Assembly (NCBI GenBank): GCA_004555175.1 | Contig: SFJE01000004.1 | Coordinates: 3,909 to 67,908, forward strand | Reading direction: 5' to 3' | Source of the DNA: Lentisphaeraceae bacterium | GTDB lineage: Bacteria > Verrucomicrobiota > Kiritimatiellia > RFP12 > DVOR01 | DNA length: 64,000 bases | Position numbers and translations under genes: made by a program | Shown here: positions 1 to 64,000 of the stretch, one piece after another | Layout: every line of letters begins with the position of its first letter | Numbering within the stretch: the first letter of the stretch is position 1 | The notes under the pieces: generated by a model | The model's input: only the letters and a program-made list of their open reading frames with translations | Told to the model about the DNA's origin: nothing | Databases searched by the model: none

Positions 1-1776
1 TCTGTTGTCGCGCGGCGCTTCCAGCCACCGCCTGCGGAAGTTGCGCAGGGTCAGGCGGGCCAAGCGCCAAAGTGCGCTTGGTGTCAGCGGCTTATCGCGC
101 GGGATCACTTTCTGCCCGATGGGTGCGCCTTTGCGAACGAGGTAGTGGAGGTGCGAGGGATGGTCGTAGTGGCGGAGAGCATCAATCGGCGTTAGGGTGT
201 CGGTGAGGGTGATAGGCAGGTGGTGGCGGTTGGCGAGAAGTTCGTTGAGGGCATAGAAGCCGGCACGTTCGGGATAGCGAATGGGATAGAAGCGCAGCGA
301 GGAGTCTTTCGACAAGAAGAATGCGAAGCTGGAGACAACCGCGACATCGCCGGGGCGGCACTCCTCGGGGAAGTAGGCGATGGTCTGCGCGTTGGCTGCG
401 GCGAGCCAGGTCCGCAGGGCGTTTGGTTCGCGCCCAGCTTGGGGTTGACTATCGGTGAGAAGGGTGGAGAAGATGGCGAGGAGGAGGGTCGCTAGGAGGC
501 CTTTGCGAAGGGGCAGAGGCGGCAGACGTGGCAGCTGGGTGAGCAGTAAGAGGGCGATGAGCGGCAGCGAGGCGGCGTAGCGGCGATAGGTGTAAAGCCA
601 AGGGGGGAGGCACACTGCGGTAAGTAGCAATAAGAGGGCCAAGGCAAGTGGCGCTCGCGACTGGCGGAACTTGCACGCGAAGAGGCCGAGAATGCCGACG
701 AGCGCAAGCCAACTCCAGTTGAAGCAACAGAAGGTGGCGAAGCCTGGGAGGCCATCTTTCACGGCTTGCAATTGGAGGTCTGCGGTAATGTCCCAGCCCT
801 GGAAGGCGGGGAGGAAGGAGTGTGCCGGGAAGAGTGGGCTGCCGTAGAGCACCCAGTTTGTGGCGTAGGGATGGAACCAGCAGAGACCGATTGCCACGGC
901 GGAGAGGACACACAGGCGCAGACGGTCGGGCAGGGCGGCGCGGTGGCTGGGCAGGAGCGCTTGCGCAATTAGGAGCAGGAATCCCAGGGCAATGGGGATG
1001 AGCGCACTCTGCTTGAGGCCGGCCAAGCAGAGTGCCAAGCCGCCATAGAGCCAGTGGAGCCAGCGTGTGCGTTCGCCACAGAGTAGCCGCCAGAGGACCA
1101 TCAACCAGGCGAGCGTGATGAGATAGAGCAGGTTGTCCAGTGGGAAGTGGGCGGGCGGGAGCCTATAGTTGAGCATCAGGGCGAGCACGGTTAGGCCAGC
1201 GCAACGCCACATTCCGCGCCTCCCCTCGCCCAGGGGTGCACATCGGCGCAGGGTGGCCCAGACCCAGATGGCGACGGCCGGCAAGATGAGCAGGACGGCC
1301 CAGTCAAAGCCGGTGAACACGCCGGTGGCCAGGTCGGTGGCGGCGCTCCACTGCGCGCCCAGGAGTGGAAAGCAGAGGGTGTGAAAGGGGCGGAAGGTGC
1401 CGCTGGGCGTGATAGCCAGGGCATCGACAGCCTCGCGCGCACTTTGCAGGACCGGGTTCCAGCCGGCCTCCAAGAGGAGAACCTGCGGGTAGTGATAGTT
1501 GATGTAGTCGTTGGATTGGCCGAGGTAGAAGAAGGTGGAGAGCGGCAAGGTTAGGGCGGCGTAGAGGGCGCAGAGGAGGAGCGCGCGCCAGCGGCCTAGG
1601 CGCCAGGCCGCCCAGGCCGCCACGCCACCGCCCAGAACCCAGGCCGGGAGGAGCCAGTTCTGCCCCACGAGGTAGCCGAGCGAGGGGAGGCAACCGGTTA
1701 TCGCTGGCCACAGCGCCAGCGCAGCCAACCCCTTGAGGGCGGCGCGCCAGGAGTGCAATTCAAATGTCTTTAACAT
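1..1776 (-). CDS. polytopic integral membrane protein with soluble C-terminal domain (partial, runs off window start); possible GT-C-like or Wzy_C-like membrane glycosyltransferase
   Basis: Hand translation of the minus strand from ATG at ~1776 gives an uninterrupted frame to position 1 (>590 aa). The N-terminal ~400 aa have many W/L-rich hydrophobic segments. It is absent from the ORF track, apparently because it lacks a stop inside the window. The ATG lies 5 nt after the GspF stop, so it is operonic. Confidence 0.55.
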   Translation of the reverse strand, partial: MLKTFELHSWRAALKGLAALALWPAITGCLPSLGYLVGQNWLLPAWVLGGGVAAWAAWRLGRWRALLLCALYAALTLPLSTFFYLGQSNDYINYHYPQVLLLEAGWNPVLQSAREAVDALAITPSGTFRPFHTLCFPLLGAQWSAATDLATGVFTGFDWAVLLILPAVAIWVWATLRRCAPLGEGRRGMWRCAGLTVLALMLNYRLPPAHFPLDNLLYLITLAWLMVLWRLLCGERTRWLHWLYGGLALCLAGLKQSALIPIALGFLLLIAQALLPSHRAALPDRLRLCVLSAVAIGLCWFHPYATNWVLYGSPLFPAHSFLPAFQGWDITADLQLQAVKDGLPGFATFCCFNWSWLALVGILGLFACKFRQSRAPLALALLLLLTAVCLPPWLYTYRRYAASLPLIALLLLTQLPRLPPLPLRKGLLATLLLAIFSTLLTDSQPQAGREPNALRTWLAAANAQTIAYFPEECRPGDVAVVSSFAFFLSKDSSLRFYPIRYPERAGFYALNELLANRHHLPITLTDTLTPIDALRHYDHPSHLHYLVRKGAPIGQKVIPRDKPLTPSALWRLARLTLRNFRRRWLEAPRDNR

Positions 1777-1781
1777 AATGC

Positions 1782-2867
1782 TTAACCGCCAACGACGGTG
1801 CCGAGCTTGAAGATGGGCATGAACATACCGATGACGATGGTACCGATGACCGCGCCGAGGAAGACCATGAGGAAGGGCTCGAGGAGGGAGGTGAGGGTGG
1901 CGAGGAGGGTCTCGACCTCTTCGTCGTAGGAGTCGGCGATGTTCGAGAGCATCTCGTCAATGCGGCCGCTCTTCTCGCCGGCGGCAATCATGCGGAGCAT
2001 CAGGATGGGCATAAAGGGCTTGCCTTCCATCGAGGCGGCGAGGGTGTTGCCCTGCTCGACCTCGCCCTTAGCCTTCATAATGGAGGTTTCGAGGACGACA
2101 TTGCCGAGCGATCGCGAGACGATTTCCATCGCCTCGACAATCGGCACGCCGCTGTTGAGCATTTGGGCGAAGAGGCGGCAGAAGCGGCCGATGCCGACCT
2201 TGAGGTTGAGCACGCCGAAGACGGGCATCTTGAGGCGGAAGCGGTCGAAGGCGAAGTGGCCGGCTGGGGTGGTCTTCCACTTCTTGAAGAGGAAGAAGCC
2301 GACCACGGCGCCGATGATCAGGTAGTACCAATAGGCGCGGATGAAGTCGCTCATGTCCATCAGTGCCTGCGTAAGGCCGGGGAGCTCGGCCCCGAAGTCG
2401 CCGAACATATCCACAAAGGTGGGCAGCACGAAGGTGATTAGCGCGCCGGCAATAATCAGGGCCATGCAGAGGACGACCGTGGGGTAGGTGAGGGCCGACT
2501 TCACCTTCCGTGCCAGGCGGGCCGAGGATTGGAGGATCTCGGCCAGACGCGCCAGCACGTCCGCGAACTGACCGCTTCGCTCGCCGGCGGCGACCATATT
2601 GATGTACATATCGTCAAAGACGACCGGGAAGTCCGCCAGCGCCACGGAGAAGGGCTCGCCACTCTCCAAGCGCTCGCGCAACTGCTTGAGCACGGCCTTG
2701 AAGTTAGGGCTTTCGCACTGCTCCTCGAGGGTGGAGAGGGAGGCGAGGACGGACATGCCGGCGCGGAGCATACCGGCAATCTGCCGCGTGAAGGGCACCA
2801 GGTCCTTCTTCCGGATGGCGCTGGCGCCGGCGACTTTGCCCTTGGGCTTGCTGTTGAGTTTGGCCAT
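1782..2867 (-). CDS. type II secretion system F / type IV pilus PilC family inner-membrane platform protein
   Basis: 361 aa with the typical GspF/PilC architecture: two repeated cytoplasmic domains and TM helices (FVLPTFVDMFG; GRIDEMLSNIADSYDEEVE). Confidence 0.85.
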   Translation of the reverse strand: MAKLNSKPKGKVAGASAIRKKDLVPFTRQIAGMLRAGMSVLASLSTLEEQCESPNFKAVLKQLRERLESGEPFSVALADFPVVFDDMYINMVAAGERSGQFADVLARLAEILQSSARLARKVKSALTYPTVVLCMALIIAGALITFVLPTFVDMFGDFGAELPGLTQALMDMSDFIRAYWYYLIIGAVVGFFLFKKWKTTPAGHFAFDRFRLKMPVFGVLNLKVGIGRFCRLFAQMLNSGVPIVEAMEIVSRSLGNVVLETSIMKAKGEVEQGNTLAASMEGKPFMPILMLRMIAAGEKSGRIDEMLSNIADSYDEEVETLLATLTSLLEPFLMVFLGAVIGTIVIGMFMPIFKLGTVVGG

Positions 2868-2891
2868 AATCGTTCTCCTGTGTGCGAGGGG

Positions 2892-4639
<1,748 letters not shown>

Positions 4640-4640
<1 letters not shown>

Positions 4641-5128
4641 TACTCTCTCGCTCCTTTCTTCAGGTGCTTCCAGATGGCCCAGGCGAGCAATAGCGCCACG
4701 GTCAGCCCTAATGCGCCCCAACGCCGCGCCGCCGGCGGCTCCGCCGGACCTCCACGCTCGGTGGCCTCCAACTGCGCATCACTCATCGCGGCAATCTGTG
4801 CATAGGTGGCCTCGTCCTTCATCGGGGCCTTCATCCAAGCATTGACCTGCGCCGGCGTCAACTGCAACAACTTCGCCGCCCACGCATCCGCCTCGGCAAT
4901 TTCTACCGCCTTGGCGACTCGGCGCTCGGCGGTGGCTCTGCGATGTTCGCCGAGCTTGCGCATCGAGGTTTCATAAGTGTACTTGGCGTGGGCTTGGCTG
5001 AGGAGCTCTTCGGGCGTGGGCGGACGTTGAGGCTTGTTGAGTTTGCCAATGGCAATCTCCTCTTCAGCCCGAAGGATGAGGGCGAGCGGTAAGAGCGCAA
5101 GGAGCAGGTTGGCACGGAGGGTATTCAT
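4640..5128 (-). CDS. hypothetical exported/membrane-anchored protein (signal peptide, C-terminal TM)
   Basis: 162 aa with an N-terminal signal-like segment MNTLRANLLLALLPLALILRA and a C-terminal hydrophobic helix. Translationally coupled between the GspK-like gene and GspE. Confidence 0.5.
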
Positions 5129-5134
5129 AGGTAA

Positions 5135-7048
5135 TCAGTCTTCTTGGTTGGGGGCCACTTCGTGCCAAGCGATGAGGCGCGGGCGGTCGATGGTCATCGG
5201 CAGGTAGATGGGGTTCTTGGCATTTTCAAGGCTTTCAGAGCCCAGGCGAATGTCCCAGTTGAAGTTGAAGCCAGTCCAGGTGGAACTGATTTGGTTGCGC
5301 GTGACATAGGCACCATTGATGGTGAGTCCATTACCTGTTTTCATTTGGTCGACGAGGTAACCTGACCCGCCGATGAAGGCGTGGTTGGTGAAGAGTACGC
5401 CGTCGATATGATCGATACGGTCGTTGGCGTAGTAGATATACTTGGACTCAACGCTCGGCTCATAGAACTTGCGGTCTGCCGCGACAATGGTGCGGTTGCC
5501 GTCGGCATCGACATCAATCTGCTCAATGCGCTTTTTCTGCCCGTTGTTTTCCACGCGGAAGTAGTCGCTATTAAAGTTCCCGCCGCCGGGATAACCATTC
5601 ATTGAGTCGGAGACATCCACCGGATATTCGGTGTAACCCTGTGCCTGTAAGAAGGCCTCAAGCATTACCGGGTTGCAGAAATCGGAGTTGGTATTATTCA
5701 CCGGCCCGGCGGTGATGAGGCCTTTGGCGCAGAAGCCAACGAGGTCGGCCTTGTCGCGATTATTAGCCGCGGTGGCGTTGGGGTCGTTCTTTGAGTTCGA
5801 CCAATCGGGGCGATTGACATAGGTGACATTGTCAATGAAGTGGATGTTGCGCCCGGCGTAAATGCACCCTTGGCCTTTGATGTAGCCGCCGATAACCACA
5901 TCACCTTCGATGACCACTGGACCATTGATGACGATGGGATTCTTCTTGGTGCCATACATCACCACACAGCCGGCATCTTGCGCATTGGAAATCCCAGAGG
6001 GGCCGGGATTGTCCTTGGAATAAACAGCGGAAATCGTTTGACGACTTGGATTGAGGGAGTAGTGTCCTGCGCCATCAACATAAAGCGGGTTGTAGGTGAG
6101 CGTGCCGTTTCCCTCGCGGGCGAGAGAACGGTAGGTTTCTAAGTCGCCAATATAGGGGAGTTCAAAGACGGCGGCGTGCTCGTTTCGGGTCACATCGGTG
6201 GTTTCAGGGCCAGCGGCGTAGCCCATTGGCCAGGGGGTTGTGTCGTCAGCCGGAGAGGTTGGGCGGCAAGTGGGCGTCTCGGACTGGCGTGCACGGTAGG
6301 CGGCCAAGGATTCGGATGTAGGCCACGGGGACGCCCAATAAGGGGTAATTGAGCCATCGCCACAGGCGGGCACATCTTGGTTACAGGCTGCTGTTACCGT
6401 GCCATTGATAATGCAGGCCATAAATGGGGCCCATCCAACATTGTTTCCCAGCGAGCAATCGCCATTGAAGTAGGCATTGCCGTTGAGCACGCCACTATAG
6501 AGCTGGCCGCCGTTGTTCACGAAGTAGGCGTAGTCAAAGACCTTGGATTGCTCCACGGACATGCGGAAGGTCTCTTCAATGGCCTTGGTGACCAACTTCC
6601 CCAGGGGCGAGCGCTTGGAGGCGGTGGTTCGAATGGTCATTGCAATGGTGCGTGCGGTGGTGTTAACACTATCAACCTGCGCTTCGTAGGAGATGGCGCA
6701 CCCGGCATTCGGGTCTAGTGTTCGATTGATTTCAATGAGGCTCCGGGCGTTGCTCTCCAGCCAGGTGAGGAGGACCATTGGCGTCTTGCTTCGGTCGGTG
6801 ACATAGTAGTTCCGGAAGCCCTCATAGATGGCGAGTTTGGCGTCTTCGAGGGCGGTTTGGGCGGCGAGGCGGCACTGGGTGGCGGTGATGCTTTCGGCGG
6901 TGAGGCGGGTGCCAAAGTCAACGTAGCTGGCGAGAGTGCCGACGAGCAGGGAGATAATGAGCAGGAAGAGGAGGGCGGTGGGGAAGACGAAGCCAGCGCG
7001 GCGGTTGGCGCGGGGGCGTGGAAGCGTTGGGTTCATAGCGTTCTCCAT
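5135..7048 (-). CDS. large minor-pilin-like protein with GspK/PilX-like N-terminal hydrophobic segment (637 aa)
   Basis: Likely start is MENAMNPT at 7048 or MNPT at 7036; upstream ORF sequence is P/S-rich out-of-context sequence. The N-terminus RRAGFVFPTALLFLLIISLLVGTL resembles the GspK/PilX N-terminal helix. The rest is N/G/T-rich and beta-rich. Lies 16 nt downstream of the pseudopilin gene. Confidence 0.6.
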   Translation of the reverse strand: MENAMNPTLPRPRANRRAGFVFPTALLFLLIISLLVGTLASYVDFGTRLTAESITATQCRLAAQTALEDAKLAIYEGFRNYYVTDRSKTPMVLLTWLESNARSLIEINRTLDPNAGCAISYEAQVDSVNTTARTIAMTIRTTASKRSPLGKLVTKAIEETFRMSVEQSKVFDYAYFVNNGGQLYSGVLNGNAYFNGDCSLGNNVGWAPFMACIINGTVTAACNQDVPACGDGSITPYWASPWPTSESLAAYRARQSETPTCRPTSPADDTTPWPMGYAAGPETTDVTRNEHAAVFELPYIGDLETYRSLAREGNGTLTYNPLYVDGAGHYSLNPSRQTISAVYSKDNPGPSGISNAQDAGCVVMYGTKKNPIVINGPVVIEGDVVIGGYIKGQGCIYAGRNIHFIDNVTYVNRPDWSNSKNDPNATAANNRDKADLVGFCAKGLITAGPVNNTNSDFCNPVMLEAFLQAQGYTEYPVDVSDSMNGYPGGGNFNSDYFRVENNGQKKRIEQIDVDADGNRTIVAADRKFYEPSVESKYIYYANDRIDHIDGVLFTNHAFIGGSGYLVDQMKTGNGLTINGAYVTRNQISSTWTGFNFNWDIRLGSESLENAKNPIYLPMTIDRPRLIAWHEVAPNQED

Positions 7049-7064
7049 CTTAGGGGGTGGGGAA

Positions 7065-7775
7065 TTACTTGAGGACCTTGCCAAAGCGAGGAACGGCCAA
7101 GCGCTGGGCTTGGGTATACTGGCCATTCTGCGAGGCCACTTGGAGGTCGATGTAAAGGGTGTCGAGATCGGTGTTCCACTGGAAGGCGGTGGTGTCGGCG
7201 GGGGAGACGACGAGGGGGGAGGGGGCGAGCCAGCGCCGGGCAAGGGCGGAATCCTCCTCGGCCTCGGAGTAGGTGAGGCCATTGGTGCCGCTCAGGGAGA
7301 GCGTCTCGGGCGAACTGATGGAGCCGACCTTATGGAAGGTGACGCGCCCGGCAATGACTTGGTCAATGACAACGCTGCAAAGACCTTCATTCTCGCCGGG
7401 GGTGAGGCGGAAGAGGAGCTTATCGCGCAAGTTTCGCAGGGCCACGGAGAGCTCGGTATTGGCAATAATGCTCGCCACGGCTCGCTGGCAGGAGAGGGTC
7501 ACGCTAATCACTTGCCCGAGAATGAGCACGCCGAGGGCGGAGACCATCGTCACCTCCAGGAGGGTCATGCCGGCCCGGCGGGAGAACGGCTTGGGGGTAG
7601 CCCCCTCGGGGCGGGGGTTTATCGACAGGTCTGGGGAGTTATCGACAGGCCCGCGCCGCTTTACATTTTTGTCCGCCCCTACCTCGGGTCGAGGTAGGCC
7701 CTGTCTCGGGTCGAGGTAGGCCCTCCCTCGAGTTGAGGTAGGCGCGGGTGCTTTTTTTGTCTTCTGCGTGGACAT
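7065..7775 (-). CDS. prepilin-type N-terminal cleavage/methylation domain protein (pseudopilin); start uncertain, apparent 69-aa leader
   Basis: Contains FSRRAG/MTLLEVTMVSALGVLILG, i.e. a class III signal with G-M-T-L-L-E. The only in-frame ATG upstream of the Gly is at 7775. The ATG at 7568 would delete the leader. Codons 15-35 are encoded by the CCTACCTCG/CGAGGTAGG palindromic repeats. Confidence 0.6.
   Translation of the reverse strand: MSTQKTKKAPAPTSTRGRAYLDPRQGLPRPEVGADKNVKRRGPVDNSPDLSINPRPEGATPKPFSRRAGMTLLEVTMVSALGVLILGQVISVTLSCQRAVASIIANTELSVALRNLRDKLLFRLTPGENEGLCSVVIDQVIAGRVTFHKVGSISSPETLSLSGTNGLTYSEAEEDSALARRWLAPSPLVVSPADTTAFQWNTDLDTLYIDLQVASQNGQYTQAQRLAVPRFGKVLK
7677..7746. repeat. 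palindromic repeat cluster (CCTACCTCGGGTCGAGGTAGG x2 plus variant), member of CCTACCTCGAGGTAGG family
   Basis: Perfect 9-bp inverted repeats cctacctcg/cgaggtagg occur twice, plus ccctcgagttgaggtagg. The same motif family is at 24378-24457 and 63215-63385. Confidence 0.8.
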
Positions 7776-7862
7776 CCAACGCTCCCATCTTTTTCGATCG
7801 TGTCTTTGTGCGCTTTGTGTTCTTTGTGGTAGCTCAATCCTGCGTGCGTTTCGGCACTCTCG

Positions 7863-8369
7863 TCAGTCGGTGAGGCGGGAGTTGTTGGTGCGCACGAGGC
7901 GGTAGGGGGAGCGCTCGCCGTTGGGGTCGGTGGGGTCGGCCTGCCAGAGGCTGCGCCACTTGCCGCCCACTTGCCAGTAGACATTGGCGAGGAGGGTGCA
8001 GTAGTTGCCCTCGCGGCGGATACGCAAGTAGCGGCGGATGGGGAGCTTACCATCGTGAGAGAGGGCGGGGAGATCGCGCCGGGCATCGGCCTCTGGAAGG
8101 GTGATGAGGATCTCGTCGGTGGGGGTGGCAGCGGGGAGGTGGTCGAAGGGGCGGTTGAACTGCTTCCAAAGGATGTCCCAGGCGTAGGCATCGGCTAGGA
8201 GGCGGCACTTGTTCTCCTCGGAGATCCGCCGATAGGTCATGATGCTATCGAGCATAAAGAGGGAGAGGAGGATGAGAACGGCCGAGGCGGCCGTAATCTC
8301 AATCAAGGTAAAGCCAGCCTTGGCGCGGCGGCGCGCGCGGCTTGGGAGGGCGTGGTGAAAGAAGAACAT
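7863..8369 (-). CDS. prepilin-type pseudopilin (GspG/GspH-like minor pilin)
   Basis: MFFFHHALPSRARRRAKAGFTLIEITAASAVLILLSLF is a canonical KAG|FTLIEI class III signal peptide. Start at 8369 follows a GGAG RBS; the upstream part of the track ORF is out-of-frame-looking R/P/S-rich sequence. Confidence 0.8.
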   Translation of the reverse strand: MFFFHHALPSRARRRAKAGFTLIEITAASAVLILLSLFMLDSIMTYRRISEENKCRLLADAYAWDILWKQFNRPFDHLPAATPTDEILITLPEADARRDLPALSHDGKLPIRRYLRIRREGNYCTLLANVYWQVGGKWRSLWQADPTDPNGERSPYRLVRTNNSRLTD

Positions 8370-8385
8370 AGGCGGGCTCCTGGGG

Positions 8386-9774
8386 TTACTCGGAGAGCTT
8401 GCGGTAGAGCGTGGCCACAGAGACCTGGAGGATATGCGCGGCCTCGGTCTTATCGCCATTGCAGCGGTCGAGGATTTGGCGGAGGTACTCGCGCTCCTTC
8501 TGGCGGAGGTAGCCCTTGAGCGACTCATCTGCCGGGGGCGTGGAGGCGGTGCCGGGGGCTTGCGCGCTGGGCGGTTGGATGACCGAGAGGGCGGCGGCCA
8601 ACTTTGAGGGCAGATGCGCGGGGAGGATGACTTCGCTCCCCTCGCGGAAGGCCAGCGCGTGGGTGATGACATTCTCTAGCTCGCGGACATTGCCCGGCCA
8701 GGTGTAGTGGGTGAGGATTTCGGCAGTGCCGTTGGAGAGGGCCGGGCGCGGGAGGCCCTTGGGCAGACCGGTATCGATGAAGTGCTTGGCTAGGGGCAGG
8801 ATGTCCTCCCGGCGCTGACGCAACGGCGGCAGGTTCACCGACACCACCGCCAAGCGGTAATAGAGGTCCGCCCGGAAGGTGCCGGCGGCCACCAGTTGCT
8901 CCAAGTCGGCATTGCTCGCGGCCACCAAGCGCACATTCACCGGGATGTCCTGCAAACCGCCCACGCGGCGGATTTCGCGCTCTTGGAGGCAACGCAGGAG
9001 CTTCCCTTGAAGGCTCAGGGGCATTGAGGAGATTTCATCAAGGAAGAGGGTGCCGCCGTTGGCCGCCTCCACCAAGCCCTTCTTATCGGCCGTGGCGCCG
9101 GTGAAGGCCCCCTTCATGTGGCCGAAGAGTTCGCTCTCCAAGAGCGGCTCGGGCAGGGCTGCGCAGTTGACGGCCACCCAGGGGCCCTTGGCGCGTGGAC
9201 CTAGGGCGTGGAGGGTGCGGGCCACGACCTCCTTACCGGTGCCGCTCTCGCCATTGATGAGGACGGTGATGTCGTGCGGCGCGACCTTGCGCAACGTCTC
9301 GCACACCGGCTGCATGGTGGGGGCGGTGGCAATCATCCCGCCCAGCGCGCTTGCCTCCGGGGTTGCCTCGGCTGCATCCAAAGCCTCGACCAACTGGATT
9401 TTGCGGCTTTGGGCTTGCCGATCGGCCGCGCGGATGGTGGCCATTAGCTCGTTGACCTTGAAGGGCTTGGTGATGTAATCAAAGATGCCCCCGCGCATGG
9501 CGTCCAACGCCGTCTCCAACGAGGCATAGGCCGTGAGCAGAATCACCGGCATCCCCGGGCGGCGCTTGCGGATCTCGGCAAAGAGCTCCAAGCCGTCCAT
9601 TCCTGGCATTCGCAGGTCGGTGAGGACGAAGTCGATCTCGGCGTGCTCATCGAGCGTCTGCAGGGCGCTCGGGCCATCTTTAGCCGGAAGCACATCAAAC
9701 TTGGCGCTCTTGAGTAGGCTCTCGAGCAACATCAAGATGCGGGCTTCGTCATCAACAATAAGAACAGTGGACAT
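8386..9774 (-). CDS. sigma-54-dependent response regulator (NtrC/PilR family: REC + AAA+ sigma-54 activator + Fis-type HTH)
   Basis: N-terminal REC domain (LIVDDE...TDLRMPGMDG). Central domain has Walker A GESGTGKE and the GAFTGA sigma-54 contact motif (ESELFGHMKGAFTGA). C-terminal HTH AAHILQVSVATLYRKL. Confidence 0.9.
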   Translation of the reverse strand: MSTVLIVDDEARILMLLESLLKSAKFDVLPAKDGPSALQTLDEHAEIDFVLTDLRMPGMDGLELFAEIRKRRPGMPVILLTAYASLETALDAMRGGIFDYITKPFKVNELMATIRAADRQAQSRKIQLVEALDAAEATPEASALGGMIATAPTMQPVCETLRKVAPHDITVLINGESGTGKEVVARTLHALGPRAKGPWVAVNCAALPEPLLESELFGHMKGAFTGATADKKGLVEAANGGTLFLDEISSMPLSLQGKLLRCLQEREIRRVGGLQDIPVNVRLVAASNADLEQLVAAGTFRADLYYRLAVVSVNLPPLRQRREDILPLAKHFIDTGLPKGLPRPALSNGTAEILTHYTWPGNVRELENVITHALAFREGSEVILPAHLPSKLAAALSVIQPPSAQAPGTASTPPADESLKGYLRQKEREYLRQILDRCNGDKTEAAHILQVSVATLYRKLSE

Positions 9775-9782
9775 AGCGCTCC

Positions 9783-12497
9783 TTACAGGTTAGAGGCGGG
9801 GGAAGTGGGTGTGGTGAGCAACGCTGCCAAGTGCGTGCGCAGGTCGGCCAACGTCCAGGGCTTGGGCAGAATGCCATCGGGCTTCAGCCCCTTGAAGAGA
9901 AAGTCGATATGCTCGCGCGAGAGGCCCGAGGTGATGACCAGCTTGAGGGCCGGCGCGCGCTCGCGCAGCTCGGCGCAGAGCGCCTGCGAGGTCTCCTGCC
10001 CTAGGTGCGCATCCACCAGCGCCACGGCAATCTCCGGGTGATGGTGAAGGGCCTCTAGCGCCTCGGTGGGGGTGGAGGCCACAAATACGGAGGCTTTGAA
10101 GAAGCGCTCAAGGAGGGTCTTGGAGGCGGTGCGGATGGCGCTGTCGTCATCCACCACCAGGCAGGAGAAGTGCTTGGGCGTGGAAACGCCTTCGGTCAGC
10201 GCTTGGAGGAGCGCCTCCGCGCGCTGGGGCGAGCAGGGCACGGTCGGCTCCTCCAACTGCGGCACCGGGACCTCTTCGCCGGCCGGCACCCAAATGCGGA
10301 AGGCGGTGCCGCGCCCGACAATCGAACGGAAGGCCAGGACACCGCCGTGCGCCTCCACCAATGCGCGGACAATCGCCATCCCTAAGCCGCGGTGGAGGCC
10401 CCCCTTGGTTGAGACGGCGGGCTCAAAGAGGTGTTCCTGTATCGCCTCGGGAATGCCCGGACCGTCATCTGAAAGCTCAAAGAGGACGCCGGGGCGATTG
10501 GCTGGCGTTTTATTCTGTTCGTTGCGGTCCACTTTGGGCCAGACCACGGCGCGCGTTGAATCAAGCTTGGCCAAGCTGCACGCCTTGGCGCGAATGTGGA
10601 TGGTGCCGCCGCCATGGGCGGCGAGGGCCTCGGAGGCGTTGCGGGTGATGTTCGAGAGGATGCGCCAGAAGTTCGTGGGATCCACCAAGACGGTGCACGT
10701 GCCGAGCGGAACGGGATCGATTTGCAGGCGGACGTTGGTGGGCAGGGCGTTGGCGTAGAAGGTTTCGAGGGCCATGAGGAGCGTGGCGGGGGATTCGCTC
10801 TTGCACTTGAGGTTGATGTTACCGGCTGAATCCATGAGGTCGCGAGCGAGGAGGGTGCCCTTGTTGCAGGCGTTGCGCAGGGAGTGGAGGGAGGCGCGGA
10901 CATCATCGGGCGACTCGGGGTTGATGGCCTCGACCACGCTCTGGATGACGGCAATGGTGTTGTTGATGTCATGCGCCATAAAGCGGGCGAAGTCGTTCAT
11001 CTGCGAGCGTTGACGGCTCTGGCGGAGCTGGACCTCGGCAAGGGTGCGGCGCTGAGCCTCGCGAACGCGGCGGGAGATGTCGGTGAAGATGACCAGAATG
11101 GTCTCGTTACCCAGTTTGGAGAAGCGCGCCTCGAAGTAACGCGGTGCTTCGCCGGGGGTGCGGCAGGAGAGGCGAATGACCGATGCTTCGCCGCGGGTGA
11201 GCACGGTGTTACAGGTTTCGCGGAAGAGTTTGCACCCGGCGCGGTCGAAGGCCTGCGTATCCAATCCGTGGCCTTCTGTTAGGCCGGGGATGGGCGGCAC
11301 GCCTTCGGGCTGCTTGCGCAGTTGCATCAAGGTGCCCTCGCGGTCAAAGACGCAGAGGCCATCGGGGATGTTGCGCAGGATCATGCGCTGGCTCCGTTCC
11401 ACCTGGCTGGCCCGTGCGCTCACTTGGCTCACGGAGAGGAGTAGACGGTTGATTTCATCGACCAAGCGCGAGAAGACCTCTCCGCGTGCCCAGGGAATGA
11501 AACTTGAAATGCCCGAAACGCTGTCGGCATGGATCTCTTGCAGGTGGTCGATGAGATGGCGGATGGGGCGGAAGATGCCAATGTGCATCAGCGTCGCGTT
11601 CAGGAGCAGGAAGAGGAACATTCCGGCAGCGGCAATCAGCGGTAGGGCCAAGCGCAGACGCGCGGCCAGCACTGGCATCCCGGCGGGCAAACGCAGCGTA
11701 TAGCGCGCCACGGGCAGTCCAGTCATGTCGAAGAGCGGGAAAATCGCCTCGAAGCACGCCGTCCCCAGCCCGTAGGTGCCGAAGAAGTCATTCTCGCGTG
11801 TGCCACGAAGGATGGACGCCGGCGTCTGCGCGTGACCGATGGCGGTGAGGCGTTCGCTCGGGAAGACCTCAAAGAAGCCGACGGTCGATCCCTCGGGCAG
11901 GTGGACGGTGAGCGAACCCAGCTCGCGCCCTAGGACAATATAGGCGTTAGGCCAGAGTTGGCCCTCAAAGACAAGCGGGATGGTGGCCACGAAGAAGGGC
12001 GTGCCGCGCAGGATGAGAATACCCAGCGGCAGCGTGGGCGGGGTGATGGCGTTGGCAAAGGTGTTGTAAAAGAGGGGTTGATAGCGGTGGAGTTCGGTGC
12101 CGGCGGCCTTGGAGACGAGCCCGCCCTCCTGCTGCAGGTAGGCTTCATGAATTTTACCGCCGCCGATAACATAGACGGCCAAGGGGTAGGGCGAGCCATC
12201 GGCGCTGCGGTGGAAGAGATCCAAGTGTCGCTCAAAGTCGATATAGCCGAGCTCTTGGAAACGGTTAACGATGCGCTCGCCATCGGCCATAATCTCAGCG
12301 CGCAGGGCCTCAAATGCGCCTGTCAACGCTTCGGCCTGCGTTAGGGCCACAGTTTTAGGGCGTTCAATTGCGCGTTTAATCGCCCAGTCCACCCCAACGT
12401 AGATGCCCACACAGAGCGCCAGCGCGCTCCCCCAAAAGAGGAGGCGCAACAGCAGGTGCCGCGGCAGGGAGAGGTGCGAAAACAGGCGCATAGGCAT
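9783..12497 (-). CDS. hybrid sensor histidine kinase (TM sensor region, HAMP/PAS, HisKA, HATPase_c, C-terminal REC)
   Basis: 904 aa. Two hydrophobic segments, H-box FMAHDINNTIAVI, G-boxes LSDDGPGIPE and GLGMAIV, and a C-terminal receiver CLVVDDDSAIR...ALVDAHLG. Confidence 0.85.
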   Translation of the reverse strand: MPMRLFSHLSLPRHLLLRLLFWGSALALCVGIYVGVDWAIKRAIERPKTVALTQAEALTGAFEALRAEIMADGERIVNRFQELGYIDFERHLDLFHRSADGSPYPLAVYVIGGGKIHEAYLQQEGGLVSKAAGTELHRYQPLFYNTFANAITPPTLPLGILILRGTPFFVATIPLVFEGQLWPNAYIVLGRELGSLTVHLPEGSTVGFFEVFPSERLTAIGHAQTPASILRGTRENDFFGTYGLGTACFEAIFPLFDMTGLPVARYTLRLPAGMPVLAARLRLALPLIAAAGMFLFLLLNATLMHIGIFRPIRHLIDHLQEIHADSVSGISSFIPWARGEVFSRLVDEINRLLLSVSQVSARASQVERSQRMILRNIPDGLCVFDREGTLMQLRKQPEGVPPIPGLTEGHGLDTQAFDRAGCKLFRETCNTVLTRGEASVIRLSCRTPGEAPRYFEARFSKLGNETILVIFTDISRRVREAQRRTLAEVQLRQSRQRSQMNDFARFMAHDINNTIAVIQSVVEAINPESPDDVRASLHSLRNACNKGTLLARDLMDSAGNINLKCKSESPATLLMALETFYANALPTNVRLQIDPVPLGTCTVLVDPTNFWRILSNITRNASEALAAHGGGTIHIRAKACSLAKLDSTRAVVWPKVDRNEQNKTPANRPGVLFELSDDGPGIPEAIQEHLFEPAVSTKGGLHRGLGMAIVRALVEAHGGVLAFRSIVGRGTAFRIWVPAGEEVPVPQLEEPTVPCSPQRAEALLQALTEGVSTPKHFSCLVVDDDSAIRTASKTLLERFFKASVFVASTPTEALEALHHHPEIAVALVDAHLGQETSQALCAELRERAPALKLVITSGLSREHIDFLFKGLKPDGILPKPWTLADLRTHLAALLTTPTSPASNL

Positions 12498-12515
12498 CTG
12501 GGTGGTTCGGCTCGG

Positions 12516-13418
12516 TTAGGCTTCCTTGGCGTAGCGCTTCTCACAGGCAGCCCGGAAGGCCGAAGGCCGCATGAGATAGAACCGGCAGGGGCGCGCCAAT
12601 CGTGCCGCCAGCGCTTCCAATCCCTCCGAAGAGACTGGATTGAGCGTGGCCACCAGCAAGTTCCCTGCCATCGTAGCAAAAGGGAGGACGCCGCGCACGC
12701 GCACTTCCGCTTCCCCCATGGCTTCAAGCGCTTCGCCCTCGGCCTTGAAGCGCTCGACTGGCACTGGCGGCACCTCAAAGTGCTGAATCAACCCCACGAG
12801 GCAACTTTCGAGCTGCGTACCATCCACCTCTTCAATCAGGCGCAGGGCGGAGATGGTTTCCTGATGGCCAGCCTCTCGTAGGGTCACGAGGCGTTTGCGA
12901 ACCTCATCGGCCATCGCCTCCTGGATGAGCCGATGCTCGGCCAGCCAGTCGACGCATTGCAACTCGTGGCGGACGCACTGCTCGGCGAGTGTCTCGGAGC
13001 CGAGCTGGGGACCCACCTGGGCCGGATTGGGGGTGAAGTTGGCCTGGGATGCGGGAGCGCCGCCGGGGGCGGAGGTCCCTTCGGTCTGGCGCTGGGCTTG
13101 CTGACGGTACGCCTCCAACCCGCGGATGACCTCGGCCCGCTTGAGGAGCAATTGGAGGGCGGGATCGGCTAGGCGCTCCTCGGGGAGGAGGGCGAGGACG
13201 CGTTCAGCCTGGTCGGCATCCCGGTGGCGGAGAAGGGCGGCCGCCAGAGCGGGGATGTGGCGGTTGCGCTGTTCGGTTTGCCCGGCCAGGTCATAGGCCA
13301 GCACCAAGTAGAGAAGGGCGGCCAGGTCCCCGGGACGGAGCTGCAGGAGCTTCTCAAAGAAGGCGATGCCTTCGCTGAAGGCTTGGGGTGTCTGCGCGGT
13401 ATCGTTGTCCATCATCAA
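12516..13418 (-). CDS. TPR-like repeat protein with C-terminal GspE-N (T2SSE_N / MshEN-like) domain
   Basis: The N-terminal half has TPR-like helical repeats. The C-terminus VPPVPVERFKAEGEALEAMGEAEVRVRGVLPFATMAGNLLVATLNPVSSEGLEALAARL matches the pattern of the N-terminal domain of GspE/PilB/MshE ATPases (lP....g..l.Va..dP...). Confidence 0.55.
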   Translation of the reverse strand: MMMDNDTAQTPQAFSEGIAFFEKLLQLRPGDLAALLYLVLAYDLAGQTEQRNRHIPALAAALLRHRDADQAERVLALLPEERLADPALQLLLKRAEVIRGLEAYRQQAQRQTEGTSAPGGAPASQANFTPNPAQVGPQLGSETLAEQCVRHELQCVDWLAEHRLIQEAMADEVRKRLVTLREAGHQETISALRLIEEVDGTQLESCLVGLIQHFEVPPVPVERFKAEGEALEAMGEAEVRVRGVLPFATMAGNLLVATLNPVSSEGLEALAARLARPCRFYLMRPSAFRAACEKRYAKEA

Positions 13419-13433
13419 CTCCTGCGTGGGGGC

Positions 13434-14909
13434 TTATTCGTCGAAGAAGGGCTTGCTTTGCTCAAAGAGGGTGATGCGCGCGCCGCAGGCGGCCGCGGCT
13501 GGGCGGTCCCCAGCCTTGTTATAGAGCACCTGGGCCTTGCGCGTGGCATCGAGGGCCTTGCGGAAGTTGCCGAGGGCGGCGTGGGCGGCCCCGAGGGCGG
13601 CGAGGGCGCGCGGCTCATTCTCGCGGGTGAGGGAGGTGGCGCGGTCGGCCAGCTTGTAGGCCTCCTTGGGGCTACGGAGGACCTCGAAGGGCGTGGTGGC
13701 CAGGTGCCAAGCGGCTTCGGCAAGGTAGGCGGCATTCTTGGGATCGGTCTCGGCCTTCATCCGCCATTCGGCAATCTTCTCGGCGGCGGCCTTCTGGCGC
13801 TTGAGTTGGGCGGCTTCCTCTTCGGCCTTAAGGAAGTCGAGCGAGAGGCCGGCCATCTTGAACTTGGTGGCGATTTCGTCCTTGTTAACGGCTTTGATGT
13901 ACGCATCGCGCGGGGTGATGAGGCCCTTGGTGGCCAGGCGCGTGAGCTCGTCGGAGAAGGTCTGCATCCCGATATTGCGCCCGGTCTGGATAACCGATTG
14001 GAGCATGTGGGTCTTCCCCTCGCGGATGAGGGCAGAGACCGGGGTGTTGACCACCAGCACCTCAAAGGCGGCCACGCGCCCGCCGGCAATCTTGGGGCAG
14101 AGGGTTTGGGCCACCACGCCCTTGAGCGTATCGGCGAGCATCGAGCGGATCTGGTTCTGGCGCTCGGCCGGGAACTTGTCGATCATGCGCTCGACGGTGG
14201 TGGCGGCGGCATTGGTGTGCAAGGTGGCGAAGACCAAGTGACCGGTTTCGGCGGTTTCGATGGCGATTTCCATCGTCTCCAAGTCGCGCATTTCGCCAAT
14301 GAGGACGATGTCGGGGTCTTCACGGAGCGCCGCGCGCAGGGCGGTGGCGAAGGAGCGGGTATCGCGGTGGACTTCGCGCTGGTTGATCACGCACTTGGCC
14401 GGGGTGTGGACGAATTCGATGGGGTCTTCGATGGTGATGATGTGCTCGTTGCGCGTGCGATTGATGTAGTCAATCATCGCCGAGAGGGTGGTGGACTTGC
14501 CCGAACCGGTCGGACCCGTGACGACCACGAGCCCCTTGGAGAGCAGGCAGAAGCTGCGCAGCGCCTCGGGCAGGTTCAGATCCTCGAAGGAGGGAATCTT
14601 GTCGGGGATGACGCGCAGGACGGCGCAGACGCCGTTCATATCGCGATAGGCATTCACACGGAAGCGCGCCAGGCCGGGGATGGCGTAGGCGCAGTCGGTA
14701 TCCCAATCCCGTTGGAGCTGGGCGATGTTTTCCTCGGGGAGAATCTCGCGCATCATCGCCAGCACATCATCGCTGGTCAGCGGTGAAGAGTCGGGCACGT
14801 CATTCAGTGCCCCGCTCACGCGAAAGACCGGCTTGCGCCCGGCCGAGAGGTGAAGGTCGCTCCCTTTGCGTGCAACGAGGTCTTCCAGGAGGAAATCGAT
14901 TTGGGCCAT
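13434..14909 (-). CDS. pilT: PilT/PilU-family twitching-motility (retraction) ATPase with ~130-aa C-terminal TPR-like extension
   Basis: Walker A GPTGSGKSTT, AIETAETGHLVFATLHT, and N-terminal MAQIDFLLEDLVARKGSDLHL typical of PilT. At 491 aa it is ~130 aa longer than typical PilT; the extension is helical and repeat-like. Confidence 0.85.
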   Translation of the reverse strand: MAQIDFLLEDLVARKGSDLHLSAGRKPVFRVSGALNDVPDSSPLTSDDVLAMMREILPEENIAQLQRDWDTDCAYAIPGLARFRVNAYRDMNGVCAVLRVIPDKIPSFEDLNLPEALRSFCLLSKGLVVVTGPTGSGKSTTLSAMIDYINRTRNEHIITIEDPIEFVHTPAKCVINQREVHRDTRSFATALRAALREDPDIVLIGEMRDLETMEIAIETAETGHLVFATLHTNAAATTVERMIDKFPAERQNQIRSMLADTLKGVVAQTLCPKIAGGRVAAFEVLVVNTPVSALIREGKTHMLQSVIQTGRNIGMQTFSDELTRLATKGLITPRDAYIKAVNKDEIATKFKMAGLSLDFLKAEEEAAQLKRQKAAAEKIAEWRMKAETDPKNAAYLAEAAWHLATTPFEVLRSPKEAYKLADRATSLTRENEPRALAALGAAHAALGNFRKALDATRKAQVLYNKAGDRPAAAACGARITLFEQSKPFFDE

Positions 14910-14950
14910 AGCGGGACTTTCGGGGTGGAACCTTGGGAACAGGAAGCGGC

Positions 14951-14978
14951 GGCAGGGGTTCCGGCCTGCCGCCGTTGA
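14951..14978. other. 10-bp perfect inverted repeat hairpin (cggcggcagg...cctgccgccg) between secretin and pilT genes
   Basis: Seen directly in the sequence. On the minus strand it is followed by ttcctgttcc. Possible intra-operon attenuator or processing site. Confidence 0.35.
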
Positions 14979-15004
14979 AGGTTAACTTGAGATGACGGTT
15001 AGGA

Positions 15005-15080
15005 GATGACAGATGACAGCGCGCGTGCCGCGGCGGGCAATCTGGGGGCGTCTATCATCTGTCTTCTGCCCTCTGTCATC
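15005..15080. repeat. CTGTCAT/GATGACA heptamer arrays in inverted orientation, upstream of pilT
   Basis: gatgacagatgacag at 15005-15019 and catctgtcttctgccctctgtcatc at 15056-15080. Same heptamer family as 22280, 22388, 31972, 42132 and 49415. Confidence 0.7.
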
Positions 15081-15097
15081 GCGAGCGGTGCGCGCCA

Positions 15098-16888
15098 TTA
15101 CTCCTTGAGGGAGTCGATGGTGGGTTCGAAGCCGGCATCACCGGGCTCCTTGAGCTCACCGCTCTGGATCTTCTTGGAGAGGACCGCATTCTTGGGCATG
15201 CCGATGTCGCTGGGCAATTCCTTGGGATTGGCCACGCCAACGGTCACGAAGATGACGATCTCATCTTGGGTTTTCTCGCGGGACTTCCAGCCGAAGAGGC
15301 GCGGACCAATCCAGGGGATGTCGCGCAGCAGCGGGATGCCAGAGTCGATATTCGCCTCGCGCGATTCACTCAGGCCGCCGATGACGGCGGTGGTGCCATC
15401 CTGCATCGTGAAGCGGGTGGTCAGGCGCTGGGTCTTGATGATCGGGTAGGTGGCGTAGATGGCGCCATCGGTGCCCGAGCCCTTGAGGGTGGATTCGCCC
15501 GTCTTCTCCGAGACGGTCGGCACGATGTCCACGGTAATCAGACCATCGGGGCTGACGCGCGGGAGGACATTGAGGGTGATGCCGTAGGAGAAGTAGGCCT
15601 GGCCCACCCAAGGCTCGGCGTGCTCATCCTGCTTGCCAGGGATGGTCGAGAGCTTGGTGGAGATGTCCAGCTGGTTGTTGTTATCGCCCGTGCGGGAGGT
15701 GGTCACCTCGATGCAGGGCTCCTTGTCGGTCATATCCACAATCGCCGGACGCTCGTTGGCCACGATGATCTTCGGGTTGGAGAAGATCGAGGCGCCGTCC
15801 ATCTCTTCAATGGCCTGCAGCGTCACCGCCATCTGGCCCATGGTCATCGACCCAGTCAGGCCGCGGAAGTGCGCGTTGTCATAGATGCCATAGGGATTGG
15901 CGCTCTCGGTGATGAAGGGCACCTTCTCGCCATCAACGGAGGTCGCCGCGCCAGGCCATTTCCCATTGGTGCGGCTCAGACCGCCGGAGATGGGCCCAAC
16001 GGAGGTGGTCCAGCCGTTGGCCAGCGAATCCCACTTCATGCCCAGCTTCTTGCTGGCACCTGCGCTCAGGCGGGCGAAGCGCGCCTCGATGTAAATCTGC
16101 GGCACGGGCTTATCGATCTGGGCGATAATCTTCTCGCATTCGGCCACGATCTCTTCGCTGGCCTTGACAACGACCACATTGGCGGCCGGGAAGGCGTTGG
16201 CGATCTGGCTATCCTTGGTGCCGTAGGCGCGGTTGAAGACGTCGGCAATTTCGGTGGAGGAGGCGTGCTTGAGCTGCAGGGGCTTGGTAATCGTCGGGAT
16301 GACGGTGTTCTTGGCCACAACGGTGTAGATGCTGCTGCCGGGGGGCGTCTCCTTGAGGCTCAGGTCGGCCGTGTCGAGGATGGAGGCCAGACCCTGACGC
16401 CAGGAGACCTTCTCCAGCTTCACACTCACGTGCTGGGCCAGGTTGGGGTGGTTGCCGGCGATGATGTTTGCTTCGCTCACATCGCGAAAGGCCTTGATGA
16501 CATCGGCGATGGTCACATCGTCGAAGCTCAGGGAGATCTCCTTGTCGTTGGTGACATTGGTGGGGAGCGTCTCGGGCTCGTCGGCCAGGACCACGCCGGT
16601 CTTGGTCTCCAACACGCCGGTTTCGGCGGCGGGGGCGACCTCGGCGGGGGCCTCAGCAATGGCAGGCGCCTCTTCGGCGGGCACTTCGGCGGGCGCTTCG
16701 TCGATGGGCTCGGCAGCAGGCGCTTCGGCCGGGGCGGCCGCGGGCTCTTCAGCCGGGGCGTTAGCCTCGTCATCAAGCAGCACCACCACCTCTTCGGTGG
16801 CAGCAGCGGCCTGGGCGAGCAGGTGCGGGGCCGAGAGAATGGCGGCGACCGCAACGAGGAGGAAGAACGGCGTTAAACGCATCTTCAT
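15098..16888 (-). CDS. secretin (PilQ/GspD family) with A/P/E-rich N-terminal linker
   Basis: Signal peptide. Low-complexity PAEEPAAAPAEAP region. N0/N1-like domain ISLSFDDVTIADVIKAFRD. C-terminal secretin domain GIPLLRDIPWIGPRLFG...VIFVTV. Confidence 0.9.
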   Translation of the reverse strand: MKMRLTPFFLLVAVAAILSAPHLLAQAAAATEEVVVLLDDEANAPAEEPAAAPAEAPAAEPIDEAPAEVPAEEAPAIAEAPAEVAPAAETGVLETKTGVVLADEPETLPTNVTNDKEISLSFDDVTIADVIKAFRDVSEANIIAGNHPNLAQHVSVKLEKVSWRQGLASILDTADLSLKETPPGSSIYTVVAKNTVIPTITKPLQLKHASSTEIADVFNRAYGTKDSQIANAFPAANVVVVKASEEIVAECEKIIAQIDKPVPQIYIEARFARLSAGASKKLGMKWDSLANGWTTSVGPISGGLSRTNGKWPGAATSVDGEKVPFITESANPYGIYDNAHFRGLTGSMTMGQMAVTLQAIEEMDGASIFSNPKIIVANERPAIVDMTDKEPCIEVTTSRTGDNNNQLDISTKLSTIPGKQDEHAEPWVGQAYFSYGITLNVLPRVSPDGLITVDIVPTVSEKTGESTLKGSGTDGAIYATYPIIKTQRLTTRFTMQDGTTAVIGGLSESREANIDSGIPLLRDIPWIGPRLFGWKSREKTQDEIVIFVTVGVANPKELPSDIGMPKNAVLSKKIQSGELKEPGDAGFEPTIDSLKE

Positions 16889-16902
16889 TGACTGGGTTCC
16901 TT

Positions 16903-17379
16903 TTAGTTGGTGGGGGTTGTGGTCTCATCCGCCGCTGCAATCCGCACGGACTTCAGGGGCTTGAGCAGGAGTTCCTGGTTACTACCTTCACGTAGGCGCC
17001 AGGTAAAGCGGTAGTCTTGGTAATCTAAGGTGACGGCATCGCCAGCCGAGTAACCTTTGCCATTGATATAGATAACTTGGCGCAACACGCCATCCGAGCC
17101 GCGCGCGCGACTTTGGCCGGAGATCTTCACGTGCTTGCGCGCTTCTAGCCACAGGGCCAGCGGTGCAATGTCCGAGGGCTTGGGGGGCGGCGGCGCCTCT
17201 GGTTTTTGCTCAGCCTGAGGTTCGACCGGTTTTTCCACGGGCTGGACCGGGGCTTCGACTTTAGGCTTGGGCGGCTCCCAGCCAATCGGCCAGAAGGGGT
17301 CGCGCCACTCGGCCGCGCAGAGCGGCAAGGCTGCGAGGGCCGCGAGGGCGGCCAGATGGAGGCGGATAGGGCAACTCAT
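16903..17379 (-). CDS. PilP-like pilus assembly lipoprotein (putative)
   Basis: 158 aa with signal peptide, Pro-rich linker (PPKPKVEAPVQPVEKPVEPQAEQKPEAPPPPKP) and a small C-terminal beta domain. Positioned immediately upstream of the secretin as in pilMNOPQ. Confidence 0.55.
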   Translation of the reverse strand: MSCPIRLHLAALAALAALPLCAAEWRDPFWPIGWEPPKPKVEAPVQPVEKPVEPQAEQKPEAPPPPKPSDIAPLALWLEARKHVKISGQSRARGSDGVLRQVIYINGKGYSAGDAVTLDYQDYRFTWRLREGSNQELLLKPLKSVRIAAADETTTPTN

Positions 17380-18026
17380 CGGCGGCCTCCCTTCGCTGCG
17401 GGCATCAGCTCTTTCTTGGTCTTACCCTTGGCAGGCCACTCCACAATCATCTGCACGGCATGGACCTGCGGGTCGTTGGTGGGGATGATGCGCATCGCGG
17501 AGAGGGTGGCCAGCGGATAGGTATCCTCCAGCTTCTCCACGAACTCCATCATCTGGCGGTAGCTGCCCGTGCCGGTGCAGGTGATGAGCTGGCGCGCCTG
17601 CAACTGTTCGGGCACGCCCGCCTTCGGCACCGGCAACATCCGCTGGGAGTGCTCGGCAAACTGCGCGATGGCAAAGCCGGTCTTGTCGGTCAGCGGGTCG
17701 AGCAAGGCCTTGCAGCGCATCGCGTAGGAGTTCAGCAGCGGGGTCAAGTAGCCCTCACCCTCCAACGCCTTCAGCTGTGCCTCAAGTTCCTGCACCGCCT
17801 TATCGGTCAGCGGCTGGCGGCGGACCAACTTCTCCATCGATTCTTGCTTGCCCAGGCGCGCCTGGGCTTCGTTGCGGGCCTGGTCGAGCGCCTCCTGCTG
17901 GCCGGTCACGAGGAACTGCCAGAGCGCGCCGGCCACAAGGATCAATCCCACCGCCACGGCGAAGGCCCGGCGTTTGGAGTTCCCGAAGAACGCGAGCAAC
18001 TGCTCGCCGGTCAAACCCTGGCTCAT
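17376..18026 (-). CDS. PilO-like inner-membrane pilus assembly protein (putative)
   Basis: Single TM (AFAVAVGLILVAGALW), coiled-coil, then periplasmic domain. Start probably MSQGLT at 18026, overlapping the PilN stop. Overlaps the PilP-like start (ATGA). Confidence 0.55.
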   Translation of the reverse strand: MSQGLTGEQLLAFFGNSKRRAFAVAVGLILVAGALWQFLVTGQQEALDQARNEAQARLGKQESMEKLVRRQPLTDKAVQELEAQLKALEGEGYLTPLLNSYAMRCKALLDPLTDKTGFAIAQFAEHSQRMLPVPKAGVPEQLQARQLITCTGTGSYRQMMEFVEKLEDTYPLATLSAMRIIPTNDPQVHAVQMIVEWPAKGKTKKELMPAAKGGRR

Positions 18027-18691
18027 TCGAAGACCCTCCGCTTGAGCGTGCACTCCACATCGAATCGGAAGAACTCCTGGCCGCTGCCGCCCCGGGCATC
18101 CTGTTCCTGGCGGAAGGCACCCTTGGGCACCGTTGCGGTCTCAATCATCTCGCGGAAAGCCGGCGCACGCAGCACCCCCAAGAGCTTATCGAGCGAGGCG
18201 GCATCCAGCGTGCGCCCGGAGAGGCGCAGGCGGACGGACTCCTCCGGCGAGTTCGGCCCAAAGCTCGGCGGCGCCTTCTTGCCCCGTTGGGCGGGCGCAC
18301 CGATGACCTGCGGCGGCGGCTCAACGAGTTCAAGCTGCGTCAGTTGGATGGTTGCTGGGATCTGCTCGGCCAACTTGCGCAGGAAGACGCCATAGCGGGC
18401 GGCACCGTGACGGTAGAGTTCCACCTGTGCCAGCTGCTGCTTGAGCTCCTGCTCGCGCCCGGTGGCCTCGGTGGCGCGCTTGAAGGCGGCCTGCAACTGG
18501 GAGATTGCCTCGTCGGCTGCACGCGTCTGACTTTGGGCCATCAGCGTCTGCGTCCACAGCCAGGCCCACCAGAGCGCCACACCCGCCACCACGACGGCGG
18601 CGAAGACCGGCGCCATCACATGCAAGCGCACGCGGCTGGAGGAGACGCGCTCCTCATCGCGCAAGAGATTTAGGTGAATGGCATTATTCAT
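18023..18691 (-). CDS. PilN-like inner-membrane pilus assembly protein
   Basis: Start MNNAIHLNLLRDEER follows a GGAGG RBS at 18691. The conserved PilN N-terminal INLLP-like motif is followed by a single TM (VFAAVVVAGVALWWAWLW). Overlaps the PilM stop by 8 nt. Confidence 0.65.
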   Translation of the reverse strand: MNNAIHLNLLRDEERVSSSRVRLHVMAPVFAAVVVAGVALWWAWLWTQTLMAQSQTRAADEAISQLQAAFKRATEATGREQELKQQLAQVELYRHGAARYGVFLRKLAEQIPATIQLTQLELVEPPPQVIGAPAQRGKKAPPSFGPNSPEESVRLRLSGRTLDAASLDKLLGVLRAPAFREMIETATVPKGAFRQEQDARGGSGQEFFRFDVECTLKRRVFE

Positions 18692-19697
18692 CGCGGGCCT
18701 CCTCCAGAACGGCGAGGGCGCCGCCGATGGCCGGCCACAGCGCAGCCTCCTCTTCGGCCGAGGCCGGGGTGGCGGTGCGCGGCTTGGCAAAACCGGCGAG
18801 CGGAGTCGGGGCCGCGAGCGTCAGCGCGCTGCCCGAGCGTTCGGCCACGGTGAGCCACAGGGGGGCCAAGTGCGCGGGCACGCCAAAGAGCAACCCGCAG
18901 GTGGGGGCCCCTTCAAAGCGCTGGGCCACATAGTCCACCGCCAGGCCAATCTGCCGGAAGAGCGGCTGGAGGACCGGCTCAAGGAGCGGCAGGGGGTCGA
19001 CCAACTGCTCTTCAATCATGCTCTGCAGCAGCGCCGGTTCGATGCCTAGCCCCGACGCGAGCGCTTGGGTGACGGTCTCGTTGCCAAGGGCTTGCTCGCG
19101 CACCAGCACCGGGCGGTTCTGCTGATAGGCCATCAGGAGCGTACGCTGCGCTTCAACGATGAGCACCACAGCCGTGCCGCCGGCGCGCTCAAACTCCGGC
19201 ACCGCCAAGGGTGCATTCAAGAGCGCGGCCTGGGCCACTTGAATGGAGCAGGCGGTGGGCTGGTGCCCCTCCGGGAGCAAGCGCGAGAGCCAGAGCACCT
19301 GATACTCGGGCAACGAAGCTTCCAGACAGAGATCCGGCGGCATCGCCAACTTCACCGCCTGGCGCTGACCATTGACGGCCTGCGCTTGGGCATCGGCTGC
19401 CGGGGCTTGACGCTGCGTCAGGCGCAGCACCGCCTCCGGCGCGGTGGCCACGAGGGCCGCGTGGGGCGACTGAAAGGGTGGGGGCAGGGACCAGGTGATA
19501 GCCTTGCGAGCGTTCTCCCAATCGGCGGGTAGGGCCCCGGGGAGGTCGATCACGGCGGCGGCGAGGAGTTCGCGCTTGCCGCCCTTGGTCTGCAGCCGCA
19601 CGGCGGCCACCTTCCCTTCGGGCAAGTGCCCGAGGGCGAGGCCGACAACATCGGTGGGTGTGCGGCGCTTGAGGAGGTTGGGTTTTGCCTTGGCCAT
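18684..19697 (-). CDS. PilM-like actin-fold pilus assembly protein (putative)
   Basis: Start MAKAKPNLLKRR at 19697 follows an AGGAAG RBS; upstream track ORF sequence is out of context. ~337 aa cytoplasmic protein at the pilM position, directly upstream of PilN/O/P/secretin. Confidence 0.55.
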   Translation of the reverse strand: MAKAKPNLLKRRTPTDVVGLALGHLPEGKVAAVRLQTKGGKRELLAAAVIDLPGALPADWENARKAITWSLPPPFQSPHAALVATAPEAVLRLTQRQAPAADAQAQAVNGQRQAVKLAMPPDLCLEASLPEYQVLWLSRLLPEGHQPTACSIQVAQAALLNAPLAVPEFERAGGTAVVLIVEAQRTLLMAYQQNRPVLVREQALGNETVTQALASGLGIEPALLQSMIEEQLVDPLPLLEPVLQPLFRQIGLAVDYVAQRFEGAPTCGLLFGVPAHLAPLWLTVAERSGSALTLAAPTPLAGFAKPRTATPASAEEEAALWPAIGGALAVLEEARDE

Positions 19698-19701
19698 TGC
19701 G

Positions 19702-22212
19702 TTACTTCCTTGCCGAGGTGGGCGAGAGGCGCACGCCAAAGACCTTGTAGGTCTTGCCGCCGTGGACGTTGCGGAAGGGGGCCGAGGTGATGAGCCCATT
19801 GCGGTAGGGCGTGCCCGGCGGGATTTCGGCCAAGACGGCCCACTGCGGGGCGCTGGCATCGGGCTTGGCGAGGATTTGGATGTAGCCATTGGGCGCGGCA
19901 CCGAGCGTGCCCATGCCATCGAAGGGCTCGACCATCACCGTGGCCTCAATGCGGTTATTACCCACGCGCCGCACCTCAGCCACGCCGAAGTTGCAGAGAT
20001 ACTGGGCCGAGATGGCTCCCCCAATCAGCGAAGCCTGCGGCCGCAGATTAAGCAGATAGGCCACATTGACCGCCTGTCCGGCATCCATCTCCGGCGTTTC
20101 GGAGGTGGAGCCCTCGAGGGTCAGGCGCAAATCGCCAGCGGCGGAGCGCCCGCGCAAGGCGGCGGCCGTTACGAAGCTGAGTGCTTCGGGGCTCGGCTTG
20201 ACGGTGGCCTCGGAGCCATCGGGGTTGAGGAGCTTGATGTTGAGGTTGCCCATCGCCACGGCATAGGGCACATTGAGCGAGAGGGTGTTGCCCTCCAGCA
20301 CCAGCTCGCAGCCCTCGGGAATATCAGAGCCCATTAAGAAGTCATCGTCCGAGAGGGTGTCCGAGCAGACCTGCCAGGTGAGGATGGGGTTCTTGCCGCC
20401 CTTCATCCCGGTGGGATTGCCGGTAATAATGAGGCTCGAGCCGTGCTGCATTGCCAAGAGCGAGAGGCTTGTCACCTTCCCCGGGGCAATCTCCAACTGT
20501 GCGCCATCCAAGAAGATGCAGCTGCCAGTCACCTTCCCGCCGCCGGCGAGCGTGCCGCCCTTGGCCACAATCAGGTTGCCCGTGCTGCGGATGGTCTGGG
20601 CCTTCAACACCGCATCGCCCTCAATCTGGAGCGACTGCAGCGGCGCAATCGTCAGCTCTTGGGCCTGATGGAGACCATTGGTCAGGCGCACCGGCGCCTG
20701 CACCGTGAAGTTCCGGGAGAAGCTGCCGCCGCTCATCTCCACATTGCCGCCATTGACCAGCAGATCTAGCGGCTTGTTTGGAGAACCCAGCGTGGCGTCC
20801 ACCTTTAGCCCCGAGAGGTGCGGCACCACCCACTTCGTCTGCCCGGTGGGGTCAGCCGTCCGCCCGAGGGTGAGCAAGGGGGCCTCCTGCTGGGTCCAGA
20901 TGCGCCCAGCCACCGTGCCAGTGGCGGCCAGCGTGGTGGGACCGGTCATCTCGATGGCGCTCTCGAGCGTGGCACCAGACTCAATGCGCAGGGCGCCAAA
21001 GCCCTCGCGGTTCAGCTCGCCGCCGCCACTTACGCCAATTTGCGGCGCATCAAAGGCGCCCTGGCCCACCACATAGAGCTGCACGCCCGGGGAGAGAACC
21101 AGCCGCGCCTCGGGGCCGAGCAAAAGCCCGTTGCTGCGTAGCTTCTTCCCGGCGCCTTGGCGCGTGGCATCATCCACCACCACCACCTCGCCCTCAAAGG
21201 TCTGCGCGTTGAGCGTGACCGTAAGGTCAGAGAAGGGGCAGCTAATCTCGATGCGCCCGTGGCCATCAATGGTCAGCGGCTTGGGGTTCCCTGCCTGCGC
21301 CGGCTGAATCCGCAAGGTGCCGCCCTTGAGCGTATGCTGCCACTCCGGGAGCGGCCCCTGCTTGGGCGCCAAGACGCACGAGCCATCAGGAGCGGCTGCC
21401 GGGAGCTCTACGGAAGGCTTTGCCTTCGCCGGTTCGGCCTCCCGCTCGGCCACAGTGGCCTTCACCACCGGCTTGCCTGCCGGCGGGGTTGCGGAAGTTC
21501 CAGACCAGGCGCAGACCTCATCCAGCCGCTCGTAGAGCCCCGGTTTGACGCCCGAGGCTGCGCCGTCACCGTCGCGCCCCGTACCGAGCACCAATTCTGT
21601 CAGCCTGTCATCGGGTCCGTGCTCGGCCGGGACCTTAAGCCGCTCGACTTCGGTGCCGTCAACAAACAGCACGAAGCTCTCATCCATGTAACAAAGGCGA
21701 ATATCGTACCACTGCTCGAGCTCGAGCTTGTTCTTCTCGTGCCAACGGGTCATCCCCTGCACGAGGTTCTGGCCGGCGTTGCGAAAGAGGGCCATCGTGA
21801 TGGGGTTGTTGCTCTTGGGCTCGGCCACCTGCTCGAGGCGGTAGTTGTGCTTGCCAAAGCGAAACCCAAGGATTGGGCGCCAACGCATCCGGCTGCGCGG
21901 CCGCAGACGGAAGGCAATCGTCCACCCCTCCTTCGCCCGCAGCCCTTCAATGCCACTAACCACCCCATAGCGCGTTCCCTGCGCGTTGGAAAAGACCTCT
22001 AGCGCGCTCACCCCCAGTTCATCCATCGAAGGCTTGACCGCCTTCCCCGCCTGCGGACCTTGCAGGACGAAGCTGAGCTTCGGCTTGCCAGACTCCGAGA
22101 CCACCTGATCCACTGCCCCTGGATTGAATGAACATCGCACAGCCACTTCGGCCGGCAGCAACCCTGCCAGCCCCACGGCCAACGCTAAGAAAATCTGTTG
22201 GTCAATCTGCAT
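19702..22212 (-). CDS. large secreted protein (836 aa) with N-terminal LamG/concanavalin-like region and Gly/Thr-rich beta-helix-like repeats; first gene of the pilM-secretin operon
   Basis: Signal peptide MQIDQQIFLALAVGLAGLLPAEVA. A WTIAFRLRP...LCYMDESFVLFVDGTEVERL LamG-like block. Long G/T/L-rich repeats (GGTLAGGGKVTGS). Ends 5 nt before the PilM-like start. Confidence 0.6.
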   Translation of the reverse strand: MQIDQQIFLALAVGLAGLLPAEVAVRCSFNPGAVDQVVSESGKPKLSFVLQGPQAGKAVKPSMDELGVSALEVFSNAQGTRYGVVSGIEGLRAKEGWTIAFRLRPRSRMRWRPILGFRFGKHNYRLEQVAEPKSNNPITMALFRNAGQNLVQGMTRWHEKNKLELEQWYDIRLCYMDESFVLFVDGTEVERLKVPAEHGPDDRLTELVLGTGRDGDGAASGVKPGLYERLDEVCAWSGTSATPPAGKPVVKATVAEREAEPAKAKPSVELPAAAPDGSCVLAPKQGPLPEWQHTLKGGTLRIQPAQAGNPKPLTIDGHGRIEISCPFSDLTVTLNAQTFEGEVVVVDDATRQGAGKKLRSNGLLLGPEARLVLSPGVQLYVVGQGAFDAPQIGVSGGGELNREGFGALRIESGATLESAIEMTGPTTLAATGTVAGRIWTQQEAPLLTLGRTADPTGQTKWVVPHLSGLKVDATLGSPNKPLDLLVNGGNVEMSGGSFSRNFTVQAPVRLTNGLHQAQELTIAPLQSLQIEGDAVLKAQTIRSTGNLIVAKGGTLAGGGKVTGSCIFLDGAQLEIAPGKVTSLSLLAMQHGSSLIITGNPTGMKGGKNPILTWQVCSDTLSDDDFLMGSDIPEGCELVLEGNTLSLNVPYAVAMGNLNIKLLNPDGSEATVKPSPEALSFVTAAALRGRSAAGDLRLTLEGSTSETPEMDAGQAVNVAYLLNLRPQASLIGGAISAQYLCNFGVAEVRRVGNNRIEATVMVEPFDGMGTLGAAPNGYIQILAKPDASAPQWAVLAEIPPGTPYRNGLITSAPFRNVHGGKTYKVFGVRLSPTSARK

Positions 22213-22236
22213 ACTATTGAACTCCTTGCGTTTCTA

Positions 22237-22252
22237 TGCAAACTTCGTGCCA
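22237..22252 (-). promoter_or_regulatory. sigma-54 (RpoN) promoter, -24/-12 elements TGGCACG-aagt-TTGCA, upstream of the 19702-22212 operon
   Basis: Reverse complement of 22231-22260 reads gcgcggtTTGGCACGAAGTTTGCAtagaaa, an exact match to consensus TGGCACG-N4-TTGCW. An AGGAG RBS and ATG at 22212 lie ~20 nt downstream. Confidence 0.8.
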
Positions 22253-22261
22253 AACCGCGCA

Positions 22262-22416
22262 CCTACGGTGCTTGGTTAGCGGACAGCCGACAGCGGACAG
22301 CTGACAGCGCTGGCGCTCGATGTGCAAAACCCGTCTGAGCCGTGAGCGCAACACGATAGGCCGGCGGTTTGTCCGTCGCGTTAGCGGCTGTCCGCTGTCG
22401 GCTGTCCGCTGTCCGC
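22262..22416. repeat. ~150-bp composite element: 4x CNGACAG heptamers, conserved core, 4x CTGTCNG heptamers (inverted); copy A
   Basis: Left arm cggacagccgacagcggacagctgacag (22280-22307). Right arm ctgtccgctgtcggctgtccgctgtccg (22388-22415). Core blocks cagcgctggcgctcga, cccgtctgagccgtga and tccgtcgcgttagcggctgtc are shared with copy B at 31861-32000. Confidence 0.8.
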
Positions 22417-23237
22417 TAGAGGTTAAAAAGGCTATCCTCAAAGCCGCCGTCGTCGGAGGGGGTGGCGGGGGGATCGGCGGTGGGCTCGAGGGCGTGGGCC
22501 ACCGCTTCGCTCAGCCCATCGATGGGGGCGATGGGGGAATCTTGCTCAAAGAGCGAGACAATCTCATCGGCGTGGTTGGCCGTCTTGCGATACTGCTCGG
22601 TGGCGTAGTGGCGCTTCTCGTTGAGCTTTTGGAGGAGATCGCGGATTTCGATGGCCGCCTCGTAGCACATCTCGGTCATCTCCTTGCGCCCGGCCTCGTC
22701 CACCAGATTTAGGCGCATCATCTCCACGCTACTCATCAGCACGGTCATCGGCTGACCAATCGCATGGCAGATGGTGCCAAAGCTCTCCATCATCACGCGC
22801 TGACGCTCCCGCTCGCGCTCCAGGCGCACATCCTGCCACATTGCCGCCGCATCGCGCAAGACAATGACCGCCCAGCGTGGCGGCTGCCCCTGCGCGCCCA
22901 TCTCTTTGGGGGTGGCATTGACTTCCAGCGTCACCTTGGGCTGGGTGAGCTCGGCGGGTTTGGGCGCCTGCCACAACTTCCCGGCGCGCAAGGCTTCCAT
23001 CATCGGCGCAATCCACGCCGGGTTTGGGAACCAGCGCGTGAGCGGCGCCCCCACCGGCAGGCCCCCCTCTGGCTGCGGAAAGAGTTCGCGCCAGACGCTA
23101 TTGGCGTAGAGCAATGGCCCCTCCGGGCTCGTTAATTCGATTACGCAGACGGCCACATTTGCGCGTTCAAGCCCCACATCGAGCATCTCATAGTAGGTTG
23201 CCGGCGGCTTGGGCCGGTCAAATCCAAAGGACATCAT
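22416..23237 (-). CDS. PAS-like + HisKA-like domain protein lacking an HATPase_c domain
   Basis: 273 aa. RERERQRVMMESFGTICHAIGQPMTVLMSSVEMMRL resembles a histidine-kinase H-box dimerisation domain. No N/G1/G2 ATP-binding boxes follow; the C-terminus is an acidic tail. Confidence 0.5.
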   Translation of the reverse strand: MMSFGFDRPKPPATYYEMLDVGLERANVAVCVIELTSPEGPLLYANSVWRELFPQPEGGLPVGAPLTRWFPNPAWIAPMMEALRAGKLWQAPKPAELTQPKVTLEVNATPKEMGAQGQPPRWAVIVLRDAAAMWQDVRLERERERQRVMMESFGTICHAIGQPMTVLMSSVEMMRLNLVDEAGRKEMTEMCYEAAIEIRDLLQKLNEKRHYATEQYRKTANHADEIVSLFEQDSPIAPIDGLSEAVAHALEPTADPPATPSDDGGFEDSLFNL

Positions 23238-23722
23238 ACCCCTTCCTCCTCGTCAACTTCAAGCCATACTTCGTCTAATGTTTCTTCTTCTTCTTCGGCG
23301 GCGGCTTCAGCCGCCTGCGCTTCGGCCAACTCCCGAGCCTGCTGCGCCTCCAACTGCCGGTAGAGTTCTAGGGCAACTGGCCGCTCTCGCGGTAAATCCC
23401 CTTGGTCACTTACCAGCGAGCAGGTTACCGGCCGCCCGGGGTCCCCGAGCGTATAGACCCCACCATTGGGGCATGGGGGCAATTGCCCCGCGTGCAAGAG
23501 CCGCGAGAGGGCATCGTCTCCAAACATCTCCGCCTGTCGCTTGGCCATCGAGAGCTCCCAGCGCTTCATCACGCACCGCTCCCGCGCCTCTTCCGTCCGA
23601 ATCCGGCCGGCCTGCTCCCAACTCCAATAGCCCCCCAACGCCCCCATCACCCCGATAAAAGAAAGCGGCAGCCACCAAGTCCGCGGCCAAATCTGCTGCG
23701 TCTGTGCTGCCGTTTCGGACAT
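23234..23722 (-). CDS. hypothetical small membrane-anchored protein with acidic C-terminus
   Basis: 162 aa with one N-terminal TM (WWLPLSFIGVMGALGGYW) and C-terminal EEEEETLDEVWLEVDEEEGV. Stop overlaps the downstream start (ATGA). Confidence 0.45.
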   Translation of the reverse strand: MSETAAQTQQIWPRTWWLPLSFIGVMGALGGYWSWEQAGRIRTEEARERCVMKRWELSMAKRQAEMFGDDALSRLLHAGQLPPCPNGGVYTLGDPGRPVTCSLVSDQGDLPRERPVALELYRQLEAQQARELAEAQAAEAAAEEEEETLDEVWLEVDEEEGV

Positions 23723-23737
23723 TGCTGCCCCTTCCGA

Positions 23738-23772
23738 AAGTTAAAAGGGCGACCTTCACGCGAAGGTCGCCC
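23738..23772 (-). terminator. rho-independent terminator downstream of the pilin gene
   Basis: Perfect 11-bp stem gggcgaccttc/gaaggtcgccc with 4-nt loop. On the minus strand it is followed by CTTTTAACTTT. Lies ~30 nt after the pilin stop. Confidence 0.75.
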
Positions 23773-23799
23773 CTTCCCAAAGGAGTTCAATCGGGAAGA

Positions 23800-24156
23800 T
23801 TAGTTGGTCGCATCTTCAGGGAGGACGTGGCCCTTCGGACATGAGGTCTTATAGCGGCCGGTGCCATCATCGGCTGGCATCGTATAGGAGCTGTTAGCGT
23901 CAGACGGGCATCTCATCTTGCTGATGGAGATCTTAAGATACTGATTCAGGTGGGTAGCGTCCACGGCTTCCCCATTAATCAAGCACTGCTCAGCAGCGGC
24001 TTCAATCTGCTTCATATTGGCAATGCAGGCGTTCTTCTGGGAGGTCTGCCTAGAGCGGACGAAGTTCGGGACGGCGATGGCGGCGAGGATGCCGATGATC
24101 GCGACCACGATCATAATTTCAACGAGCGTGAAGCCCTGCTTCAACTGCTTATTCAT
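23800..24156 (-). CDS. type IVa major pilin (PilA-like; prepilin with short leader and C-terminal disulfide loop)
   Basis: True start MNKQLKQ|GFTLVEIMIVVAIIGILAAIAVPNF is a classic class III signal with a 7-aa leader. Mature length ~111 aa. Two C-terminal Cys (CPSDANSSYTMPADDGTGRYKTSCP). The ORF in the track extends upstream to 24342 through out-of-context sequence. Confidence 0.85.
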   Translation of the reverse strand: MNKQLKQGFTLVEIMIVVAIIGILAAIAVPNFVRSRQTSQKNACIANMKQIEAAAEQCLINGEAVDATHLNQYLKISISKMRCPSDANSSYTMPADDGTGRYKTSCPKGHVLPEDATN

Positions 24157-24230
24157 TGTGCGAGTACCTTTCTGTACGGTAGCGTGACTATCGAACTGAC
24201 TTGGCACACGCCAAGCTGTCTTTCCTCCTT

Positions 24231-24246
24231 TGCAATGGGCGTGCCA
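24231..24246 (-). promoter_or_regulatory. sigma-54 promoter TGGCACG-ccca-TTGCA driving the pilin gene
   Basis: Reverse complement of 24226-24250 reads gatTTGGCACGCCCATTGCAaaggag. An AT-rich tract (24250-24350, candidate IHF bend) and palindromic repeats (24378-24457) lie upstream, as in enhancer-dependent promoters. Confidence 0.8.
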
Positions 24247-24377
24247 AATCAGGAAGGGCGGGAACTTTTTTGCGCTTCGCTCAAAAGCAGTCTCCCGATT
24301 TCTCATTCCTGTAAAGAGGTTTCTTAGTTTTAAGAATGGCAATTCTCGGGAATGAGAAAAATCCCTTCTCGAAATGG

Positions 24378-24457
24378 CCCAGGGCCTACCCCACCTCGAG
24401 GTAGGGCCTGGGTCACCTTGAGGTAGGGCCTACCCCGCCTCGAGGTAGGGCCTGGGG
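24378..24457. repeat. nested palindromes of the CCTACCTCGAGGTAGG family (candidate UAS / REP-like element)
   Basis: cccagggcctaccccacctcgaggtagggcctggg forms a ~16-bp stem. It is followed by ttgaggtagggcctaccccgcctcgaggtagggcctggg. Confidence 0.8.
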
Positions 24458-24464
24458 GAGGGGG

Positions 24465-24654
24465 GGAAGGGCGCGGCCATTGAAGTGGCCGGGGGTTTTG
24501 AGCCAGGCGCTCGCTTCGCTCGCTGCGCGGCAAATATGCCGCGCCACGGAACCGTTAACGGCAGGAGGAGGGCTGGCCTTTCGGTAAGGGGCTTCCGAGC
24601 CGGGCGGGCGGAGGCCAGGGCGCGGCCATTGGAGCGGCCGGGGGGCTTGAGCCA
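24465..24654. repeat. ~40-bp direct repeat pair (gggcgcggccattgRagYggccggggg..ttgagcca) in G-rich non-coding region
   Basis: Copies at 24465-24505 and 24615-24654 in an ~870-bp stretch with no credible ORF. Track ORFs there are P/R/A-rich frame artefacts. Confidence 0.6.
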
Positions 24655-25029
24655 CCGCGGCCAGGGGCAGGAGAACCGGCGGCACCCAGAGGGCCACCGG
24701 CGGGCCCAAGGCGACGGAAAGGTCCCGAAGCAGCCCCTGGGTCGCGGGGACGCGGCCCCTCAGAACGGGCAAAGCAAAAGGCCCCCCTGCGCCCCGCGCC
24801 GCCGAGCCGCGCTTGGGGCTTGGGGGCGGAGCCCCCAAACGGCCCTTGCTGGGAGGCGCGGCAGCGCATCCCTGCTGCGGAGGCAAGGCGTACCAGGGGG
24901 GTGAACGGTGAACAGAAAGCGGAGGTGCCCGCAGGGCGCCTCTGCCGGGGTGGAGCGCACTGCGCTCCCGAGGTGCAGGGCGAGGAGCCCTGCCTTGGGG
25001 TGCGGGGGCGAGTAGCCCCCGGGTGCCTT

Positions 25030-28000
25030 TCACGCGAGCAGGCAGCAAGCGATGGCGTGACCGAAGAGGATGGAGGTTTTGATGGGGATGAGCTTCCCGC
25101 GCAGGTGGGGGAAGTTATCGGCCCACGCGCCGAGGAGTTCCATCTGGAGCATGCCAGTGGCGGCTTCGGAGGAGCGAATCCGGAGGTCGGTGGGGGCGAA
25201 GCGGATGCCGGTGCCGAGGGCCTTGGAGATAGCCTCCTTGGCGCACCAGAAGCGGAGGATGGCGGTGGGTCCGTCGCCGCTCTTGGTAGCGAGCTCCTGC
25301 TCCTCGAGGGTGAAGACACCGCGGAGGAAGTCCTCGGTGAGGTCGCGATCGACCGATTCGACGTCGAGGCCGATATGGCCGTGGAGGACGCTTGCGCCGA
25401 GGATGAGGCCGGCGGTGTGGGCGATGGTGAGGTCGAGCGGGGCCGAGACCTGGCTCTGCCATTCGCCGACGGGGTGGGGCTTGCCGAGGGCATCCTTCCA
25501 GATAGCGATGTCGGCGGCCGGTTCGTAGAGGTTGAAGTTCTGGAGGAGGAGGCGGCGGACCGACTCCTTGGCGGCGGTTCGGCCGAGGAGCCATTCGAGG
25601 CGGCGGTGGGCGGTACCGCCCATCTGGGCGAAGTTCTCGCGCTCGTTGTGGGTGAGGACGGCGGCGGCGAGGGCCTTGAGCCAGAGCTCCTGGTTGGAGA
25701 CGAAGAAGTCGGGCGCGTCGTTGACGTAGAGGGCGCCGACGACCTCGGCGGTGGGGTCGGGTAAGAGGGTGGCAGGGAGAGGCTGGGTGATGAAGAACTT
25801 GGCCGGGTTCATCACGAAGTCGCGCAAGGCGCGTCCGGCGCGGCCGCTCATCTCCTCCCAGGCCTCGATGGCAAGGATGGGGTGACCGGCGGTGTCGGTG
25901 ACCTGGATGTCGACCTGGAAGGAACGTGGGGTGACGTTGACCAGGCGCAGAGCGCAGCGCAGGCGGGTGCCCTCGGGGACCCAGACGGCGTAGTAGCGGA
26001 TGGATTGGCAGCGGAAGGGGAGGGAGATGGCGCCGTGGAAGCGCTCGTGCGAACGCCAGAGGGGGAAGCCGGAGACCACCGCGTCGAGCAAGAGGGGCAT
26101 GGCGGTGAAGAGGGGGTTGCGGCTGGCGCGGACGGTGGCCGAGCGCGAGGGGATGCGCAGCTCGTAATCGAGGCCGTTGTAGCCCCAGCCCGAGACATGG
26201 CGGACGTTGCGCAGGAGGGGACCCTGGAAGAGGCGGCCGGGGTAGATTTCGCGCGCGTCCCAGTTCACCTGCTTGGGGGCGACGAGGGGCTGGAGTTCGC
26301 CTGCCTCCGGGGCCTCGGGCACGGCCGGGGCAAAGGTGAAGAGCGCCTCCATCACGGGGTGGACCGCTTCGCCCTCGCTTGCGTCGGTACTTAGGCGGAC
26401 GCGGAGGGTAGTCTGGCCTTCGAGCTCGGTGGGCGCGTCGTGGGAGAGGGCGACGCTGATACGCAGGTCGATTTGGCCAAAGTCGAAGGAGAGCCAACGC
26501 GGGGCGCGCAGGTGGGTGATGGCGCAGAGGACGGGGTTGCCCGAACGGCCGGAGGCCGAGGCGAGGAGGAGGCGCTGGGCGGCCTCGGCCATCACCTCCA
26601 GGCCGGTGGGCACGGAGAAGAGGGTCAGGCCGCGCATCTGCGGATCGCTGAGCGAGACGCCCGAGGTGCCGATGGCGTAGTCATTCAGGAAGGGGAAGTC
26701 CTCCAGACGCAGCGAGCAGCGCAGCTCCAGGCGCTCGGCGGTGCGCTCGAGCTCTTGGGCGGTGCGCAGGAGGGGGCCGACGAGGCCGGTGGCGGGGAAG
26801 TTGGAGGGCAGGGCGTGAGCGTGGGTGGCCTGGGTGGCCTCCTCGGCCAAGGCGTTCTCCATCCCGAGGATGCGGTGGGCATCGATGAGTTCGGGGCGGA
26901 TGGCCGGGAGCTCGCGGGTCAGGCGCAGGGTGAGGGTCTCGCTCTCGCCCTCGGCCAAGGGCGTATCGAAGTCCAGCCGCTGGGCGTGGGCGAAGAAGCG
27001 TAGGCCCGAGTAGTCAATCGGCACGCCGTGGGCAGCCAGGAGGCCGGCGGCTTGGCCCACCTGCACGCCACCCGAGCGGTGGAGGATGTGCATCGGGATG
27101 GTGGCAATCGGCTCCTCGCGGCCGGCCAAAATCTTGGCAATGAGCGGCGAGAGGAGGCCGCGGGCACCCACTTCTACAAAGAGGCGGCAGCCGCTCGCGT
27201 ACATTGCCTCGATCATTTGGCGGAAGTGGAGCGGCTCGGCCATTTGGTCGACGAGCGCGCTGACGACCGAGGAGGTGGAGTGACCCATCGGCTGGGCGGT
27301 CACGGCGGAGAAGAAGGTGACCTGCGGCTCGCAGGTGACATATTTGGAGAAGAAGCGCTCGAAGATTTGGCGCAGGCGGATGTCGCGCGCGCCGGTGTTG
27401 AAGGGGGCGAGGAGCGGTTCGGCCACGGAGAGGCCGCCGCCTTCGGCGATGGCGGCTTCCACGGTGGCCCGGTAATCGGGCGCCACGGCCAGGACGCAAT
27501 CGTCGGCGGTCAACTCCTGGGCCACCACCAGTTGCCCATTCGAGGTGGCGGCGAGCGCGCGCAGCTTCTCCACGGCAAAGCCCGAGACGGTCAGTTGCAG
27601 CCAAGGCGTGGCAGTTTCGGTGCCCAGGCGCAGGAGCATCTTGCCGGCATCGCGCAGAATCTGCACCAGGCGCAGCTTGGGATCGTGGTGCGTGGCGTGG
27701 AAGGCCGAGAAGGCGCCGAGCCCCACGCCGCCCACGGCCGCCGGTTGGACGCCTACGCCGCGGAGGAAGTCGGCAAAGACCTTACTGGCGAGGTAGGTGG
27801 AGGCGGAGGCGAGGAGGGGGAGGAAGTCGCGCGAGGCACTGAGGGGGAGGGTGTGCTCGGGGGCGGTGGAGAAGAGCCACTCGGAGGGGGAGGCCACATC
27901 GCAGAAGCCGGCGAAGGCCTCCTCCATATCGTCGAAGCGCTCGCGCACGCCATCGAAGGTAAGGGCTAGGTCGCGCATCATCTCCAGATGGAAGGAGCCG

Positions 28001-28338
28001 GTGCCCGGGAAGATGAAGGCCACCTTGCCGCCCTCGAGGGCCAGCGGACGCGTGGTAAAGAAGATGCCCGACTTATCGCGCAGCCGCGTGCGGCCACTAC
28101 GCAGCGCGTTGAGGGCCATCGTCAGCTTGCGCGCCATCTCCTCGAGCGAGGCCACCCACAGCCCCACCACGCACTGCTTGCCGCGCGCATCCCGGGTGGC
28201 GGTGTAGACCACATCTATCAGCCGCACCCCGCGGCTGCGTTCCAGGAAGGATTGCACGCGTAGGATTTCGGCCTCCAGGCCGCTGAGGTCGCCCGCGCCA
28301 ATCAGGCAGAGGACGCCTTCGGAGCGTTCCAGGCTCAT
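25030..28338 (-). CDS. type I PKS-like multidomain protein: KS-AT linker, acyltransferase-like, dehydratase-like, C-terminal Sfp-type 4'-phosphopantetheinyl transferase; several catalytic motifs appear substituted
   Basis: N-terminal post-KS linker, then FIFPGTGS (AT GQGSQ-like). The GHSxG position reads GVGLG. DH motif is GPLL...FPFLNDYAIGTSGV, i.e. HxxxG with Tyr in place of His. C-terminal PPTase motifs RRLEWLLGRTAAKES, IGLDVESV and FWCAKEAISKALGTG. No ACP DSL motif found. Confidence 0.65.
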   Translation of the reverse strand: MSLERSEGVLCLIGAGDLSGLEAEILRVQSFLERSRGVRLIDVVYTATRDARGKQCVVGLWVASLEEMARKLTMALNALRSGRTRLRDKSGIFFTTRPLALEGGKVAFIFPGTGSFHLEMMRDLALTFDGVRERFDDMEEAFAGFCDVASPSEWLFSTAPEHTLPLSASRDFLPLLASASTYLASKVFADFLRGVGVQPAAVGGVGLGAFSAFHATHHDPKLRLVQILRDAGKMLLRLGTETATPWLQLTVSGFAVEKLRALAATSNGQLVVAQELTADDCVLAVAPDYRATVEAAIAEGGGLSVAEPLLAPFNTGARDIRLRQIFERFFSKYVTCEPQVTFFSAVTAQPMGHSTSSVVSALVDQMAEPLHFRQMIEAMYASGCRLFVEVGARGLLSPLIAKILAGREEPIATIPMHILHRSGGVQVGQAAGLLAAHGVPIDYSGLRFFAHAQRLDFDTPLAEGESETLTLRLTRELPAIRPELIDAHRILGMENALAEEATQATHAHALPSNFPATGLVGPLLRTAQELERTAERLELRCSLRLEDFPFLNDYAIGTSGVSLSDPQMRGLTLFSVPTGLEVMAEAAQRLLLASASGRSGNPVLCAITHLRAPRWLSFDFGQIDLRISVALSHDAPTELEGQTTLRVRLSTDASEGEAVHPVMEALFTFAPAVPEAPEAGELQPLVAPKQVNWDAREIYPGRLFQGPLLRNVRHVSGWGYNGLDYELRIPSRSATVRASRNPLFTAMPLLLDAVVSGFPLWRSHERFHGAISLPFRCQSIRYYAVWVPEGTRLRCALRLVNVTPRSFQVDIQVTDTAGHPILAIEAWEEMSGRAGRALRDFVMNPAKFFITQPLPATLLPDPTAEVVGALYVNDAPDFFVSNQELWLKALAAAVLTHNERENFAQMGGTAHRRLEWLLGRTAAKESVRRLLLQNFNLYEPAADIAIWKDALGKPHPVGEWQSQVSAPLDLTIAHTAGLILGASVLHGHIGLDVESVDRDLTEDFLRGVFTLEEQELATKSGDGPTAILRFWCAKEAISKALGTGIRFAPTDLRIRSSEAATGMLQMELLGAWADNFPHLRGKLIPIKTSILFGHAIACCLLA

Positions 28339-29735
28339 CGGTCAACCTCCTCAAGCACGGCCGCGCCGGCGCGTCCTTTGGCCGAGAGGGTGGAGACGGC
28401 CAGGCGCCGGGGCCGCGTGGAGGAGGCGATCCACGGCCGCGCCTCCTGCACCCAGTAGTAGGCCTGCTCGGGTTCGCGCAGGCGGAAGCTCTCATCCACT
28501 GGGGTGACCGAGGGCGGCAGCACGCGGTGGCTGATGGCGAGGATGCCCTTGAGCAGTCCCAGAGCTCCGGCGGCGGTAAAGGTGTGGCCAAAGGAGGTCT
28601 TGGCCGAGCCGAGGGCTAGGAGGGGAATGTGCGCGCCGCGGTTGGCGGTCATCCGGTGCAAGATGGCCTCCTCGGCAGCATCTTCGGCGGGGATGCCCGA
28701 GCCATTCATCTCCCAGTAGTCGATGTCGCGGAAGGCGTTGGGGAGGCGGCGCAGGGCGCGATGGAGGGCGCGGCGGAGGCTTTCGGGGAGACCGCCTTCG
28801 GCCTCTGGGGCAATGCCAGAGATCTGCGCGCAGCCGTGGAGCTTGGCGTAGACATTGGGCGAACCATTCTTCTGGACTTCGGCCAGGCGCCGGAGGATAA
28901 AGGCTGCGCCCCCTTCGCCGGGCAGGGTGCCCACGGTGCTGAGGGTAAAGGGTTTGAGTTCGCGGCCGGGGCAGAAGGGCGTCAGGGCCGCTTCGCCGGC
29001 CAGTTGGGTCTGTGAGAGGGGCGGCTGCAGGGCCACCACGATGGCTACATCGCACTGATTGAGGCGCAGCGCGTTGGAGGCGGCCTCCAGGCAGGCGAAG
29101 ACTGAACTTTCGCCGGCGGCGCACTGGCAGGCGGTGTCGCACGCGCCAAAGGTTTGGGCCAGTTGGCGGACCACGCCTTCGCCGCGCGCGAGTTCCGGTT
29201 GGCGGCGCTTGAGCAGGGGCAAGGTGGCGGTGAGTTCGCCGCGCAGGGCGGCCATTTGCTCGTAGCTGGCGGTGGGGAAGAAGCGCTGGAGGGTGCCGAC
29301 AATCTGGCCGATGACATTCGCGTGCCAGAGCCAGTTGACGGCGGCGGGGTTAAAGCCGGCATCGTAGCCAACGAAGAGGGCCATGCGGTCGGAGTGGCTC
29401 TCGCCGGGGGGAATGCCGGCATCGATGAGGGCGTCGTCAATGAGCTGGGCGGCGAACCAGAAGTCCGTGTTGTCCCCCACGCCCAAATCTGGCGGCAGGG
29501 GCACGCGGTCGGCGCGGACGGCAAAGCGCTCGCCGAGCGCGGCGGAGACTTCGGGGAGGACGCAATCGGGGAAGAGTTCCTCGGCGGTGTGGCCATCGGG
29601 CGCTTCGGGCAGCGGGGTGAAGAAGCTTTGCTTGCGCAGGATTGCCTTCCAGAGAGCCCGCGGGGTGGGCGCACCGCCAAAGCAACCGCTCAGGCCAGTA
29701 AAGACAACGCTATCGGAGAGTGTGAGCATGGCCAA
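28335..29735 (-). CDS. beta-ketoacyl synthase (type I PKS-type KS domain) as separate ORF; first catalytic His apparently Asn
   Basis: N-terminal VVFTGLSGCFGGAPTPRALWKAIL. Active-site Cys in GACDTACQCAAGESS. EMNGSGIP aligns to EAHGTGT. Second His retained in SFGHTFTAAGA. Stop overlaps the downstream start (ATGA). Confidence 0.7.
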   Translation of the reverse strand: MAMLTLSDSVVFTGLSGCFGGAPTPRALWKAILRKQSFFTPLPEAPDGHTAEELFPDCVLPEVSAALGERFAVRADRVPLPPDLGVGDNTDFWFAAQLIDDALIDAGIPPGESHSDRMALFVGYDAGFNPAAVNWLWHANVIGQIVGTLQRFFPTASYEQMAALRGELTATLPLLKRRQPELARGEGVVRQLAQTFGACDTACQCAAGESSVFACLEAASNALRLNQCDVAIVVALQPPLSQTQLAGEAALTPFCPGRELKPFTLSTVGTLPGEGGAAFILRRLAEVQKNGSPNVYAKLHGCAQISGIAPEAEGGLPESLRRALHRALRRLPNAFRDIDYWEMNGSGIPAEDAAEEAILHRMTANRGAHIPLLALGSAKTSFGHTFTAAGALGLLKGILAISHRVLPPSVTPVDESFRLREPEQAYYWVQEARPWIASSTRPRRLAVSTLSAKGRAGAAVLEEVDR

Positions 29736-29757
29736 GTGTGCGGCAGCGGGGGCGGGC

Positions 29758-30186
29758 TTAGGTGAAGTATTGCAGGCCCTCGGCCAGGACGCGCAGGAGC
29801 CGATCGAGCCGCGCGCAGGAGAGCTCTTCCACCGGGAACTTGCCCTCCAGCATCAGGTCGCCCTCGTTGGTGATTTCCTTATAGACCACTGCGCAACCGG
29901 TCAACCACTCGCCCAGGCGCAGTAGCCCGTAGGCCTCTTCGAGGTTCTGGGGCGGGCGGAGCCAGAGCTTGGCCGAAAGCGCCACCACCGCCCCGCCCTG
30001 CGAGATCTCCGGATTATCGATGAGTTCAAGCAGGCTCTCGCGCAAGACCGGATGGGTGAAGGCCCAAACAGCATAGCCTGGGGTCTTGGTTACTTCCACA
30101 AAGCCTGGCGCGCGGTCGTGCAACCACGCTTCAGCCACCGGAATCTCCTTTGCAAAGTCACAAGAGGGTTTCGCGTTCTGTTTCAT
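29758..30186 (-). CDS. hypothetical protein (142 aa) upstream of KS gene
   Basis: Clean ORF with non-repetitive composition, but no recognisable motif. Confidence 0.4.
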   Translation of the reverse strand: MKQNAKPSCDFAKEIPVAEAWLHDRAPGFVEVTKTPGYAVWAFTHPVLRESLLELIDNPEISQGGAVVALSAKLWLRPPQNLEEAYGLLRLGEWLTGCAVVYKEITNEGDLMLEGKFPVEELSCARLDRLLRVLAEGLQYFT

Positions 30187-30306
30187 ACAGCAGGAATGTT
30201 AGCACGCTTGCAGGCGCTTGGCAAGCGGGGGAGAGGGGGAGAGAGCTGCTAGCTGTTAGCCATTAGCTGTTAGCTCGCTAACCGCTAGCCGCTAACGGCT
30301 AACCGC

Positions 30307-30966
30307 TTATTGACGCGCGAGGAGCGCGTCAAGATTTCCCACGCCCAGGCGCTCGCAGCCCATGGCCAGATAGGCTTCGGCATCGGCGCGGGTGCGGATG
30401 CCGCCGGAGGCCTTGACCTTGATCTTGCCCTTGGCGGCCTTGAGCATTGTCTGGACGGCCTCGGGGGTGGCGCCGTGGGCGGCGAAGCCGGTGGAGGTTT
30501 TGACGAAGGCGGCCCCGGCCTTGATGGCGCAGGCAACGCCCTTGCGGATTTCGGCGGGGGTGAGCAGGCAGGTTTCGAGGATGACCTTGACGGGGTGGGG
30601 CCAGACGGCGGTCACAACGGCGTGAATTTCGTCGGTGATGCCTTCGGTGTCGCCATCCTTGAGGGCGGAGACGTTGATGACCATGTCAATCTCCTCGGCG
30701 CCGTGGGCGATGGCGAGTTGGGCTTCCATCGCCTTGAGGGTGCCGAGGGTGTTGCCATGCGGGAAGCCAACTACGGCCGCGACGATGGTCTCGCTCTCGC
30801 GCAGGCATTCGGCGGCGAAGCGGACGTCGCAGCTCTTGACGCAGAGGCAGCCCACGCCGAGTTCGCGGCAGCGCTCGGCCGCTTCGTGGAGTTGCTCCAT
30901 CGAGGCTTCGGGCTTGAGGATGGCGTAATCGAGGGTCTTGAGGAGGGCTTTATCGGTCATCTTCAA
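30307..30966 (-). CDS. deoC: deoxyribose-phosphate aldolase
   Basis: Class I aldolase motifs VVGFPHGN, FVKTSTGF and KASGGIRT. ~219 aa. Confidence 0.85.
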   Translation of the reverse strand: MKMTDKALLKTLDYAILKPEASMEQLHEAAERCRELGVGCLCVKSCDVRFAAECLRESETIVAAVVGFPHGNTLGTLKAMEAQLAIAHGAEEIDMVINVSALKDGDTEGITDEIHAVVTAVWPHPVKVILETCLLTPAEIRKGVACAIKAGAAFVKTSTGFAAHGATPEAVQTMLKAAKGKIKVKASGGIRTRADAEAYLAMGCERLGVGNLDALLARQ

Positions 30967-30967
30967 C

Positions 30968-31837
30968 TCACTTCTTTTGGAGGCACTGGAAACGGCAGGT
31001 GAGGGTGTGGCTTTCGCCGGGGGCGAGGGTAATCTGGCCGCCGGTGTGGTGCGGGTTGGCCGGCTCCACGCAGACGAAGTGGCGCGGAGCTTCTAGGGGC
31101 AAATCGCCAAAGGCGTGGTCCAGCGGCGGGTGCCAGACCACGACGGCCGCCGCCTCATCGGCCGCCACCGCCACGGTGCGCTCAAGGATGGGGTCCTCCA
31201 GCGCGGCCAGGACGTCGGGCTGCGGGAAGACGGTGTCGATGCCCGTTTCGTCGGAGAAGGTGATGAGGCGATTGTCGATGCCCTGTAGCCGCGCTTGGCG
31301 GGCATCGCCCAGGCGCAGATAGGCGTGGAGCGCCTCGCCGAAGGTGAAGGGCACCTCGCCGCGGTTGCGGGTCTGCAGGTCGAGCGTCAGGCAGTCGCCC
31401 AGGGTGATGGTCAGGCGCAGTCGATAGGGGAAGGGGAAGGCTGGGTCGGTGGCCTCGGCATCGGTCAGCTCCAAGGTCAGCGCGGTTTCGTTGGCGCTAT
31501 ACTCGCTCTCGACCGGGTGCCAGAGGGCGCGGCGGGCGAAGCCGTGGGCGGGCGAACCGGGCGGGTAGCCCGCCGGCGCGGCGCCAAACCACGGCCAGCA
31601 GATGGGAATGCCGCCGCGGATGGCCTTCCCGGCCGAGAAGTCTGCCAGGGGGCTCAGGTAGAGCGCGTCGCGGTGCCCGAGGGGGCGGTAGGAGAGCACC
31701 TGGCCGCCGTGGAGGGCTACTTCGCAGACGGCCTTCGGGGCCACCAAGGCAACAATCGCGCCCTCGCCGGGACCCTCCCGGAAGGCGATCCGCCCGGCTG
31801 CACCAAAGCGGCGATTGAGATCTAGAATATCGTTCAT
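30968..31837 (-). CDS. D-hexose-6-phosphate mutarotase (aldose 1-epimerase family, YeaD-like)
   Basis: GGIPICWPWFG motif and overall ~290 aa size typical of the glucose-6-phosphate 1-epimerase family. Confidence 0.7.
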   Translation of the reverse strand: MNDILDLNRRFGAAGRIAFREGPGEGAIVALVAPKAVCEVALHGGQVLSYRPLGHRDALYLSPLADFSAGKAIRGGIPICWPWFGAAPAGYPPGSPAHGFARRALWHPVESEYSANETALTLELTDAEATDPAFPFPYRLRLTITLGDCLTLDLQTRNRGEVPFTFGEALHAYLRLGDARQARLQGIDNRLITFSDETGIDTVFPQPDVLAALEDPILERTVAVAADEAAAVVVWHPPLDHAFGDLPLEAPRHFVCVEPANPHHTGGQITLAPGESHTLTCRFQCLQKK

Positions 31838-31860
31838 CGGGAGTCCTTTGGGGAGTGAAT

Positions 31861-32000
31861 AGCTGACAGCGGACAGCGGACAGTTACCAGCGCTGGCGCT
31901 CGAGGAGGAAGCCCCGTCTGAGCCGTGAAAACATTCTCATTGGGCCATCAACCTTTCCGTCGCGTTAGCGGCTGTCATCTGTCATCTGTTATCTGTCATC
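31861..32000. repeat. composite heptamer-array element, copy B (CNGACAG x3, conserved core, CTGTNAT x4)
   Basis: ctgacagcggacagcggacag at 31863-31883. Core cagcgctggcgctcga, ccccgtctgagccgtga and tccgtcgcgttagcggctgtc. Right arm ctgtcatctgtcatctgttatctgtcatc at 31972-31999. Homologous to 22262-22416. Confidence 0.8.
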
Positions 32001-32003
32001 TCT

Positions 32004-32255
32004 TCAATACAGCTTCTCAAAGGCGCCTTTGTCGACGCGTTTGAGTTTGTGGAAGCCGGCGGACTTGGCGCGGTCGTCGAGTTTGGATTTGCTGCGGCCG
32101 AGGGCGGGGGCGGAGATGAGTTTGACGATAGGTGCACCGCACTCGGGGCAGGCGGTGAGCGGGGGCTCATCGAGCCGGCGCATGGCCTCGAAGCCCGCGC
32201 GGCAGACTGGGCAGGCGTGCGCGGGGTCCTGGGCCTGATAGTCATACATCGGCAT
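32004..32255 (-). CDS. FmdB-family zinc-ribbon protein
   Basis: 83 aa with MPMYDYQ..CPVC...CPECG, the two CxxC pairs characteristic of the FmdB putative regulatory protein family. Confidence 0.8.
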   Translation of the reverse strand: MPMYDYQAQDPAHACPVCRAGFEAMRRLDEPPLTACPECGAPIVKLISAPALGRSKSKLDDRAKSAGFHKLKRVDKGAFEKLY

Positions 32256-32261
32256 AGGGCG

Positions 32262-34196
32262 TTAGACCTCGAAGTAGGTATAGCCGCGCAGGCCGTTGGC
32301 GTAGGCGGCGAGGATGCGCCGGCGTTCGACGGGGGTGATGCGCTTGGCCTTCATCGCGCTATCAGTCAGCCGGCGGAAGCGGGAGACGAGCTCGGACGTG
32401 TTGTATTCCACATAGGAGAGGACCTCCTCGACGGTGTCGCCCTCCACCTCATCGGTGAACTCAATGTCGCCATCTTCGTCCAGGCGGATGGAGACGATGT
32501 TGGTGTCGCCAAAGAGGTTATGGAGGTCGCCCAAGGTCTCCTGATAGGCGCCAACGAGGAAGGCGCCGAGGATGTACTCTTCGCCCTCGCGGAGCTCGTG
32601 GAGGGGGAGGGCGTGCTTGACGTCGTGCAGGTCGATGAACTTATCAATCTGCCCATCGCAATCGCAGGTGATGTCGGAGAGGTGCGCGCTGCGGGTTGGC
32701 TTTTCGCAGAGGCGGTGGATGGGCATAATCGGGAAGAGCTGGTCGATGGCCCACGCGTCGGGCAGGGATTGGAAGACCGAGAAGTTGCAGTAGTAAATGT
32801 CGGCCATCGCCTCGTCCAGCCCCAGGAGGTCTTCAGGCACATACTTGAGCTTGGGCACCTCGGCGCGGATGCGGGTGAGGATCGACCAGAAGAGGCGGTC
32901 GGCAGCCGCGTGCTGGCGCAGGGTGATGAGGCCTTGCTTGAAGGCCTTTTGCACCTCTTCGCGGTAGTAGAGCGCGTCGTTGAAGTATTCGGGAAGGTTT
33001 TTGGTGCGCAGGTTCTTGGCCACATCGAGCAGGTTGACGATGCACTCGGGGGCGTTTGGTTCGGCCAGGATCGGGTCGATGGCCGTCTCGTTGACCTCAA
33101 AGGTCGCCGTGCCTAGGACGTCCATCAGCAGCACCGAGTAGTAGCCAATGAGCGCGCGGCCTGATTCGCTGATAATGGTGGGGTGGGGGACGTTGGCGTG
33201 GTCGCAGGCGAGCATAATGCCCTCGACCACGTCGGCGCAATATTCGGAGATGTCGTAGTTCGCCGAGGATTCGAAGTTGGTGTGGCTGCCATCGTAGTCA
33301 ATGGCCAGGCCCCCGCCAATATCAAAGATGCCCATCGGCGCGCCCTCTTTCACCAGCCCCACATAGAAGCGCGAGGCCTCCTTAATCGTATCGCGGATTT
33401 CGCGGATGTTGGGCACCTGCGAGCCGAGGTGATAGTGGAGCATCTCCAGGCAGTCGAGCCGCCCGGCCGCCTTGAGCTTGTCCACCGCTAGAATCAACTG
33501 GCTCGCGGTCAATCCAAAAACCGAGCGATCCCCCCCGCTCTCGCTCCACTTGCCGCCCACCTTACTGCTAAGCTTGACGCGCACGCCAATGCGCGGCTTG
33601 ACCTTCAGCTCATCGGCCACCGCCAGCACAATGTCCAGCTCCTCGAGCGATTCGAGCACTAGCATCGTCTGCAAGCCCATCTTGAGCGAGGAGAGCGCCA
33701 GGCGCGCAAACTCTTCATCCTTATAGCCATTGCAGACAATGTAGGCCTCCGGATCGTGCATATACGCCAGCGCCGCAATGAGTTCGGCCTTCGACCCGGC
33801 CTCCAGTCCGTGGTGGTAGGCCCGGCCAAAGGTGACCACATCCTGCACCGCCTGCTGTTGCTGGTTGACCTTGATGGGGTAGACGCCCCGATAGACGCCG
33901 CGATACTTGTAATCGGCAATCGCCTTGCCAAAGGCTTCGTTGATGACCTTGATGCGAGAAGCAAGAATGTCGCTAAAGCGCAGGAGCACCGGCAGGCTCA
34001 TCCCCCGTTCATAGAGTTCGGTCACAATCCGCTCAATCGGCACATCCACCGGCTTGCCGCTCTTCTGCAGCCGAACCGTCACCTTGCCCTCCGGCGACAC
34101 GCTAAAATAACCGTGCCCCCAAGCATCCACACCATACAGCTCGGCACTCTTGACTGCATTCCAGCCATTCAAAGCATCCGTCACGCCTTTTGCCAT
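32262..34196 (-). CDS. speA: biosynthetic arginine decarboxylase
   Basis: Start MAKGVTDALNGWNAVKSAELYGVDAWGHGYF at 34196 follows a GGAG RBS; the upstream 158 aa of the track ORF are out of context. PLP-dependent Orn/Arg decarboxylase fold with the SpeA-specific N-terminus, ~644 aa. Confidence 0.85.
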   Translation of the reverse strand: MAKGVTDALNGWNAVKSAELYGVDAWGHGYFSVSPEGKVTVRLQKSGKPVDVPIERIVTELYERGMSLPVLLRFSDILASRIKVINEAFGKAIADYKYRGVYRGVYPIKVNQQQQAVQDVVTFGRAYHHGLEAGSKAELIAALAYMHDPEAYIVCNGYKDEEFARLALSSLKMGLQTMLVLESLEELDIVLAVADELKVKPRIGVRVKLSSKVGGKWSESGGDRSVFGLTASQLILAVDKLKAAGRLDCLEMLHYHLGSQVPNIREIRDTIKEASRFYVGLVKEGAPMGIFDIGGGLAIDYDGSHTNFESSANYDISEYCADVVEGIMLACDHANVPHPTIISESGRALIGYYSVLLMDVLGTATFEVNETAIDPILAEPNAPECIVNLLDVAKNLRTKNLPEYFNDALYYREEVQKAFKQGLITLRQHAAADRLFWSILTRIRAEVPKLKYVPEDLLGLDEAMADIYYCNFSVFQSLPDAWAIDQLFPIMPIHRLCEKPTRSAHLSDITCDCDGQIDKFIDLHDVKHALPLHELREGEEYILGAFLVGAYQETLGDLHNLFGDTNIVSIRLDEDGDIEFTDEVEGDTVEEVLSYVEYNTSELVSRFRRLTDSAMKAKRITPVERRRILAAYANGLRGYTYFEV

Positions 34197-34297
34197 GCTC
34201 ACTCTCCGTTCTCTGCAATTCACCCCCGCACGGGGACTTGCACCAAAGTATAGCACACTCTGTTGTCTGTCGCTGAGAGAGAAGAGGACGGATGACG

Positions 34298-34382
34298 GAA
34301 GATCCGGAAGCTCCGGAAAGCCCGGAAGCTCCGGAAAATCCGGGAAATCCCGGAAAGCCCGGAAAACCCGGGAAAGCCCGGC
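34298..34382. repeat. tandem repeat, ~9 units of CCGGAAA(G/A)C-like 9-11-mers, in the divergent speA / C10-peptidase intergenic region
   Basis: atccggaagctccggaaagcccggaagctccggaaaatccgggaaatcccggaaagcccggaaaacccgggaaagcccgg. A related tccggaatctccgggaatctccggatgatccgg occurs at 63181-63213. Confidence 0.8.
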
Positions 34383-34485
34383 GCCTCCACCCGCTGCCCC
34401 AAGCCTCTCCGTTGCGGCACGTGCGCTGTCCGCGCGCTTTTTGCTACGCTGTGTCCACTTGAAATCTTGCACGGAAGGGTGAGAC

Positions 34486-36690
34486 ATGCAGAACAGATGG
34501 TTTGGATTGGCGCTTGCCGGCACGCTTTGGGTGCTGCCGGGACGCTTGGGTGCGCGCGCGGTGACGGCAGATGAGGCTGTTGCGGCGGCTACAACGTGGA
34601 GTGCGCGCAATGCGCATTTGGTCGAGGCCGCGGCCTCGGGCAGCGTGGGTGCGCCCGAGGCGGTCACCAACGAGGCCGGGCGGGTGCTCTTCTATCTGGT
34701 TCCGGCGGCGAATGGCACGCAGACACTCGCGGTTTCGGGTGAGACGCGTCTGGAGCCGATCTTGGCGGTCTTTTCGGGCGCGGGGACAGCGGGGGGCGCG
34801 GCGATGGTCGACATCCTACGCGCCGATGCGGCTGGGCGCTTGGCGGCGTTGGAGGTGGAATCAACACCGTTGCTCAAGACGGCTGTGGCTACCGAGGCCC
34901 TCTCGCCCGAGGAGCAACGTTGGGCGACACTCTTGGGGCCGAGCGCAACCAACGGTCCGACGCTTAAGGCGGCCTTTTACGCCTTGCCGAGCCAGACGGC
35001 CATTCACTTGAAGGGATGGGCGCGCGAGCAGTTGACGCACTGGAATCAAGGGAACACGAACAACTATCTGAAGGAGACGAAGGGCTACCTCTACAACTAC
35101 TACACGCCGAGCCATTATCCGTGTGGGTGCGTGGCGACGGCGGGTGCGGCGGTGTTGGAGTTCTTCCAGGTCTCTGGCGGCCCTACGGGAATTAAGAAGT
35201 TGTGCAAGTATAACTACAATGACGCTTATTACACCACGTTGGGCGGCACCTACGATTGGTCCATCTTGCCCCAGTGGGTCTTGGGCCAGACAACGCTGGA
35301 TGAGGCGCAGCGCGAACTCCTCGGGCGTGTCACCTTTGATTTGGGCGTTCTTCTGGGGATGGAATACACCTCGGCGGCCTCCGCCTCGACGACGGGCGAC
35401 TTGGCGTCGATCTTCCGAACCTACTACGGTCTGGGCTCGGCGCGCGCGGCAGGGAATATGGAGGACAAAGATTTCGAGCCGCTCATCTACGCGCAGTTGT
35501 GGTTGGGGCGGCCGGTGATCCTCTCCATCTCGGGGTCTGCCGGCGGGCACGCGGTGGTGGCAACGGGCTACGGCGAGGATGCCAACTCGGTCCCCTACAC
35601 GCACATCTCGATGGGGTACGGACGGGACGGGAATGGGTGGTGCGCGCTGCCGACGATTAAGAGCTTTACCACCGTCAAGGGCGTGGTGACGATGATTGGC
35701 TCAGCCGAGGAGCCGACGGTGCCAATCTATGGTCGCGTGAAGACGGCCGCCGGTGCGCCAGCAGCCTTTGTGCCGGTGGAGGCCTGTGGCCGCCTGACCT
35801 GCACCTCTATTCTGGGCACCTTTGCCCTGGGCGTGCGGGCCGATGAACTCCCGAAGCATTACACCTCCCTAACTGTAAAGGTGGCCGGAGAGGACTATCA
35901 GGTCCTTTGTGGCGACCTGCGTGAGGTGGCCGATAGCGGCGCCTATACCTTGGCCGCCAATTTGCCGGCGAAGCTGGAGGTTACGCTTCCAGCCTCGGTC
36001 ACCCCTTTAACGGTCAGTTCTCTACCGGCGGGGGCGAAGAAAACGGCCACGAACTCGGGCAAGCCCCTCGTAATGCTCTCGGGGCCGTGCACTTCGGCAG
36101 CCTTTTGCGAGATGCAGAAAGCGCTTTTTGAGCAGGCCAAGCAGGTGAATAGCCAGGTGGTGCTCTGCCTGAGTAATGCGGGCGCGGGCTATGCATGGTT
36201 TGATGATGACGAGGCCACCTTGCGCCTCTACGACCCGCGCCTCTTTAACGCCACCGAGGACTTTGAGGTCAATCAGCTGGCTCAACTAGCCGCTAGCGCG
36301 ACGATGAAGGATGTGGCCGACCTGATTACAGGTGCGCAGGTAGTCACAGGGCAGAGTTGCTCGGCCTATGTGCCCTATGCGTGGTTCCGGCAGCACTTTG
36401 GCGCGCACCCCGAGAGCGCCACTGCCGCGAAGACCTTGGCCGATGCCGATAGCGATGGCGATGGCTTTACGAATGCGCAAGAGTATGTTTTGGGGACCGA
36501 CCCCACCGACCGCGAGAGCCGCTTCCGCTTTGGCCCCTTTCGCAGTCAGGCCGATGGATCGCTTAGGCCCGAGTACGAACAGGTCACCGGGCGCAAATAC
36601 ACCCTGCAAGGCAAAGCCGCGCTCACCGACGCTTGGGGCGAGCCCGATGCCGATAGTCGCTTCTTCCGCGTACAGATTGCGCTACCATAA
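34486..36690 (+). CDS. secreted C10-family cysteine peptidase (streptopain/SpeB-like) with C-terminal extra domains including a Ca-binding DxDxDGxxxxxE repeat
   Basis: Signal peptide. Catalytic Cys block PCGCVATAGAAVLEFF (compare streptopain GCVATA). His block SAGGHAVVATGY. C-terminal DADSDGDGFTNAQEY thrombospondin-type-3/dockerin-like motif. Confidence 0.75.
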   Translation: MQNRWFGLALAGTLWVLPGRLGARAVTADEAVAAATTWSARNAHLVEAAASGSVGAPEAVTNEAGRVLFYLVPAANGTQTLAVSGETRLEPILAVFSGAGTAGGAAMVDILRADAAGRLAALEVESTPLLKTAVATEALSPEEQRWATLLGPSATNGPTLKAAFYALPSQTAIHLKGWAREQLTHWNQGNTNNYLKETKGYLYNYYTPSHYPCGCVATAGAAVLEFFQVSGGPTGIKKLCKYNYNDAYYTTLGGTYDWSILPQWVLGQTTLDEAQRELLGRVTFDLGVLLGMEYTSAASASTTGDLASIFRTYYGLGSARAAGNMEDKDFEPLIYAQLWLGRPVILSISGSAGGHAVVATGYGEDANSVPYTHISMGYGRDGNGWCALPTIKSFTTVKGVVTMIGSAEEPTVPIYGRVKTAAGAPAAFVPVEACGRLTCTSILGTFALGVRADELPKHYTSLTVKVAGEDYQVLCGDLREVADSGAYTLAANLPAKLEVTLPASVTPLTVSSLPAGAKKTATNSGKPLVMLSGPCTSAAFCEMQKALFEQAKQVNSQVVLCLSNAGAGYAWFDDDEATLRLYDPRLFNATEDFEVNQLAQLAASATMKDVADLITGAQVVTGQSCSAYVPYAWFRQHFGAHPESATAAKTLADADSDGDGFTNAQEYVLGTDPTDRESRFRFGPFRSQADGSLRPEYEQVTGRKYTLQGKAALTDAWGEPDADSRFFRVQIALP

Positions 36691-36751
36691 ACAAGGGGCT
36701 CGCTGTGCGAGCCCCTATCGTCGTCGGGGACAGGTGTGTGCGCTGTGAGTC

Positions 36752-38125
36752 TTACAGGTCGCCCACGTCCACTTCGATGTCGTCCTGCGTCATCGATTTG
36801 CTCTGCTTGCCGCAGGTGTTCATCACGGGGACGGACTTTGGGGCGAAGGCGTAGTGGCCGCCCTGGGTGTTGGAGGCGTCGGCAATCTCCTCGAGGCGCT
36901 GGCGCTCGGTGAAGGTTAGGCGCGTGGTGCAGAAGGGCGGGAAGAGGGGAACGCCATTGGGGGTCTTGGCATACGTTTCGCCCTGCTTTTCCAAGAGGAG
37001 GATGCCGCCGGTGCGGCCGCCGTCGCCACCGTCACCGCCATTGTCGCCGATGAGGATTTCGATGGGGACGCTCTGATCGGCGCGCAGGGTGAACCAATCG
37101 CCGTAGGTGAGCGGGGTGTTCTCGTAGCCGGCGAGCTTGTGGGCGCCGGTAACGGCGGGGTCCTTGAGCGTCCAGCCGCTCTTGATGGCGGTTTCGGCGC
37201 CGGCCTTGGCGTTGCGGGTATCCCAGGCGAACTCGAAGACGGTCTTGCCATTGACGCGCACGACCATCACATCATCGTAGAGCCCGGCCAGGCGGTAGGT
37301 GCCGGAGGCCTCGGGCTGGAGTTGCCCGCGGTAGACCGCCGCCCAGGGCGAGCCCTTCTTGACTTGTTTATCGACCTTGAAGGTCTCCGGGCCAATGGCG
37401 GATTTGACGCGCGGGAGGACGAGGTGGGAGAGGTAGACGCGCTGGGGCACCACGAAGAAGGGCGCGAAGGAGTCCTTAGTAAAGCCGGTGGTGGTGATGT
37501 GGTTGATGTCCTTGAAGAACTGACCAGCGCGGTTCTTGGCGAGCTCGGGGCGCGGCTGCCCCTGCGCGTTGCGCGAGAGGTCGATGAACATTCCCACCAT
37601 ATCGCCGGCCAGACGAGTTCCGCCGCCGATGCCGCCGCCGCCCGATCCGCGTGTGGGAATGCCCACCATCTTAACGACCGAGGCGGTCAACTGCACCGGG
37701 GGCGTGGCGGAAATCGGCTCCTGGGTCACCTCTCCGATGGCCGGGGAGGGAACGTCGGTGACAAATTCGTCGATAATGTCGGTCTCCACATCAAGCTCTT
37801 CCGGGGGCGGGGGCTCAACCTCGTCGAGCTGTTCGGCCTGCGTCGGTTCAATCACCTCGACCTCGACCGCCGGCGGGGGCACGCGCTTGCCGCCAATGGA
37901 GACCGAGCACATAATCGCGCAGACGAGTAGGGGGAAGGTGATGCCTAGCAGCGGCGCCCATTGGCGCTGCAACTCCTTCATCGCCTCCTTGTGGGCCAGG
38001 CTCTCGCGCGGCTGGGCCAGCCCGCGGAACATATCGGCCAAGCGGCGGAAGTAGCCGCGCTCCTCCTGTTCAAAGAGCTTAAGGACCTCATCCTGTTGGG
38101 GCACCGAAGTGGTTGTTTCGTCCAT
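36752..38125 (-). CDS. membrane-anchored protein with acidic linker and C-terminal PA14-like beta domain
   Basis: Start MDETTTSV at 38125 follows a strong AAGGAGG RBS. The track ORF continues upstream only as antisense of the 38255-39454 gene. TM segment PLLGITFPLLVCAIMCSVSIGG. C-terminal GTYRLAGLYDDVMVVRVNGKTVFEF...IEILIGDNGGDGG has a PA14-like pattern. Confidence 0.6.
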   Translation of the reverse strand: MDETTTSVPQQDEVLKLFEQEERGYFRRLADMFRGLAQPRESLAHKEAMKELQRQWAPLLGITFPLLVCAIMCSVSIGGKRVPPPAVEVEVIEPTQAEQLDEVEPPPPEELDVETDIIDEFVTDVPSPAIGEVTQEPISATPPVQLTASVVKMVGIPTRGSGGGGIGGGTRLAGDMVGMFIDLSRNAQGQPRPELAKNRAGQFFKDINHITTTGFTKDSFAPFFVVPQRVYLSHLVLPRVKSAIGPETFKVDKQVKKGSPWAAVYRGQLQPEASGTYRLAGLYDDVMVVRVNGKTVFEFAWDTRNAKAGAETAIKSGWTLKDPAVTGAHKLAGYENTPLTYGDWFTLRADQSVPIEILIGDNGGDGGDGGRTGGILLLEKQGETYAKTPNGVPLFPPFCTTRLTFTERQRLEEIADASNTQGGHYAFAPKSVPVMNTCGKQSKSMTQDDIEVDVGDL

Positions 38126-38254
38126 ACTAACCTCCTTATTAGAGTTCGCTAATAGGATAGCGCAGATGGCAAAGGAATGCAAGCGCCGCCTCTGGCATTG
38201 TGCTACAATGGGGCCATCTTCCCGATGTGTTGGATTTGCAGAAAGGACAGAGCC

Positions 38255-39454
38255 ATGCGGGTTTTGATGATTGGTGCCGGCGGCGTCGGCAGTGTGGTGG
38301 CGCATAAGTTGGCGCAGGTGCCGGAGGTCTTCTCCGAGATCCTGCTCGCTTCGCGGACGAAGGCGCGCGTGGATGTGTTGGCTGCGGAGTTGGGGCGGCC
38401 GGTGCAGACGGCGCAGGTGGATGCGGATAATGTGCCCGAGCTGGTGGCGCTTATCCGTAGCTTCAAGCCGGATTTGGTGATGAATATTGCCTTGCCCTAT
38501 CAGGATTTGCACATTATGGATGCCTGTTTGGAGGCGGGGTGCGACTATTTGGACACGGCGAACTACGAGCCGTTGGACACGGCGAAGTTCGAGTACAAGT
38601 GGCAGTGGGCCTATCAGGAGCGCTTCAAGGAAGCCGGGCGGATGGCGCTCTTGGGCAGCGGCTTCGATCCGGGGGTCTCGTCGGTCTTCTGCACCTATAT
38701 TCAGAAGCACTACATTCCGCAGATTCGCGAGATTGACATTATCGACTGCAACGCGGGCAACAATGGTCACCCCTTTGCGACGAACTTCAATCCGGAGATT
38801 AATATCCGCGAAGTGTCGGCCAAGGGGCGCTATTGGGAGCAGGGCAAGGGCTTTGTGGAGACCGAGCCGCTCTCGGTCAAGCAGCCCTTCGAGATGCCCG
38901 AGGGGTTGGGCACGCTCAACACCTATCTGATGTACCACGAGGAGCTTGAGAGTTTGGCCAAGTTCATCCCCGGCCTCCAGCGCGCGCGCTTCTGGATGAG
39001 CTTCTCGGATAACTACCTCAAGCACCTGGAGGTGCTCAAGAATGTGGGTATGACGCGGATCGACCCGGTGATGTACCAGGGCCGCGAGATTGTCCCCATT
39101 CAGTTCCTCAAAGCGCTCTTGCCCGACCCGGCCACCCTCGGTCCGGTCACCAAGGGCAAGACCTGCATCGGCTGCCAGGTGCGCGGGTTGGACTTCGAGG
39201 GCAAGCCCAAGACGGTCTACATCTACAACATCTGCGACCACCAGGCGTGCTACAAGGAGGTCAAGTCCCAGGCCATCAGCTACACCACCGGCGTGCCGGC
39301 AATGATTGGCGCGAAGATGATGCTCACCGGCAAGTGGCGCGGCACGGGCGTCTTCAACATGGAACAGTTCGACCCCGATCCCTTTATGGAGGACCTCGGC
39401 AAGTACGGTCTGCCCTGGAAGGTGATTGAGGGAGAAGTCTTCCATCGAGCGTAA
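38255..39454 (+). CDS. saccharopine dehydrogenase family NAD(P) enzyme, probable carboxy(nor)spermidine synthase/dehydrogenase
   Basis: Start MRVLMIGAGGVGSVVAHKLA (Rossmann GxGxxG) follows an AAAGGA RBS. ~400 aa. Neighbourhood with speA suggests polyamine biosynthesis. Confidence 0.65.
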   Translation: MRVLMIGAGGVGSVVAHKLAQVPEVFSEILLASRTKARVDVLAAELGRPVQTAQVDADNVPELVALIRSFKPDLVMNIALPYQDLHIMDACLEAGCDYLDTANYEPLDTAKFEYKWQWAYQERFKEAGRMALLGSGFDPGVSSVFCTYIQKHYIPQIREIDIIDCNAGNNGHPFATNFNPEINIREVSAKGRYWEQGKGFVETEPLSVKQPFEMPEGLGTLNTYLMYHEELESLAKFIPGLQRARFWMSFSDNYLKHLEVLKNVGMTRIDPVMYQGREIVPIQFLKALLPDPATLGPVTKGKTCIGCQVRGLDFEGKPKTVYIYNICDHQACYKEVKSQAISYTTGVPAMIGAKMMLTGKWRGTGVFNMEQFDPDPFMEDLGKYGLPWKVIEGEVFHRA

Positions 39455-39455
39455 G

Positions 39456-40640
39456 ATGGAAGCGCTCCTGGCGGCAAAGGCGGCCGCGCGCAAGGTTGGG
39501 CAACTGACCGATGGCGCGCGGCGCGACCTGCTGGACGCATTGGCTGCGGCCCTGCGGCGGTCGGCCGATGAACTCCTCAAGGCGAACGAAGCGGATGTGG
39601 CGGCGATGGCGCCCGAGGATCCGCGGCGGGATCGTTTGCTCTTGACGCCGGAGCGTCTGGCGGGCGTTGCTGCGGGGGTGGAGGCGGTTTCGCGTCTGCG
39701 TGAGGTGCTTTGGGAGGAGCTGGAGGCGCGCGAGCGGCCGAGCGGAATCCGCCTGCGGCGCGTGCGCGTGCCGTTGGGGGTGGTGGGGTGTATCTACGAG
39801 GCGCGGCCGAATGTTACGGTGGATGTGGCCGCGCTCTGTCTGCGGGCCGGGAATGTGGCCGTGCTCAAGGGGGGCAAGGAGGCCGCGTGGACGAATGAGG
39901 CGCTGGCCGATGTGATGGGCGGAGTGCTGCGCGCGGCGGGTCTGCCCGAGGCGGCGGTCACGCTTTTGCCGCCAACGCACGCGGCCGCCGAGGCGTTGAT
40001 GCGGGCCGAGGGGTTGGTGGATGTGCTGATTCCGCGTGGGAGTGCCGGGCTGATACGCGCGGTGCGGCAGCAGGCGCGCGTGCCGGTGATCGAGACGGGG
40101 GCGGGGGTCTGCCACACCTACCTGCACGAAGATGCGGATGTGGCGGTGGCTGCGCGGGTGGTTGAGAATGGGAAGACGCGGCGGGTTTCGGTGTGTAATG
40201 CGCTAGACTGCCTGCTGGTGCACCGGGCATTGGCGGGGGAGACGTTAGAGCAGATTTTGGCACCGTGCCGCGCGAAGGGGGTGGCGCTTCACACCGAGCC
40301 GGAGACGTGGGGGCGCGAGTGGCTCTCGATGGCGATGTCGGTGCGGGTGGTCGATTCGCTTGATGAGGCGCTCGAGCACATCGCGCGTTTTGGGTCGGGC
40401 CACAGCGAGGCGATTGTCACGCAGAGCGCCGAGGTTGCCCAGCGCTTCCAACGGGAGGTGGATGCTGCGTGCGTCTATGTGAACACGCCCACGGCCTTTA
40501 CCGATGGCGGAGAGTTTGGATTGGGGGCGGAGGTGGGCATCTCTACCCAAAAGTTGCACGCGCGTGGGCCGATGGGCCTGACCGCGCTGACCACCAGCAA
40601 GTGGCTCGTTGAGAGCGATGGAGCCGTGAGAGCAGAATGA
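39456..40640 (+). CDS. proA: gamma-glutamyl phosphate reductase
   Basis: Aldehyde-dehydrogenase fold with the ProA-typical sequence (CNALDCLLVH; NTPTAFTDGGEFGLGAEVG). Start MEALLAAKAAARKVGQ at 39456. Confidence 0.85.
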   Translation: MEALLAAKAAARKVGQLTDGARRDLLDALAAALRRSADELLKANEADVAAMAPEDPRRDRLLLTPERLAGVAAGVEAVSRLREVLWEELEARERPSGIRLRRVRVPLGVVGCIYEARPNVTVDVAALCLRAGNVAVLKGGKEAAWTNEALADVMGGVLRAAGLPEAAVTLLPPTHAAAEALMRAEGLVDVLIPRGSAGLIRAVRQQARVPVIETGAGVCHTYLHEDADVAVAARVVENGKTRRVSVCNALDCLLVHRALAGETLEQILAPCRAKGVALHTEPETWGREWLSMAMSVRVVDSLDEALEHIARFGSGHSEAIVTQSAEVAQRFQREVDAACVYVNTPTAFTDGGEFGLGAEVGISTQKLHARGPMGLTALTTSKWLVESDGAVRAE

Positions 40641-41299
40641 TGACCGACCTATCTCCCGAAGCCTTGCGGCAAGCTAAGAAAGCAATCCGCGCGCAGATGC
40701 GCCAGTTGCGCGCGGAGGTCTCCAAGCAGGACCGCTTTTTGGCCGGCAAGCAGGCCGCCGAGATGCTGCTTGATGCGCGCGGGTTGGCCTTGGTGCCGCG
40801 CTTTCGCACTTTTGCTTCCTACCTGAGCACGGATGAAGAGTTCCCCACCGAGGAGTTGCATCTGTCGCTCTTTCAGGTGGGGGCCGTAGTGGCTGTGCCG
40901 CGCTTCTCGCAGCGGCTGCAGGATTACCACTGGGCACCCTTGCCGCCGGGCGCGCCGTTGCGTCAGGGACCGCATGGCATCTGGGAGCCGGCCGAGCCGC
41001 TACGCGTGAGTCGCGCCGCGATGGAGGTGGTGTTGGTGCCGGGTTTGGCCTTTGATACGCGCGGCGGGCGGATTGGATATGGCGCGGGGATCTACGACCG
41101 GCTCTTGGCGCAGTTGCGCCCGAGTGTGTTGCGGGTGGGCGTGGCTTACAATTGCCAGGTACTGCGCGAGGCGCTCCCTCAGGAGGCGCACGATCGGCTG
41201 ATGGACTACATTGTCACCGAGGATCATTGGATTGACTGCCGCCGCGCGCGGAATATCCGCCGCTCGGGCTATGGTGCGCCAACGCCGGTGGTCAAGTGA
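40637..41299 (+). CDS. 5-formyltetrahydrofolate cyclo-ligase
   Basis: 220 aa with GGRIGYGAGIYDR, the MTHFS signature GxGxGYYDR. Confidence 0.75.
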   Translation: MMTDLSPEALRQAKKAIRAQMRQLRAEVSKQDRFLAGKQAAEMLLDARGLALVPRFRTFASYLSTDEEFPTEELHLSLFQVGAVVAVPRFSQRLQDYHWAPLPPGAPLRQGPHGIWEPAEPLRVSRAAMEVVLVPGLAFDTRGGRIGYGAGIYDRLLAQLRPSVLRVGVAYNCQVLREALPQEAHDRLMDYIVTEDHWIDCRRARNIRRSGYGAPTPVVK

Positions 41300-41300
41300 G

Positions 41301-42098
41301 ATGACTTCGCCTGCCTTTTCATTGCAGTTCCTGGGCACGGGCACCTCGGTGGGGGTGCCGATGATTGGCTGCGCCTGCCCGGTCTGCACCAGTGCCGACC
41401 CGCGCGACCGCCGCCGCCGCGCCTGTGCCTATGTTCGCCTAGGCGAGCGCGCCCTCTTGCTCGATGCCGGGCCGGACCTGCGCGAGGCGTGCCTCCAGTG
41501 GCGCGTGGCGCGGGTCGATGCCGTCTTCATCACCCATCTCCATGCCGACCACATCTTCGGCTTTGACGATATTCGCCGCTTCAACACCCTTCAAGGCAAC
41601 CAGGTCATCGCCTGCTATGCTGGGCCTGAAACGCTCGCGGGGATGCGCCGAATCTTCCCGTACATTTCCAGCCGCCCAAACGCGCAGGGGCTCTATCGGC
41701 CGCTGATTGACTTTGTGCCCGTGCAGGGGCCCTTCGAGGCCTTGGGCGCGCGCCTCACGCCCTTGCGTGTGGAGCATGGAAACCTCGAGACGCTGGGGCT
41801 GCGTATCGACTTCGCCGGCCGATCCCTCGCCTACCTGCCTGATGTCCACACGTTGCCCGAGGAGACCCTTGATCAGCTCCAGGGGCTGGATCTGTTGGTG
41901 CTTAACTTGCTGCGTCTGCGCCCGCACCCCACCCACCTCACCCTCGAGCGCGCGGTGGATTACGCCCAACGCATCGCCCCTCGCCAGACGCTCTTCACGC
42001 ACCTCTCGCACGATCTGCCGCACGCCGACTTCGCGCCGCTCCTCCCGCCCGGGATGGCTATCGCCTGGGATGGGATGGAATACGCGCTGCGTGCGTAG
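41301..42098 (+). CDS. MBL-fold metallo-hydrolase (PhnP/YhfI-like)
   Basis: THLHADH zinc-binding motif. Start MTSPAFSLQFLGTGTS at 41301 immediately follows the upstream stop. Confidence 0.75.
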   Translation: MTSPAFSLQFLGTGTSVGVPMIGCACPVCTSADPRDRRRRACAYVRLGERALLLDAGPDLREACLQWRVARVDAVFITHLHADHIFGFDDIRRFNTLQGNQVIACYAGPETLAGMRRIFPYISSRPNAQGLYRPLIDFVPVQGPFEALGARLTPLRVEHGNLETLGLRIDFAGRSLAYLPDVHTLPEETLDQLQGLDLLVLNLLRLRPHPTHLTLERAVDYAQRIAPRQTLFTHLSHDLPHADFAPLLPPGMAIAWDGMEYALRA

Positions 42099-42159
42099 AG
42101 GAGAGAGGGCCTGTCCGTCTCGGCACGCGTGCTGTCATCTGTCCTCCGTCATCTGTCAT

Positions 42160-42190
42160 CGTCTTAACAGTACGGGCGCGGCAATTGCCG
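42160..42190. terminator. bidirectional rho-independent terminator between convergent genes (perfect 12-bp palindrome cgggcgcggcaa/ttgccgcgcccg)
   Basis: acgggcgcggcaattgccgcgcccgtgctgttaatctg lies between the MBL hydrolase (plus) and galE (minus) 3' ends. Confidence 0.7.
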
Positions 42191-42220
42191 CGCCCGTGCT
42201 GTTAATCTGCAAACAGAGGC

Positions 42221-43237
42221 TTACTCTGCATAGCCGTTGGGGTTCATCGACTGCCACTTCCAAGAGGAGGCGCACATGTCATCGAGCGTGTGCGTGGCGG
42301 TCCAACCGAGGAGCTCCTTGGCGTAGGTGGGGTCGGCGTAGCACTCGGGGGCGTCACCCGGGCGGCGGGGGGCGATCTCGTAGGGGATTTCCTTGCCGCA
42401 AGCCTTGGAGAAGGCGTGAATCATGTCGAGGACCGAGTAGCCGGTGCCGGTGCCGAGGTTGACGGTGTAGAGCTTGCCAGGGGTCTGCTCAAGCTTCTTG
42501 AGGGCGGCGAGGTGGCCGCGGGCCAGGTCGACCACGTGGATGTAGTCGCGCACGCCGGTGCCATCCTTGGTGGGATAGTCATCGCCGAAGACGCGAACCT
42601 TGGGCAGGCGGCCAACGGCGACCTGGGCGATGTAGGGCATCAGGTTGTTGGGGATGCCGTTGGGATTTTCGCCGATGCGGCCGGAGGGGTGGGCGCCGAC
42701 GGGGTTGAAGTAGCGCAGGAGCATCACGCCCAGGTCGGGTTCGGCGGCCTTGACGTCGCTCAGGACGCGCTCGAGGAAGAGCTTGGTGGCGCCGTAGGGG
42801 TTGAGGGCGCCGGTGGAGCAGCTTTCATCGAGCGGGACCTTCTCGGGCATGCCGTAGACGGTGGCCGAGGAGGAGAAGACGATGTTGCGGCAGCCATACT
42901 CCTTCATCAGCTTGAGGAGGTTGAAGGTGCCGGTCATGTTGTTGTGGTAGTAGAAGAGGGGCTTGGCAACCGATTCACCCACAGCCTTGAGGCCGGCGAA
43001 GTGGATGACTGCATCGTAGTGGGCCTTCTTGAAGACCTCTTCAAGCGCCTCGTAGTCCAGCAGGTCCACCTTGTAGAAGTGGGGGGTGCGGCCGGCGAGT
43101 TCGGCGCCGCGCTTGACGGCCTCTTCCTGGGAGTTGTAGAGGTTGTCGACGATGGTCACTTCGTATCCGGCCTGTTGGAGCTCGATGACGGTGTGGGTTC
43201 CGATATATCCGGCGCCGCCGGTGACGAGGATGTGCAT
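42221..43237 (-). CDS. galE: UDP-glucose 4-epimerase
   Basis: N-terminal GGAGYIGTH (NAD Rossmann), catalytic YGATK, full-length 338 aa GalE-like. Confidence 0.9.
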   Translation of the reverse strand: MHILVTGGAGYIGTHTVIELQQAGYEVTIVDNLYNSQEEAVKRGAELAGRTPHFYKVDLLDYEALEEVFKKAHYDAVIHFAGLKAVGESVAKPLFYYHNNMTGTFNLLKLMKEYGCRNIVFSSSATVYGMPEKVPLDESCSTGALNPYGATKLFLERVLSDVKAAEPDLGVMLLRYFNPVGAHPSGRIGENPNGIPNNLMPYIAQVAVGRLPKVRVFGDDYPTKDGTGVRDYIHVVDLARGHLAALKKLEQTPGKLYTVNLGTGTGYSVLDMIHAFSKACGKEIPYEIAPRRPGDAPECYADPTYAKELLGWTATHTLDDMCASSWKWQSMNPNGYAE

Positions 43238-43267
43238 GGATTGATCCTTTCTTTCGTGTTTAAGCCG

Positions 43268-44168
43268 TTACCATTCAGCTGTGAAACTGACAGAACTTTC
43301 CCCCGGCTTGAGCGGGGTTGCCAGGAGGGGTTCTCCGGCGTAAAGGTGGGCAATGTCCGCAGCCAACGTTTCCCAATTAGGATAGCGCAGTGTGCGGTCT
43401 TTGGCAAGCATGCGGTTGAGCATGAGGGCGAGGGGGCGCGGGATGGCGGGCATCAGCACGCGCGGATCGCGGGCGAAGTTGGGGCCAATGTGCGCATCGA
43501 CCACCTGCTGATCGGTCTTGCCAGGAAAGAGGATATGGCCTGTGAGCAGGTGATAGAGCGTGGCGCCGAGGGAGTAAATGTCCGCGCGGCAGTCAAGGTC
43601 GGGCAAGTCGTAAATCTGGTCCGGGCTCATATAGGCCGGCGTGCCCATAATTTCGCCGGCACTGTCGGCTGCGCCCTCCTTCGCTGCGGTGAGTACCGAG
43701 CGCGAGATGCCCAAATCCATCACCTTGACGGTGCCATCGGCATCGACCATCAAGTTGTCGGGCTTCAAGTCGCAATGGACCACGCGGAAGCGTTGCCAGG
43801 CGTACTGCAGCGCATCGGTCACCGATTCCAGGATAATCAGCCCGTCATCGACATCCAGGTGGCCCTTGCGGGCGAGGTAGGAGGCAAAGGTGTAGCCGCG
43901 CACCCACTCCATCACAAAGTAGGAGAACCCGGCCTTTTCGCCGGTGTCGTAGACGCGTACAATGTTGCGATGCTGGAAGCGCGCGCAGGCTTTGGCTTCG
44001 TTGTGGAAGCGCTCGACATCTTCGGCCGTGCGCACAAAGTCCTCCTTGAGCACCTTGACGGCCACTTCACGCCCCGTGGAGAGCTGCCGCGCGCGGTAGA
44101 CTGTTGCGGTTCCGCCCTCGCCGAGCACCGCTTCCAGGACTAGGTTGGGAAAGATGTCTGCGGGCGGA
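43268..44168 (-). CDS. Hanks-type serine/threonine protein kinase (catalytic domain only)
   Basis: LGEGGTATVYRARQ (Gly loop), AVKVLK (Lys), VHCDLKPDNL (catalytic loop), DLGISRS (DFG-like). Probable TTG start near 44168; the track ORF runs to 44329 through R-rich sequence. Confidence 0.75.
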
Positions 44169-44184
44169 AGGTCGGCCAAGGGGA

Positions 44185-45255
44185 TTACTCCAAAACGAAG
44201 GTCAGTGCGAGCAAGGCGTAACTGGTGGAGAGCGCGGGGTCGCCTTCCCAGAAGCGGTTGCTCTCGTTGCGCCAGGCGCCATCGGCCTGCTGGCGCGCGA
44301 GCAGCTCCTTGGCCAACGCCTCGCGCCAATCCACGGTGGAGCCATCTTCCAACGGCAAGCGGTCAATCCCCGCTGCGCTTAGGGCGCGGGCTAAAATCTC
44401 GTAGTAGAAGTAGAGCCCTTGGTTCCCCTGCCCGGCGTTCTCCTTCAGCGTCCAATGCGCCCCCAGCCACTGGCAGGTGGAGCGCACCTTGGGGTCCTCG
44501 CGCGAGAGTTGGCAGTGGAGCATCGAGAGCAGCCCCGCGTAGGTCATCGACCCGTGCGAGCGCAGCGTGGAGACACCCCCGCGCGGCACTTCGCGGTTGT
44601 AGACGAAACTCCCGGCTGCCTCCCCCTCCTGCTCTTGCATCGAGAGGACATACTTCTTGGCCGCCTCCCAATTGATGTCCACCCGCTTCTGCTCCGCCGG
44701 CCGAGACTCCTCAACATCCTGCGTCAAGCGCATTGCATCCAGGGCATAGAAGGTGTTATTGAGGTCGGTATACGCCCTGGGCGAAGTCTTGTCGTAGCCA
44801 AAACCGCCCTCGTGCAGGCCCTCGGTCTCAATCTGCGTGGAGGCGATATAGGCGCGCGCTGCCAAGAGGACCTCGGTGTTCCGCGTCTTCCCGCCGGCTG
44901 CATGGAGCGCAGTCATACATAAGCAGGTGTTATAGTTGCCCAGACCGCCCCCGCGCCGCCCGGGAATCGGCACATAGAGCCCGCCATCGGGCTGTGCACA
45001 GGAGAGAATGTAGGCCTCGGCCTTCGTGGCCGCCTCGCTGTTCTCCGGCCGCGGTGCGCGCGCCATCGCCCACAATGCCAACGCGCTCAACCCCGGAAAA
45101 CGCTTGTCCGACCAATTTCCCTCGGCCGTCTGCGTCCCGCGCAGATAGGCAAAGCCCCGATCCATCGCCGAACGCACCTGCTCGCGCGTTCCCTCCGTGA
45201 GCGCCCAAAGCGGCATAACTACGGTCAGCAGCAAACTCAACAGCAACGATTTCAT
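44185..45255 (-). CDS. prenyltransferase/squalene-oxidase-repeat (terpene-cyclase-like beta-gamma-crystallin repeat) secreted protein
   Basis: Signal peptide MKSLLLSLLLTVVMPLWA and repeated QxxDGxW motifs (QTAEGNW, QPDGGLY, QADGAW). Confidence 0.7.
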   Translation of the reverse strand: MKSLLLSLLLTVVMPLWALTEGTREQVRSAMDRGFAYLRGTQTAEGNWSDKRFPGLSALALWAMARAPRPENSEAATKAEAYILSCAQPDGGLYVPIPGRRGGGLGNYNTCLCMTALHAAGGKTRNTEVLLAARAYIASTQIETEGLHEGGFGYDKTSPRAYTDLNNTFYALDAMRLTQDVEESRPAEQKRVDINWEAAKKYVLSMQEQEGEAAGSFVYNREVPRGGVSTLRSHGSMTYAGLLSMLHCQLSREDPKVRSTCQWLGAHWTLKENAGQGNQGLYFYYEILARALSAAGIDRLPLEDGSTVDWREALAKELLARQQADGAWRNESNRFWEGDPALSTSYALLALTFVLE

Positions 45256-45404
45256 ACCGACAGTGTAGCACACCCCGCGCGCCGGGGCAAGCCGCTCCGG
45301 GTCTCACCCTTATCCCGAAATATTCCGGGATAAGGGTGTGCAGAAGGAAAGGAACGGCGGCGCGGATTATCACGCGGCGCCGAGAGAACTAACCGCTCGG
45401 CGGA

Positions 45405-45470
45405 GCGCAACTAATAAGACCCCGTCTTATTGGCAACAAGACCCCGTCTTATTGGCAACAAGGCGGGGCC
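45405..45470. other. three consecutive short hairpins (taagaccccgtctta x2, aaggcggggcctt) downstream of recO; candidate terminator cluster
   Basis: Direct repeat aagaccccgtcttattggcaaca x2, then aaggcggggccttatt. Each is a 5-6-bp stem with a ccc/ggg loop followed by a T-rich tract. Confidence 0.4.
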
Positions 45471-45577
45471 TTATTCATTCAAGTCGCTCGGGAAGCGAGT
45501 TGAGACCCGGGTTGGTGCGTATTGGAGCTCGGCGTTGCGAAGGTTGGCCGCTGCGGCGTCCCGGGCTTGGGCTTCCC

Positions 45578-46405
45578 TTAGATGAGGAGGTCGAGGGCGG
45601 TACGGCGGGGGCCGGGGAGGAGATCGAGGTGAAGGTTGAGGAAGATGCCCAGGAAGCGGCGTAGACCAAAGATGCCAGGAAAGGGCTCCGGGCGCCCGAA
45701 GAGGTCGGTGCGCTGCGAGGTGCGGGCGCATTCGAGGGTCTGGACGATAGACGCTCGCGTGAACTGCATAAAGAGTTCGGGGATCTCTTGGTGGAGCGAG
45801 AGGGTCAGGGGCTTGGGCAGGCGGCTGGGACGGTGCTCGCAGCAGAAGTGCCCTTCTTCGACCGAGAAGGTGGCGTGCGGGGCGGGTGCGCAATGTTGGC
45901 AGGGGGTGAAGTCTGGCGCCACGCCCAGCTGCTGCAGGAGATTGCTCTCCAACCACAGGAGTAGGAGGGGAACTTCGCGTTCGGAGGCCGTGGGAAGCAC
46001 GTCTAGGAGGTCTTCGAGCACCTGAAAGAGGGCGGGCGAGGGGAGCCCCGGGCGGGTGGCACGCAGGGTTAGATCGCAGACATACGCTGCGGCAGTCGCC
46101 GCACGCCAATGGCGCCGCAGCGCTTCGCGCAAGGTCAGGGGCGTACACTCGCGAATATGGTGCGTGCCGCCGGCGCGGCTATGGGCGTAGAAGACGATTT
46201 CGCAGGTGTAGCCCACATCGTAGCGCCCCACAAAGCCGCTCTTGGGCCGCTGGGCCCCCTTGACGGGCGTAGTAAGCAGCCCATACTCGCGGGTGAACCA
46301 GGTGACCATTTGCGAGGTTTTGGAGAAGGGGCGCACGCACAGACAGATGGCCTCGTCCTTGAGTAGGAGGGCTTGTGGCGCAGGCGTCTCGGTGGCTTCA
46401 AGCAC
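45578..46405 (-). CDS. recO: DNA repair protein RecO
   Basis: N-terminal OB-fold consensus EAICLCVRPFSKTSQMVTWFTREYGLLTTPVKGAQRPKS. C-terminal zinc motif CQHC...CCEH. Probable GTG start overlapping the upstream stop (GTGCTTGA). Confidence 0.75.
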   Translation of the reverse strand: MLEATETPAPQALLLKDEAICLCVRPFSKTSQMVTWFTREYGLLTTPVKGAQRPKSGFVGRYDVGYTCEIVFYAHSRAGGTHHIRECTPLTLREALRRHWRAATAAAYVCDLTLRATRPGLPSPALFQVLEDLLDVLPTASEREVPLLLLWLESNLLQQLGVAPDFTPCQHCAPAPHATFSVEEGHFCCEHRPSRLPKPLTLSLHQEIPELFMQFTRASIVQTLECARTSQRTDLFGRPEPFPGIFGLRRFLGIFLNLHLDLLPGPRRTALDLLI

Positions 46406-47294
46406 GATAGGCTTCCAGCCAGGCAGCGAAGGCGCGATCGAGGTAATCCGGCGCGAAGGCCGAGGCGTGCGGCAGCAGGAAGCAGCGCGGCGCCTTGCGG
46501 AGCGGCCCATCGACGGGGTAGGGCTCTGCTTGCAGGACGTCGAGGAAGGCGGCATAAAGCTTCCGGGCCTCCAGTGCCTGGGCGAGCGCCTCCTCATCCA
46601 CCGCATTGCCGCGCCCGACATTGATGAGCACCGCGTGGGCGGGCAAGCGCGCGAGGGCGGCGGCATCGACGAGGTGATCTGTCTCGCGGGTGGCCGGCAG
46701 GGCCAGGATGAGCGCATCGGCCTGCGGCAGCAACTGCGGCAACTCCGGCAGGTTGGCGCGGCGCACGCCGTGGATGGTCACCCCAAGGGCCGAGAGCTTG
46801 CGCCCGATGGCTTGGCCGATATGGCCATAGCCCAAGATGACCGCAGTGCTGCCAGCGATGGTGGTCCGGTGGGGCGTGAACTCCGGCCACGGTTCGGCCT
46901 CCGTGCACAGCCCCAGCCCTGGGAGCAACCCGCGCCGTACGGCAAGGAGCATCCCCACCACGCTCTCGGCCATAATCTCGCCATGGAAGGTGCCGTGGGT
47001 CAAACGGATCCGGTCGGGCAGCTGTGCGCCGAGGAGTTCGCGTCCAGCCGCTGGGGTGGCAATCCACCGGAGGCGGTAGGTGAGCGGCAACCACGCCTCA
47101 CAGAAGCGGAAGGTGAGCACATAGGTGGCCTTGGAGAGGTTGCGCACAAAGGCCTCTTGGCTGTCGGCAAAGATGACCTCCAGCTCGGGTACTTTGGTCG
47201 CCCACCGCGCCACCTGTTCACGTGTGGCGGTGAACTCTGGCACCCCGCGTAGGGCCAGCCAGATAAGCAAAATGGGTTTGGAGGGCGCGTCCAT
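46398..47294 (-). CDS. D-isomer-specific 2-hydroxyacid dehydrogenase family protein
   Basis: NAD-binding GYGHIGQAIG. Catalytic region LINVGRGNAVDEEAL...HASA. Confidence 0.8.
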   Translation of the reverse strand: MDAPSKPILLIWLALRGVPEFTATREQVARWATKVPELEVIFADSQEAFVRNLSKATYVLTFRFCEAWLPLTYRLRWIATPAAGRELLGAQLPDRIRLTHGTFHGEIMAESVVGMLLAVRRGLLPGLGLCTEAEPWPEFTPHRTTIAGSTAVILGYGHIGQAIGRKLSALGVTIHGVRRANLPELPQLLPQADALILALPATRETDHLVDAAALARLPAHAVLINVGRGNAVDEEALAQALEARKLYAAFLDVLQAEPYPVDGPLRKAPRCFLLPHASAFAPDYLDRAFAAWLEAYRA

Positions 47295-47316
47295 AACGAT
47301 TCCTTTTGATTGCAGA

Positions 47317-48792
47317 CTACCGCTTTCGCCGTTGACGGGTGGAGGGAATGCCGAGGAGATCGCGGTATTTGGCCACGGTTCGGCGGGCTAAGGGAATGCC
47401 ACGCGCGGCCATGGCCTCCATAATGGCTTGGTCGGAGAGGGGCGCAGCGGGGTCCTCGGCGGCCACCAGCTCGCGGAGTGCCTGTTTGGCCTGCTGCTCC
47501 GAGACGCTCTCGCTGCCGGCCGCGGCCACGGGCAGCGCGCGCGTGAAGAAGGCTTTGAGCGGAATTGGCTTGCGGGCTGTGGCCACGCGAACGGATTTGT
47601 CTTTGATGGTGCGCGAGATGATGCTCTCATCATAGCCCACCGCTTGGGCGACTTCGCGCTGGAGGAGGGGCTTGAGGGTGCTTGCCTCGCCGCCGCTGGC
47701 CAAGAAGGCGCGCTGGTGGTTGAAGATGACCTGTGCCACGCGCCGGAGTGTATCGTTTCGCTCGTGATAGGCATCCACCAGCAGGCGCGCCGAGCGCTCT
47801 AGGTCGCTGATGCAGGCGCGCTCTTCGCGCGTCTTGGCCGCCTCGCGCGCAGCTTCAATGGCCGCTTCGTCCACGCGGAAACGCGGGAAGATGCGCTCAT
47901 CGCAGGAGGCCTTCCAAGAGCCATCGGCCATCGGTAGCGCCACCACTTCGGGTACCTCCAGATTCTCTTTTGGGGCAAAGGCGCGGCCGGGAAAGGGATT
48001 GAGCCCCTTGAGGAAGGCGAGCGCCTCGGCCAATTCCGCCGGCGTGCAGCGCAAGTCTTTGGCCAGGCGCTCGGGCGAGCGATCGAGGAGCGCATTGAGG
48101 TGGTGGCAGAGGCGGAGCTTGAGGGCGCGCTGCGTATCATAACCCGGTGCCGCTTGCACCTGCAGGGCGAGGCATTCGGCCAGTGACCGCGCACCCACGC
48201 CCACCGGATCGAGCGCTTGCACAGCGGCAATCGCGCGCGGCAAATCGGCCGACTCGGCAACTTCCGCGCGTCCTTGGCAGAGCTGCCACCAATCGGCCAG
48301 CAGCGCTTCGGAGGAGGTGCGCAGGTAGCCATCGCTATCAAGTGCATCGCAGACTAGGAGCGTGAGGTCGCGCTGCGCACCGGGATCAAGTGTCTCGAGG
48401 ATCTGCCGCTCCAGATGGCGATAGAGCGTCTCGGGTTCGGTTTGGGAGAGAAGGCGCCACTCGTGGCGACGGGCGGCCTCTACACGGTCGATAAAGTCGG
48501 TCTGCTCGCCATACCCCTCGCGTCCGCTCAACAGGTAATCGGGGTCATCGGCTTCGCCCGCATCGCCGGCGGCACGCTCGCGTAGGGCATCGAGCGACTC
48601 GGCTTCCAGGGCTGGCTCAAACTCCAAAAAGGGATTTTGCTCTGCGCGCTGACGCATCTCCATCTGCAGCGCCTGAATCGGCAGCGGCAACAACTTGAGG
48701 CGCTGTTGTGCCTGGATGGAAAGGACCTGCTCTTGGGCCTGCCGCTGTTGCAGCGAGGCGCCCAGATTCAGACCTGTTGCGAGTTCTGCCAA
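47317..48792 (-). CDS. rpoN: RNA polymerase sigma-54 factor
   Basis: C-terminal RpoN box ARRTVAKYRDLLGIPS and HTH. N-terminal Gln/Leu-rich activator-interacting region. Confidence 0.9.
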   Translation of the reverse strand: MAELATGLNLGASLQQRQAQEQVLSIQAQQRLKLLPLPIQALQMEMRQRAEQNPFLEFEPALEAESLDALRERAAGDAGEADDPDYLLSGREGYGEQTDFIDRVEAARRHEWRLLSQTEPETLYRHLERQILETLDPGAQRDLTLLVCDALDSDGYLRTSSEALLADWWQLCQGRAEVAESADLPRAIAAVQALDPVGVGARSLAECLALQVQAAPGYDTQRALKLRLCHHLNALLDRSPERLAKDLRCTPAELAEALAFLKGLNPFPGRAFAPKENLEVPEVVALPMADGSWKASCDERIFPRFRVDEAAIEAAREAAKTREERACISDLERSARLLVDAYHERNDTLRRVAQVIFNHQRAFLASGGEASTLKPLLQREVAQAVGYDESIISRTIKDKSVRVATARKPIPLKAFFTRALPVAAAGSESVSEQQAKQALRELVAAEDPAAPLSDQAIMEAMAARGIPLARRTVAKYRDLLGIPSTRQRRKR

Positions 48793-48809
48793 GGGCGAGG
48801 GGTCCTAAT

Positions 48810-49361
48810 CTAGAGCAATGCGTCCTGCCACACCTGCGCCACGGCTGCTGCCGGTCGGAGCGCCTCGGCAATTGCCCGGGCAAAGGCGGCAAAGGCCCCC
48901 GGCCCCGCCCCAGTGATCAAGTTTCCGCTGACTACCGCCGGTGCATCGGTATAGGCCGCCCCCAACTCAGCAATGAAGTTCGGCGCCGGATAACAGGTGG
49001 CCTGCCGCCCGGCGGTCAACACGCCAGCTCGCGGCAGGACCAACGCCGGCGCTGCACAAATCGCGCAAATCCACTTTCCCTGTGCATTGAGTGCACGTAA
49101 CCACGCCTCCACCTCCGCCGAGGCCGCTAGGGCCGTCGCCCCGCCCATGCCACCAGGGAGAATGACCCCTTCCACGCGCTCAGGCGTCCACGCTCCCGGG
49201 AAGGCCCCATCGGCTTGAACGGTGATGCCATGCGCGCCCCGCACCATTGTGCCCTCGGCCAAGGAGGCTGTCTGCACCTCCACCCCCGCGCGGCGCAACA
49301 GGTCCAGCGTTCCAAGCGCTTCGATTTCCTCAAATCCGTCTGCCAATAACATCAAAAGCAT
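48810..49361 (-). CDS. DJ-1/PfpI family protein
   Basis: 183 aa with nucleophile elbow ICAICAAP. Confidence 0.8.
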   Translation of the reverse strand: MLLMLLADGFEEIEALGTLDLLRRAGVEVQTASLAEGTMVRGAHGITVQADGAFPGAWTPERVEGVILPGGMGGATALAASAEVEAWLRALNAQGKWICAICAAPALVLPRAGVLTAGRQATCYPAPNFIAELGAAYTDAPAVVSGNLITGAGPGAFAAFARAIAEALRPAAAVAQVWQDALL

Positions 49362-49414
49362 AGGTCATCCTCCATAAGAGCCGCAGTTGCGCCCCCAGTA
49401 TAGCAAAACTTAGG

Positions 49415-49449
49415 GATGGCAGATGGCGGATGACAGATGACAGATGGCA
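49415..49449. repeat. GATGRCR heptamer tandem array (5 units), same family as the CTGTCAT arrays
   Basis: gatggcagatggcggatgacagatgacagatggca, upstream of the DJ-1 gene. Confidence 0.7.
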
Positions 49450-49459
49450 AAGGCGGGAA

Positions 49460-52204
49460 TTATTGCACGCGGATGCGGAAGAGCCGCTGCTTGGCGTCAA
49501 CTGTGGGTAGGCGAAGACGAGCTGCTGCGCCAGAGAGTTCCACGCTCGGAGCCTCCTCGGTGGCATTGCCGGCCATATCCACGAGGCGGAAGGTCGCTTT
49601 TGGTGTAAAGGCAACCGGCAGGGCAGAGGCGACCTCCGCCTCCACCTCTAAAGCGCCATCTTCCCCAATGGCCAGATGCGTCACCTTGAGTTCGGGCTTC
49701 GCTATGGCCACCCACCCAGTCTGCGGGGGCGTGTCCGCGCCGGGATTCCAGGTGAGCATGCCCAGCCCCATCGCCTCACGGTTCTGCGGGGTCGTCCAAA
49801 TGCTGCCAGCTTCTGGCAAGCGTACCGCTGGAAAGACGGGTGAGAGCACCGTAGGGAGCGCCGCTCCAGCCGCGGGCGCCAGCGTGCCCTGCCCGGCGAG
49901 CACCAATGCCATTTTCGGCGGCACGTCCACCGGGAGCTCCAGCGCGCCGGTTGCCGGCAACTGGCGCCGCACGGGCACTGCGTCCGCCGCCACTTGATGG
50001 AGGCGAAAGAGCGCTTCGGCCTCAATGCCCGCTTCGGCCGTAAAGGCTAACGCTTCATCCAGATAGAGGGTTCCGGCGTTGGCCCAGCCATACTGTTCGT
50101 TTGCAGATTTTCCGCCAAAGACAACCGTTATCTTCCCCTGACCAAGCGTGGGCAAGGTGGCCTTTGCTTCGCCATTGAGGTAGAGTTCGCACGCTTCGGG
50201 CGTAAGTTTGAGTGCCACATGGTGCCAGGTGGCGAGCGGTACGGCCACGGCCCCCTTGAGCTTACCATCCAAGTCGAGCGTCCACCCCTGGTCCAGCCGC
50301 CGCTGCAGGGAGAGCGTTCCGGCTGGCCCCTGAATGGACGCCACCACGCCGAAGTCTTCATCATTCTCAAAGCCGGATTCGTGGCGCACATGGAAGGTTA
50401 GCCAACAGGGCTTCTCCCCTGTCGAGAAGGTGCGAACAATCGGCGTGCCCTGCGAGGTGGGGGCGAGGGCGTAGCCCTTGACAGCCACCGTGGCACTGCC
50501 GCTCTCAAAGGCTTCGCGCATCAGGGCGGGGTCGACTGTCGGCACGGGGGTCGCCTCGTTGGCGGTCGCTTCGCGCCAGGTCGCGACAAAGGTTGTTCCT
50601 TGCCAGGCTGAGGTCACGAGCTCCGAGCCCGCCACAGCGCTTCCATCCGCATGCGTCCAGCCCACGAAAACCTGCCCCACGCGCGCCATCGCCGGGGCCA
50701 CTTCATCCAGACGCATCCCGCACAGTCCGCTCCGCACCTCGGACTTCTCCCCATCTACAAAGGTCATCTGCACGGGCGTCAGTGCCGCGGCCGGCCGATC
50801 GCGCAAGGGTCTCAACGCCGGATCGCCAAAGTAGGTAGTTCCCATCAGGATTGAGCGCTCGTCGAAACTTCCCTCACGCTTCGCGCGTTCGATGAAGCCT
50901 AACTTGTGCGCATTAAAGCATTCGCCCAGACTTTTCCCGCCTCGCGCCCAGTGTTCTGCGAAGGCTGCTAGGTATTCATAGGATTTCCCGCCGATGCCGC
51001 CAATGCCATCGGTTCGCCAGCCCTCGCGCGTGGAGGCAATGTAGACCAAACCGCCGCTCTCCGCGCCGCCAAGCAGGGTATGTTCGGCTAAGGCATAACA
51101 TTGCCACGTGCCATCGAAGGCGCCGGCATCCGGCAGGGCCATTCCGGTGTTTTTGCCCTCATTGGCCAGGGAGAGCTCATCGAATTGTGCGGTGTTGCAC
51201 CCCACGGTGTAGACGATGCCCCAGGCGTTGCCAGGCTGCGACGAAGCTAGCGGCGTCAGACGCCCCACACCGGCGGGCAGCCCGTGCGAGGAGATGGCCA
51301 CGAACTCCGGCCGCTGGGCGAGGTAGCGATTGAAGTCCGCCGGGCGGTCAATCGAGAGCGCGGAGGTAAAGCTGGTGCGCGTCTCGGGGTCGCCACAGGC
51401 ATTGGGGAAACAGAGATCGATGGAGACTTCAGGCCGCGCGGGTAGCATCCGCGAGAGGGCGATATTGCGCAGCCACAGCTCTGAATCGCTGGCCCCTGCC
51501 GGGTGACCAGCCTCCCCAATCCACGGATAGCCATCTGAGCGCGTGTTATCGGCCTTGCTCCAATCGGCAATCGCGGTGGTCGACATCGCCAATCCATTCA
51601 GCAGCACATGGTCTGCCTTCAGCGCCGCCGGCGAGGTGGGGCATCCATACCGCTGCAATCGGCGAACATAGCGCTTGACCGAGGCCACATCCACTGCTGG
51701 AATCCGCCCCACCGCCACCTCCGCCGTCAAGTCGAGCTCCGCCACGCTCTGGTAGCCGCAAAATCCTGTCTCCGTCTGCGGCCAAGGCGCACCCTCCAAG
51801 CAGGCGTAATACCAGTCTGAGGGCGTTCCCCGCTGTGCCGTCCACTGATTGGCGATGCCCGTAACCGGCGTCCACACACGCACTGGCGGAATCTCCTGGG
51901 CTCGGCCCCCTAACACCACAAACTGTGTCCCCGCCGTCTGGTAAGCGGCCTGAATCGCGCCGCGAATCCGCTCTTCCAGCCGCGCTTCTGTCCGCTCACG
52001 GTTGATTTCCTCCAGCGTGAGCAGGCGCGTCCGCAAGCCACCACCCTCAGGCGAGGCGCGAAAGGCGGCCAAGGCCTCAAAGCCCTCCCGCAGCGCCTCG
52101 GTCGTTACAATGAGATACTGCGCTTCCCCCGCCGTCCCCTCAACGGCTCGCGCAGGCCGTACACCCAAAATCAGCACCCCGAGCAATCCCCAGATTGCCG
52201 CCAT
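49460..52204 (-). CDS. secreted peptidase C25 (gingipain-like) family protein with C-terminal LamG-like/extra beta domains
   Basis: Signal peptide. AQYLIVTTEALREGFEALAAFR (C25 N-terminal signature). His block VAISSHGLP and Cys block IVYTVGCNTAQFD, spaced as in gingipains. Long C-terminal beta-rich extension. Confidence 0.65.
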   Translation of the reverse strand: MAAIWGLLGVLILGVRPARAVEGTAGEAQYLIVTTEALREGFEALAAFRASPEGGGLRTRLLTLEEINRERTEARLEERIRGAIQAAYQTAGTQFVVLGGRAQEIPPVRVWTPVTGIANQWTAQRGTPSDWYYACLEGAPWPQTETGFCGYQSVAELDLTAEVAVGRIPAVDVASVKRYVRRLQRYGCPTSPAALKADHVLLNGLAMSTTAIADWSKADNTRSDGYPWIGEAGHPAGASDSELWLRNIALSRMLPARPEVSIDLCFPNACGDPETRTSFTSALSIDRPADFNRYLAQRPEFVAISSHGLPAGVGRLTPLASSQPGNAWGIVYTVGCNTAQFDELSLANEGKNTGMALPDAGAFDGTWQCYALAEHTLLGGAESGGLVYIASTREGWRTDGIGGIGGKSYEYLAAFAEHWARGGKSLGECFNAHKLGFIERAKREGSFDERSILMGTTYFGDPALRPLRDRPAAALTPVQMTFVDGEKSEVRSGLCGMRLDEVAPAMARVGQVFVGWTHADGSAVAGSELVTSAWQGTTFVATWREATANEATPVPTVDPALMREAFESGSATVAVKGYALAPTSQGTPIVRTFSTGEKPCWLTFHVRHESGFENDEDFGVVASIQGPAGTLSLQRRLDQGWTLDLDGKLKGAVAVPLATWHHVALKLTPEACELYLNGEAKATLPTLGQGKITVVFGGKSANEQYGWANAGTLYLDEALAFTAEAGIEAEALFRLHQVAADAVPVRRQLPATGALELPVDVPPKMALVLAGQGTLAPAAGAALPTVLSPVFPAVRLPEAGSIWTTPQNREAMGLGMLTWNPGADTPPQTGWVAIAKPELKVTHLAIGEDGALEVEAEVASALPVAFTPKATFRLVDMAGNATEEAPSVELSGAAARLRLPTVDAKQRLFRIRVQ

Positions 52205-52306
52205 CCGTCCCCGTTGCCACGCCAATAAGAACCAAAACATGGCGCGCATTATACCGGCCTAGCCCCCGTCAGGTCAACCGCGTCCCGTGCATTGCAAGCG
52301 CGCGGA

Positions 52307-53287
52307 TTAGAAGTGACAGAGGGGGCGGCAATGATGCGCTAGGAGCCACAGCCGAAGGCGCCAAGAGTGGGGCCAGGGGATGGCAGCACCCAATAAGCGT
52401 TTCGCAAAGGCAATCATAACGGACTCCTTCACTTGGCCTGGGTGGTGTAAATAATGACGCAGGGCCACACGCGCCATCCACTTGCCCGGGCGCAACAACG
52501 CCTTTAAGTAGGCGCTGCGCACACACGCGGGGCATGGCAACGCAGCGGTAGCCGCCAAGGCCGTAGAATAACCCGTTAGCCAAGTTTCAGAGCAGGTGCC
52601 GGAGGAACCAGAAACATGCCCCACGCGCCAGCCATAGGTGACCTCCCCTAGCAAATAGGCGTGTGTAACGGCAAAGTGGGTCAATGGCGTGTAGTAGGTG
52701 TCATCCCCATAGCGAACGGGCAGGAAACGCATCTGAGCAAAGGTGGCGTAGTCGTAGAGCTTATTCCAGCTGGGGAAGGGAACGCGCCCAGAGAAGACAT
52801 TATTAATCGCACCGACCACTTCTCTTGCCCACACCTCATCGGCCAAGGTTTCATCCGCCTGCGGTGCAGGTAATGTGGGCAAGGCGTGCTCAAAGGGCAC
52901 CATACGCCCAATCACCAACTTGGCGCCACTGGTCTCGCGCCCTGCCCACAATGCCGCTAGGGCCCGTGGCAGAAGGAGATCATCCTGATCCACATGTATA
53001 AAGGCTTCGCCGTTGACCGCTGCCAACGCGCGATTACGTCCAGCGCAAATTCCCCCATTGCGCTGGCAAATGACGCGGAAGCGAGCATCTGCGCGCACCT
53101 GCGCCACGCACATCTCTTGCGAACCATCCTTGGCGCCATCATCCACGCAGATACACTCCCAGGCGGAGAATGTTTGCGCTTGGATGCTCTCAAGCAAAGA
53201 TGTGAGGAAGGACCCTGCGCCATTATAGACGGGGCAGCAGACTGAAATCTTGACCTTCTCGTTCATTCGTTCTTCGTTCTCTTTCAA
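52307..53287 (-). CDS. family 2 glycosyltransferase
   Basis: CPVYNG...DDGAKDGS (DxD region) and DQDD motif. Confidence 0.8.
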   Translation of the reverse strand: MKENEERMNEKVKISVCCPVYNGAGSFLTSLLESIQAQTFSAWECICVDDGAKDGSQEMCVAQVRADARFRVICQRNGGICAGRNRALAAVNGEAFIHVDQDDLLLPRALAALWAGRETSGAKLVIGRMVPFEHALPTLPAPQADETLADEVWAREVVGAINNVFSGRVPFPSWNKLYDYATFAQMRFLPVRYGDDTYYTPLTHFAVTHAYLLGEVTYGWRVGHVSGSSGTCSETWLTGYSTALAATAALPCPACVRSAYLKALLRPGKWMARVALRHYLHHPGQVKESVMIAFAKRLLGAAIPWPHSWRLRLWLLAHHCRPLCHF

Positions 53288-53371
53288 GCGCCATCTCTAC
53301 CCAAGGGCCTACAAGTGGACACAAGGTATGCTCGATTGTAGCAGATTTTTCGCTTTGGCGCGTAGGGAGGG

Positions 53372-55072
53372 TTAGAAGGGGAGGAAGGCGTCGAAGTCGT
53401 GGAGGCGGCAGGTGGTGGCGCCGAGGCGGCGGGCTTCGGCGCAAAAGTCGTTGTCGTCGGAGACGAGGAGGCGGGGAAGCTCGGGGGAACTTTCGCGGAA
53501 GAAGGAGAGTTGGTCGAGGATGTAGCGGTCGGCGCGGTGGTTGCCTTCGCCACCAGAGTAGTGGACGGTGACATTCTGCGCGCGGGAGAAGTCCGACCGG
53601 GTGCCGCCATCCCAGACGAGGTGGGCGTGGAGGAGGGGGAGGTTGTTGAGGAGGCGGACGATGTCGCCTTCGAGGGCTTTACGGGCATCTTCGTGGGTGA
53701 CGGCGGTGCCGCGGCGCTGCTTGTAGCGCGAGAGGCCGTTGAGGATGTTGTGCGCATCGAGGAAGAGGAGGAGGGGCTGCTGACCGCGTAGGGCGCTGGC
53801 CAAGAGAGCGTTGCGCTGCTCGATGGGATTGGGGGCGGCCTGGGCATCCTTATCCTGCAATTCGCCGGCGAGGGTGGGGGCGTTGGCGCGCTGACGGAGG
53901 CGGGCACGGAGGGTGCTGGCGGTGGTGCGGGGAAGGAGGTTGAGGCGCTCGGCAAGGGCCAGGAGGTCGGCCGTGTCGCTGAGGGTTTGGGGGGTGAGCG
54001 CGTCAATCCGCGCTTGGAGTTCGCCAGCGAGGGGCGTTTCGGGCTCGGGGAGCCGGAGGGTGGCGCGCAACTCCTGGCAGGCGGCCTCAAGGTCGTTTCG
54101 GCAGGCGATGAGTTCGGGGGCGGGGTTAAGGGCCCCGGCGAGGGCATGGGTGGCATCGTTCAGCGCGAGTTCAAGGGCTTCAAGGCGGGCGTGGAGCTCG
54201 GCGCGGCGGGCGCTTGCACGGTCGAGCAACGCCTGTTGAGTCAGGGCCTTTCGGGTGCGCTCTAGGAGCTCTTCGGTGCCGGGCTCGGCGAGTTTGGCCT
54301 CGGCGGCTTGGGCCGGTTCGAGCCAGGGGCGGAGGGCTTCAATGCGTCGGGCGGAGGCGAGGGCGCGGGCACGCGTTTCGAGTTCGGCACGGGTGTGCTC
54401 AAGCTCGCGCGTCAGGGCGTCAATCTTCTTCTGGCGCTCGTCGATATTAAATTGCAAGGTGGCGATTTGGCTTTTGACTTCGCGGCCCTCGGCCAGGTGC
54501 TTCTCCTCGAGTTCCCGACGGTCGCGCCGCGCCTTCTTCTCGGTCTCCTCGAGTTGCTTGCGCAATTCGGCGATGGCCTCGCGGCTTGCGGCGGAGGTGG
54601 GGGCGGCGGCCCCGAGTTCCACGATGGGGGAAAAGGCTTGGGCCAGGAGGTCGCGGGCAGTCTCGGGCGCGGGAAGCTCGGTTGCGGTCGAGGCTAGACG
54701 TGGTTCAACCTTGGCGCGCACGTCATCGCGCGGATCCATCAGCAACCCCAGGAGGAAGGGCGCCTTGCCGAAGAAGGCCATCAATTGGGCCGCGCGCTCC
54801 TCCAACATCTCGCGCGAGAGCATCGCCAGCAAGCGCGCGACCGGAGCGTGGGTGCGCAGGAAAGCGGCTAAATCGGCATGATAGGTGAGTAGACGCGGGC
54901 CTAGGCCATTGGCGACCAAGGCGCAGAGCATCTTGGCGTTGCCCGCCCGGTAGCCGCCGCCGAGGAGTTGATTGCGGCGGGCGAAGGTCTCGAGGTCGTG
55001 TCGTGGTAGGTGGGCGAGGAGTTCCTCGAAGGCGTGACGGAGGTCGGCCAGGGTCAGGGCAGGTTCTTGCAT
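53372..55072 (-). CDS. coiled-coil protein with C-terminal NYN/YacP-like (PIN-related) nuclease domain
   Basis: Long central E/R/A-rich helical region. C-terminus LLFLDAHNILN...VHYS...ADRYILDQL...LVSDDNDFCAEARRLGA matches the NYN/YacP pattern. Confidence 0.55.
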   Translation of the reverse strand: MQEPALTLADLRHAFEELLAHLPRHDLETFARRNQLLGGGYRAGNAKMLCALVANGLGPRLLTYHADLAAFLRTHAPVARLLAMLSREMLEERAAQLMAFFGKAPFLLGLLMDPRDDVRAKVEPRLASTATELPAPETARDLLAQAFSPIVELGAAAPTSAASREAIAELRKQLEETEKKARRDRRELEEKHLAEGREVKSQIATLQFNIDERQKKIDALTRELEHTRAELETRARALASARRIEALRPWLEPAQAAEAKLAEPGTEELLERTRKALTQQALLDRASARRAELHARLEALELALNDATHALAGALNPAPELIACRNDLEAACQELRATLRLPEPETPLAGELQARIDALTPQTLSDTADLLALAERLNLLPRTTASTLRARLRQRANAPTLAGELQDKDAQAAPNPIEQRNALLASALRGQQPLLLFLDAHNILNGLSRYKQRRGTAVTHEDARKALEGDIVRLLNNLPLLHAHLVWDGGTRSDFSRAQNVTVHYSGGEGNHRADRYILDQLSFFRESSPELPRLLVSDDNDFCAEARRLGATTCRLHDFDAFLPF

Positions 55073-56094
55073 TAGAGCGGTCTCCGGATGAGGAAGCCGA
55101 GGGTTAGGGCGCTGCAGAGCACGGCAAGGAAGCCGCCGAGGAGCCAGGGGCGGGCGTGCGAGCGATAGCGCGCAAAGATGCGCCGCTCCACGCGGGTGGT
55201 CTCCAGCTCCGAAATCTGGCGCAGGAAGTCCTCCAACTGTTTGGGCGAGCGGCAGTTGGCGTAGATGCCGCCGGTGGTCTTGGCAATCTCTCGGAGGGTG
55301 TTCTCGTCGAGAACGGTCTGAACATCAAAGAGCCCGGTATTGCCAAAGCGGTCCGTCGCGCGGACCTTCGCGATGCCCGTGGAGCCCGCGCCAATGGTGT
55401 AGACGCGCACACCGAGGGCCTTGGCGGCTTCGGCGGCTTCGGTGGGGGTCACTGCGCCGGCATTGCTCTCCCCATCGGAGAGGAGGATGACCACCTTGGT
55501 CTTGGGCTCGGCATCTTTGAGGCGCAGGAGGCAGACCGAGAGGCCATCGCCAATCGCCGTCATCAACTCATCTTCTGTGGCGAATCGGTCGTCATTCTCG
55601 CCGGGGATCTCCACGCCCGAGAGGGTGTGCAGAAGGGCGCGATGGTCGGCTGTGAGGGGCGAGCGCACGCTGGCATATCCGCCAAAGGTAACCAAGCCAA
55701 TCAGATCCTCTTCGCGCTCCTCAACAAACTGTCGGAAGAGGCGCTTGACCACATCCAGCCGCGTGGCATCGTTTCGCCCTTCGCTCAAATCCAGCGCGCG
55801 CATCGAGCCGGAGATGTCTACTGCCATCATCACCGCCAGCGCGTCGGCCGACTGCACCTCGCGCGCCAATTGCGTCCGTGGTCCGGCCGCCCCGATGATG
55901 AGGCTTGCCAGCCCCAGGCACGCCACCCAGGGCAGCAGACGGCACGCCCATTGCCGCCACGTGGGGCGCTGCGCGCCAAAGCGCGTCGAGGCCGAGGCAA
56001 AGACCGCCCCTGGCGTGCGCGCCCGGCGCAACATCCGCCAGCAGCTCCACCCCCAAGGCAGAAAGAGCAAGAAGGCCCACGGGAACGCAAACAT
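55072..56094 (-). CDS. VWA-domain membrane protein (BatA-like)
   Basis: Two N-terminal TM segments, then a vWFA MIDAS DISGSM...SDGESN. Confidence 0.75.
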   Translation of the reverse strand: MFAFPWAFLLFLPWGWSCWRMLRRARTPGAVFASASTRFGAQRPTWRQWACRLLPWVACLGLASLIIGAAGPRTQLAREVQSADALAVMMAVDISGSMRALDLSEGRNDATRLDVVKRLFRQFVEEREEDLIGLVTFGGYASVRSPLTADHRALLHTLSGVEIPGENDDRFATEDELMTAIGDGLSVCLLRLKDAEPKTKVVILLSDGESNAGAVTPTEAAEAAKALGVRVYTIGAGSTGIAKVRATDRFGNTGLFDVQTVLDENTLREIAKTTGGIYANCRSPKQLEDFLRQISELETTRVERRIFARYRSHARPWLLGGFLAVLCSALTLGFLIRRPL

Positions 56095-56115
56095 CGTCAG
56101 CCCCTCCCGCTTGCA

Positions 56116-57123
56116 CTAACCCCGCACGGCCGCAAGGGCCTCGGCCGCGTTCTGGAAGAGGGCTTTGAGCGCCTGATAGGCCAGCGCTTCGGGGTTGTCG
56201 GGGTTGATCCGCCGGTCACCGGCCAGGGTCGGCAGGGCGGTCTTGGCAAGCAACTCGGCTGCGTCATCGGAGCTTGGCCGGCGGCGGAGCTCCACATCGC
56301 GCACCACCACGGGCTCAACGTGGAGCGCCAGCCGCTCGAGGGCCACCTCCACCTCAATGCCCATCACCACGGCCCGCGCGCCCACCTTCACCTGCCGCGC
56401 ATAGCGGAAGATGCGGCCATCGATTAGCGTCAGCCCGCCATCCACGCCACCTGCGCGCAACTTCGCCTCCAGCCGCCGCGCAAAGGCCTCCGACTCCTCC
56501 TGCAACTCCGCGCGGAACTGCAAGAGCGACTCAATCTTCTCGCGGTTGCGGTCGTAGAACTTCAGCGCGTCATTCAAATCCTTCATTGCTTCGCCTCCTC
56601 CGGCCAGGCGCGCCACGGCCCCCAGCCAATCCAAAAACGGTTGCGCCCAGGCGCGGTCCAAGCGCTCCAACACGCTCGGCAAAAAGCGCTTTACCTGCGC
56701 CACAAAGGCTCCATAGGGCGCCGCATGCTCGCCCGCTGCTGCCGCCTCCACCCCCCAGCGGATTACCGCGTTATAGCGCTTGTTCGCATCGCTCGGGCAA
56801 TCGGCCGCCCCCAAGGCGCTCCCCGCCGGCAAGATCCACAGCCGCGAGAGACGCGTCTCTACCCGCAATGCTCCGCCCTGGCGCGTACAGGCCACCACCT
56901 GCCGCGGTCGCCCCTCCGTCTCGCCCTTCACCGAGCGCAAGAGCGCCCCGAGCACCAAGTCGTCCAGACCGTGTGCCGCGCGCGTATCCAGAAAGAACCG
57001 TAGGGGTCCCCAGACCACCTCCGCGCTGTCTCCTGCCAATTCCAAGAGCGTCCGCTGCGGCGCCCGCCACCGGAGCGCACCAAAGCCCGCCATCACTTGA
57101 TCCAACTTCGCCTGTGTAAGCAT
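56116..57123 (-). CDS. hypothetical protein
   Basis: Uninterrupted ORF of real-looking composition with no recognisable motif. Could be two fused smaller ORFs. Confidence 0.4.
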   Translation of the reverse strand: MLTQAKLDQVMAGFGALRWRAPQRTLLELAGDSAEVVWGPLRFFLDTRAAHGLDDLVLGALLRSVKGETEGRPRQVVACTRQGGALRVETRLSRLWILPAGSALGAADCPSDANKRYNAVIRWGVEAAAAGEHAAPYGAFVAQVKRFLPSVLERLDRAWAQPFLDWLGAVARLAGGGEAMKDLNDALKFYDRNREKIESLLQFRAELQEESEAFARRLEAKLRAGGVDGGLTLIDGRIFRYARQVKVGARAVVMGIEVEVALERLALHVEPVVVRDVELRRRPSSDDAAELLAKTALPTLAGDRRINPDNPEALAYQALKALFQNAAEALAAVRG

Positions 57124-57276
57124 AACGCCGCCAGTATAGCACAACTTTGAACCGCCCGCGCGGTTGTGCGGGGCGCTGGCAGATGGATTTACGTGGAGGT
57201 GTTGGGGCGCGTCAACTGTTTAGCGCACAGGGGAAGAGACTCAACGGGGGAGATCGTAGACGCGCAGAAAACAGTG

Positions 57277-57351
57277 GTGGGCGGTGACGGACTCGAACCG
57301 CCGACAGCCTGAGTGTAAATCAGGAACTCTAACCAACTGAGTTAACCGCCC
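57277..57351 (-). tRNA. tRNA-Val (anticodon TAC)
   Basis: Reverse complement folds as a cloverleaf: acceptor gggcggt/accgccc, anticodon loop ttTACac, T-loop ggttcgagtcc. Confidence 0.85.
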
Positions 57352-57373
57352 AATGGGGTGCGGTAGGAGAAAA

Positions 57374-57458
57374 TGGTGCCGGGGGAGGGACTCGAACCCT
57401 CACGCTTTAGGGGCGGCAGATTTTGAGTCTGCTGTGTCTGCCATTTCACCACCCCGGC
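57374..57458 (-). tRNA. tRNA-Leu (anticodon CAA), long variable arm, encoded CCA
   Basis: Reverse complement gccggggtggtgaaatggcagac...ctCAAaa...gggttcgagtccctcccccggcacca. 85 nt with a type II long variable arm. Confidence 0.85.
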
Positions 57459-57465
57459 TAAAGGA

Positions 57466-57541
57466 TGGAGCGGGTGAAGGGAATCGAACCCTCGTAGCCA
57501 GCTTGGAAGGCTGGAGCTCTGCCATTGAGCTACACCCGCGC
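57466..57541 (-). tRNA. tRNA-Gly (anticodon TCC)
   Basis: Reverse complement gcgcgggtgtagctcaatggcagagctccagccttCCaagctgg...gggttcgattcccttcacccgctcca. Confidence 0.85.
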
Positions 57542-57661
57542 TCCGGTAAGATCTACCGTGGCGCACGGGGCCGAATGATAGCAGACCCCCGAGCCGGAAG
57601 TCAATACTTTTTCGCAAAAAACTTCATTAAGGCGGTGGCAGGGAGCGCTCCGCCGTGGCGG

Positions 57662-58948
57662 TTAGGGCGTGAGGGAGGCCGCAAGTTCGCGCATTGCCGC
57701 GGTGATGCGCGAGAGTTGCTCGGGGGAGATGATGTAGGGCGGCATGGCGTAGAGCAGGCGGCCGAAGGGGCGGAGCCAGACGCCGCGCTCGACGAGGAAG
57801 CGCTGGGCGCTGGCCATCTCCAGGGGCTTTTTGAGCTCAATAACGCCAATGGCGCCTAGGCAACGAACATCGGCAACGGCCGGCAACTCGCGCGCGGGCT
57901 CAAGTTCGCGCTTGAGTTGCGCTTCAATGCGCGCGATGGTCTCCTGCCAAGGCTGGGCGAGGAGGAGGTCGATGGAGGCGCAGGCGATGGCGCAGGCCAG
58001 GGGGTTGGCCATAAAGGTGGGGCCGTGCATAAAGCACTGGGCCTCGCCGGAGCAGACCTGCTCGGCCACGCGGTCGGTGGCGAGCACGGCCGAGAAGGTC
58101 ATCATCCCGCCGGTGATGGCCTTACCGATGCACATAATGTCGGGCTGGACCTGGGCGTGCTCCCAGGCGAAGAGTTTGCCGGTGCGGCCAAAGCCGGTGG
58201 CAATCTCGTCGAAGATGAGGAGGAGGCCGGCTTCATCGCAGGCGCGGCGGAGGCAGCGGAGGTATTCGGGGTGGTAGAAGCGCATGCCGCCGGCGCCCTG
58301 GACGATGGGCTCGAGGATGACGGCGGCGAGGGTGGTACGGTGTTCGGCGATGAGGCGGGCCATCGGCGCAAAGTCTGCTGGATCCCACGCCTCGCCGAAG
58401 CGGACTCGTGGGGCGGGAGCGAAGAGGCGGCGGGGAAGGGCGCTGCCAAAGAGGCTGTGCATCCCGGTGACCGGGTCGCAGACGCTCATCGCGTTCCAGG
58501 TGTCGCCATGATAGCCGGAGCGGATGGTGAGGAAGTCGCTCTTGGCCGGGTTGAACTGGATGGCCATCTTGAGGGCGACTTCCACGGCCACCGAGCCGCT
58601 GTCGGCATAAAAGATCTTCGTGAGGGTGGGGGGGGCGATGCGCAGGAGGCGCTGCCCCAGGTCGATAGCCGGCTGATGGGTAAGCCCGCCGAACATCACG
58701 TGGCTCATTGTGCGCAGCTGCGCCTCGCCGGCGGCGATAAGCGCGGGGTGCGAGTAGCCGTGAATAGCGCACCACCACGAGCTCATCCCCTCGACTAGGC
58801 GGCGGCCGTCGACGAGCTCGATTTCGCAGCCCTCCGCGCGGCGGACCTTGTAGGTGGGGAGGGGATTGTTGAGGGAGGTGTAGGGGTGCCAGAGGTGGTC
58901 GCGATCGAAGGGATCGAACACGGCCGCGGAGAGGGAAGTGTTTGCCAT
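57662..58948 (-). CDS. bioA: adenosylmethionine-8-amino-7-oxononanoate aminotransferase
   Basis: Class III aminotransferase with the BioA-typical N-terminus (DHLWHPYTS...) and PLP-Lys region. Start [14 protein letters not shown] at 58948. Confidence 0.85.
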
Positions 58949-58965
58949 AGGGGTGAAGCGGCGGG

Positions 58966-60117
58966 TTAGGCCTGCGCGAGGTAGGCGTGGACCTGGTCGA
59001 GGGCGCGGGCGATGACCTTGTCCATGTCGTAGTAGCGGTATTCGCCGAGGCGGCCGCCGAAGATGACATTCGGGCAAGCAGCGGCATCGGCCTGGTACTT
59101 GGCCAGGAGCTCGGCCGAGGCGGCGGTGTTGACCGGATAGTAGGGGATGTCGCCGAGCTTCCAATCGGCGGGGAACTCGCGGCAGATGATGGTCTTCTCG
59201 CTCTGGTAGACCGCTTCGCGTTCGGGATGGAAGTGCTTGAACTCGTGGATGCGCGTGTAGGGGACGGAGGCATCAGCGTAGTTCATCACGGTGCAACCCT
59301 GCCAATCGCGCACGGGCTTGGTCTCCCACTCAAAGCGCAGACCGCGCCAGGGGAGGGCGCCATAGCGGTAGTTGAAGTAGGCATCGAGCGGGCCGCTGTA
59401 GAAGACGGGGAGCTCGGCAGGGAAGGCTTCGCGCTGGGCCAGGTAGTCGGTGTTGTAGCGGACGGTGATGGCCGGGTGGTCGAGGAGGTTGGCAAAGAGG
59501 GTGAAGTAGCCCTCGCGCGGGACGCCCTGATGGGGGTCGTTGAAGTAGCCGATGTCGTAGTTCGCGCGCACGGGCAGGCGGCGGATGATAAAGCTGGGCA
59601 GGTCCTTGGGGTCGGTGTTCCACTGCTTCTGGGTGTAGCCCTTGATGAAGGCCTCGTAGAGCGGGCGGCCGATGAGCGAGATGGCCTGCTCCTCGAGGTT
59701 ACGCGGCTCGCCAGTCAGCCCAGCCTTAGCCACCTCGCCGGCAATGAAGCCAGGCACGTCGGCCGGCTTGAGGTTGGTGCCGTAGAAGGCGTTGATGAGC
59801 GCCAGGCCCAGGGGCATAAAGTAGACCTTGCCATCGTGCTCGGTGAGGACACGGTGGCGGTAGTCGGTGAAGGAGATAAAGCGGTTGGCGTAGGCCCAGA
59901 CGCGCTCGTCGGAGGTGTGGAAGATGTGCGCGCCATAGCAGTGGCACTCGATGCCCGTCTTCGGATCAATTTGGCTGCGGGCGTTGCCGCCGGGCAGACT
60001 GCGCGCTTCCAGGACCAGGACGCGGTTCCCGGCCTCGGCCAACTCGCGTGCCACCACGCAGCCCCACAACCCGGCGCCGACCACCAGCGCGTCGAACTCA
60101 GTCATTTCTTCGGTCAT
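58966..60117 (-). CDS. glf: UDP-galactopyranose mutase
   Basis: Start [28 protein letters not shown] (FAD GxGxxG) follows an AAGGAGAG RBS. Conserved UGM blocks ([13 protein letters not shown]; [18 protein letters not shown]). Upstream 208 aa of the track ORF are out of context. Confidence 0.85.
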
Positions 60118-60145
60118 AACACTCTCCTTGGTTGCTCGTGTGTGT

Positions 60146-61282
60146 TCAACGAATCTTGCCCCAACGCGGGGAGGTGAAGGGCCAGTGGACGAACGAGGCC
60201 GGCCCGAGCAAGTTCTTGGCCGGCACGGTCCCCCAATAGCGACTATCGAGGCTGTTGCCCGAGTTGTCCCCCAGCGCCACATACTCGCCCGGCTTGAGGC
60301 TGAAGCGCGCGAAGGGCTCGGGGAAGCCCGGAGCCGGCAACGCGGGCTGGTAACCCAGATAACGTGGCGCGCCGGGCCACGGCTGACAGCGCTCGGCAAT
60401 CTCCTGCAAACGCAAGGGTTTGTGCGCCGCCTGACCATTGACCCAGAGGTGCGAATCCTCCGCGCGCAGTTCCACCTCGTCGCCGGGCCGCCCGCACAAG
60501 CGCTTGATGTAGTGCTGGTTCTGCGGCAGGCCGGGGATGCCCTGCGTGGAGAAGACAATCGTCTCGCCCAAGCGCGGATGGCGGAAGTTCCAGAGCCAGC
60601 GGTTGACGAAGAGGAAGTCGCCACTGCGCACATAGCCGCTCCAAAGCTTTTGCCCCAGCCGCACTTGCCACCGCTGCGGTTCAAGCTTTCGGCGGAGAGC
60701 CTCCATCGCCGCTTCGGGCACTTCCAGGGGCGTGTTCCCATTCAGCAGGATCGTGTTCCAACCCGGCGTGGCGCTCGGCCGCACGGCCGCGATCACCCCG
60801 CCCACCGGCGCCTTGACCTCCACGTAGCGCTCGCCGGTGACGAGCCACTTGAAGAAACGCCCGGGTTGGCGATCCCACCCATTCGGCGCGGCGGCTTCCT
60901 CCACGTGAATGCCGTAGAGCGTTGGCTGCATCGACCCGGTGGGGATTTGGAAGGGCTCGTAGTAGTAGGCGCGGAAGCAGAAGGCCACCGCCAGGGAGGA
61001 GACCAAAATGTCAAACCACTCGGCGGCCACACCCCACCGGCTCTTGGGGGTGGCTTCCGTCAAATCTTGTTGGACCGAGGCCACGAGCGCGGGCAGGTCC
61101 TCGGTTTCGCCACAGCGAATGGCTTGCTTAAGATCTTTAAGCCGCTCTTCAAGTGCGGCACGCTCGCCCTCGGGCAGGATGTCCTCCACCAAGCGAAAGT
61201 CATTGCGCATCGTCTTGAGGGCTTTGCGCGCCTTGCGCAGCACCCAAAACTCACGTCGCCAAAAGCGGATGTCAAACCCCAT
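60146..61282 (-). CDS. lepB: signal peptidase I
   Basis: S26 boxes TGSMQPTL (Ser) and GDNSGNSLDSRYWG. Start MGFDIRFW follows a GGAAGGAG RBS. Confidence 0.85.
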   Translation of the reverse strand: MGFDIRFWRREFWVLRKARKALKTMRNDFRLVEDILPEGERAALEERLKDLKQAIRCGETEDLPALVASVQQDLTEATPKSRWGVAAEWFDILVSSLAVAFCFRAYYYEPFQIPTGSMQPTLYGIHVEEAAAPNGWDRQPGRFFKWLVTGERYVEVKAPVGGVIAAVRPSATPGWNTILLNGNTPLEVPEAAMEALRRKLEPQRWQVRLGQKLWSGYVRSGDFLFVNRWLWNFRHPRLGETIVFSTQGIPGLPQNQHYIKRLCGRPGDEVELRAEDSHLWVNGQAAHKPLRLQEIAERCQPWPGAPRYLGYQPALPAPGFPEPFARFSLKPGEYVALGDNSGNSLDSRYWGTVPAKNLLGPASFVHWPFTSPRWGKIR

Positions 61283-62111
61283 CGTTTGCTCCTTCCAAGT
61301 CTTCTTCAAGCAGGCCCAACAGACGATCGCGCGCGGCCTCCACCGCCGCCTCGCCCAGCGCAATCCCAGCACGGCCGCTGGCAAAGTCCAATGTCTGAAT
61401 AAAGCCCGTCTGCGGGCAGAGCAGCACCTCGGCCGGACGCTGGGCCAAGGTCAGCCGGCAGACCCCGTTTTCCACCATCCGCAGCGTCTGCAGCAGGGTC
61501 GCCAGCAACGCCGGGCGCTCCGTCGGCACCTCGCCGGGTGTGCGCGCGCCCTCGGAATTGATGTCCACGGCAATGACCACCTCGGCCCCCAACGCGCGCG
61601 CCGCCGCCACGGGCACCGGGTCCACCAACCCGCCATCGACCAGTATGCGCCCGCTATGCATTACCGGGTCAAAGACACCCGGAATGGAGAAGGAGGCGCG
61701 CACGGCATCGGTGACGCTCCCTTCGGTCAGCACAACGGCCTCTTCCTTGTAAAGATCTGTGGCAACGGCGGCGAAGGGCTTGGGCAGAGCCTCAATGGTC
61801 CGCCCGCCGAGCCGCTCAGGGGCATCGAGCCACGCGGTAATCGGCGCGCCGGAGAAGAAACCGTGCTTGGGCAGGCGCATCTCGGCAAAGAACTTGGCTA
61901 GACCCAGCCAATCCAGCCTTTCGGCCGCCTCGGCAAAGGCTTCAAAACACCCGGCAGCCACCGTCGCGCCCACCAAGGCGCCAATGCTCGTGCCGGCAAC
62001 GACATCGGGCTCAATGCCCAGCCGCGCCAAGGCCCGCACCACACCGATGTGGGCCCAACCGCGCGCACCCCCACTGCCGAGGGCCAGGCCGATGACCGGC
62101 CGCCGCTTCAC
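61272..62111 (-). CDS. patatin-like phospholipase family protein
   Basis: GLALGSGGARG oxyanion motif, GTSIG nucleophile elbow, downstream DGG Asp. Confidence 0.85.
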   Translation of the reverse strand: MKRRPVIGLALGSGGARGWAHIGVVRALARLGIEPDVVAGTSIGALVGATVAAGCFEAFAEAAERLDWLGLAKFFAEMRLPKHGFFSGAPITAWLDAPERLGGRTIEALPKPFAAVATDLYKEEAVVLTEGSVTDAVRASFSIPGVFDPVMHSGRILVDGGLVDPVPVAAARALGAEVVIAVDINSEGARTPGEVPTERPALLATLLQTLRMVENGVCRLTLAQRPAEVLLCPQTGFIQTLDFASGRAGIALGEAAVEAARDRLLGLLEEDLEGANDGV

Positions 62112-62713
62112 CGCGCCCTCACCAGGGTGAGCGTGATTCGCTCGCCCGTCGCTTCTGGCGCATCGCCAATGAAGACTGCCTCGGGGGGCACCCCCACCGC
62201 CTCGGCGATGTAGGTGCTCAGCAGGGCGCGGTGGCCGAGCCGTTCGGGCACGGAGAAGAAGCGCGTCGAGATGAGCACCCGCTCGGTCCGGCCGCGATAG
62301 GCCTCCAGCGCCTTGAGTTCTTCAGTCCGCGGAATCCCCTCCCAGGTCACTTGCCAATCGCCCTTGCGCTCGGCCAGCAGGAAGCCGACCACCATCCCCG
62401 CCGCCAAAAAGAGCGGCACAAGCAGGAGGCAAAGCGCCTTCCAGGGCATCACAAAGGCCGTCTTGCCCAACGCCTTCAAGGCCTTGCGCGAGGGCGCGTG
62501 CTCGGGGTGGATGAGTTGAATCTCCTGCCAGAGCCGCCGCGCTTCCCCTTCGTCCCCCTGCTCGGCCCGAATACGCGCCAAGAGGTCCATCGCCTCGGTC
62601 GTCTTCGAGAGCTCGCCATCGGAGAGAATAAGCGCCTCTGCCTCGCCATAATGACCCGCGCGCGCGAGCGTATAGGCGCACAAGAGCGCCACCTTCGTCT
62701 GATTGCTACTCAT
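62108..62713 (-). CDS. hypothetical membrane protein with TPR-like N-terminal domain
   Basis: Start MSSNQTKVALLCAY at ~62713; upstream is R-rich out-of-context sequence. One TM (ALCLLLVPLFLAAGMVVGFLLA). Confidence 0.45.
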   Translation of the reverse strand: MSSNQTKVALLCAYTLARAGHYGEAEALILSDGELSKTTEAMDLLARIRAEQGDEGEARRLWQEIQLIHPEHAPSRKALKALGKTAFVMPWKALCLLLVPLFLAAGMVVGFLLAERKGDWQVTWEGIPRTEELKALEAYRGRTERVLISTRFFSVPERLGHRALLSTYIAEAVGVPPEAVFIGDAPEATGERITLTLVRAR

Positions 62714-63080
62714 GCTCGCTCCCTTCCGCGTTCGCCGCCGGCAGGACCGGCTGGGGCACCAAAATCCCCCGCTTGGAGAGCAGGGTCTCAATCTCCTTGA
62801 GCGCCTCCATCGTCCCCTCGTGCGCACCATCGCAGAGCGTCTGGTAAATCTTGCCCATCGCCTGGCCCACCCGCGCCCAATCGGCCTTCTCGGCCTCGAC
62901 CCGCGCCGCGGTCAACTCCCACTGCCGCGCCATCTCCAGCTCCAGCTCGGCAAACTGCTCAGAGACGCGCACCAACCCCTCGGTGTCGCACCCTGCCACA
63001 CCCACCTCTTCGCGAACCGCCACGCGCCGCTGCTGCCGAACAACCATAGAGCCAAACTCCTCTCTCAAGAACATCCGCAT
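62706..63080 (-). CDS. hypothetical small protein (124 aa)
   Basis: Clean ORF whose stop overlaps the downstream start. No motif recognised. Confidence 0.35.
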   Translation of the reverse strand: MRMFLREEFGSMVVRQQRRVAVREEVGVAGCDTEGLVRVSEQFAELELEMARQWELTAARVEAEKADWARVGQAMGKIYQTLCDGAHEGTMEALKEIETLLSKRGILVPQPVLPAANAEGSEHE

Positions 63081-63214
63081 TATGCCACACTTCCCGCAAA
63101 AAAGCGAGCGTAGCGAGCATCTCGCGCAAGGTGCTCGCTATCGCGGGGGGTCTTGCCCCCTGCCCCCCATTGGCGGGCCGCCTCCGGAATCTCCGGGAAT
63201 CTCCGGATGATCCG

Positions 63215-63385
63215 GCCTAGCGCGCATCGGCCTAGGCCCTACCTCGAGTTGACCTAGGGCCTACCTCGAGGTGATCTAGGGCCGACCTCGCCTTGACCTA
63301 GGCCCTACCTCGCCTCGGCCTAGGGCCTACCTCACATCGACCTAGGGCCTGCCTCGAGTCGAGCTAGGCCCTATCGCGAGCGCAG
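63215..63385. repeat. tandem array of ~7 degenerate 21-23-bp units (CCTAGGGCCTACCTCGAGGTGA-like), flanked by ~25-bp direct repeats
   Basis: Units: gcctaggccctacctcgagttga, cctagggcctacctcgaggtgat, ctagggccgacctcgccttga, cctaggccctacctcgcctcgg, cctagggcctacctcacatcga, cctagggcctgcctcgagtcgag, ctaggccctatcgcgagcg. Flanks: agcgagcatctcgcgcaaggtgctc (63112-63137) and agcgagcatctcgcagttgcaaaagtgctc (63449-63478). Confidence 0.8.
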
Positions 63386-63570
63386 CGAGCCTCTCACGGC
63401 CCGCAGGGCCACCCTCACGCCGTGAAGCGGCACCTCACGCGAACGACAGCGAGCATCTCGCAGTTGCAAAAGTGCTCCGCCTTTTGATATAGTGCGCGCG
63501 CTTTCGGCGTTTTGGCCGAGCTTTTGGCGGGCGGATGAGCCTGCATTTCCCCTTGTTTTATTGGTTTAAG

Positions 63571-64000
63571 ATGACATCTCAAGTGGCCCTAACGGGCGGC
63601 ATTGCGTGCGGCAAGAGTATGGCGGAGGCCTGTTTTAGGGCCTGTGGGTGCCGCGTGCTAGATGCCGACCGCGTGGTTTGGGCGTTGGAGGCGCCGGGGG
63701 GCGAAGCGGTGGAGCCGATTGTGGCGCGTTTTGGGCGCGAGGTATTGGGGGCGGATGGGGGGATTGACCGCAAGGCGTTGGCCGAGCGGGTCTTTGGGGA
63801 TGCGCAGGCGCGGCAGGCGTTAGAGGCGATTGTGCACCCCTTGGTGCGTGCGGCGGTGGCGCGTTGGTTGGGGGAGGCGCGTGCGGGGGAGGTGAGTATC
63901 TTCTCGGCGGCTTTGCTGTATGAGTGTGGGTGGGAGGCTGCGTGGCCGGTGGTGGTTTGCGTGGCCGCTTCGGAGGCGACGCAGGTGCGGCGGATGGTGG
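63571..64000 (+). CDS. coaE: dephospho-CoA kinase (partial, runs off window end)
   Basis: MTSQVALTGGIACGKSMAEA has a P-loop at the extreme N-terminus as in CoaE. The frame stays open to position 64000. Confidence 0.8.
   Translation, partial: MTSQVALTGGIACGKSMAEACFRACGCRVLDADRVVWALEAPGGEAVEPIVARFGREVLGADGGIDRKALAERVFGDAQARQALEAIVHPLVRAAVARWLGEARAGEVSIFSAALLYECGWEAAWPVVVCVAASEATQVRRMV

Follow-up and report, generated by a model that had tools for sequence, protein, structure and literature searches.

The BIMEs of enterobacteria and the intergenic mosaic elements of Neisseria combine inverted palindromic units with conserved linkers and lie mostly at the 3′ ends of genes. Heterocystous cyanobacteria carry STRR heptanucleotide arrays, intergenic tandem 7-nt units that come in several types per genome and vary in copy number, and the invertons (invertible promoters) of gut Bacteroidales are homologous short segments between inverted repeats. 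RAYT transposases mobilise REP doublets, or REPINs (Bertels and Rainey; PMC3116915, PMC3337134). Bacterial MITEs, among them the Correia repeat-enclosed elements of Neisseria, adjoin genes and are co-transcribed as hairpins, those of Correia elements being RNase III substrates (PMC2649163, PMC2229807, PMC10969869). Here we describe two intergenic repeats, copies A and B, in a 64-kb window (the whole stretch of DNA analysed). With a probability of roughly 60%, we read them as clade-restricted, non-autonomous, hairpin-forming intergenic mosaic repeats whose closest architectures are REPINs/BIMEs and MITEs.

Block 1 (CAGCGCTGGCGCTCGA, at 22305 and 31888), block 2 (CCCGTCTGAGCCGTGA, at 22330 and 31913) and block 3 (TCCGTCGCGTTAGCGGCTGTC, at 22372 and 31956) each have two exact occurrences in the window, all on the + strand and in identical order; the 21-mer block gave 0 matches at ≤3 mismatches in 100 of 100 shuffles. 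The copies align over ~160 nt at 83% identity, which together with the exact block matches bears out the original prediction of two homologous ~150-bp elements with three conserved blocks in the same order. The element is ~145 bp long and non-coding, the sole ORF spanning copy A not being kept in copy B on inspection. Period-7 arrays (NGACAGC, inverted) border both copies (TRF), so the heptamer arrays foreseen at both ends are present, with arms of 32 nt and 91% complementarity in copy A and 36 nt and only 72% in copy B by inverted-repeat search; the latter value is low because the right array of copy B is now CTGTCAT while the left is still CGGACAG. The predicted locations stand, and the extents first given, 22262-22416 and 31861-32000, are replaced by ~22274-22419 and the slightly wider ~31855-32003.

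The family's layout runs from an outer motif (~GTGAATAGC / GCTATTCAC) through an expandable NGACAGC array, the block 1 palindrome and a 5-nt spacer to block 2, a ~28-nt locus-specific segment, the block 3 hairpin and an inverted heptamer array. In copy A (+ strand coordinates, as for all elements below), the left arm (22274-22307) opens with GGTTAGC, after which come four heptamers, GGACAGC CGACAGC GGACAGC TGACAG (TRF period 7/14). Block 1 (CAGCGCTGGCGCTCGATGTG, 22305-22324) matches copy B exactly, holds the GC-rich palindrome AGCGCTGGCGCT and is a diverged inverted partner of block 3. The spacer CAAAA (22325-22329) leads to block 2 (CCCGTCTGAGCCGTG, 22330-22344), also an exact match with copy B, the central 13 nt of which are unchanged in 18/18 copies retrieved via block 3. 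A variable segment of 27 nt follows (22345-22371), locus-specific like the spacer (37% identity among paralogues for the two) and the same in the orthologue L009, with 78% identity between the flanking genes at third codon positions. Block 3 (22372-22392) is the right inner inverted repeat and contains a small hairpin, CGC-GTTA-GCG, with GTTA, GTGA or GTAA as the loop in relatives; the right arm (22387-22419) consists of GCTGTCN heptamers ending in GCTAG, and is two heptamers shorter in L009.

The left arm of copy B (31855-31887) begins with the terminal motif GTGAATAGC, found again at further copies, and continues with TGACAGC GGACAGC GGACAGT TAC. Its core (31888-31976) is made up of block 1 (31888-31907), the spacer (31908-31912), block 2 (31913-31927), the variable segment (31928-31955) and block 3 (31956-31976). 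The right arm (31971-32003) is homogenised to CTGTCAT units, in place of which the orthologue L010 has CNGACAG-type units, and abuts the stop codon of a Zn-ribbon gene (32004-32006). CGCTGGCGC / GCGTTAGCG form the inner inverted repeat, and the core carries short inverted ends of its own, CGCTGGCG / CGCTAACG. The inner palindromes of block 1 and block 3 are inverted partners ~60 nt apart, and direct CCGT(C/G) repeats are common to blocks 2 and 3.

Mapped stops and starts place each copy, as predicted, between the stop of one minus-strand gene and the next minus-strand gene. Upstream of copy A is a gene for a 273-aa protein with no Pfam match (22416-23237, −), the stop codon of which falls within the terminal CTA of the last GCTA of the copy; downstream, an 836-aa protein with a weak LamG-like domain (19702-22212, −) starts 63 nt from the other end. 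A sigma-54-type promoter match, TGGCACGAAGTTTGCA, starts at ~22252 on the − strand, between copy A and the gene start at 22212. Copy B is preceded by the gene for the 83-aa Zn-ribbon protein (32004-32255, −) and followed by an aldose/hexose-6-phosphate 1-epimerase gene (30968-31837, −), whose start codon is separated by 17 nt from the left terminal motif (31855) and by 26 nt from the first heptamer.

The family is not confined to these two copies, contrary to the refuting condition set with the original prediction. A profile search for the core blocks in the window's genome and its relatives, as the original prediction had proposed, yielded 20 full copies, spread over 13 distinct loci in that genome and in three MAGs related to it (Ca. 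Spyradenecus / Kiritimatiellae), with diverged relatives carrying other heptamers and cores also present; the window itself holds two full elements and four partial or related ones. Among 185,579 species genomes, the block-3 20-mer occurs at 16 loci, in three MAGs only; it has 0 matches in viral contigs, and the two-block pattern returned just three unrelated chance matches in JGI metagenomes. Neither period-7 arrays nor GCGAGC modules were found in ~42 kb of sequence from relatives whose proteins are 67-81% identical. Each of the 13 loci is intergenic and adjoins a gene's stop codon, with arms that abut or include stop codons. Seven copies lie antisense and three sense in co-directional gene pairs, three lie between convergent genes, and none (0/13) lies between divergent genes. 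The neighbouring genes are unrelated across the 13 loci, none recurring from copy to copy, and the ~250 kb examined contain no HUH/Y1-like ORF, transposase or recombinase.

The blocks evolve far slower than third codon positions: between orthologues they show 1 difference in 336 positions where 46 would be expected at the third-codon-position rate, with block 1 contributing 1 difference in 120 positions and block 2 none in 90 (12.4 expected at that rate). Among paralogues, the blocks are 95-98% identical (block 1 has a mean identity of 95% among 12 distinct loci) and the spacer plus variable segment 37%; the latter parts show 11 differences between orthologues against 27 expected. Five block mutations were observed among population alleles of locus B, at a per-site rate about equal to that of the variable part, and the constraint on the blocks is therefore not absolute.

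Copies are gained, lost, partly deleted and swapped for other family members, and the core is occasionally flipped. When the copy B site was compared among conspecific contigs (97-100% nt identity), it was filled in six, with 2-4 heptamers per arm, empty in three (L026, L029 and L030, 97.7% identical to the window), and reduced in L035 to a 36-nt solo-heptamer footprint; in L020 a different core sits between similar arrays. The junction is also empty, at 7-25 nt, in four more distant relatives. Filled alleles replace the whole 14-nt gap of empty ones, which is more than simple insertion. At the copy A site, where alleles vary in array type and core, L038 and L039 carry a different family member beside an identical flanking protein. 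The arrays themselves change by whole heptamers and undergo homogenisation. The filled alleles of locus B, seven of them distinct (nine loci including identical contigs) and from different samples, all share one orientation; across species, one of six orthologous pairs (L002/L006) has the core in opposite orientation, with flanks and arrays colinear up to the core edge. TA stands beside the right end at 10/13 loci and the left end at 6-7/13, where it may belong to the inverted repeat, and no unambiguous target-site duplication was found at the family's loci. The MITE-like reading originally suggested thus holds as regards multiple copies, non-coding sequence, inverted arms, and presence/absence and replacement polymorphism within one species; strict membership does not follow, as neither a clear target-site duplication nor a parent transposase was found.

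Partial and related elements show the same modular character. A core-less hairpin of AGCTGTT / GCTAACC heptamers at 30244-30307 is related to the family, and across three genomes its site is occupied by a full element, a remnant or just the arms, with a full canonical element in L010 and a block-3 remnant in the conspecific L020. A related hairpin at 14986-15085, with GATGACA / CTGTCAT-type arms, has a 32-36-nt spacer that begins with a "type II" left end, CAGCGCGCGTGCCGCGGCGGG, seen also in L015:4066 and L008:2440; a compensated pair distinguishes type II left hairpins from one another (GCGCG/CGCGC versus CGCAC/GUGCG). At 42110-42160, a half element consists of a block-3-like TCCGTCTCGGCACGCG and a CTGTCAT array, with no left partner; comparable arrangements occur at L013:720-830 and L011:5430-5525. 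A solitary array (GATGGCA/GATGACA ×5) occupies 49415-49449. In diverged members the left side retains GCTGGCGC and the right side YCGTCGCG together with a small hairpin, and L038 has the block-3 motif at both ends, inverted. Besides heptamer arrays and two or more core types, the modules of the family include GCGAGC-N3-GCGAGC. At L011:5430-5525, two arrays of different heptamer types form non-complementary arms; together with the 72% complementarity of copy B, this indicates that the stem is not strictly maintained.

Like the family, REPINs consist of two short inverted GC-rich imperfect palindromes around a less conserved spacer, forming a ~100-nt long hairpin; they too are extragenic, mostly at gene 3′ ends (13/13 loci of the family adjoin a stop codon), and persist vertically across related species with the palindromes conserved rather than the middle. 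Copy A folds strongly on both strands (z-scores of −7.3 and −6.7). Unlike REPINs, the family has no GTAG-type 5′ motif, no RAYT in the ~250 kb examined, and an apparently low copy number, with 4-7 exact block-3 matches per incomplete MAG where REPINs number tens to hundreds per genome; it also has an extra invariant internal block 2 and a stem lengthened by variable tandem-heptamer arrays. The apparently low copy number, far below typical REPIN populations, and the lack of a counterpart to block 2 in REP/REPIN models count against our reading. With BIMEs and the neisserial mosaic elements the family shares a modular grammar in which modules are combined differently at different intergenic sites, whereas its sequences are unrelated to BIMEs, its host belongs to another phylum, a period-7 array is its main stem, and no sign of IHF, gyrase or Pol I binding emerged. 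Correia elements and other MITEs match it in size (~100-160 bp), non-coding nature, inverted ends, conserved core, strain presence/absence and TA at most ends; the ends of the family are, however, heptamer arrays of variable length where Correia elements have a fixed 26-bp inverted repeat, no promoter, IHF site or sequence similarity was detected, and TA duplication is ambiguous. STRR arrays are likewise intergenic tandem 7-nt units of several types and variable copy number, but the family differs in phylum and units, and its arrays are mostly inverted pairs around a conserved core. An integron attC site was considered and rejected: GTTAGCG and GCTGGC misfit the R″/R′ consensus (RYYYAAC ... 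GTTRRRY), and the copies are scattered over many contigs among housekeeping genes, in both orientations, not in one-orientation cassette arrays.

If only the ~90-bp core were mobile, as a palindrome-ended insertion targeting the centre of pre-existing heptamer hairpins, the arrays would be separate, either host-side or independent. Some insertion sequences that target REP sequences offer a likeness. The core-less hairpin and the solitary array in the window (30244-30307, 49415-49449), the different cores between similar arrays in L020 and the window, the colinear arrays of L002 and L006 in which just the core orientation differs, and the core's own inverted ends are all as expected on such a model. 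We nevertheless consider it unlikely, because the 30244 hairpin looks derived given the full element in L010 and the block-3 remnant in L020, locus A alleles differ in array type as well as core, the L035 footprint shows that the core and most of both arrays were lost together, and outgroup relatives have neither arrays nor cores. The structured non-coding RNA also raised in the original prediction, acting in cis in an mRNA or as a small RNA, would have a long closing stem, blocks 1-3 as scaffold and the ~28-nt segment as a possible guide or target-recognition sequence. In nearly every copy the + strand does form the more stable fold of the two, owing to two G-U pairs in GCUGGCGC/GCGUUAGC. The block-3 hairpin retains G-N-N-A loops (GUUA, GUGA, GUAA), both variable block-1 sites are compatible with a CUCG/UGAG helix that is 100% paired in 22 sequences, and the spacer and variable segment, although random-like between loci, differ less than expected between orthologues (11 versus 27). 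This RNA is nonetheless quite improbable. A search of Rfam matched no family to the element at gathering score, nor any to 22200-22480 at E≤10. No compensatory (two-sided) change was found in 32 RNAalifold pairs, 18 hand-specified pairs or 4 further pairs, a test to which the nearly invariant stem leaves little power. The core has no consensus structure on either strand, and no sigma-70-like promoter or intrinsic terminator occurs in or near it. Copies lie sense, antisense or between convergent genes, the core can flip, the variable segments have no complementarity of ≥10 nt to nearby DNA and just chance-level matches elsewhere, and some family members have non-complementary arms.

A host protein-binding module, occupied by a nucleoid-associated, DNA-bending or enhancer-binding protein and kept for its part in chromosome or transcription architecture, not for its own spread, would account for 15-21-bp blocks that are nearly invariant between species and work in either orientation, as well as for the CCGT(C/G) direct repeats in both block 2 and block 3. 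The centre of the copy A core lies ~95-110 bp upstream of the sigma-54-type promoter, a typical distance for an activator site; among the 13 loci, however, such a promoter is near copy A only. Inspection revealed no conserved IHF-like consensus in the core, conspecific strains with an empty site show no obvious compensation, and we regard such a module as very unlikely. Still harder to sustain is an inverton, in which a site-specific recombinase would flip the core between the inverted arms and so switch a neighbouring gene on or off. The family does recall Bacteroidales invertons in being homologous short inverted-repeat-flanked segments in a gut bacterium, and one locus occurs in both orientations, the L002 and L006 cores being opposite with unchanged flanks. 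Yet orientation differs in that one of six orthologous pairs only, the seven distinct filled alleles of locus B are fixed in one direction, no promoter-like site occurs in the core or its surroundings, the sigma-54-like spacing in block 1 includes the −12 GC at only 5/13 loci, no recombinase or invertase gene recurs near copies, and the majority of copies sit within co-directional gene pairs, after a stop codon. The segment is also much shorter than in Bacteroidales invertons; ~80 bp leaves very little length for double-stranded sites to synapse, and template-switch loop inversion at hairpins is common.

If the copies are mosaic repeats of the REPIN, BIME and MITE kind, the two inverted inner palindromes may be cis sites for a putative mobilising or recombining enzyme that acts on the folded strand, by analogy with REP-RAYT, and block 2 an additional putative protein-contact site. 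Replication slippage could lengthen and shorten the heptamer arrays, the core could flip when the inverted arms recombine or the template switches from one to the other, and copies probably survive only directly after stop codons. There, a co-transcribed copy would give the upstream message a very stable 3′-terminal stem (−94 kcal/mol for copy A), which could, in either core direction, hold back exonucleases or offer RNase III a site between neighbouring genes. The family is a previously undescribed set of intergenic repeats that form hairpins, turn over fast and were found only within a small group of gut Kiritimatiellae; its likeness is to the REP/REPIN, BIME and MITE repeats known from other bacteria, not to a new type of gene.

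Each of the three blocks named in the original prediction occurs exactly twice in the window, both times on the + strand and in identical order, within copy A (22274-22419) and copy B (31855-32003). None of 100 shuffles contained any match to a 21-mer block, even at 3 mismatches, and the two copies align at 83% identity. Tandem Repeats Finder recovered the predicted period-7 arrays to the left and right of each copy. These inverted heptamer arrays (NGACAGC type), here called arms, span 32 nt and are 91% complementary in copy A; in copy B complementarity is no more than 72%, since the right array is built of CTGTCAT units and the left one of CGGACAG units. As had also been predicted, each copy lies between co-directional minus-strand genes: the final GCTA of copy A contains the stop codon of the gene at 22416-23237, and copy B is flanked by the stop of an 83-aa Zn-ribbon gene on one side and the start of an aldose-epimerase gene on the other. 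Both strands of copy A are predicted to form a very stable hairpin (-93.9 and -81.6 kcal/mol; z = -7.3 and -6.7), and those of copy B a weaker one (z = -3.2 and -2.6). A 130-aa ORF, 22320-22712(+), begins within copy A and runs antisense to a real gene; judged by codon-position GC, it is spurious and is produced by the element.

Searching for the core across genomes, as the original prediction had proposed, extended the family beyond copies A and B, the only full copies in the window by core profile. We scanned one genome per species, 185,579 species in all, with a block-3 20-mer and found 16 loci, all within three MAGs, of which two belong to Candidatus Spyradenecus and the third to a Kiritimatiellae bacterium of the human gut. 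At 88-93% identity to these MAGs, the window represents a related species; it is ENA contig ERZ27309572:k141_69187. Every match shows the same layout of heptamers, CAGCGCTGGCGCTCGATGTG, 5 nt, CCCGTCTGAGCCGTG, ~28 variable nt, TCCGTCGCGTTAGC and inverted heptamers. In the DNA examined, the core profile yielded 20 full copies representing 13 distinct loci, 6 of them common to more than one species. A two-block pattern (blocks 1 and 2) returned only 3 unrelated chance matches in JGI metagenomes, the block-3 20-mer had zero matches in viral contigs, on which basis we rejected a phage origin, and ~42 kb of relatives (67-81% protein identity) contained zero period-7 arrays. Because matches fall in three MAGs only and these further searches were null, we conclude that the system is confined to a genus-level clade. 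We found no description of the family in the literature on Spyradenecus, in that on heptanucleotide repeats, or in Rfam.

The blocks are under strong constraint. Copies were ascertained via block 3, and blocks 1 and 2 played no part in ascertainment; between distinct loci the blocks are 95-98% identical, and the spacer and variable segment are near random at 37% identity. In six orthologous pairs whose flanking genes are 78-95% identical at third codon positions, the blocks show 1 difference over 336 orthologous positions versus 46 expected at the third-codon-position rate, and the spacer and variable segment show 11 versus 27 expected. The right arrays evolve faster than third positions (32 differences versus 21 expected). 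Gene conversion does not readily account for block 2, because this block is isolated between two non-homologous stretches. Five block mutations are present in the locus B population alleles L027, L031 and L033, so the constraint is not absolute; all five are C-to-T changes when read on the + strand of the element, a pattern suggestive of strand-specific deamination.

Copies of the element are gained, lost, replaced and, now and then, flipped. At locus B, the gap between the Zn-ribbon and epimerase genes is 7-25 nt in four relatives (67-81% epimerase identity). Among ten contigs with an identical Zn-ribbon protein and 97-100% identity to the window, the site is empty in three (14-nt gap), retains a 36-nt footprint with a single heptamer in one, and is filled in six, with 2-4 heptamers per arm and a small number of point changes; a further conspecific contig (L020, 98.7% identical) carries a different 63-nt core. 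Deeply diverged haplotypes around the empty allele were rejected, since divergence near the junction is raised only mildly. At locus A, two contigs whose 273-aa protein is identical to that of the window (L038 and L039) hold a different family member with GACAGTC arms. At window 30244-30307, where the window has a core-less hairpin of arms only, L010 has a full canonical element and L020 a block-3 remnant with a partial duplication. Arms also change: one arm differs by two heptamers between orthologues (copy A versus L009, and L001 versus L012), and on one side of copy B homogenisation has given the array a unit other than that of L010. Between L002 and L006 the ~80-bp core is inverted, with flanks and arrays colinear; core orientation is unchanged in the other five orthologous pairs.

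The family belongs to a wider mosaic repertoire. Blocks 1 and 3 match each other as inverted, diverged copies (GACAGC-GCTGGCGC versus GACAGCCGCTAACGC). Diverged relatives have other heptamers (GACAGTC, GATAGGC, ATGACAG, GGTTAGC) and other cores; their left inner end retains a GC palindrome, either GCTGGCGC or a different one, and their right inner end YCGTCGCG with a small GC hairpin. L038 has the block-3 motif at both ends, inverted. Also present in the window are a "type II" hairpin (14986-15085), a right half-element (42110-42160) and a solitary heptamer array (49415-49449). At L011:5430-5525, a short core is flanked by arrays of different, non-complementary heptamers (ATGACAG left, GCTAACC right); not all members of the family, therefore, form hairpins. 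At L016:6333-6383, directly upstream of a full copy (L016:6408-6499), lies a tandem duplication of part of the element's left half (array, block 1, block 2). A GCGAGC-N(2-5)-GCGAGC module or its complement occurs 28 times in 207 kb, at window 7470, 24509, 63104 and 63376 and at 24 sites in L001-L020, often bordering heptamer arrays on their outer side or beside other tandem repeats. A separate family of intergenic 22-bp tandem repeats (for example, GGCCTACCTCGCGTCGACCTAG x7) is present at window 7677-7743, 24381-24453 and 63214-63373 and, with a 42-bp unit, at L003:6571-6800; these repeats commonly adjoin the N3 form of the module.

Real genes at the loci were chosen by codon-position GC. The element is antisense to a co-directional gene pair at 7 of the 13 loci, sense at 3 and between convergent genes at 3, never (0/13) between divergent genes, and stop codons abut its arms or fall within them (TAG in ...ATAGC...). 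A gene-specific riboswitch or leader is rejected: neighbouring genes at the 13 loci are unrelated, with no recurring family, and those downstream of copies A and B encode a LamG-like protein and an aldose epimerase. Neither copy has a sigma-70-type promoter or intrinsic terminator, and the search for ECF-type and sigma-70 promoters gave no convincing candidate. Within block 1, TGGCGC-N5-GTGC has the right spacing for a sigma-54 promoter, yet the -12 GC is present at only 5/13 loci; a candidate IHF site in the variable part lacks conservation. Separately, two near-consensus sigma-54 promoters on the window - strand, TGGCACGAAGTTTGCA (from ~22252, upstream of the 836-aa LamG-like gene) and TGGCACGCCCATTGCA (from ~24246, upstream of pilin-like genes), are conserved in L009. 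We rejected a tie of element orientation to the replication strand, as the sign of local GC skew is mixed. The + strand of the window has positive skew nearly throughout (up to 0.156) despite most genes lying on the - strand, so skew is not set by the coding strand. A three-tRNA-gene cluster lies at window 57278-57539 (-).

A structured non-coding RNA, one reading in the original prediction, gained no support for the core, which lacks an Rfam match (whole window at gathering score; copy A at E<=10), compensatory pairs and target complementarity above chance. In the covariation analysis, RNAalifold gave the closing stem alone, with no compensatory pair; when the closing helix was specified by hand, 94% of it was paired and two-sided changes were absent. 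A short CUCG/UGAG helix is paired throughout (100%), and its two compatible changes are each one-sided, which is weak evidence for RNA structure. Guide-like pairing of the variable segment with nearby DNA produced 10-12-mers only, at chance level. Owing to G-U pairs, folding is better on the + strand than on the - strand; by gene orientation, the - strand is nonetheless the one that would be transcribed at the majority of copies. We thus have no support for an RNA role of the core; such a role may still hold because nearly invariant helices leave no covariation signal. A small protein is rejected, as the differences in block spacing are not multiples of 3 and copy B lacks the ATG of the copy A ORF. 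We consider it very unlikely that blocks 1-3 form a scaffold around a locus-specific 5-nt plus ~28-nt insert, making a functional single-stranded module (RNA or extruded DNA hairpin) whose variable part would specify a target like a guide, or that, alternatively or additionally, a dedicated mechanism makes the heptamer arrays, which would amount to a non-cyanobacterial STRR-like system whose conserved partner sequence can be identified.

We favor, with a probability of about 0.6, a mosaic intergenic repeat that is non-autonomous and of the same kind as REPINs, BIMEs and MITEs. The anatomy, distribution, polymorphism, inversion and constraint of the family are matters of direct observation. The MITE-like reading of the original prediction fits the dispersed copies, inverted arms and presence/absence polymorphism; the comparison of empty with filled alleles at locus B revealed no clean target-site duplication. 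In the mosaic repeat, the conserved cis sites are blocks 1 and 3, a pair of inverted GC-rich palindromes, together with an internal block, and expandable heptamer arrays make up the arms. By analogy to REP/RAYT, the palindromes may be enzyme recognition sites; the ~250 kb examined contained no mobilising enzyme (no HUH/Y1-like ORF). Arrays would probably change by slippage, the core could flip via recombination or template switching between arms, and a transcribed stem might act at mRNA 3' ends.

Small intergenic repeats such as REP, BIME and MITE are well studied in proteobacteria; to our knowledge, hardly any are known from the PVC superphylum or from gut lineages that have not been cultured. 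Elements of this kind are familiar; what is new here is the arms of heptamers, an internal block that does not vary, and a turnover that is well documented within species. The tandem arms are unusual and resemble cyanobacterial STRR arrays, for which we know of no explanation; equally unusual is a near-invariant internal block with no known role. The arrays disrupt short-read assemblies of the genus and give rise to spurious ORFs such as that in copy A; the Logan short-read contigs L020 and L037 terminate inside or beside heptamer arrays, so the repeats fragment these assemblies. A mobilising enzyme, if found, could be a new REP/RAYT-like pairing. The family offers a compact case in which one site of one species is seen empty, as a footprint, filled and replaced, and in which a core flip is also seen; the life cycle of a repeat is therefore directly observable in public metagenomes.

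Follow-up and report, generated by a model that had tools for sequence, protein, structure and literature searches.

What does a polyketide synthase (PKS)-like gene pair do once its catalytic residues appear to be gone? The question was raised by two ORFs in the 64-kb stretch of DNA from a gut Kiritimatiellia bacterium analysed here (the window). A first-pass annotation, made by eye, had read them as a split type I PKS-like module in which every alignable catalytic residue except the ketosynthase (KS) cysteine was substituted and from which the ACP was missing. We confirmed that both ORFs are real and that they lie on the minus strand in the order proposed, a KS-like ORF followed by a linker-AT-DH-PPTase ORF. 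ORF A (28335..29729) encodes a 464-aa ketosynthase-fold pseudoenzyme, here called KS0, an assignment based on Pfam, AF2, Foldseek, hhalign, a homolog census and dN/dS. It more likely starts at the ATG at 29729 than at the TTG at 29735, and the 464-aa length matches that of its homologs. ORF B (25030-28338) encodes 1102 aa. The sequence reads ATGA at 28335..28338 on the minus strand, so that the TGA that ends KS0 shares bases with the ATG that starts ORF B, and a GAGGAGG Shine-Dalgarno sequence lies ~8 nt upstream; together, these features indicate that KS0 and ORF B are translationally coupled. The two genes likewise adjoin or overlap in five homologous loci (L001, L003, L005, L007 and L008). 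In the window, the pair has as neighbours genes for a pseudopilin, a Laminin_G protein, DeoC, an aldose epimerase and SpeA.

The domain identities are well beyond chance, with Pfam matches in both ORFs, and the AF2 models are confident (pLDDT 89 for KS0 and 83 for ORF B). Structural searches with Foldseek matched KS0 to type I PKS KS domains and ORF B to KS-AT-DH structures. The best NCBIfam match of both ORFs is the PfaA subfamily TIGR02813, well under the family cut-off.

KS0 has the thiolase-type KS fold (pLDDT 89, pTM 0.91). Pfam ketoacyl-synt models matched its N- and C-terminal parts (5e-16 and 1e-18), and Foldseek aligned it to PKS KS domains at E 1e-28 to 1e-29 (TMq 0.74-0.81, TM 0.78), with a KSQ domain (7uwr) as the top structural match. 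Of the Cys-His-His triad, only the second His is kept (His382). The first His is Asn342 (codon 28704-28706, minus strand), where EMNGSGI aligns to EAHGTGT. The cysteine had been reported as intact in the motif DTACQ. This reading did not survive: DTAC (residues 198-201) is a look-alike, and its Cys201 (29127-29129, minus strand) lies six residues upstream of the true nucleophile position, which is occupied by Glu207 (29109-29111, minus strand). When the family was compared with 24 intact KS domains, hhalign paired Glu207 without gaps with the Cys of DAACASS (probability 100%, E 9e-92), and MAFFT gave the same register. In the AF2 model, residues 200-202 form a strand and a helix begins at 206, the usual nucleophile elbow. 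Because the hhalign register and this strand-helix elbow agree, we place Glu207, not Cys201, at the nucleophile position.

Similar losses run through the homologs. Cys occurs in none of 69 KS homologs at the nucleophile column, which holds 12 different residues (M, E, A, I, L, V and others), and the look-alike Cys201 is kept in 11 of the 69. The His1 column reads Asp in 42, Asn in 16 and His in 9. Glu340 and Gly381 are invariant across the 69 homologs, the active-site Lys377 is retained in the window and in 68/69, and His382 in the window and in 60/69. Lys377 and His382, both overlooked in the earlier reading, could support residual ligand binding.

ORF B begins with a KS-AT linker subdomain (residues 1-100; 28039..28338, minus strand), assigned from AF2, alignment and its dN/dS of 0.045. 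AF2 predicts an alpha/beta subdomain at residues 9-95, residues 1-100 align to the post-KS linker of P0054, P0057 and P0059, and the homolog P0050 has a CurL-like_PKS_C match in this region. In intact PKSs, the KS-AT linker packs against the KS. The following acyltransferase fold, AT0 (residues 101-445; 27004..28038, minus strand), was detected solely by NCBIfam PfaA/fabD models and by alignments to FabD and PKS AT domains, including PDB FabD structures; Foldseek superposed it on AT domains with a TMt of about 0.8. AT0 lacks both the Ser of GHSxG and the downstream His of an active AT. GHSxG is replaced by G204-V-G-L-G208 (27715-27729, minus strand), where GGVGLGA aligns to GHSxGE and the His-Ser pair becomes Val205-Gly206, and the catalytic His is Asn314 (27397-27399, minus strand), where APFNT aligns to AYHT/APFHS. 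Among 74 ORF B homologs, the pre-nucleophile His is present in 2 and the Ser in 12 (absent in 62), the His-Ser pair is kept in 2, and Asn occupies the catalytic His position in 70. A few P0050-like lineages retain an apparently intact AT (GHSIG plus His), and thus the family is not uniformly dead.

The dehydratase region, DH0 (residues 526-870; 25729..26763, minus strand), was assigned by Pfam, AF2 and alignment. AF2 predicts a double hotdog at residues 528-830, and Pfam PS-DH matches the second hotdog (1.5e-7). The fold is present without the His of HxxxGxxxxP that an active DH combines with the Asp of DxxxQ/H: FLNDYAIG aligns to FLRDHTLG, which puts Tyr554 (26677-26679, minus strand) at the catalytic His. 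This column has His in 0/74 homologs (F in 37, Y in 28). The Asp is present in the window (Asp752), in a column that varies across homologs (D 26, E 24, Q 9, A 8). Alignment upheld the hand-read losses of the KS His, of the AT Ser and His and of the DH His, and moved the register only at the KS Cys. The claim that everything except the KS Cys was substituted needs amending twice, since that Cys is lost as well and the second KS His is kept.

AT0 and DH0 are separated by an interdomain linker of 80 residues (446-525; 26764..27003, minus strand), mostly without confident structure (pLDDT <50 at residues 463-504). When aligned, P0053, P0054 and P0058 have their ACPs in a gap immediately N-terminal to the DH; some relatives carry their ACP at the C-terminal end of this linker, and the window protein has none there. 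As the first-pass annotation had stated, the pair has no ACP: Pfam gave no PP-binding match at E<=0.1 in either ORF, nor any KR match, and no ACP motif was found in the whole 64-kb window. No discrete ACP follows the pair either, as 24343-25029, downstream of ORF B, is non-coding, and the same absence was observed in L001-L008.

ORF B ends in an Sfp-type PPTase of the WxxKEAxxK subtype (residues 871-1102; 25030..25728, minus strand), supported by Pfam, the census and dN/dS. Pfam ACPS matches residues 989-1065 (1.3e-14), and AF2 models residues 866-1101 as repeated alpha/beta halves with mostly high pLDDT, in keeping with a ~230-aa domain of the ACPS superfamily. Its motifs, earlier read as complete, are so: GKPH (952-955), IAHT (972-975), GLDVE (990-994; 25357-25365, minus strand) with D992 and E994, and WCAKEAISK (1031-1039; 25222-25248, minus strand). 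All 16 positions checked, including the metal-binding and catalytic motifs, are identical in 74/74 homologs (among them K953, P954, H974, T975, G990, D992, E994, W1031, K1034, E1035 and K1039). Across lineages, identity is highest in this domain (45-53%, versus 29-39% in the others). From these motifs, we predict that the PPTase is active.

Every domain of the pair, the dead ones included, is under strong purifying selection. Measured against a 94%-identical ortholog at unsaturated dS (0.22-0.42), dN/dS was 0.06 for KS0, 0.045 for the linker, 0.10 for AT0, 0.215 for DH0 and 0.014, the lowest value, for the PPTase. Over the 69-74 distinct homologs, the catalytic residues of KS, AT and DH have been lost and their columns vary; the PPTase positions checked are invariant. 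The ORFs are full length at 71/73 loci for the KS and 76/87 for ORF B, the remainder being cut by contig ends, and no frameshifts or truncations were seen in 70+ species. At least 218 species genomes carry the pair; most are labelled Kiritimatiellia, Lentisphaerae or Verrucomicrobia, and most are gut and rumen MAGs. In five of five inspected neighbourhoods, KS0 and ORF B are adjacent, and the flanks differ and are mostly housekeeping. These five contain no ACP, KR or TE, with a single SDR gene upstream in L003 as the one exception, and no PKS cluster surrounds the pair in the neighbourhoods examined.

Where does such a pair come from? Matches to P0053-P0059 fall at E 1e-50 to 1e-111, and profile search, census and alignment show that the window pair shares full length and domain order with the P0059/P0062/P0147 clade. 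Degeneracy is confined to the ~16 closest among the best 150 of 3640 cluster representatives. Those ranking next (P0142-P0152) are split and ACP-less, with intact GHSxG, YHT and DHTxG. In the two of these that were checked (P0147 and P0150), a discrete ACP of 98-99 aa follows, and a discrete 84-99-aa ACP lies directly downstream in the relatives checked at L088-L091. Upstream of the fused relatives (L088 and L089) lies an ER-KS-AT-KR-DH megasynthase, in PUFA-synthase-like clusters. Among named families, the active relatives match PfaA best, not PKSE. The window pair departs from this clade in two features, having neither a neighbouring ACP or megasynthase nor intact KS, AT and DH residues. As the nearest active relatives share the ACP-less layout, the lack of an ACP is ancestral to the branch and not a product of degeneration.

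Because the KS, AT and DH residues are lost and the PPTase alone is intact, the sequence evidence indicates that the pair is a conserved pseudo-enzyme scaffold around one intact, predicted active PPTase, and not a natural-product pathway. We somewhat favour a trans-acting PPTase on a non-catalytic PKS-derived scaffold, with the fatty-acid ACP as its likeliest client. Here we infer complex formation, PPTase activity, a scaffold role and, most tentatively, the identity of the client. Our model suggests that the ancestor was an iterative PUFA-synthase-like PKS subunit (KS / AT-DH-PPTase) working with a separate small ACP. In Kiritimatiellia and in related lineages labelled Lentisphaerae or Verrucomicrobia, the neighbourhood would have lost both the partner megasynthase and the dedicated ACP, and other residues would have taken the place of the KS nucleophile, of the Ser and His of the AT and of the DH His, while the Sfp-type PPTase was fully kept. 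With these replacements, condensation, acyl transfer and dehydration would no longer be possible. The two genes would produce a stoichiometric complex of a KS0 subunit and a linker-AT0-DH0-PPTase subunit, probably a KS-mediated dimer like other type I PKSs. Using CoA and Mg2+, the protein would convert one or more apo-carrier proteins to the holo form in trans, and the dead PKS domains would be under selection as a structural or carrier-protein-docking scaffold. If the client is the type II fatty-acid-synthase ACP, the pair may be a housekeeping PPTase that replaces or supplements AcpS. A bolder version, which we consider speculative, is that AcpS is absent from Kiritimatiellia and from their relatives labelled Lentisphaerae, and that this ~1,570-residue, two-subunit pseudo-PKS is their sole, essential PPTase, its dead KS, AT and DH domains, all once ACP-binding modules, acting as a docking platform for apo-AcpP. 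If true, a whole megasynthase module would have become, phylum-wide, a pseudoenzyme chaperone that serves the one catalytic domain left.

Other readings have to be weighed against this scaffold model. The pair could be an accessory PPTase whose client is a specialised carrier elsewhere in the genome, from a remnant secondary-lipid, PKS or NRPS pathway, with AcpS serving fatty-acid synthesis. The ancestors were indeed dedicated to a pathway-specific discrete ACP, and Sfp-type W/KEA PPTases are typically linked to secondary metabolism (PMC6042109), but we found no carrier protein near the pair in about 90 loci or in the 64-kb window; the changing housekeeping flanks and the spread over at least 218 species, represented mainly by gut and rumen MAGs, argue for a core function, and we regard this reading as unlikely, though credible. 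More doubtful is that the dead KS, AT and DH have gained a new non-catalytic job, such as gating the PPTase in response to lipid status, sensed by binding acyl-ACP, malonyl-CoA or CoA, or acting on the fatty-acid-synthesis machinery; the scaffold would then matter in its own right instead of being carried along. The ~1,300 scaffold residues are a heavy cost, as PPTases elsewhere work as ~230-aa proteins, and a second, so far unrecognised function may therefore account for the selection on the dead domains. A dN/dS of 0.05-0.2 over these residues, the retention of KS Lys377, Glu340, Gly381 and His382, and the fact that all three parent domains naturally bind ACP are consistent with such a job. 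However, the columns that once formed the active sites vary and often hold hydrophobic residues (M/I/L/V/A at the Cys, F/Y at the DH His), a pattern more in line with pocket filling than with a conserved new ligand site, and no new invariant polar cluster was identified.

Two further explanations are very improbable. A working, unconventional PKS/FAS-like condensing enzyme that makes a lipid with non-canonical residues and the cell's AcpP would agree with the intact folds, the retained KS His2 and Lys, and the AT Ser and His kept in a minority of homologs. It is close to refuted by the KS elbow, where no nucleophile is conserved, by the absence of the AT Ser in 62/74 and of the DH His in 74/74 homologs, and by the lack of KR, ER, TE or ACP partners nearby. 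A decaying relic with drifting dead domains and no function beyond, at most, the PPTase would explain why the catalytic residues of three domains are all gone and why their columns vary freely; yet each dead domain has a dN/dS far below 1, 29-39% identity is kept across deep lineages, and AF2 confidence is high. For the domains as a whole, decay to a relic or pseudogene is refuted by the low dN/dS and the full-length, conserved ORFs. Of the relic and the neofunctionalised scaffold originally offered as options, the evidence thus favours the scaffold with an active PPTase.

The closest known systems are uncharacterised bacterial type I PKSs with an integrated PPTase (here P0059, P0062 and P0142-P0152), which have the same linker, AT, DH and PPTase and a homologous KS in the same order; the closest active members (P0142-P0152) also share the KS / AT-DH-PPTase split without an internal ACP. 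They keep Cys-His-His, GHSxG plus His, the DH His and DxxxQ, none of which is complete in the window pair, and the fused ones stand beside a megasynthase and the checked ones beside a discrete ACP and tailoring genes, whereas the pair has neither. SAV_7361 and SACE_2343 are cited in the literature (PMC6042109) as type I PKSs that carry such an Sfp-type PPTase at the C terminus, and may belong to this clade. Enediyne PKSs, named in the first-pass annotation as a precedent for a fused C-terminal PPTase, are a poorer match than these ACP-less KS / AT-DH-PPTase relatives. Enediyne PKSs (PKSE: SgcE, CalE8, DynE8) have the layout KS-AT-ACP-KR-DH-PPTase. They resemble the pair as iterative type I PKSs with a C-terminal Sfp-type PPTase after the DH, but are single polypeptides with an internal ACP and KR, active residues and a PPTase that self-activates in cis, whereas in the pair ACP and KR are absent, the KS is split off, and the KS, AT and DH domains are dead. 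The enediyne cassette (thioesterase and E3/E4/E5 genes) is absent beside the window pair.

PUFA or "secondary lipid" synthases (PfaA-E) offer several parallels. TIGR02813 (PfaA) is the best NCBIfam match of both the window ORFs and the active relatives, although all scores, at 74-80 bits, fall well short of the cut-off of 1010. PfaB has a KS-like plus AT layout, and its structure (9ry8) is among the PDB matches of the window proteins. The megasynthase neighbouring the relatives has a FabK/PfaD-like ER, as in PUFA synthases, and a PfaC-PPTase fusion is known in Pseudoalteromonas sp. DS-12 (PMC3098273). Unlike these synthases, the pair has no tandem ACPs, CLF, FabA-type DH pair or pfa operon.

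Nucleophile-less KS folds kept for structural or other roles are also found in the KS0 of trans-AT PKSs, in KSQ and in the chain-length factor. For ORF B, the best structural match is CalA3 (7wvz), an ACP-less KS-AT-DH-KR release module. In all of those cases a single domain is altered within an assembly line that still works, and KSQ, CLF and CalA3 retain a defined chemistry; the window pair is a stand-alone, conserved unit without an assembly line, and all its biosynthetic domains are dead. PcpS of Pseudomonas aeruginosa and the cyanobacterial Sfp-type PPTases are sole or broad-spectrum enzymes. Although free-standing ~230-aa proteins, they are a precedent for an Sfp-type enzyme in primary metabolism. 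The PPT domain integrated in the fungal FAS alpha subunit (PMC6042109), although AcpS-type and part of an active FAS, is in turn a precedent for a PPTase embedded in a megasynthase.

The two genes lie on the minus strand. ORF A, the ketosynthase (KS)-like gene, spans 28335-29735 when read from a TTG, while the gene call for its counterpart in L007, a syntenic Spyradenecus locus, corresponds to an ATG at 29729. Because its homologs measure 462-464 aa and the L007 call starts at this ATG, a 464-aa product is likely. ORF B (25030-28338; 1102 aa) encodes a linker, an acyltransferase (AT) region, a dehydratase (DH) region and an Sfp-type phosphopantetheinyl transferase (PPTase). The stop codon of ORF A overlaps the start codon of ORF B in the sequence ATGA, with GAGGAGG about 8 nt upstream, an arrangement that represents classic translational coupling. 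The GC3 of the pair (0.83-0.89) is similar to that of the adjoining genes.

ORF A matched the N- and C-terminal Pfam ketoacyl-synt models (5e-16 and 1e-18, respectively), and its AF2 model (pLDDT 89, pTM 0.91) resembles the KS domains of type I PKSs (TMq 0.74-0.81). ORF B matched PS-DH (1.5e-7) and ACPS (1.3e-14); its AT region is too diverged for a Pfam match and was recognized by the NCBIfam PfaA and fabD models and by PDB FabD and PKS-AT sequences. In the AF2 model of ORF B (pLDDT 83), a subdomain formed by the KS-AT linker (residues 9-95) is followed by the AT fold (105-440), a segment lacking confident structure (463-504), the double hotdog of the DH (528-830) and, last, the PPTase (866-1101). 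Its best PDB matches were KS-AT-DH modules (CalA3, MAS, DEBS) and isolated AT domains. No stop-to-stop ORF in 87 loci was matched by both queries, so that throughout this sample KS and ORF B are separate genes.

We then compared the catalytic residues of the pair with HMMER alignments to solved structures and with an alignment to intact relatives. The four substitutions read by eye in the first-pass annotation were upheld by both. In the KS, the canonical EAHGTGT reads EMNGSGI, placing Asn342 at the first His. In the AT, GHSxGE reads GVGLGA, where Val205-Gly206 replace His-Ser, and AYHT reads APFNT, with Asn314 in place of the His. In the DH, FLRDHTLG reads FLNDYAIG, so that the His becomes Tyr554. 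A PS-DH match at residues 706-825 first suggested that this last motif (551-557) had been misplaced, an idea that was rejected: the placement stands because the current PS-DH model describes the second hotdog, and in the relative P0053 a PKS_DH_N domain precedes PS-DH.

The same annotation had taken the Cys of DTACQ for the KS nucleophile and the lone catalytic survivor outside the PPTase, which proved to be an alignment artefact. Comparison by hhalign of 69 family members with 24 intact KS sequences (probability 100%, E 9e-92) ran gap-free over residues 158-237, setting DTAC (198-201) opposite G-A-N-Y and Glu207 opposite the Cys of DAACASS; MAFFT gave the same register. In the AF2 model of ORF A, residues 200-202 form a strand and a helix begins at 206, which is the strand-turn-helix of a nucleophile elbow, and Cys201 is kept in only 24 of 47 close and 11 of 69 broader homologs. 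Pairing DTAC with DTAC, as in HMMER pairwise alignments to PDB KS sequences, needs a gap of 2 to 6 residues, and was overruled by the gap-free profile-profile alignment, the family conservation and the secondary structure of the model. Thus, a perfect-looking motif can arise by chance at a six-residue offset. The second KS His (His382) and Lys377 are retained. Given the substitutions and Glu207 at the Cys column, KS, AT and DH each lack essential residues; we refer to these folds as KS0, AT0 and DH0.

This loss extends across the family. Identity to the full-length ORF B homologs, which carry the names Candidatus Spyradenecus sp., Kiritimatiellia or Lentisphaerae, falls from 94% to 33%, and the distribution of KS homologs runs in parallel. 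When GTDB species genomes were scanned, relatives were found in at least 218 of them; among the best 80, labels were nearly all Kiritimatiellae/-ia, 'Lentisphaeraceae' or 'Verrucomicrobia', with many rumen and gut MAGs. Residues were tallied in 69 KS and 74 ORF B homologs, all distinct. The KS Cys was present in none of the 69 (M 15, E 14, A 10, I 9, L 6, others), and the first His was mostly replaced (D 42, N 16, H 9). The second His (H 60, N 9) and the Lys (68 of 69) were kept. In the AT, the His of GHSxG survived in 2 of 74 homologs and the Ser in 12, and the catalytic His was Asn in 70 and His in 2. The DH His was absent from all 74 (F 37, Y 28), and the DH Asp column was mixed (D 26, E 24, Q 9, A 8). 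Sixteen PPTase positions were identical in all 74: R912, E915, W916, R920, K924, K953, P954, H974, T975, G990, D992, E994, W1031, K1034, E1035 and K1039.

Next, we estimated dN/dS against the 94% identical ortholog in L007, where synonymous sites are unsaturated (dS 0.22-0.42); the distant loci L001, L003, L005 and L008 were left out, their synonymous sites being saturated. The PPTase was the most constrained (0.014), followed by the linker (0.045), KS0 (0.06), AT0 (0.10), the interdomain stretch (0.12) and DH0 (0.215). Across the deepest split (L003, L005), PPTase identity was 45-53%, against 29-39% for the other domains. KS0, AT0 and DH0 are thus constrained, but less than the PPTase, and the low dN/dS together with the retained identity indicates that the dead domains are not drifting. 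The initial proposal had been a degenerate relic or a scaffold carrying an active PPTase; these results favor the scaffold and argue against the relic.

The module had also been described as lacking an ACP, and this was borne out. No PP-binding domain was found in ORF A or ORF B (Pfam, E<=0.1), a regular-expression search in six frames of the 64-kb window found no ACP Ser motif, and in the relatives P0053, P0054 and P0058 the ACP falls in an alignment gap directly before the DH. Neither E. coli AcpP nor the discrete ACPs from L088 and L089, two loci of active relatives, gave a phmmer match in 0.94 Mb comprising the window and the loci. In the same 0.94 Mb, E. coli and B. subtilis AcpS sequences matched only the fused PPTase, a result that covers far less than whole genomes and is little guide to whether AcpS is absent.

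On one side of the pair is a type II secretion (T2SS)/type IV pilus-like cluster, and on the other are sugar and polyamine genes (DeoC, aldose epimerase, arginine decarboxylase). Flanks differ elsewhere: purD, purE, glnS, mnmE and heme genes in L001/L002, and different again in L003, L005 and L008. The pair alone is conserved across the compared loci, and no ACP, TE or megasynthase was found near it in these or in the window. The large secretion cluster (1782-24342), downstream on the same strand, encodes T2SSF, two T2SSE ATPases, an MshEN-domain protein, a secretin, an N_methyl pseudopilin and a Laminin_G_3 protein, with a sigma-54 response regulator and a hybrid histidine kinase in the same region; rpoN lies at 47317-48792. 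Between the ORF B end and the pseudopilin gene is a non-coding gap (24343-25029; ~690-875 nt) with three 32-nt palindrome-bearing repeats 22 nt apart (24381-24456) and a 56-nt direct repeat (24450-24505 and 24599-24654, 80% identical). Its small ORFs yield only Pro/Arg-rich junk translations, and Rfam gave no match over 22000-31000 at E<=0.1. L007 has a comparable gene-free gap of ~930 nt (6730-7657).

Directly upstream of the KS gene, a 142-aa ORF (29758-30186, minus strand) without a Pfam match or ACP-type Ser motif has a 143-aa counterpart in L007 (1572-2003) and is not beside the pair in remoter genomes. The arginine decarboxylase ORF (32262-34670, minus strand; 802 aa from TTG) overlaps a divergent C10-peptidase/TSP3-repeat ORF (34486-36690, plus strand) by ~185 nt, and its Pfam domains begin near residue 260; the true start of SpeA probably lies farther downstream than called. 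The window carries two large cysteine-peptidase genes, this C10 gene and a C25 gene (49460-52249). Eight loci with a Kiritimatiellia-type pair (L021, L027, L039, L063, L071, L078, L084, L086) are on contigs labelled Akkermansia, Barnesiella, Anaerovoracaceae, Clostridiales, Clostridium, Lachnospira or Azospirillum, probably through MAG binning or taxonomy errors.

A profile search of 1.84 billion cluster representatives returned 3640 matches at E<=1e-30. Within the best 150, degeneracy is confined to the ~16 closest (about 1090-1115 aa) and is partial in some: P0136 keeps GHSGG, and P0137, P0138, P0140, P0141 and P0144 keep the AT His. The others keep GHSxG, xYHT and LLDAAGQ, as well as xDHTxG where the DH motif aligns reliably. 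This holds both for KS-fused proteins (1550-1990 aa) and for split ones (1100-1350 aa), whether or not they contain an ACP. A split layout that lacks an ACP is already found in the closest active sisters (P0142-P0152). In the two whose loci we looked up, P0147 (L090) and P0150 (L091), a KS fragment with EAH(A/G)TG and GSVKSMIGH precedes the gene and a 98-99 aa ACP-like ORF (...DLDFQSTDVVEL...) follows it. The next ORF in L090 resembles, by eye, the phosphodiesterase-family gene following the ACP in L088. The fused P0059 (L088) and the Streptomyces P0062 (L089) lie directly 3' of a 2400-2700 aa ER(NMO)-KS-AT-KR-DH megasynthase, with an 84-99 aa ACP and a hydrolase directly 3' and, in L088, glycosyltransferases.

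The best named-family match of these active relatives is PfaA, which makes the suggested analogy to enediyne PKSEs, which also carry a C-terminal integrated Sfp-type PPTase, a weak link for the window pair. From the architecture and neighbors of the relatives, the ancestor was thus a PUFA-synthase-like (resembling PfaA-E) iterative PKS subunit with a trans ACP. The absence of an internal ACP is older than the degeneration; what the Kiritimatiellia lineage lost was the partner genes and the catalytic residues. The result is an unusually clean natural series, from active fused KS-AT-ACP-DH-PPTase, through active split ACP-less forms with a discrete ACP and partly degenerate forms, to a fully dead scaffold with an intact PPTase.

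The active relatives themselves form a recurrent, apparently uncharacterized cluster (L088 1899-24779, L089 2806-17537, L090, L091) of the ER-KS-AT-KR-DH megasynthase, KS-AT-DH-PPTase, 84-99 aa ACP, phosphodiesterase-family protein, alpha/beta hydrolase and SDR, with several glycosyltransferases in L088 and a methyltransferase in L089. It looks like a PUFA-synthase-like secondary (glyco)lipid pathway. A deep-branching member, P0050 (L003 7745-13300), from a freshwater metagenome MAG labelled Lentisphaerae, has an apparently intact AT (GHSIG and the His in PGHT) and has lost the DH His (RDCSLG), with an SDR/KR-family gene immediately upstream of the KS gene. P0050 may stand partway along the degeneration, or its acyltransferase may retain some function.

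The pair is therefore a coupled two-gene unit, outside any cluster, in which KS, AT and DH are dead, the PPTase is intact and every domain is under purifying selection. It almost certainly makes no polyketide. We hypothesize that the two proteins come together in the manner of a KS-AT didomain; outside the PPTase, constraint is strongest on the linker subdomain, the part that packs on the KS. The complex, probably dimerizing through KS0, would be a PPTase that acts in trans on free-standing carrier proteins. Its scaffold may be kept for stability or oligomerization, or since the KS, AT and DH surfaces still dock ACP. With moderate confidence, we propose the FAS II ACP as the most economical client, on account of the wide, apparently core distribution and the housekeeping neighborhoods.

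In hundreds of Kiritimatiellia MAGs from gut and rumen, genome mining will report a type I PKS or PUFA-like cluster at this locus; the NCBI label, '4'-phosphopantetheinyl transferase superfamily protein', is nearer the truth. If the PPTase is the housekeeping enzyme, the pair would be an unusual way for a poorly cultured phylum to carry out an essential step in its lipid metabolism and, potentially, a lineage-specific target.

C-terminal integrated Sfp-type PPTases are known, uncharacterized, in bacterial type I PKSs such as SAV_7361 and SACE_2343 (PMC6042109), and one PfaC-PPTase fusion has been reported (PMC3098273). Our literature search found no description of a pseudo-PKS/PPTase family or of a whole-module, conserved pseudoenzyme scaffold around a live PPTase that forms a stand-alone pair of core genes in a lineage of phylum rank. 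The pair preserves three consecutive megasynthase domains under purifying selection after the loss of catalysis. Single dead domains (KS0, KSQ, CLF) are frequent in working assembly lines. In those systems one dead domain serves within a working assembly line, whereas in the window pair the whole module is dead around an intact PPTase.
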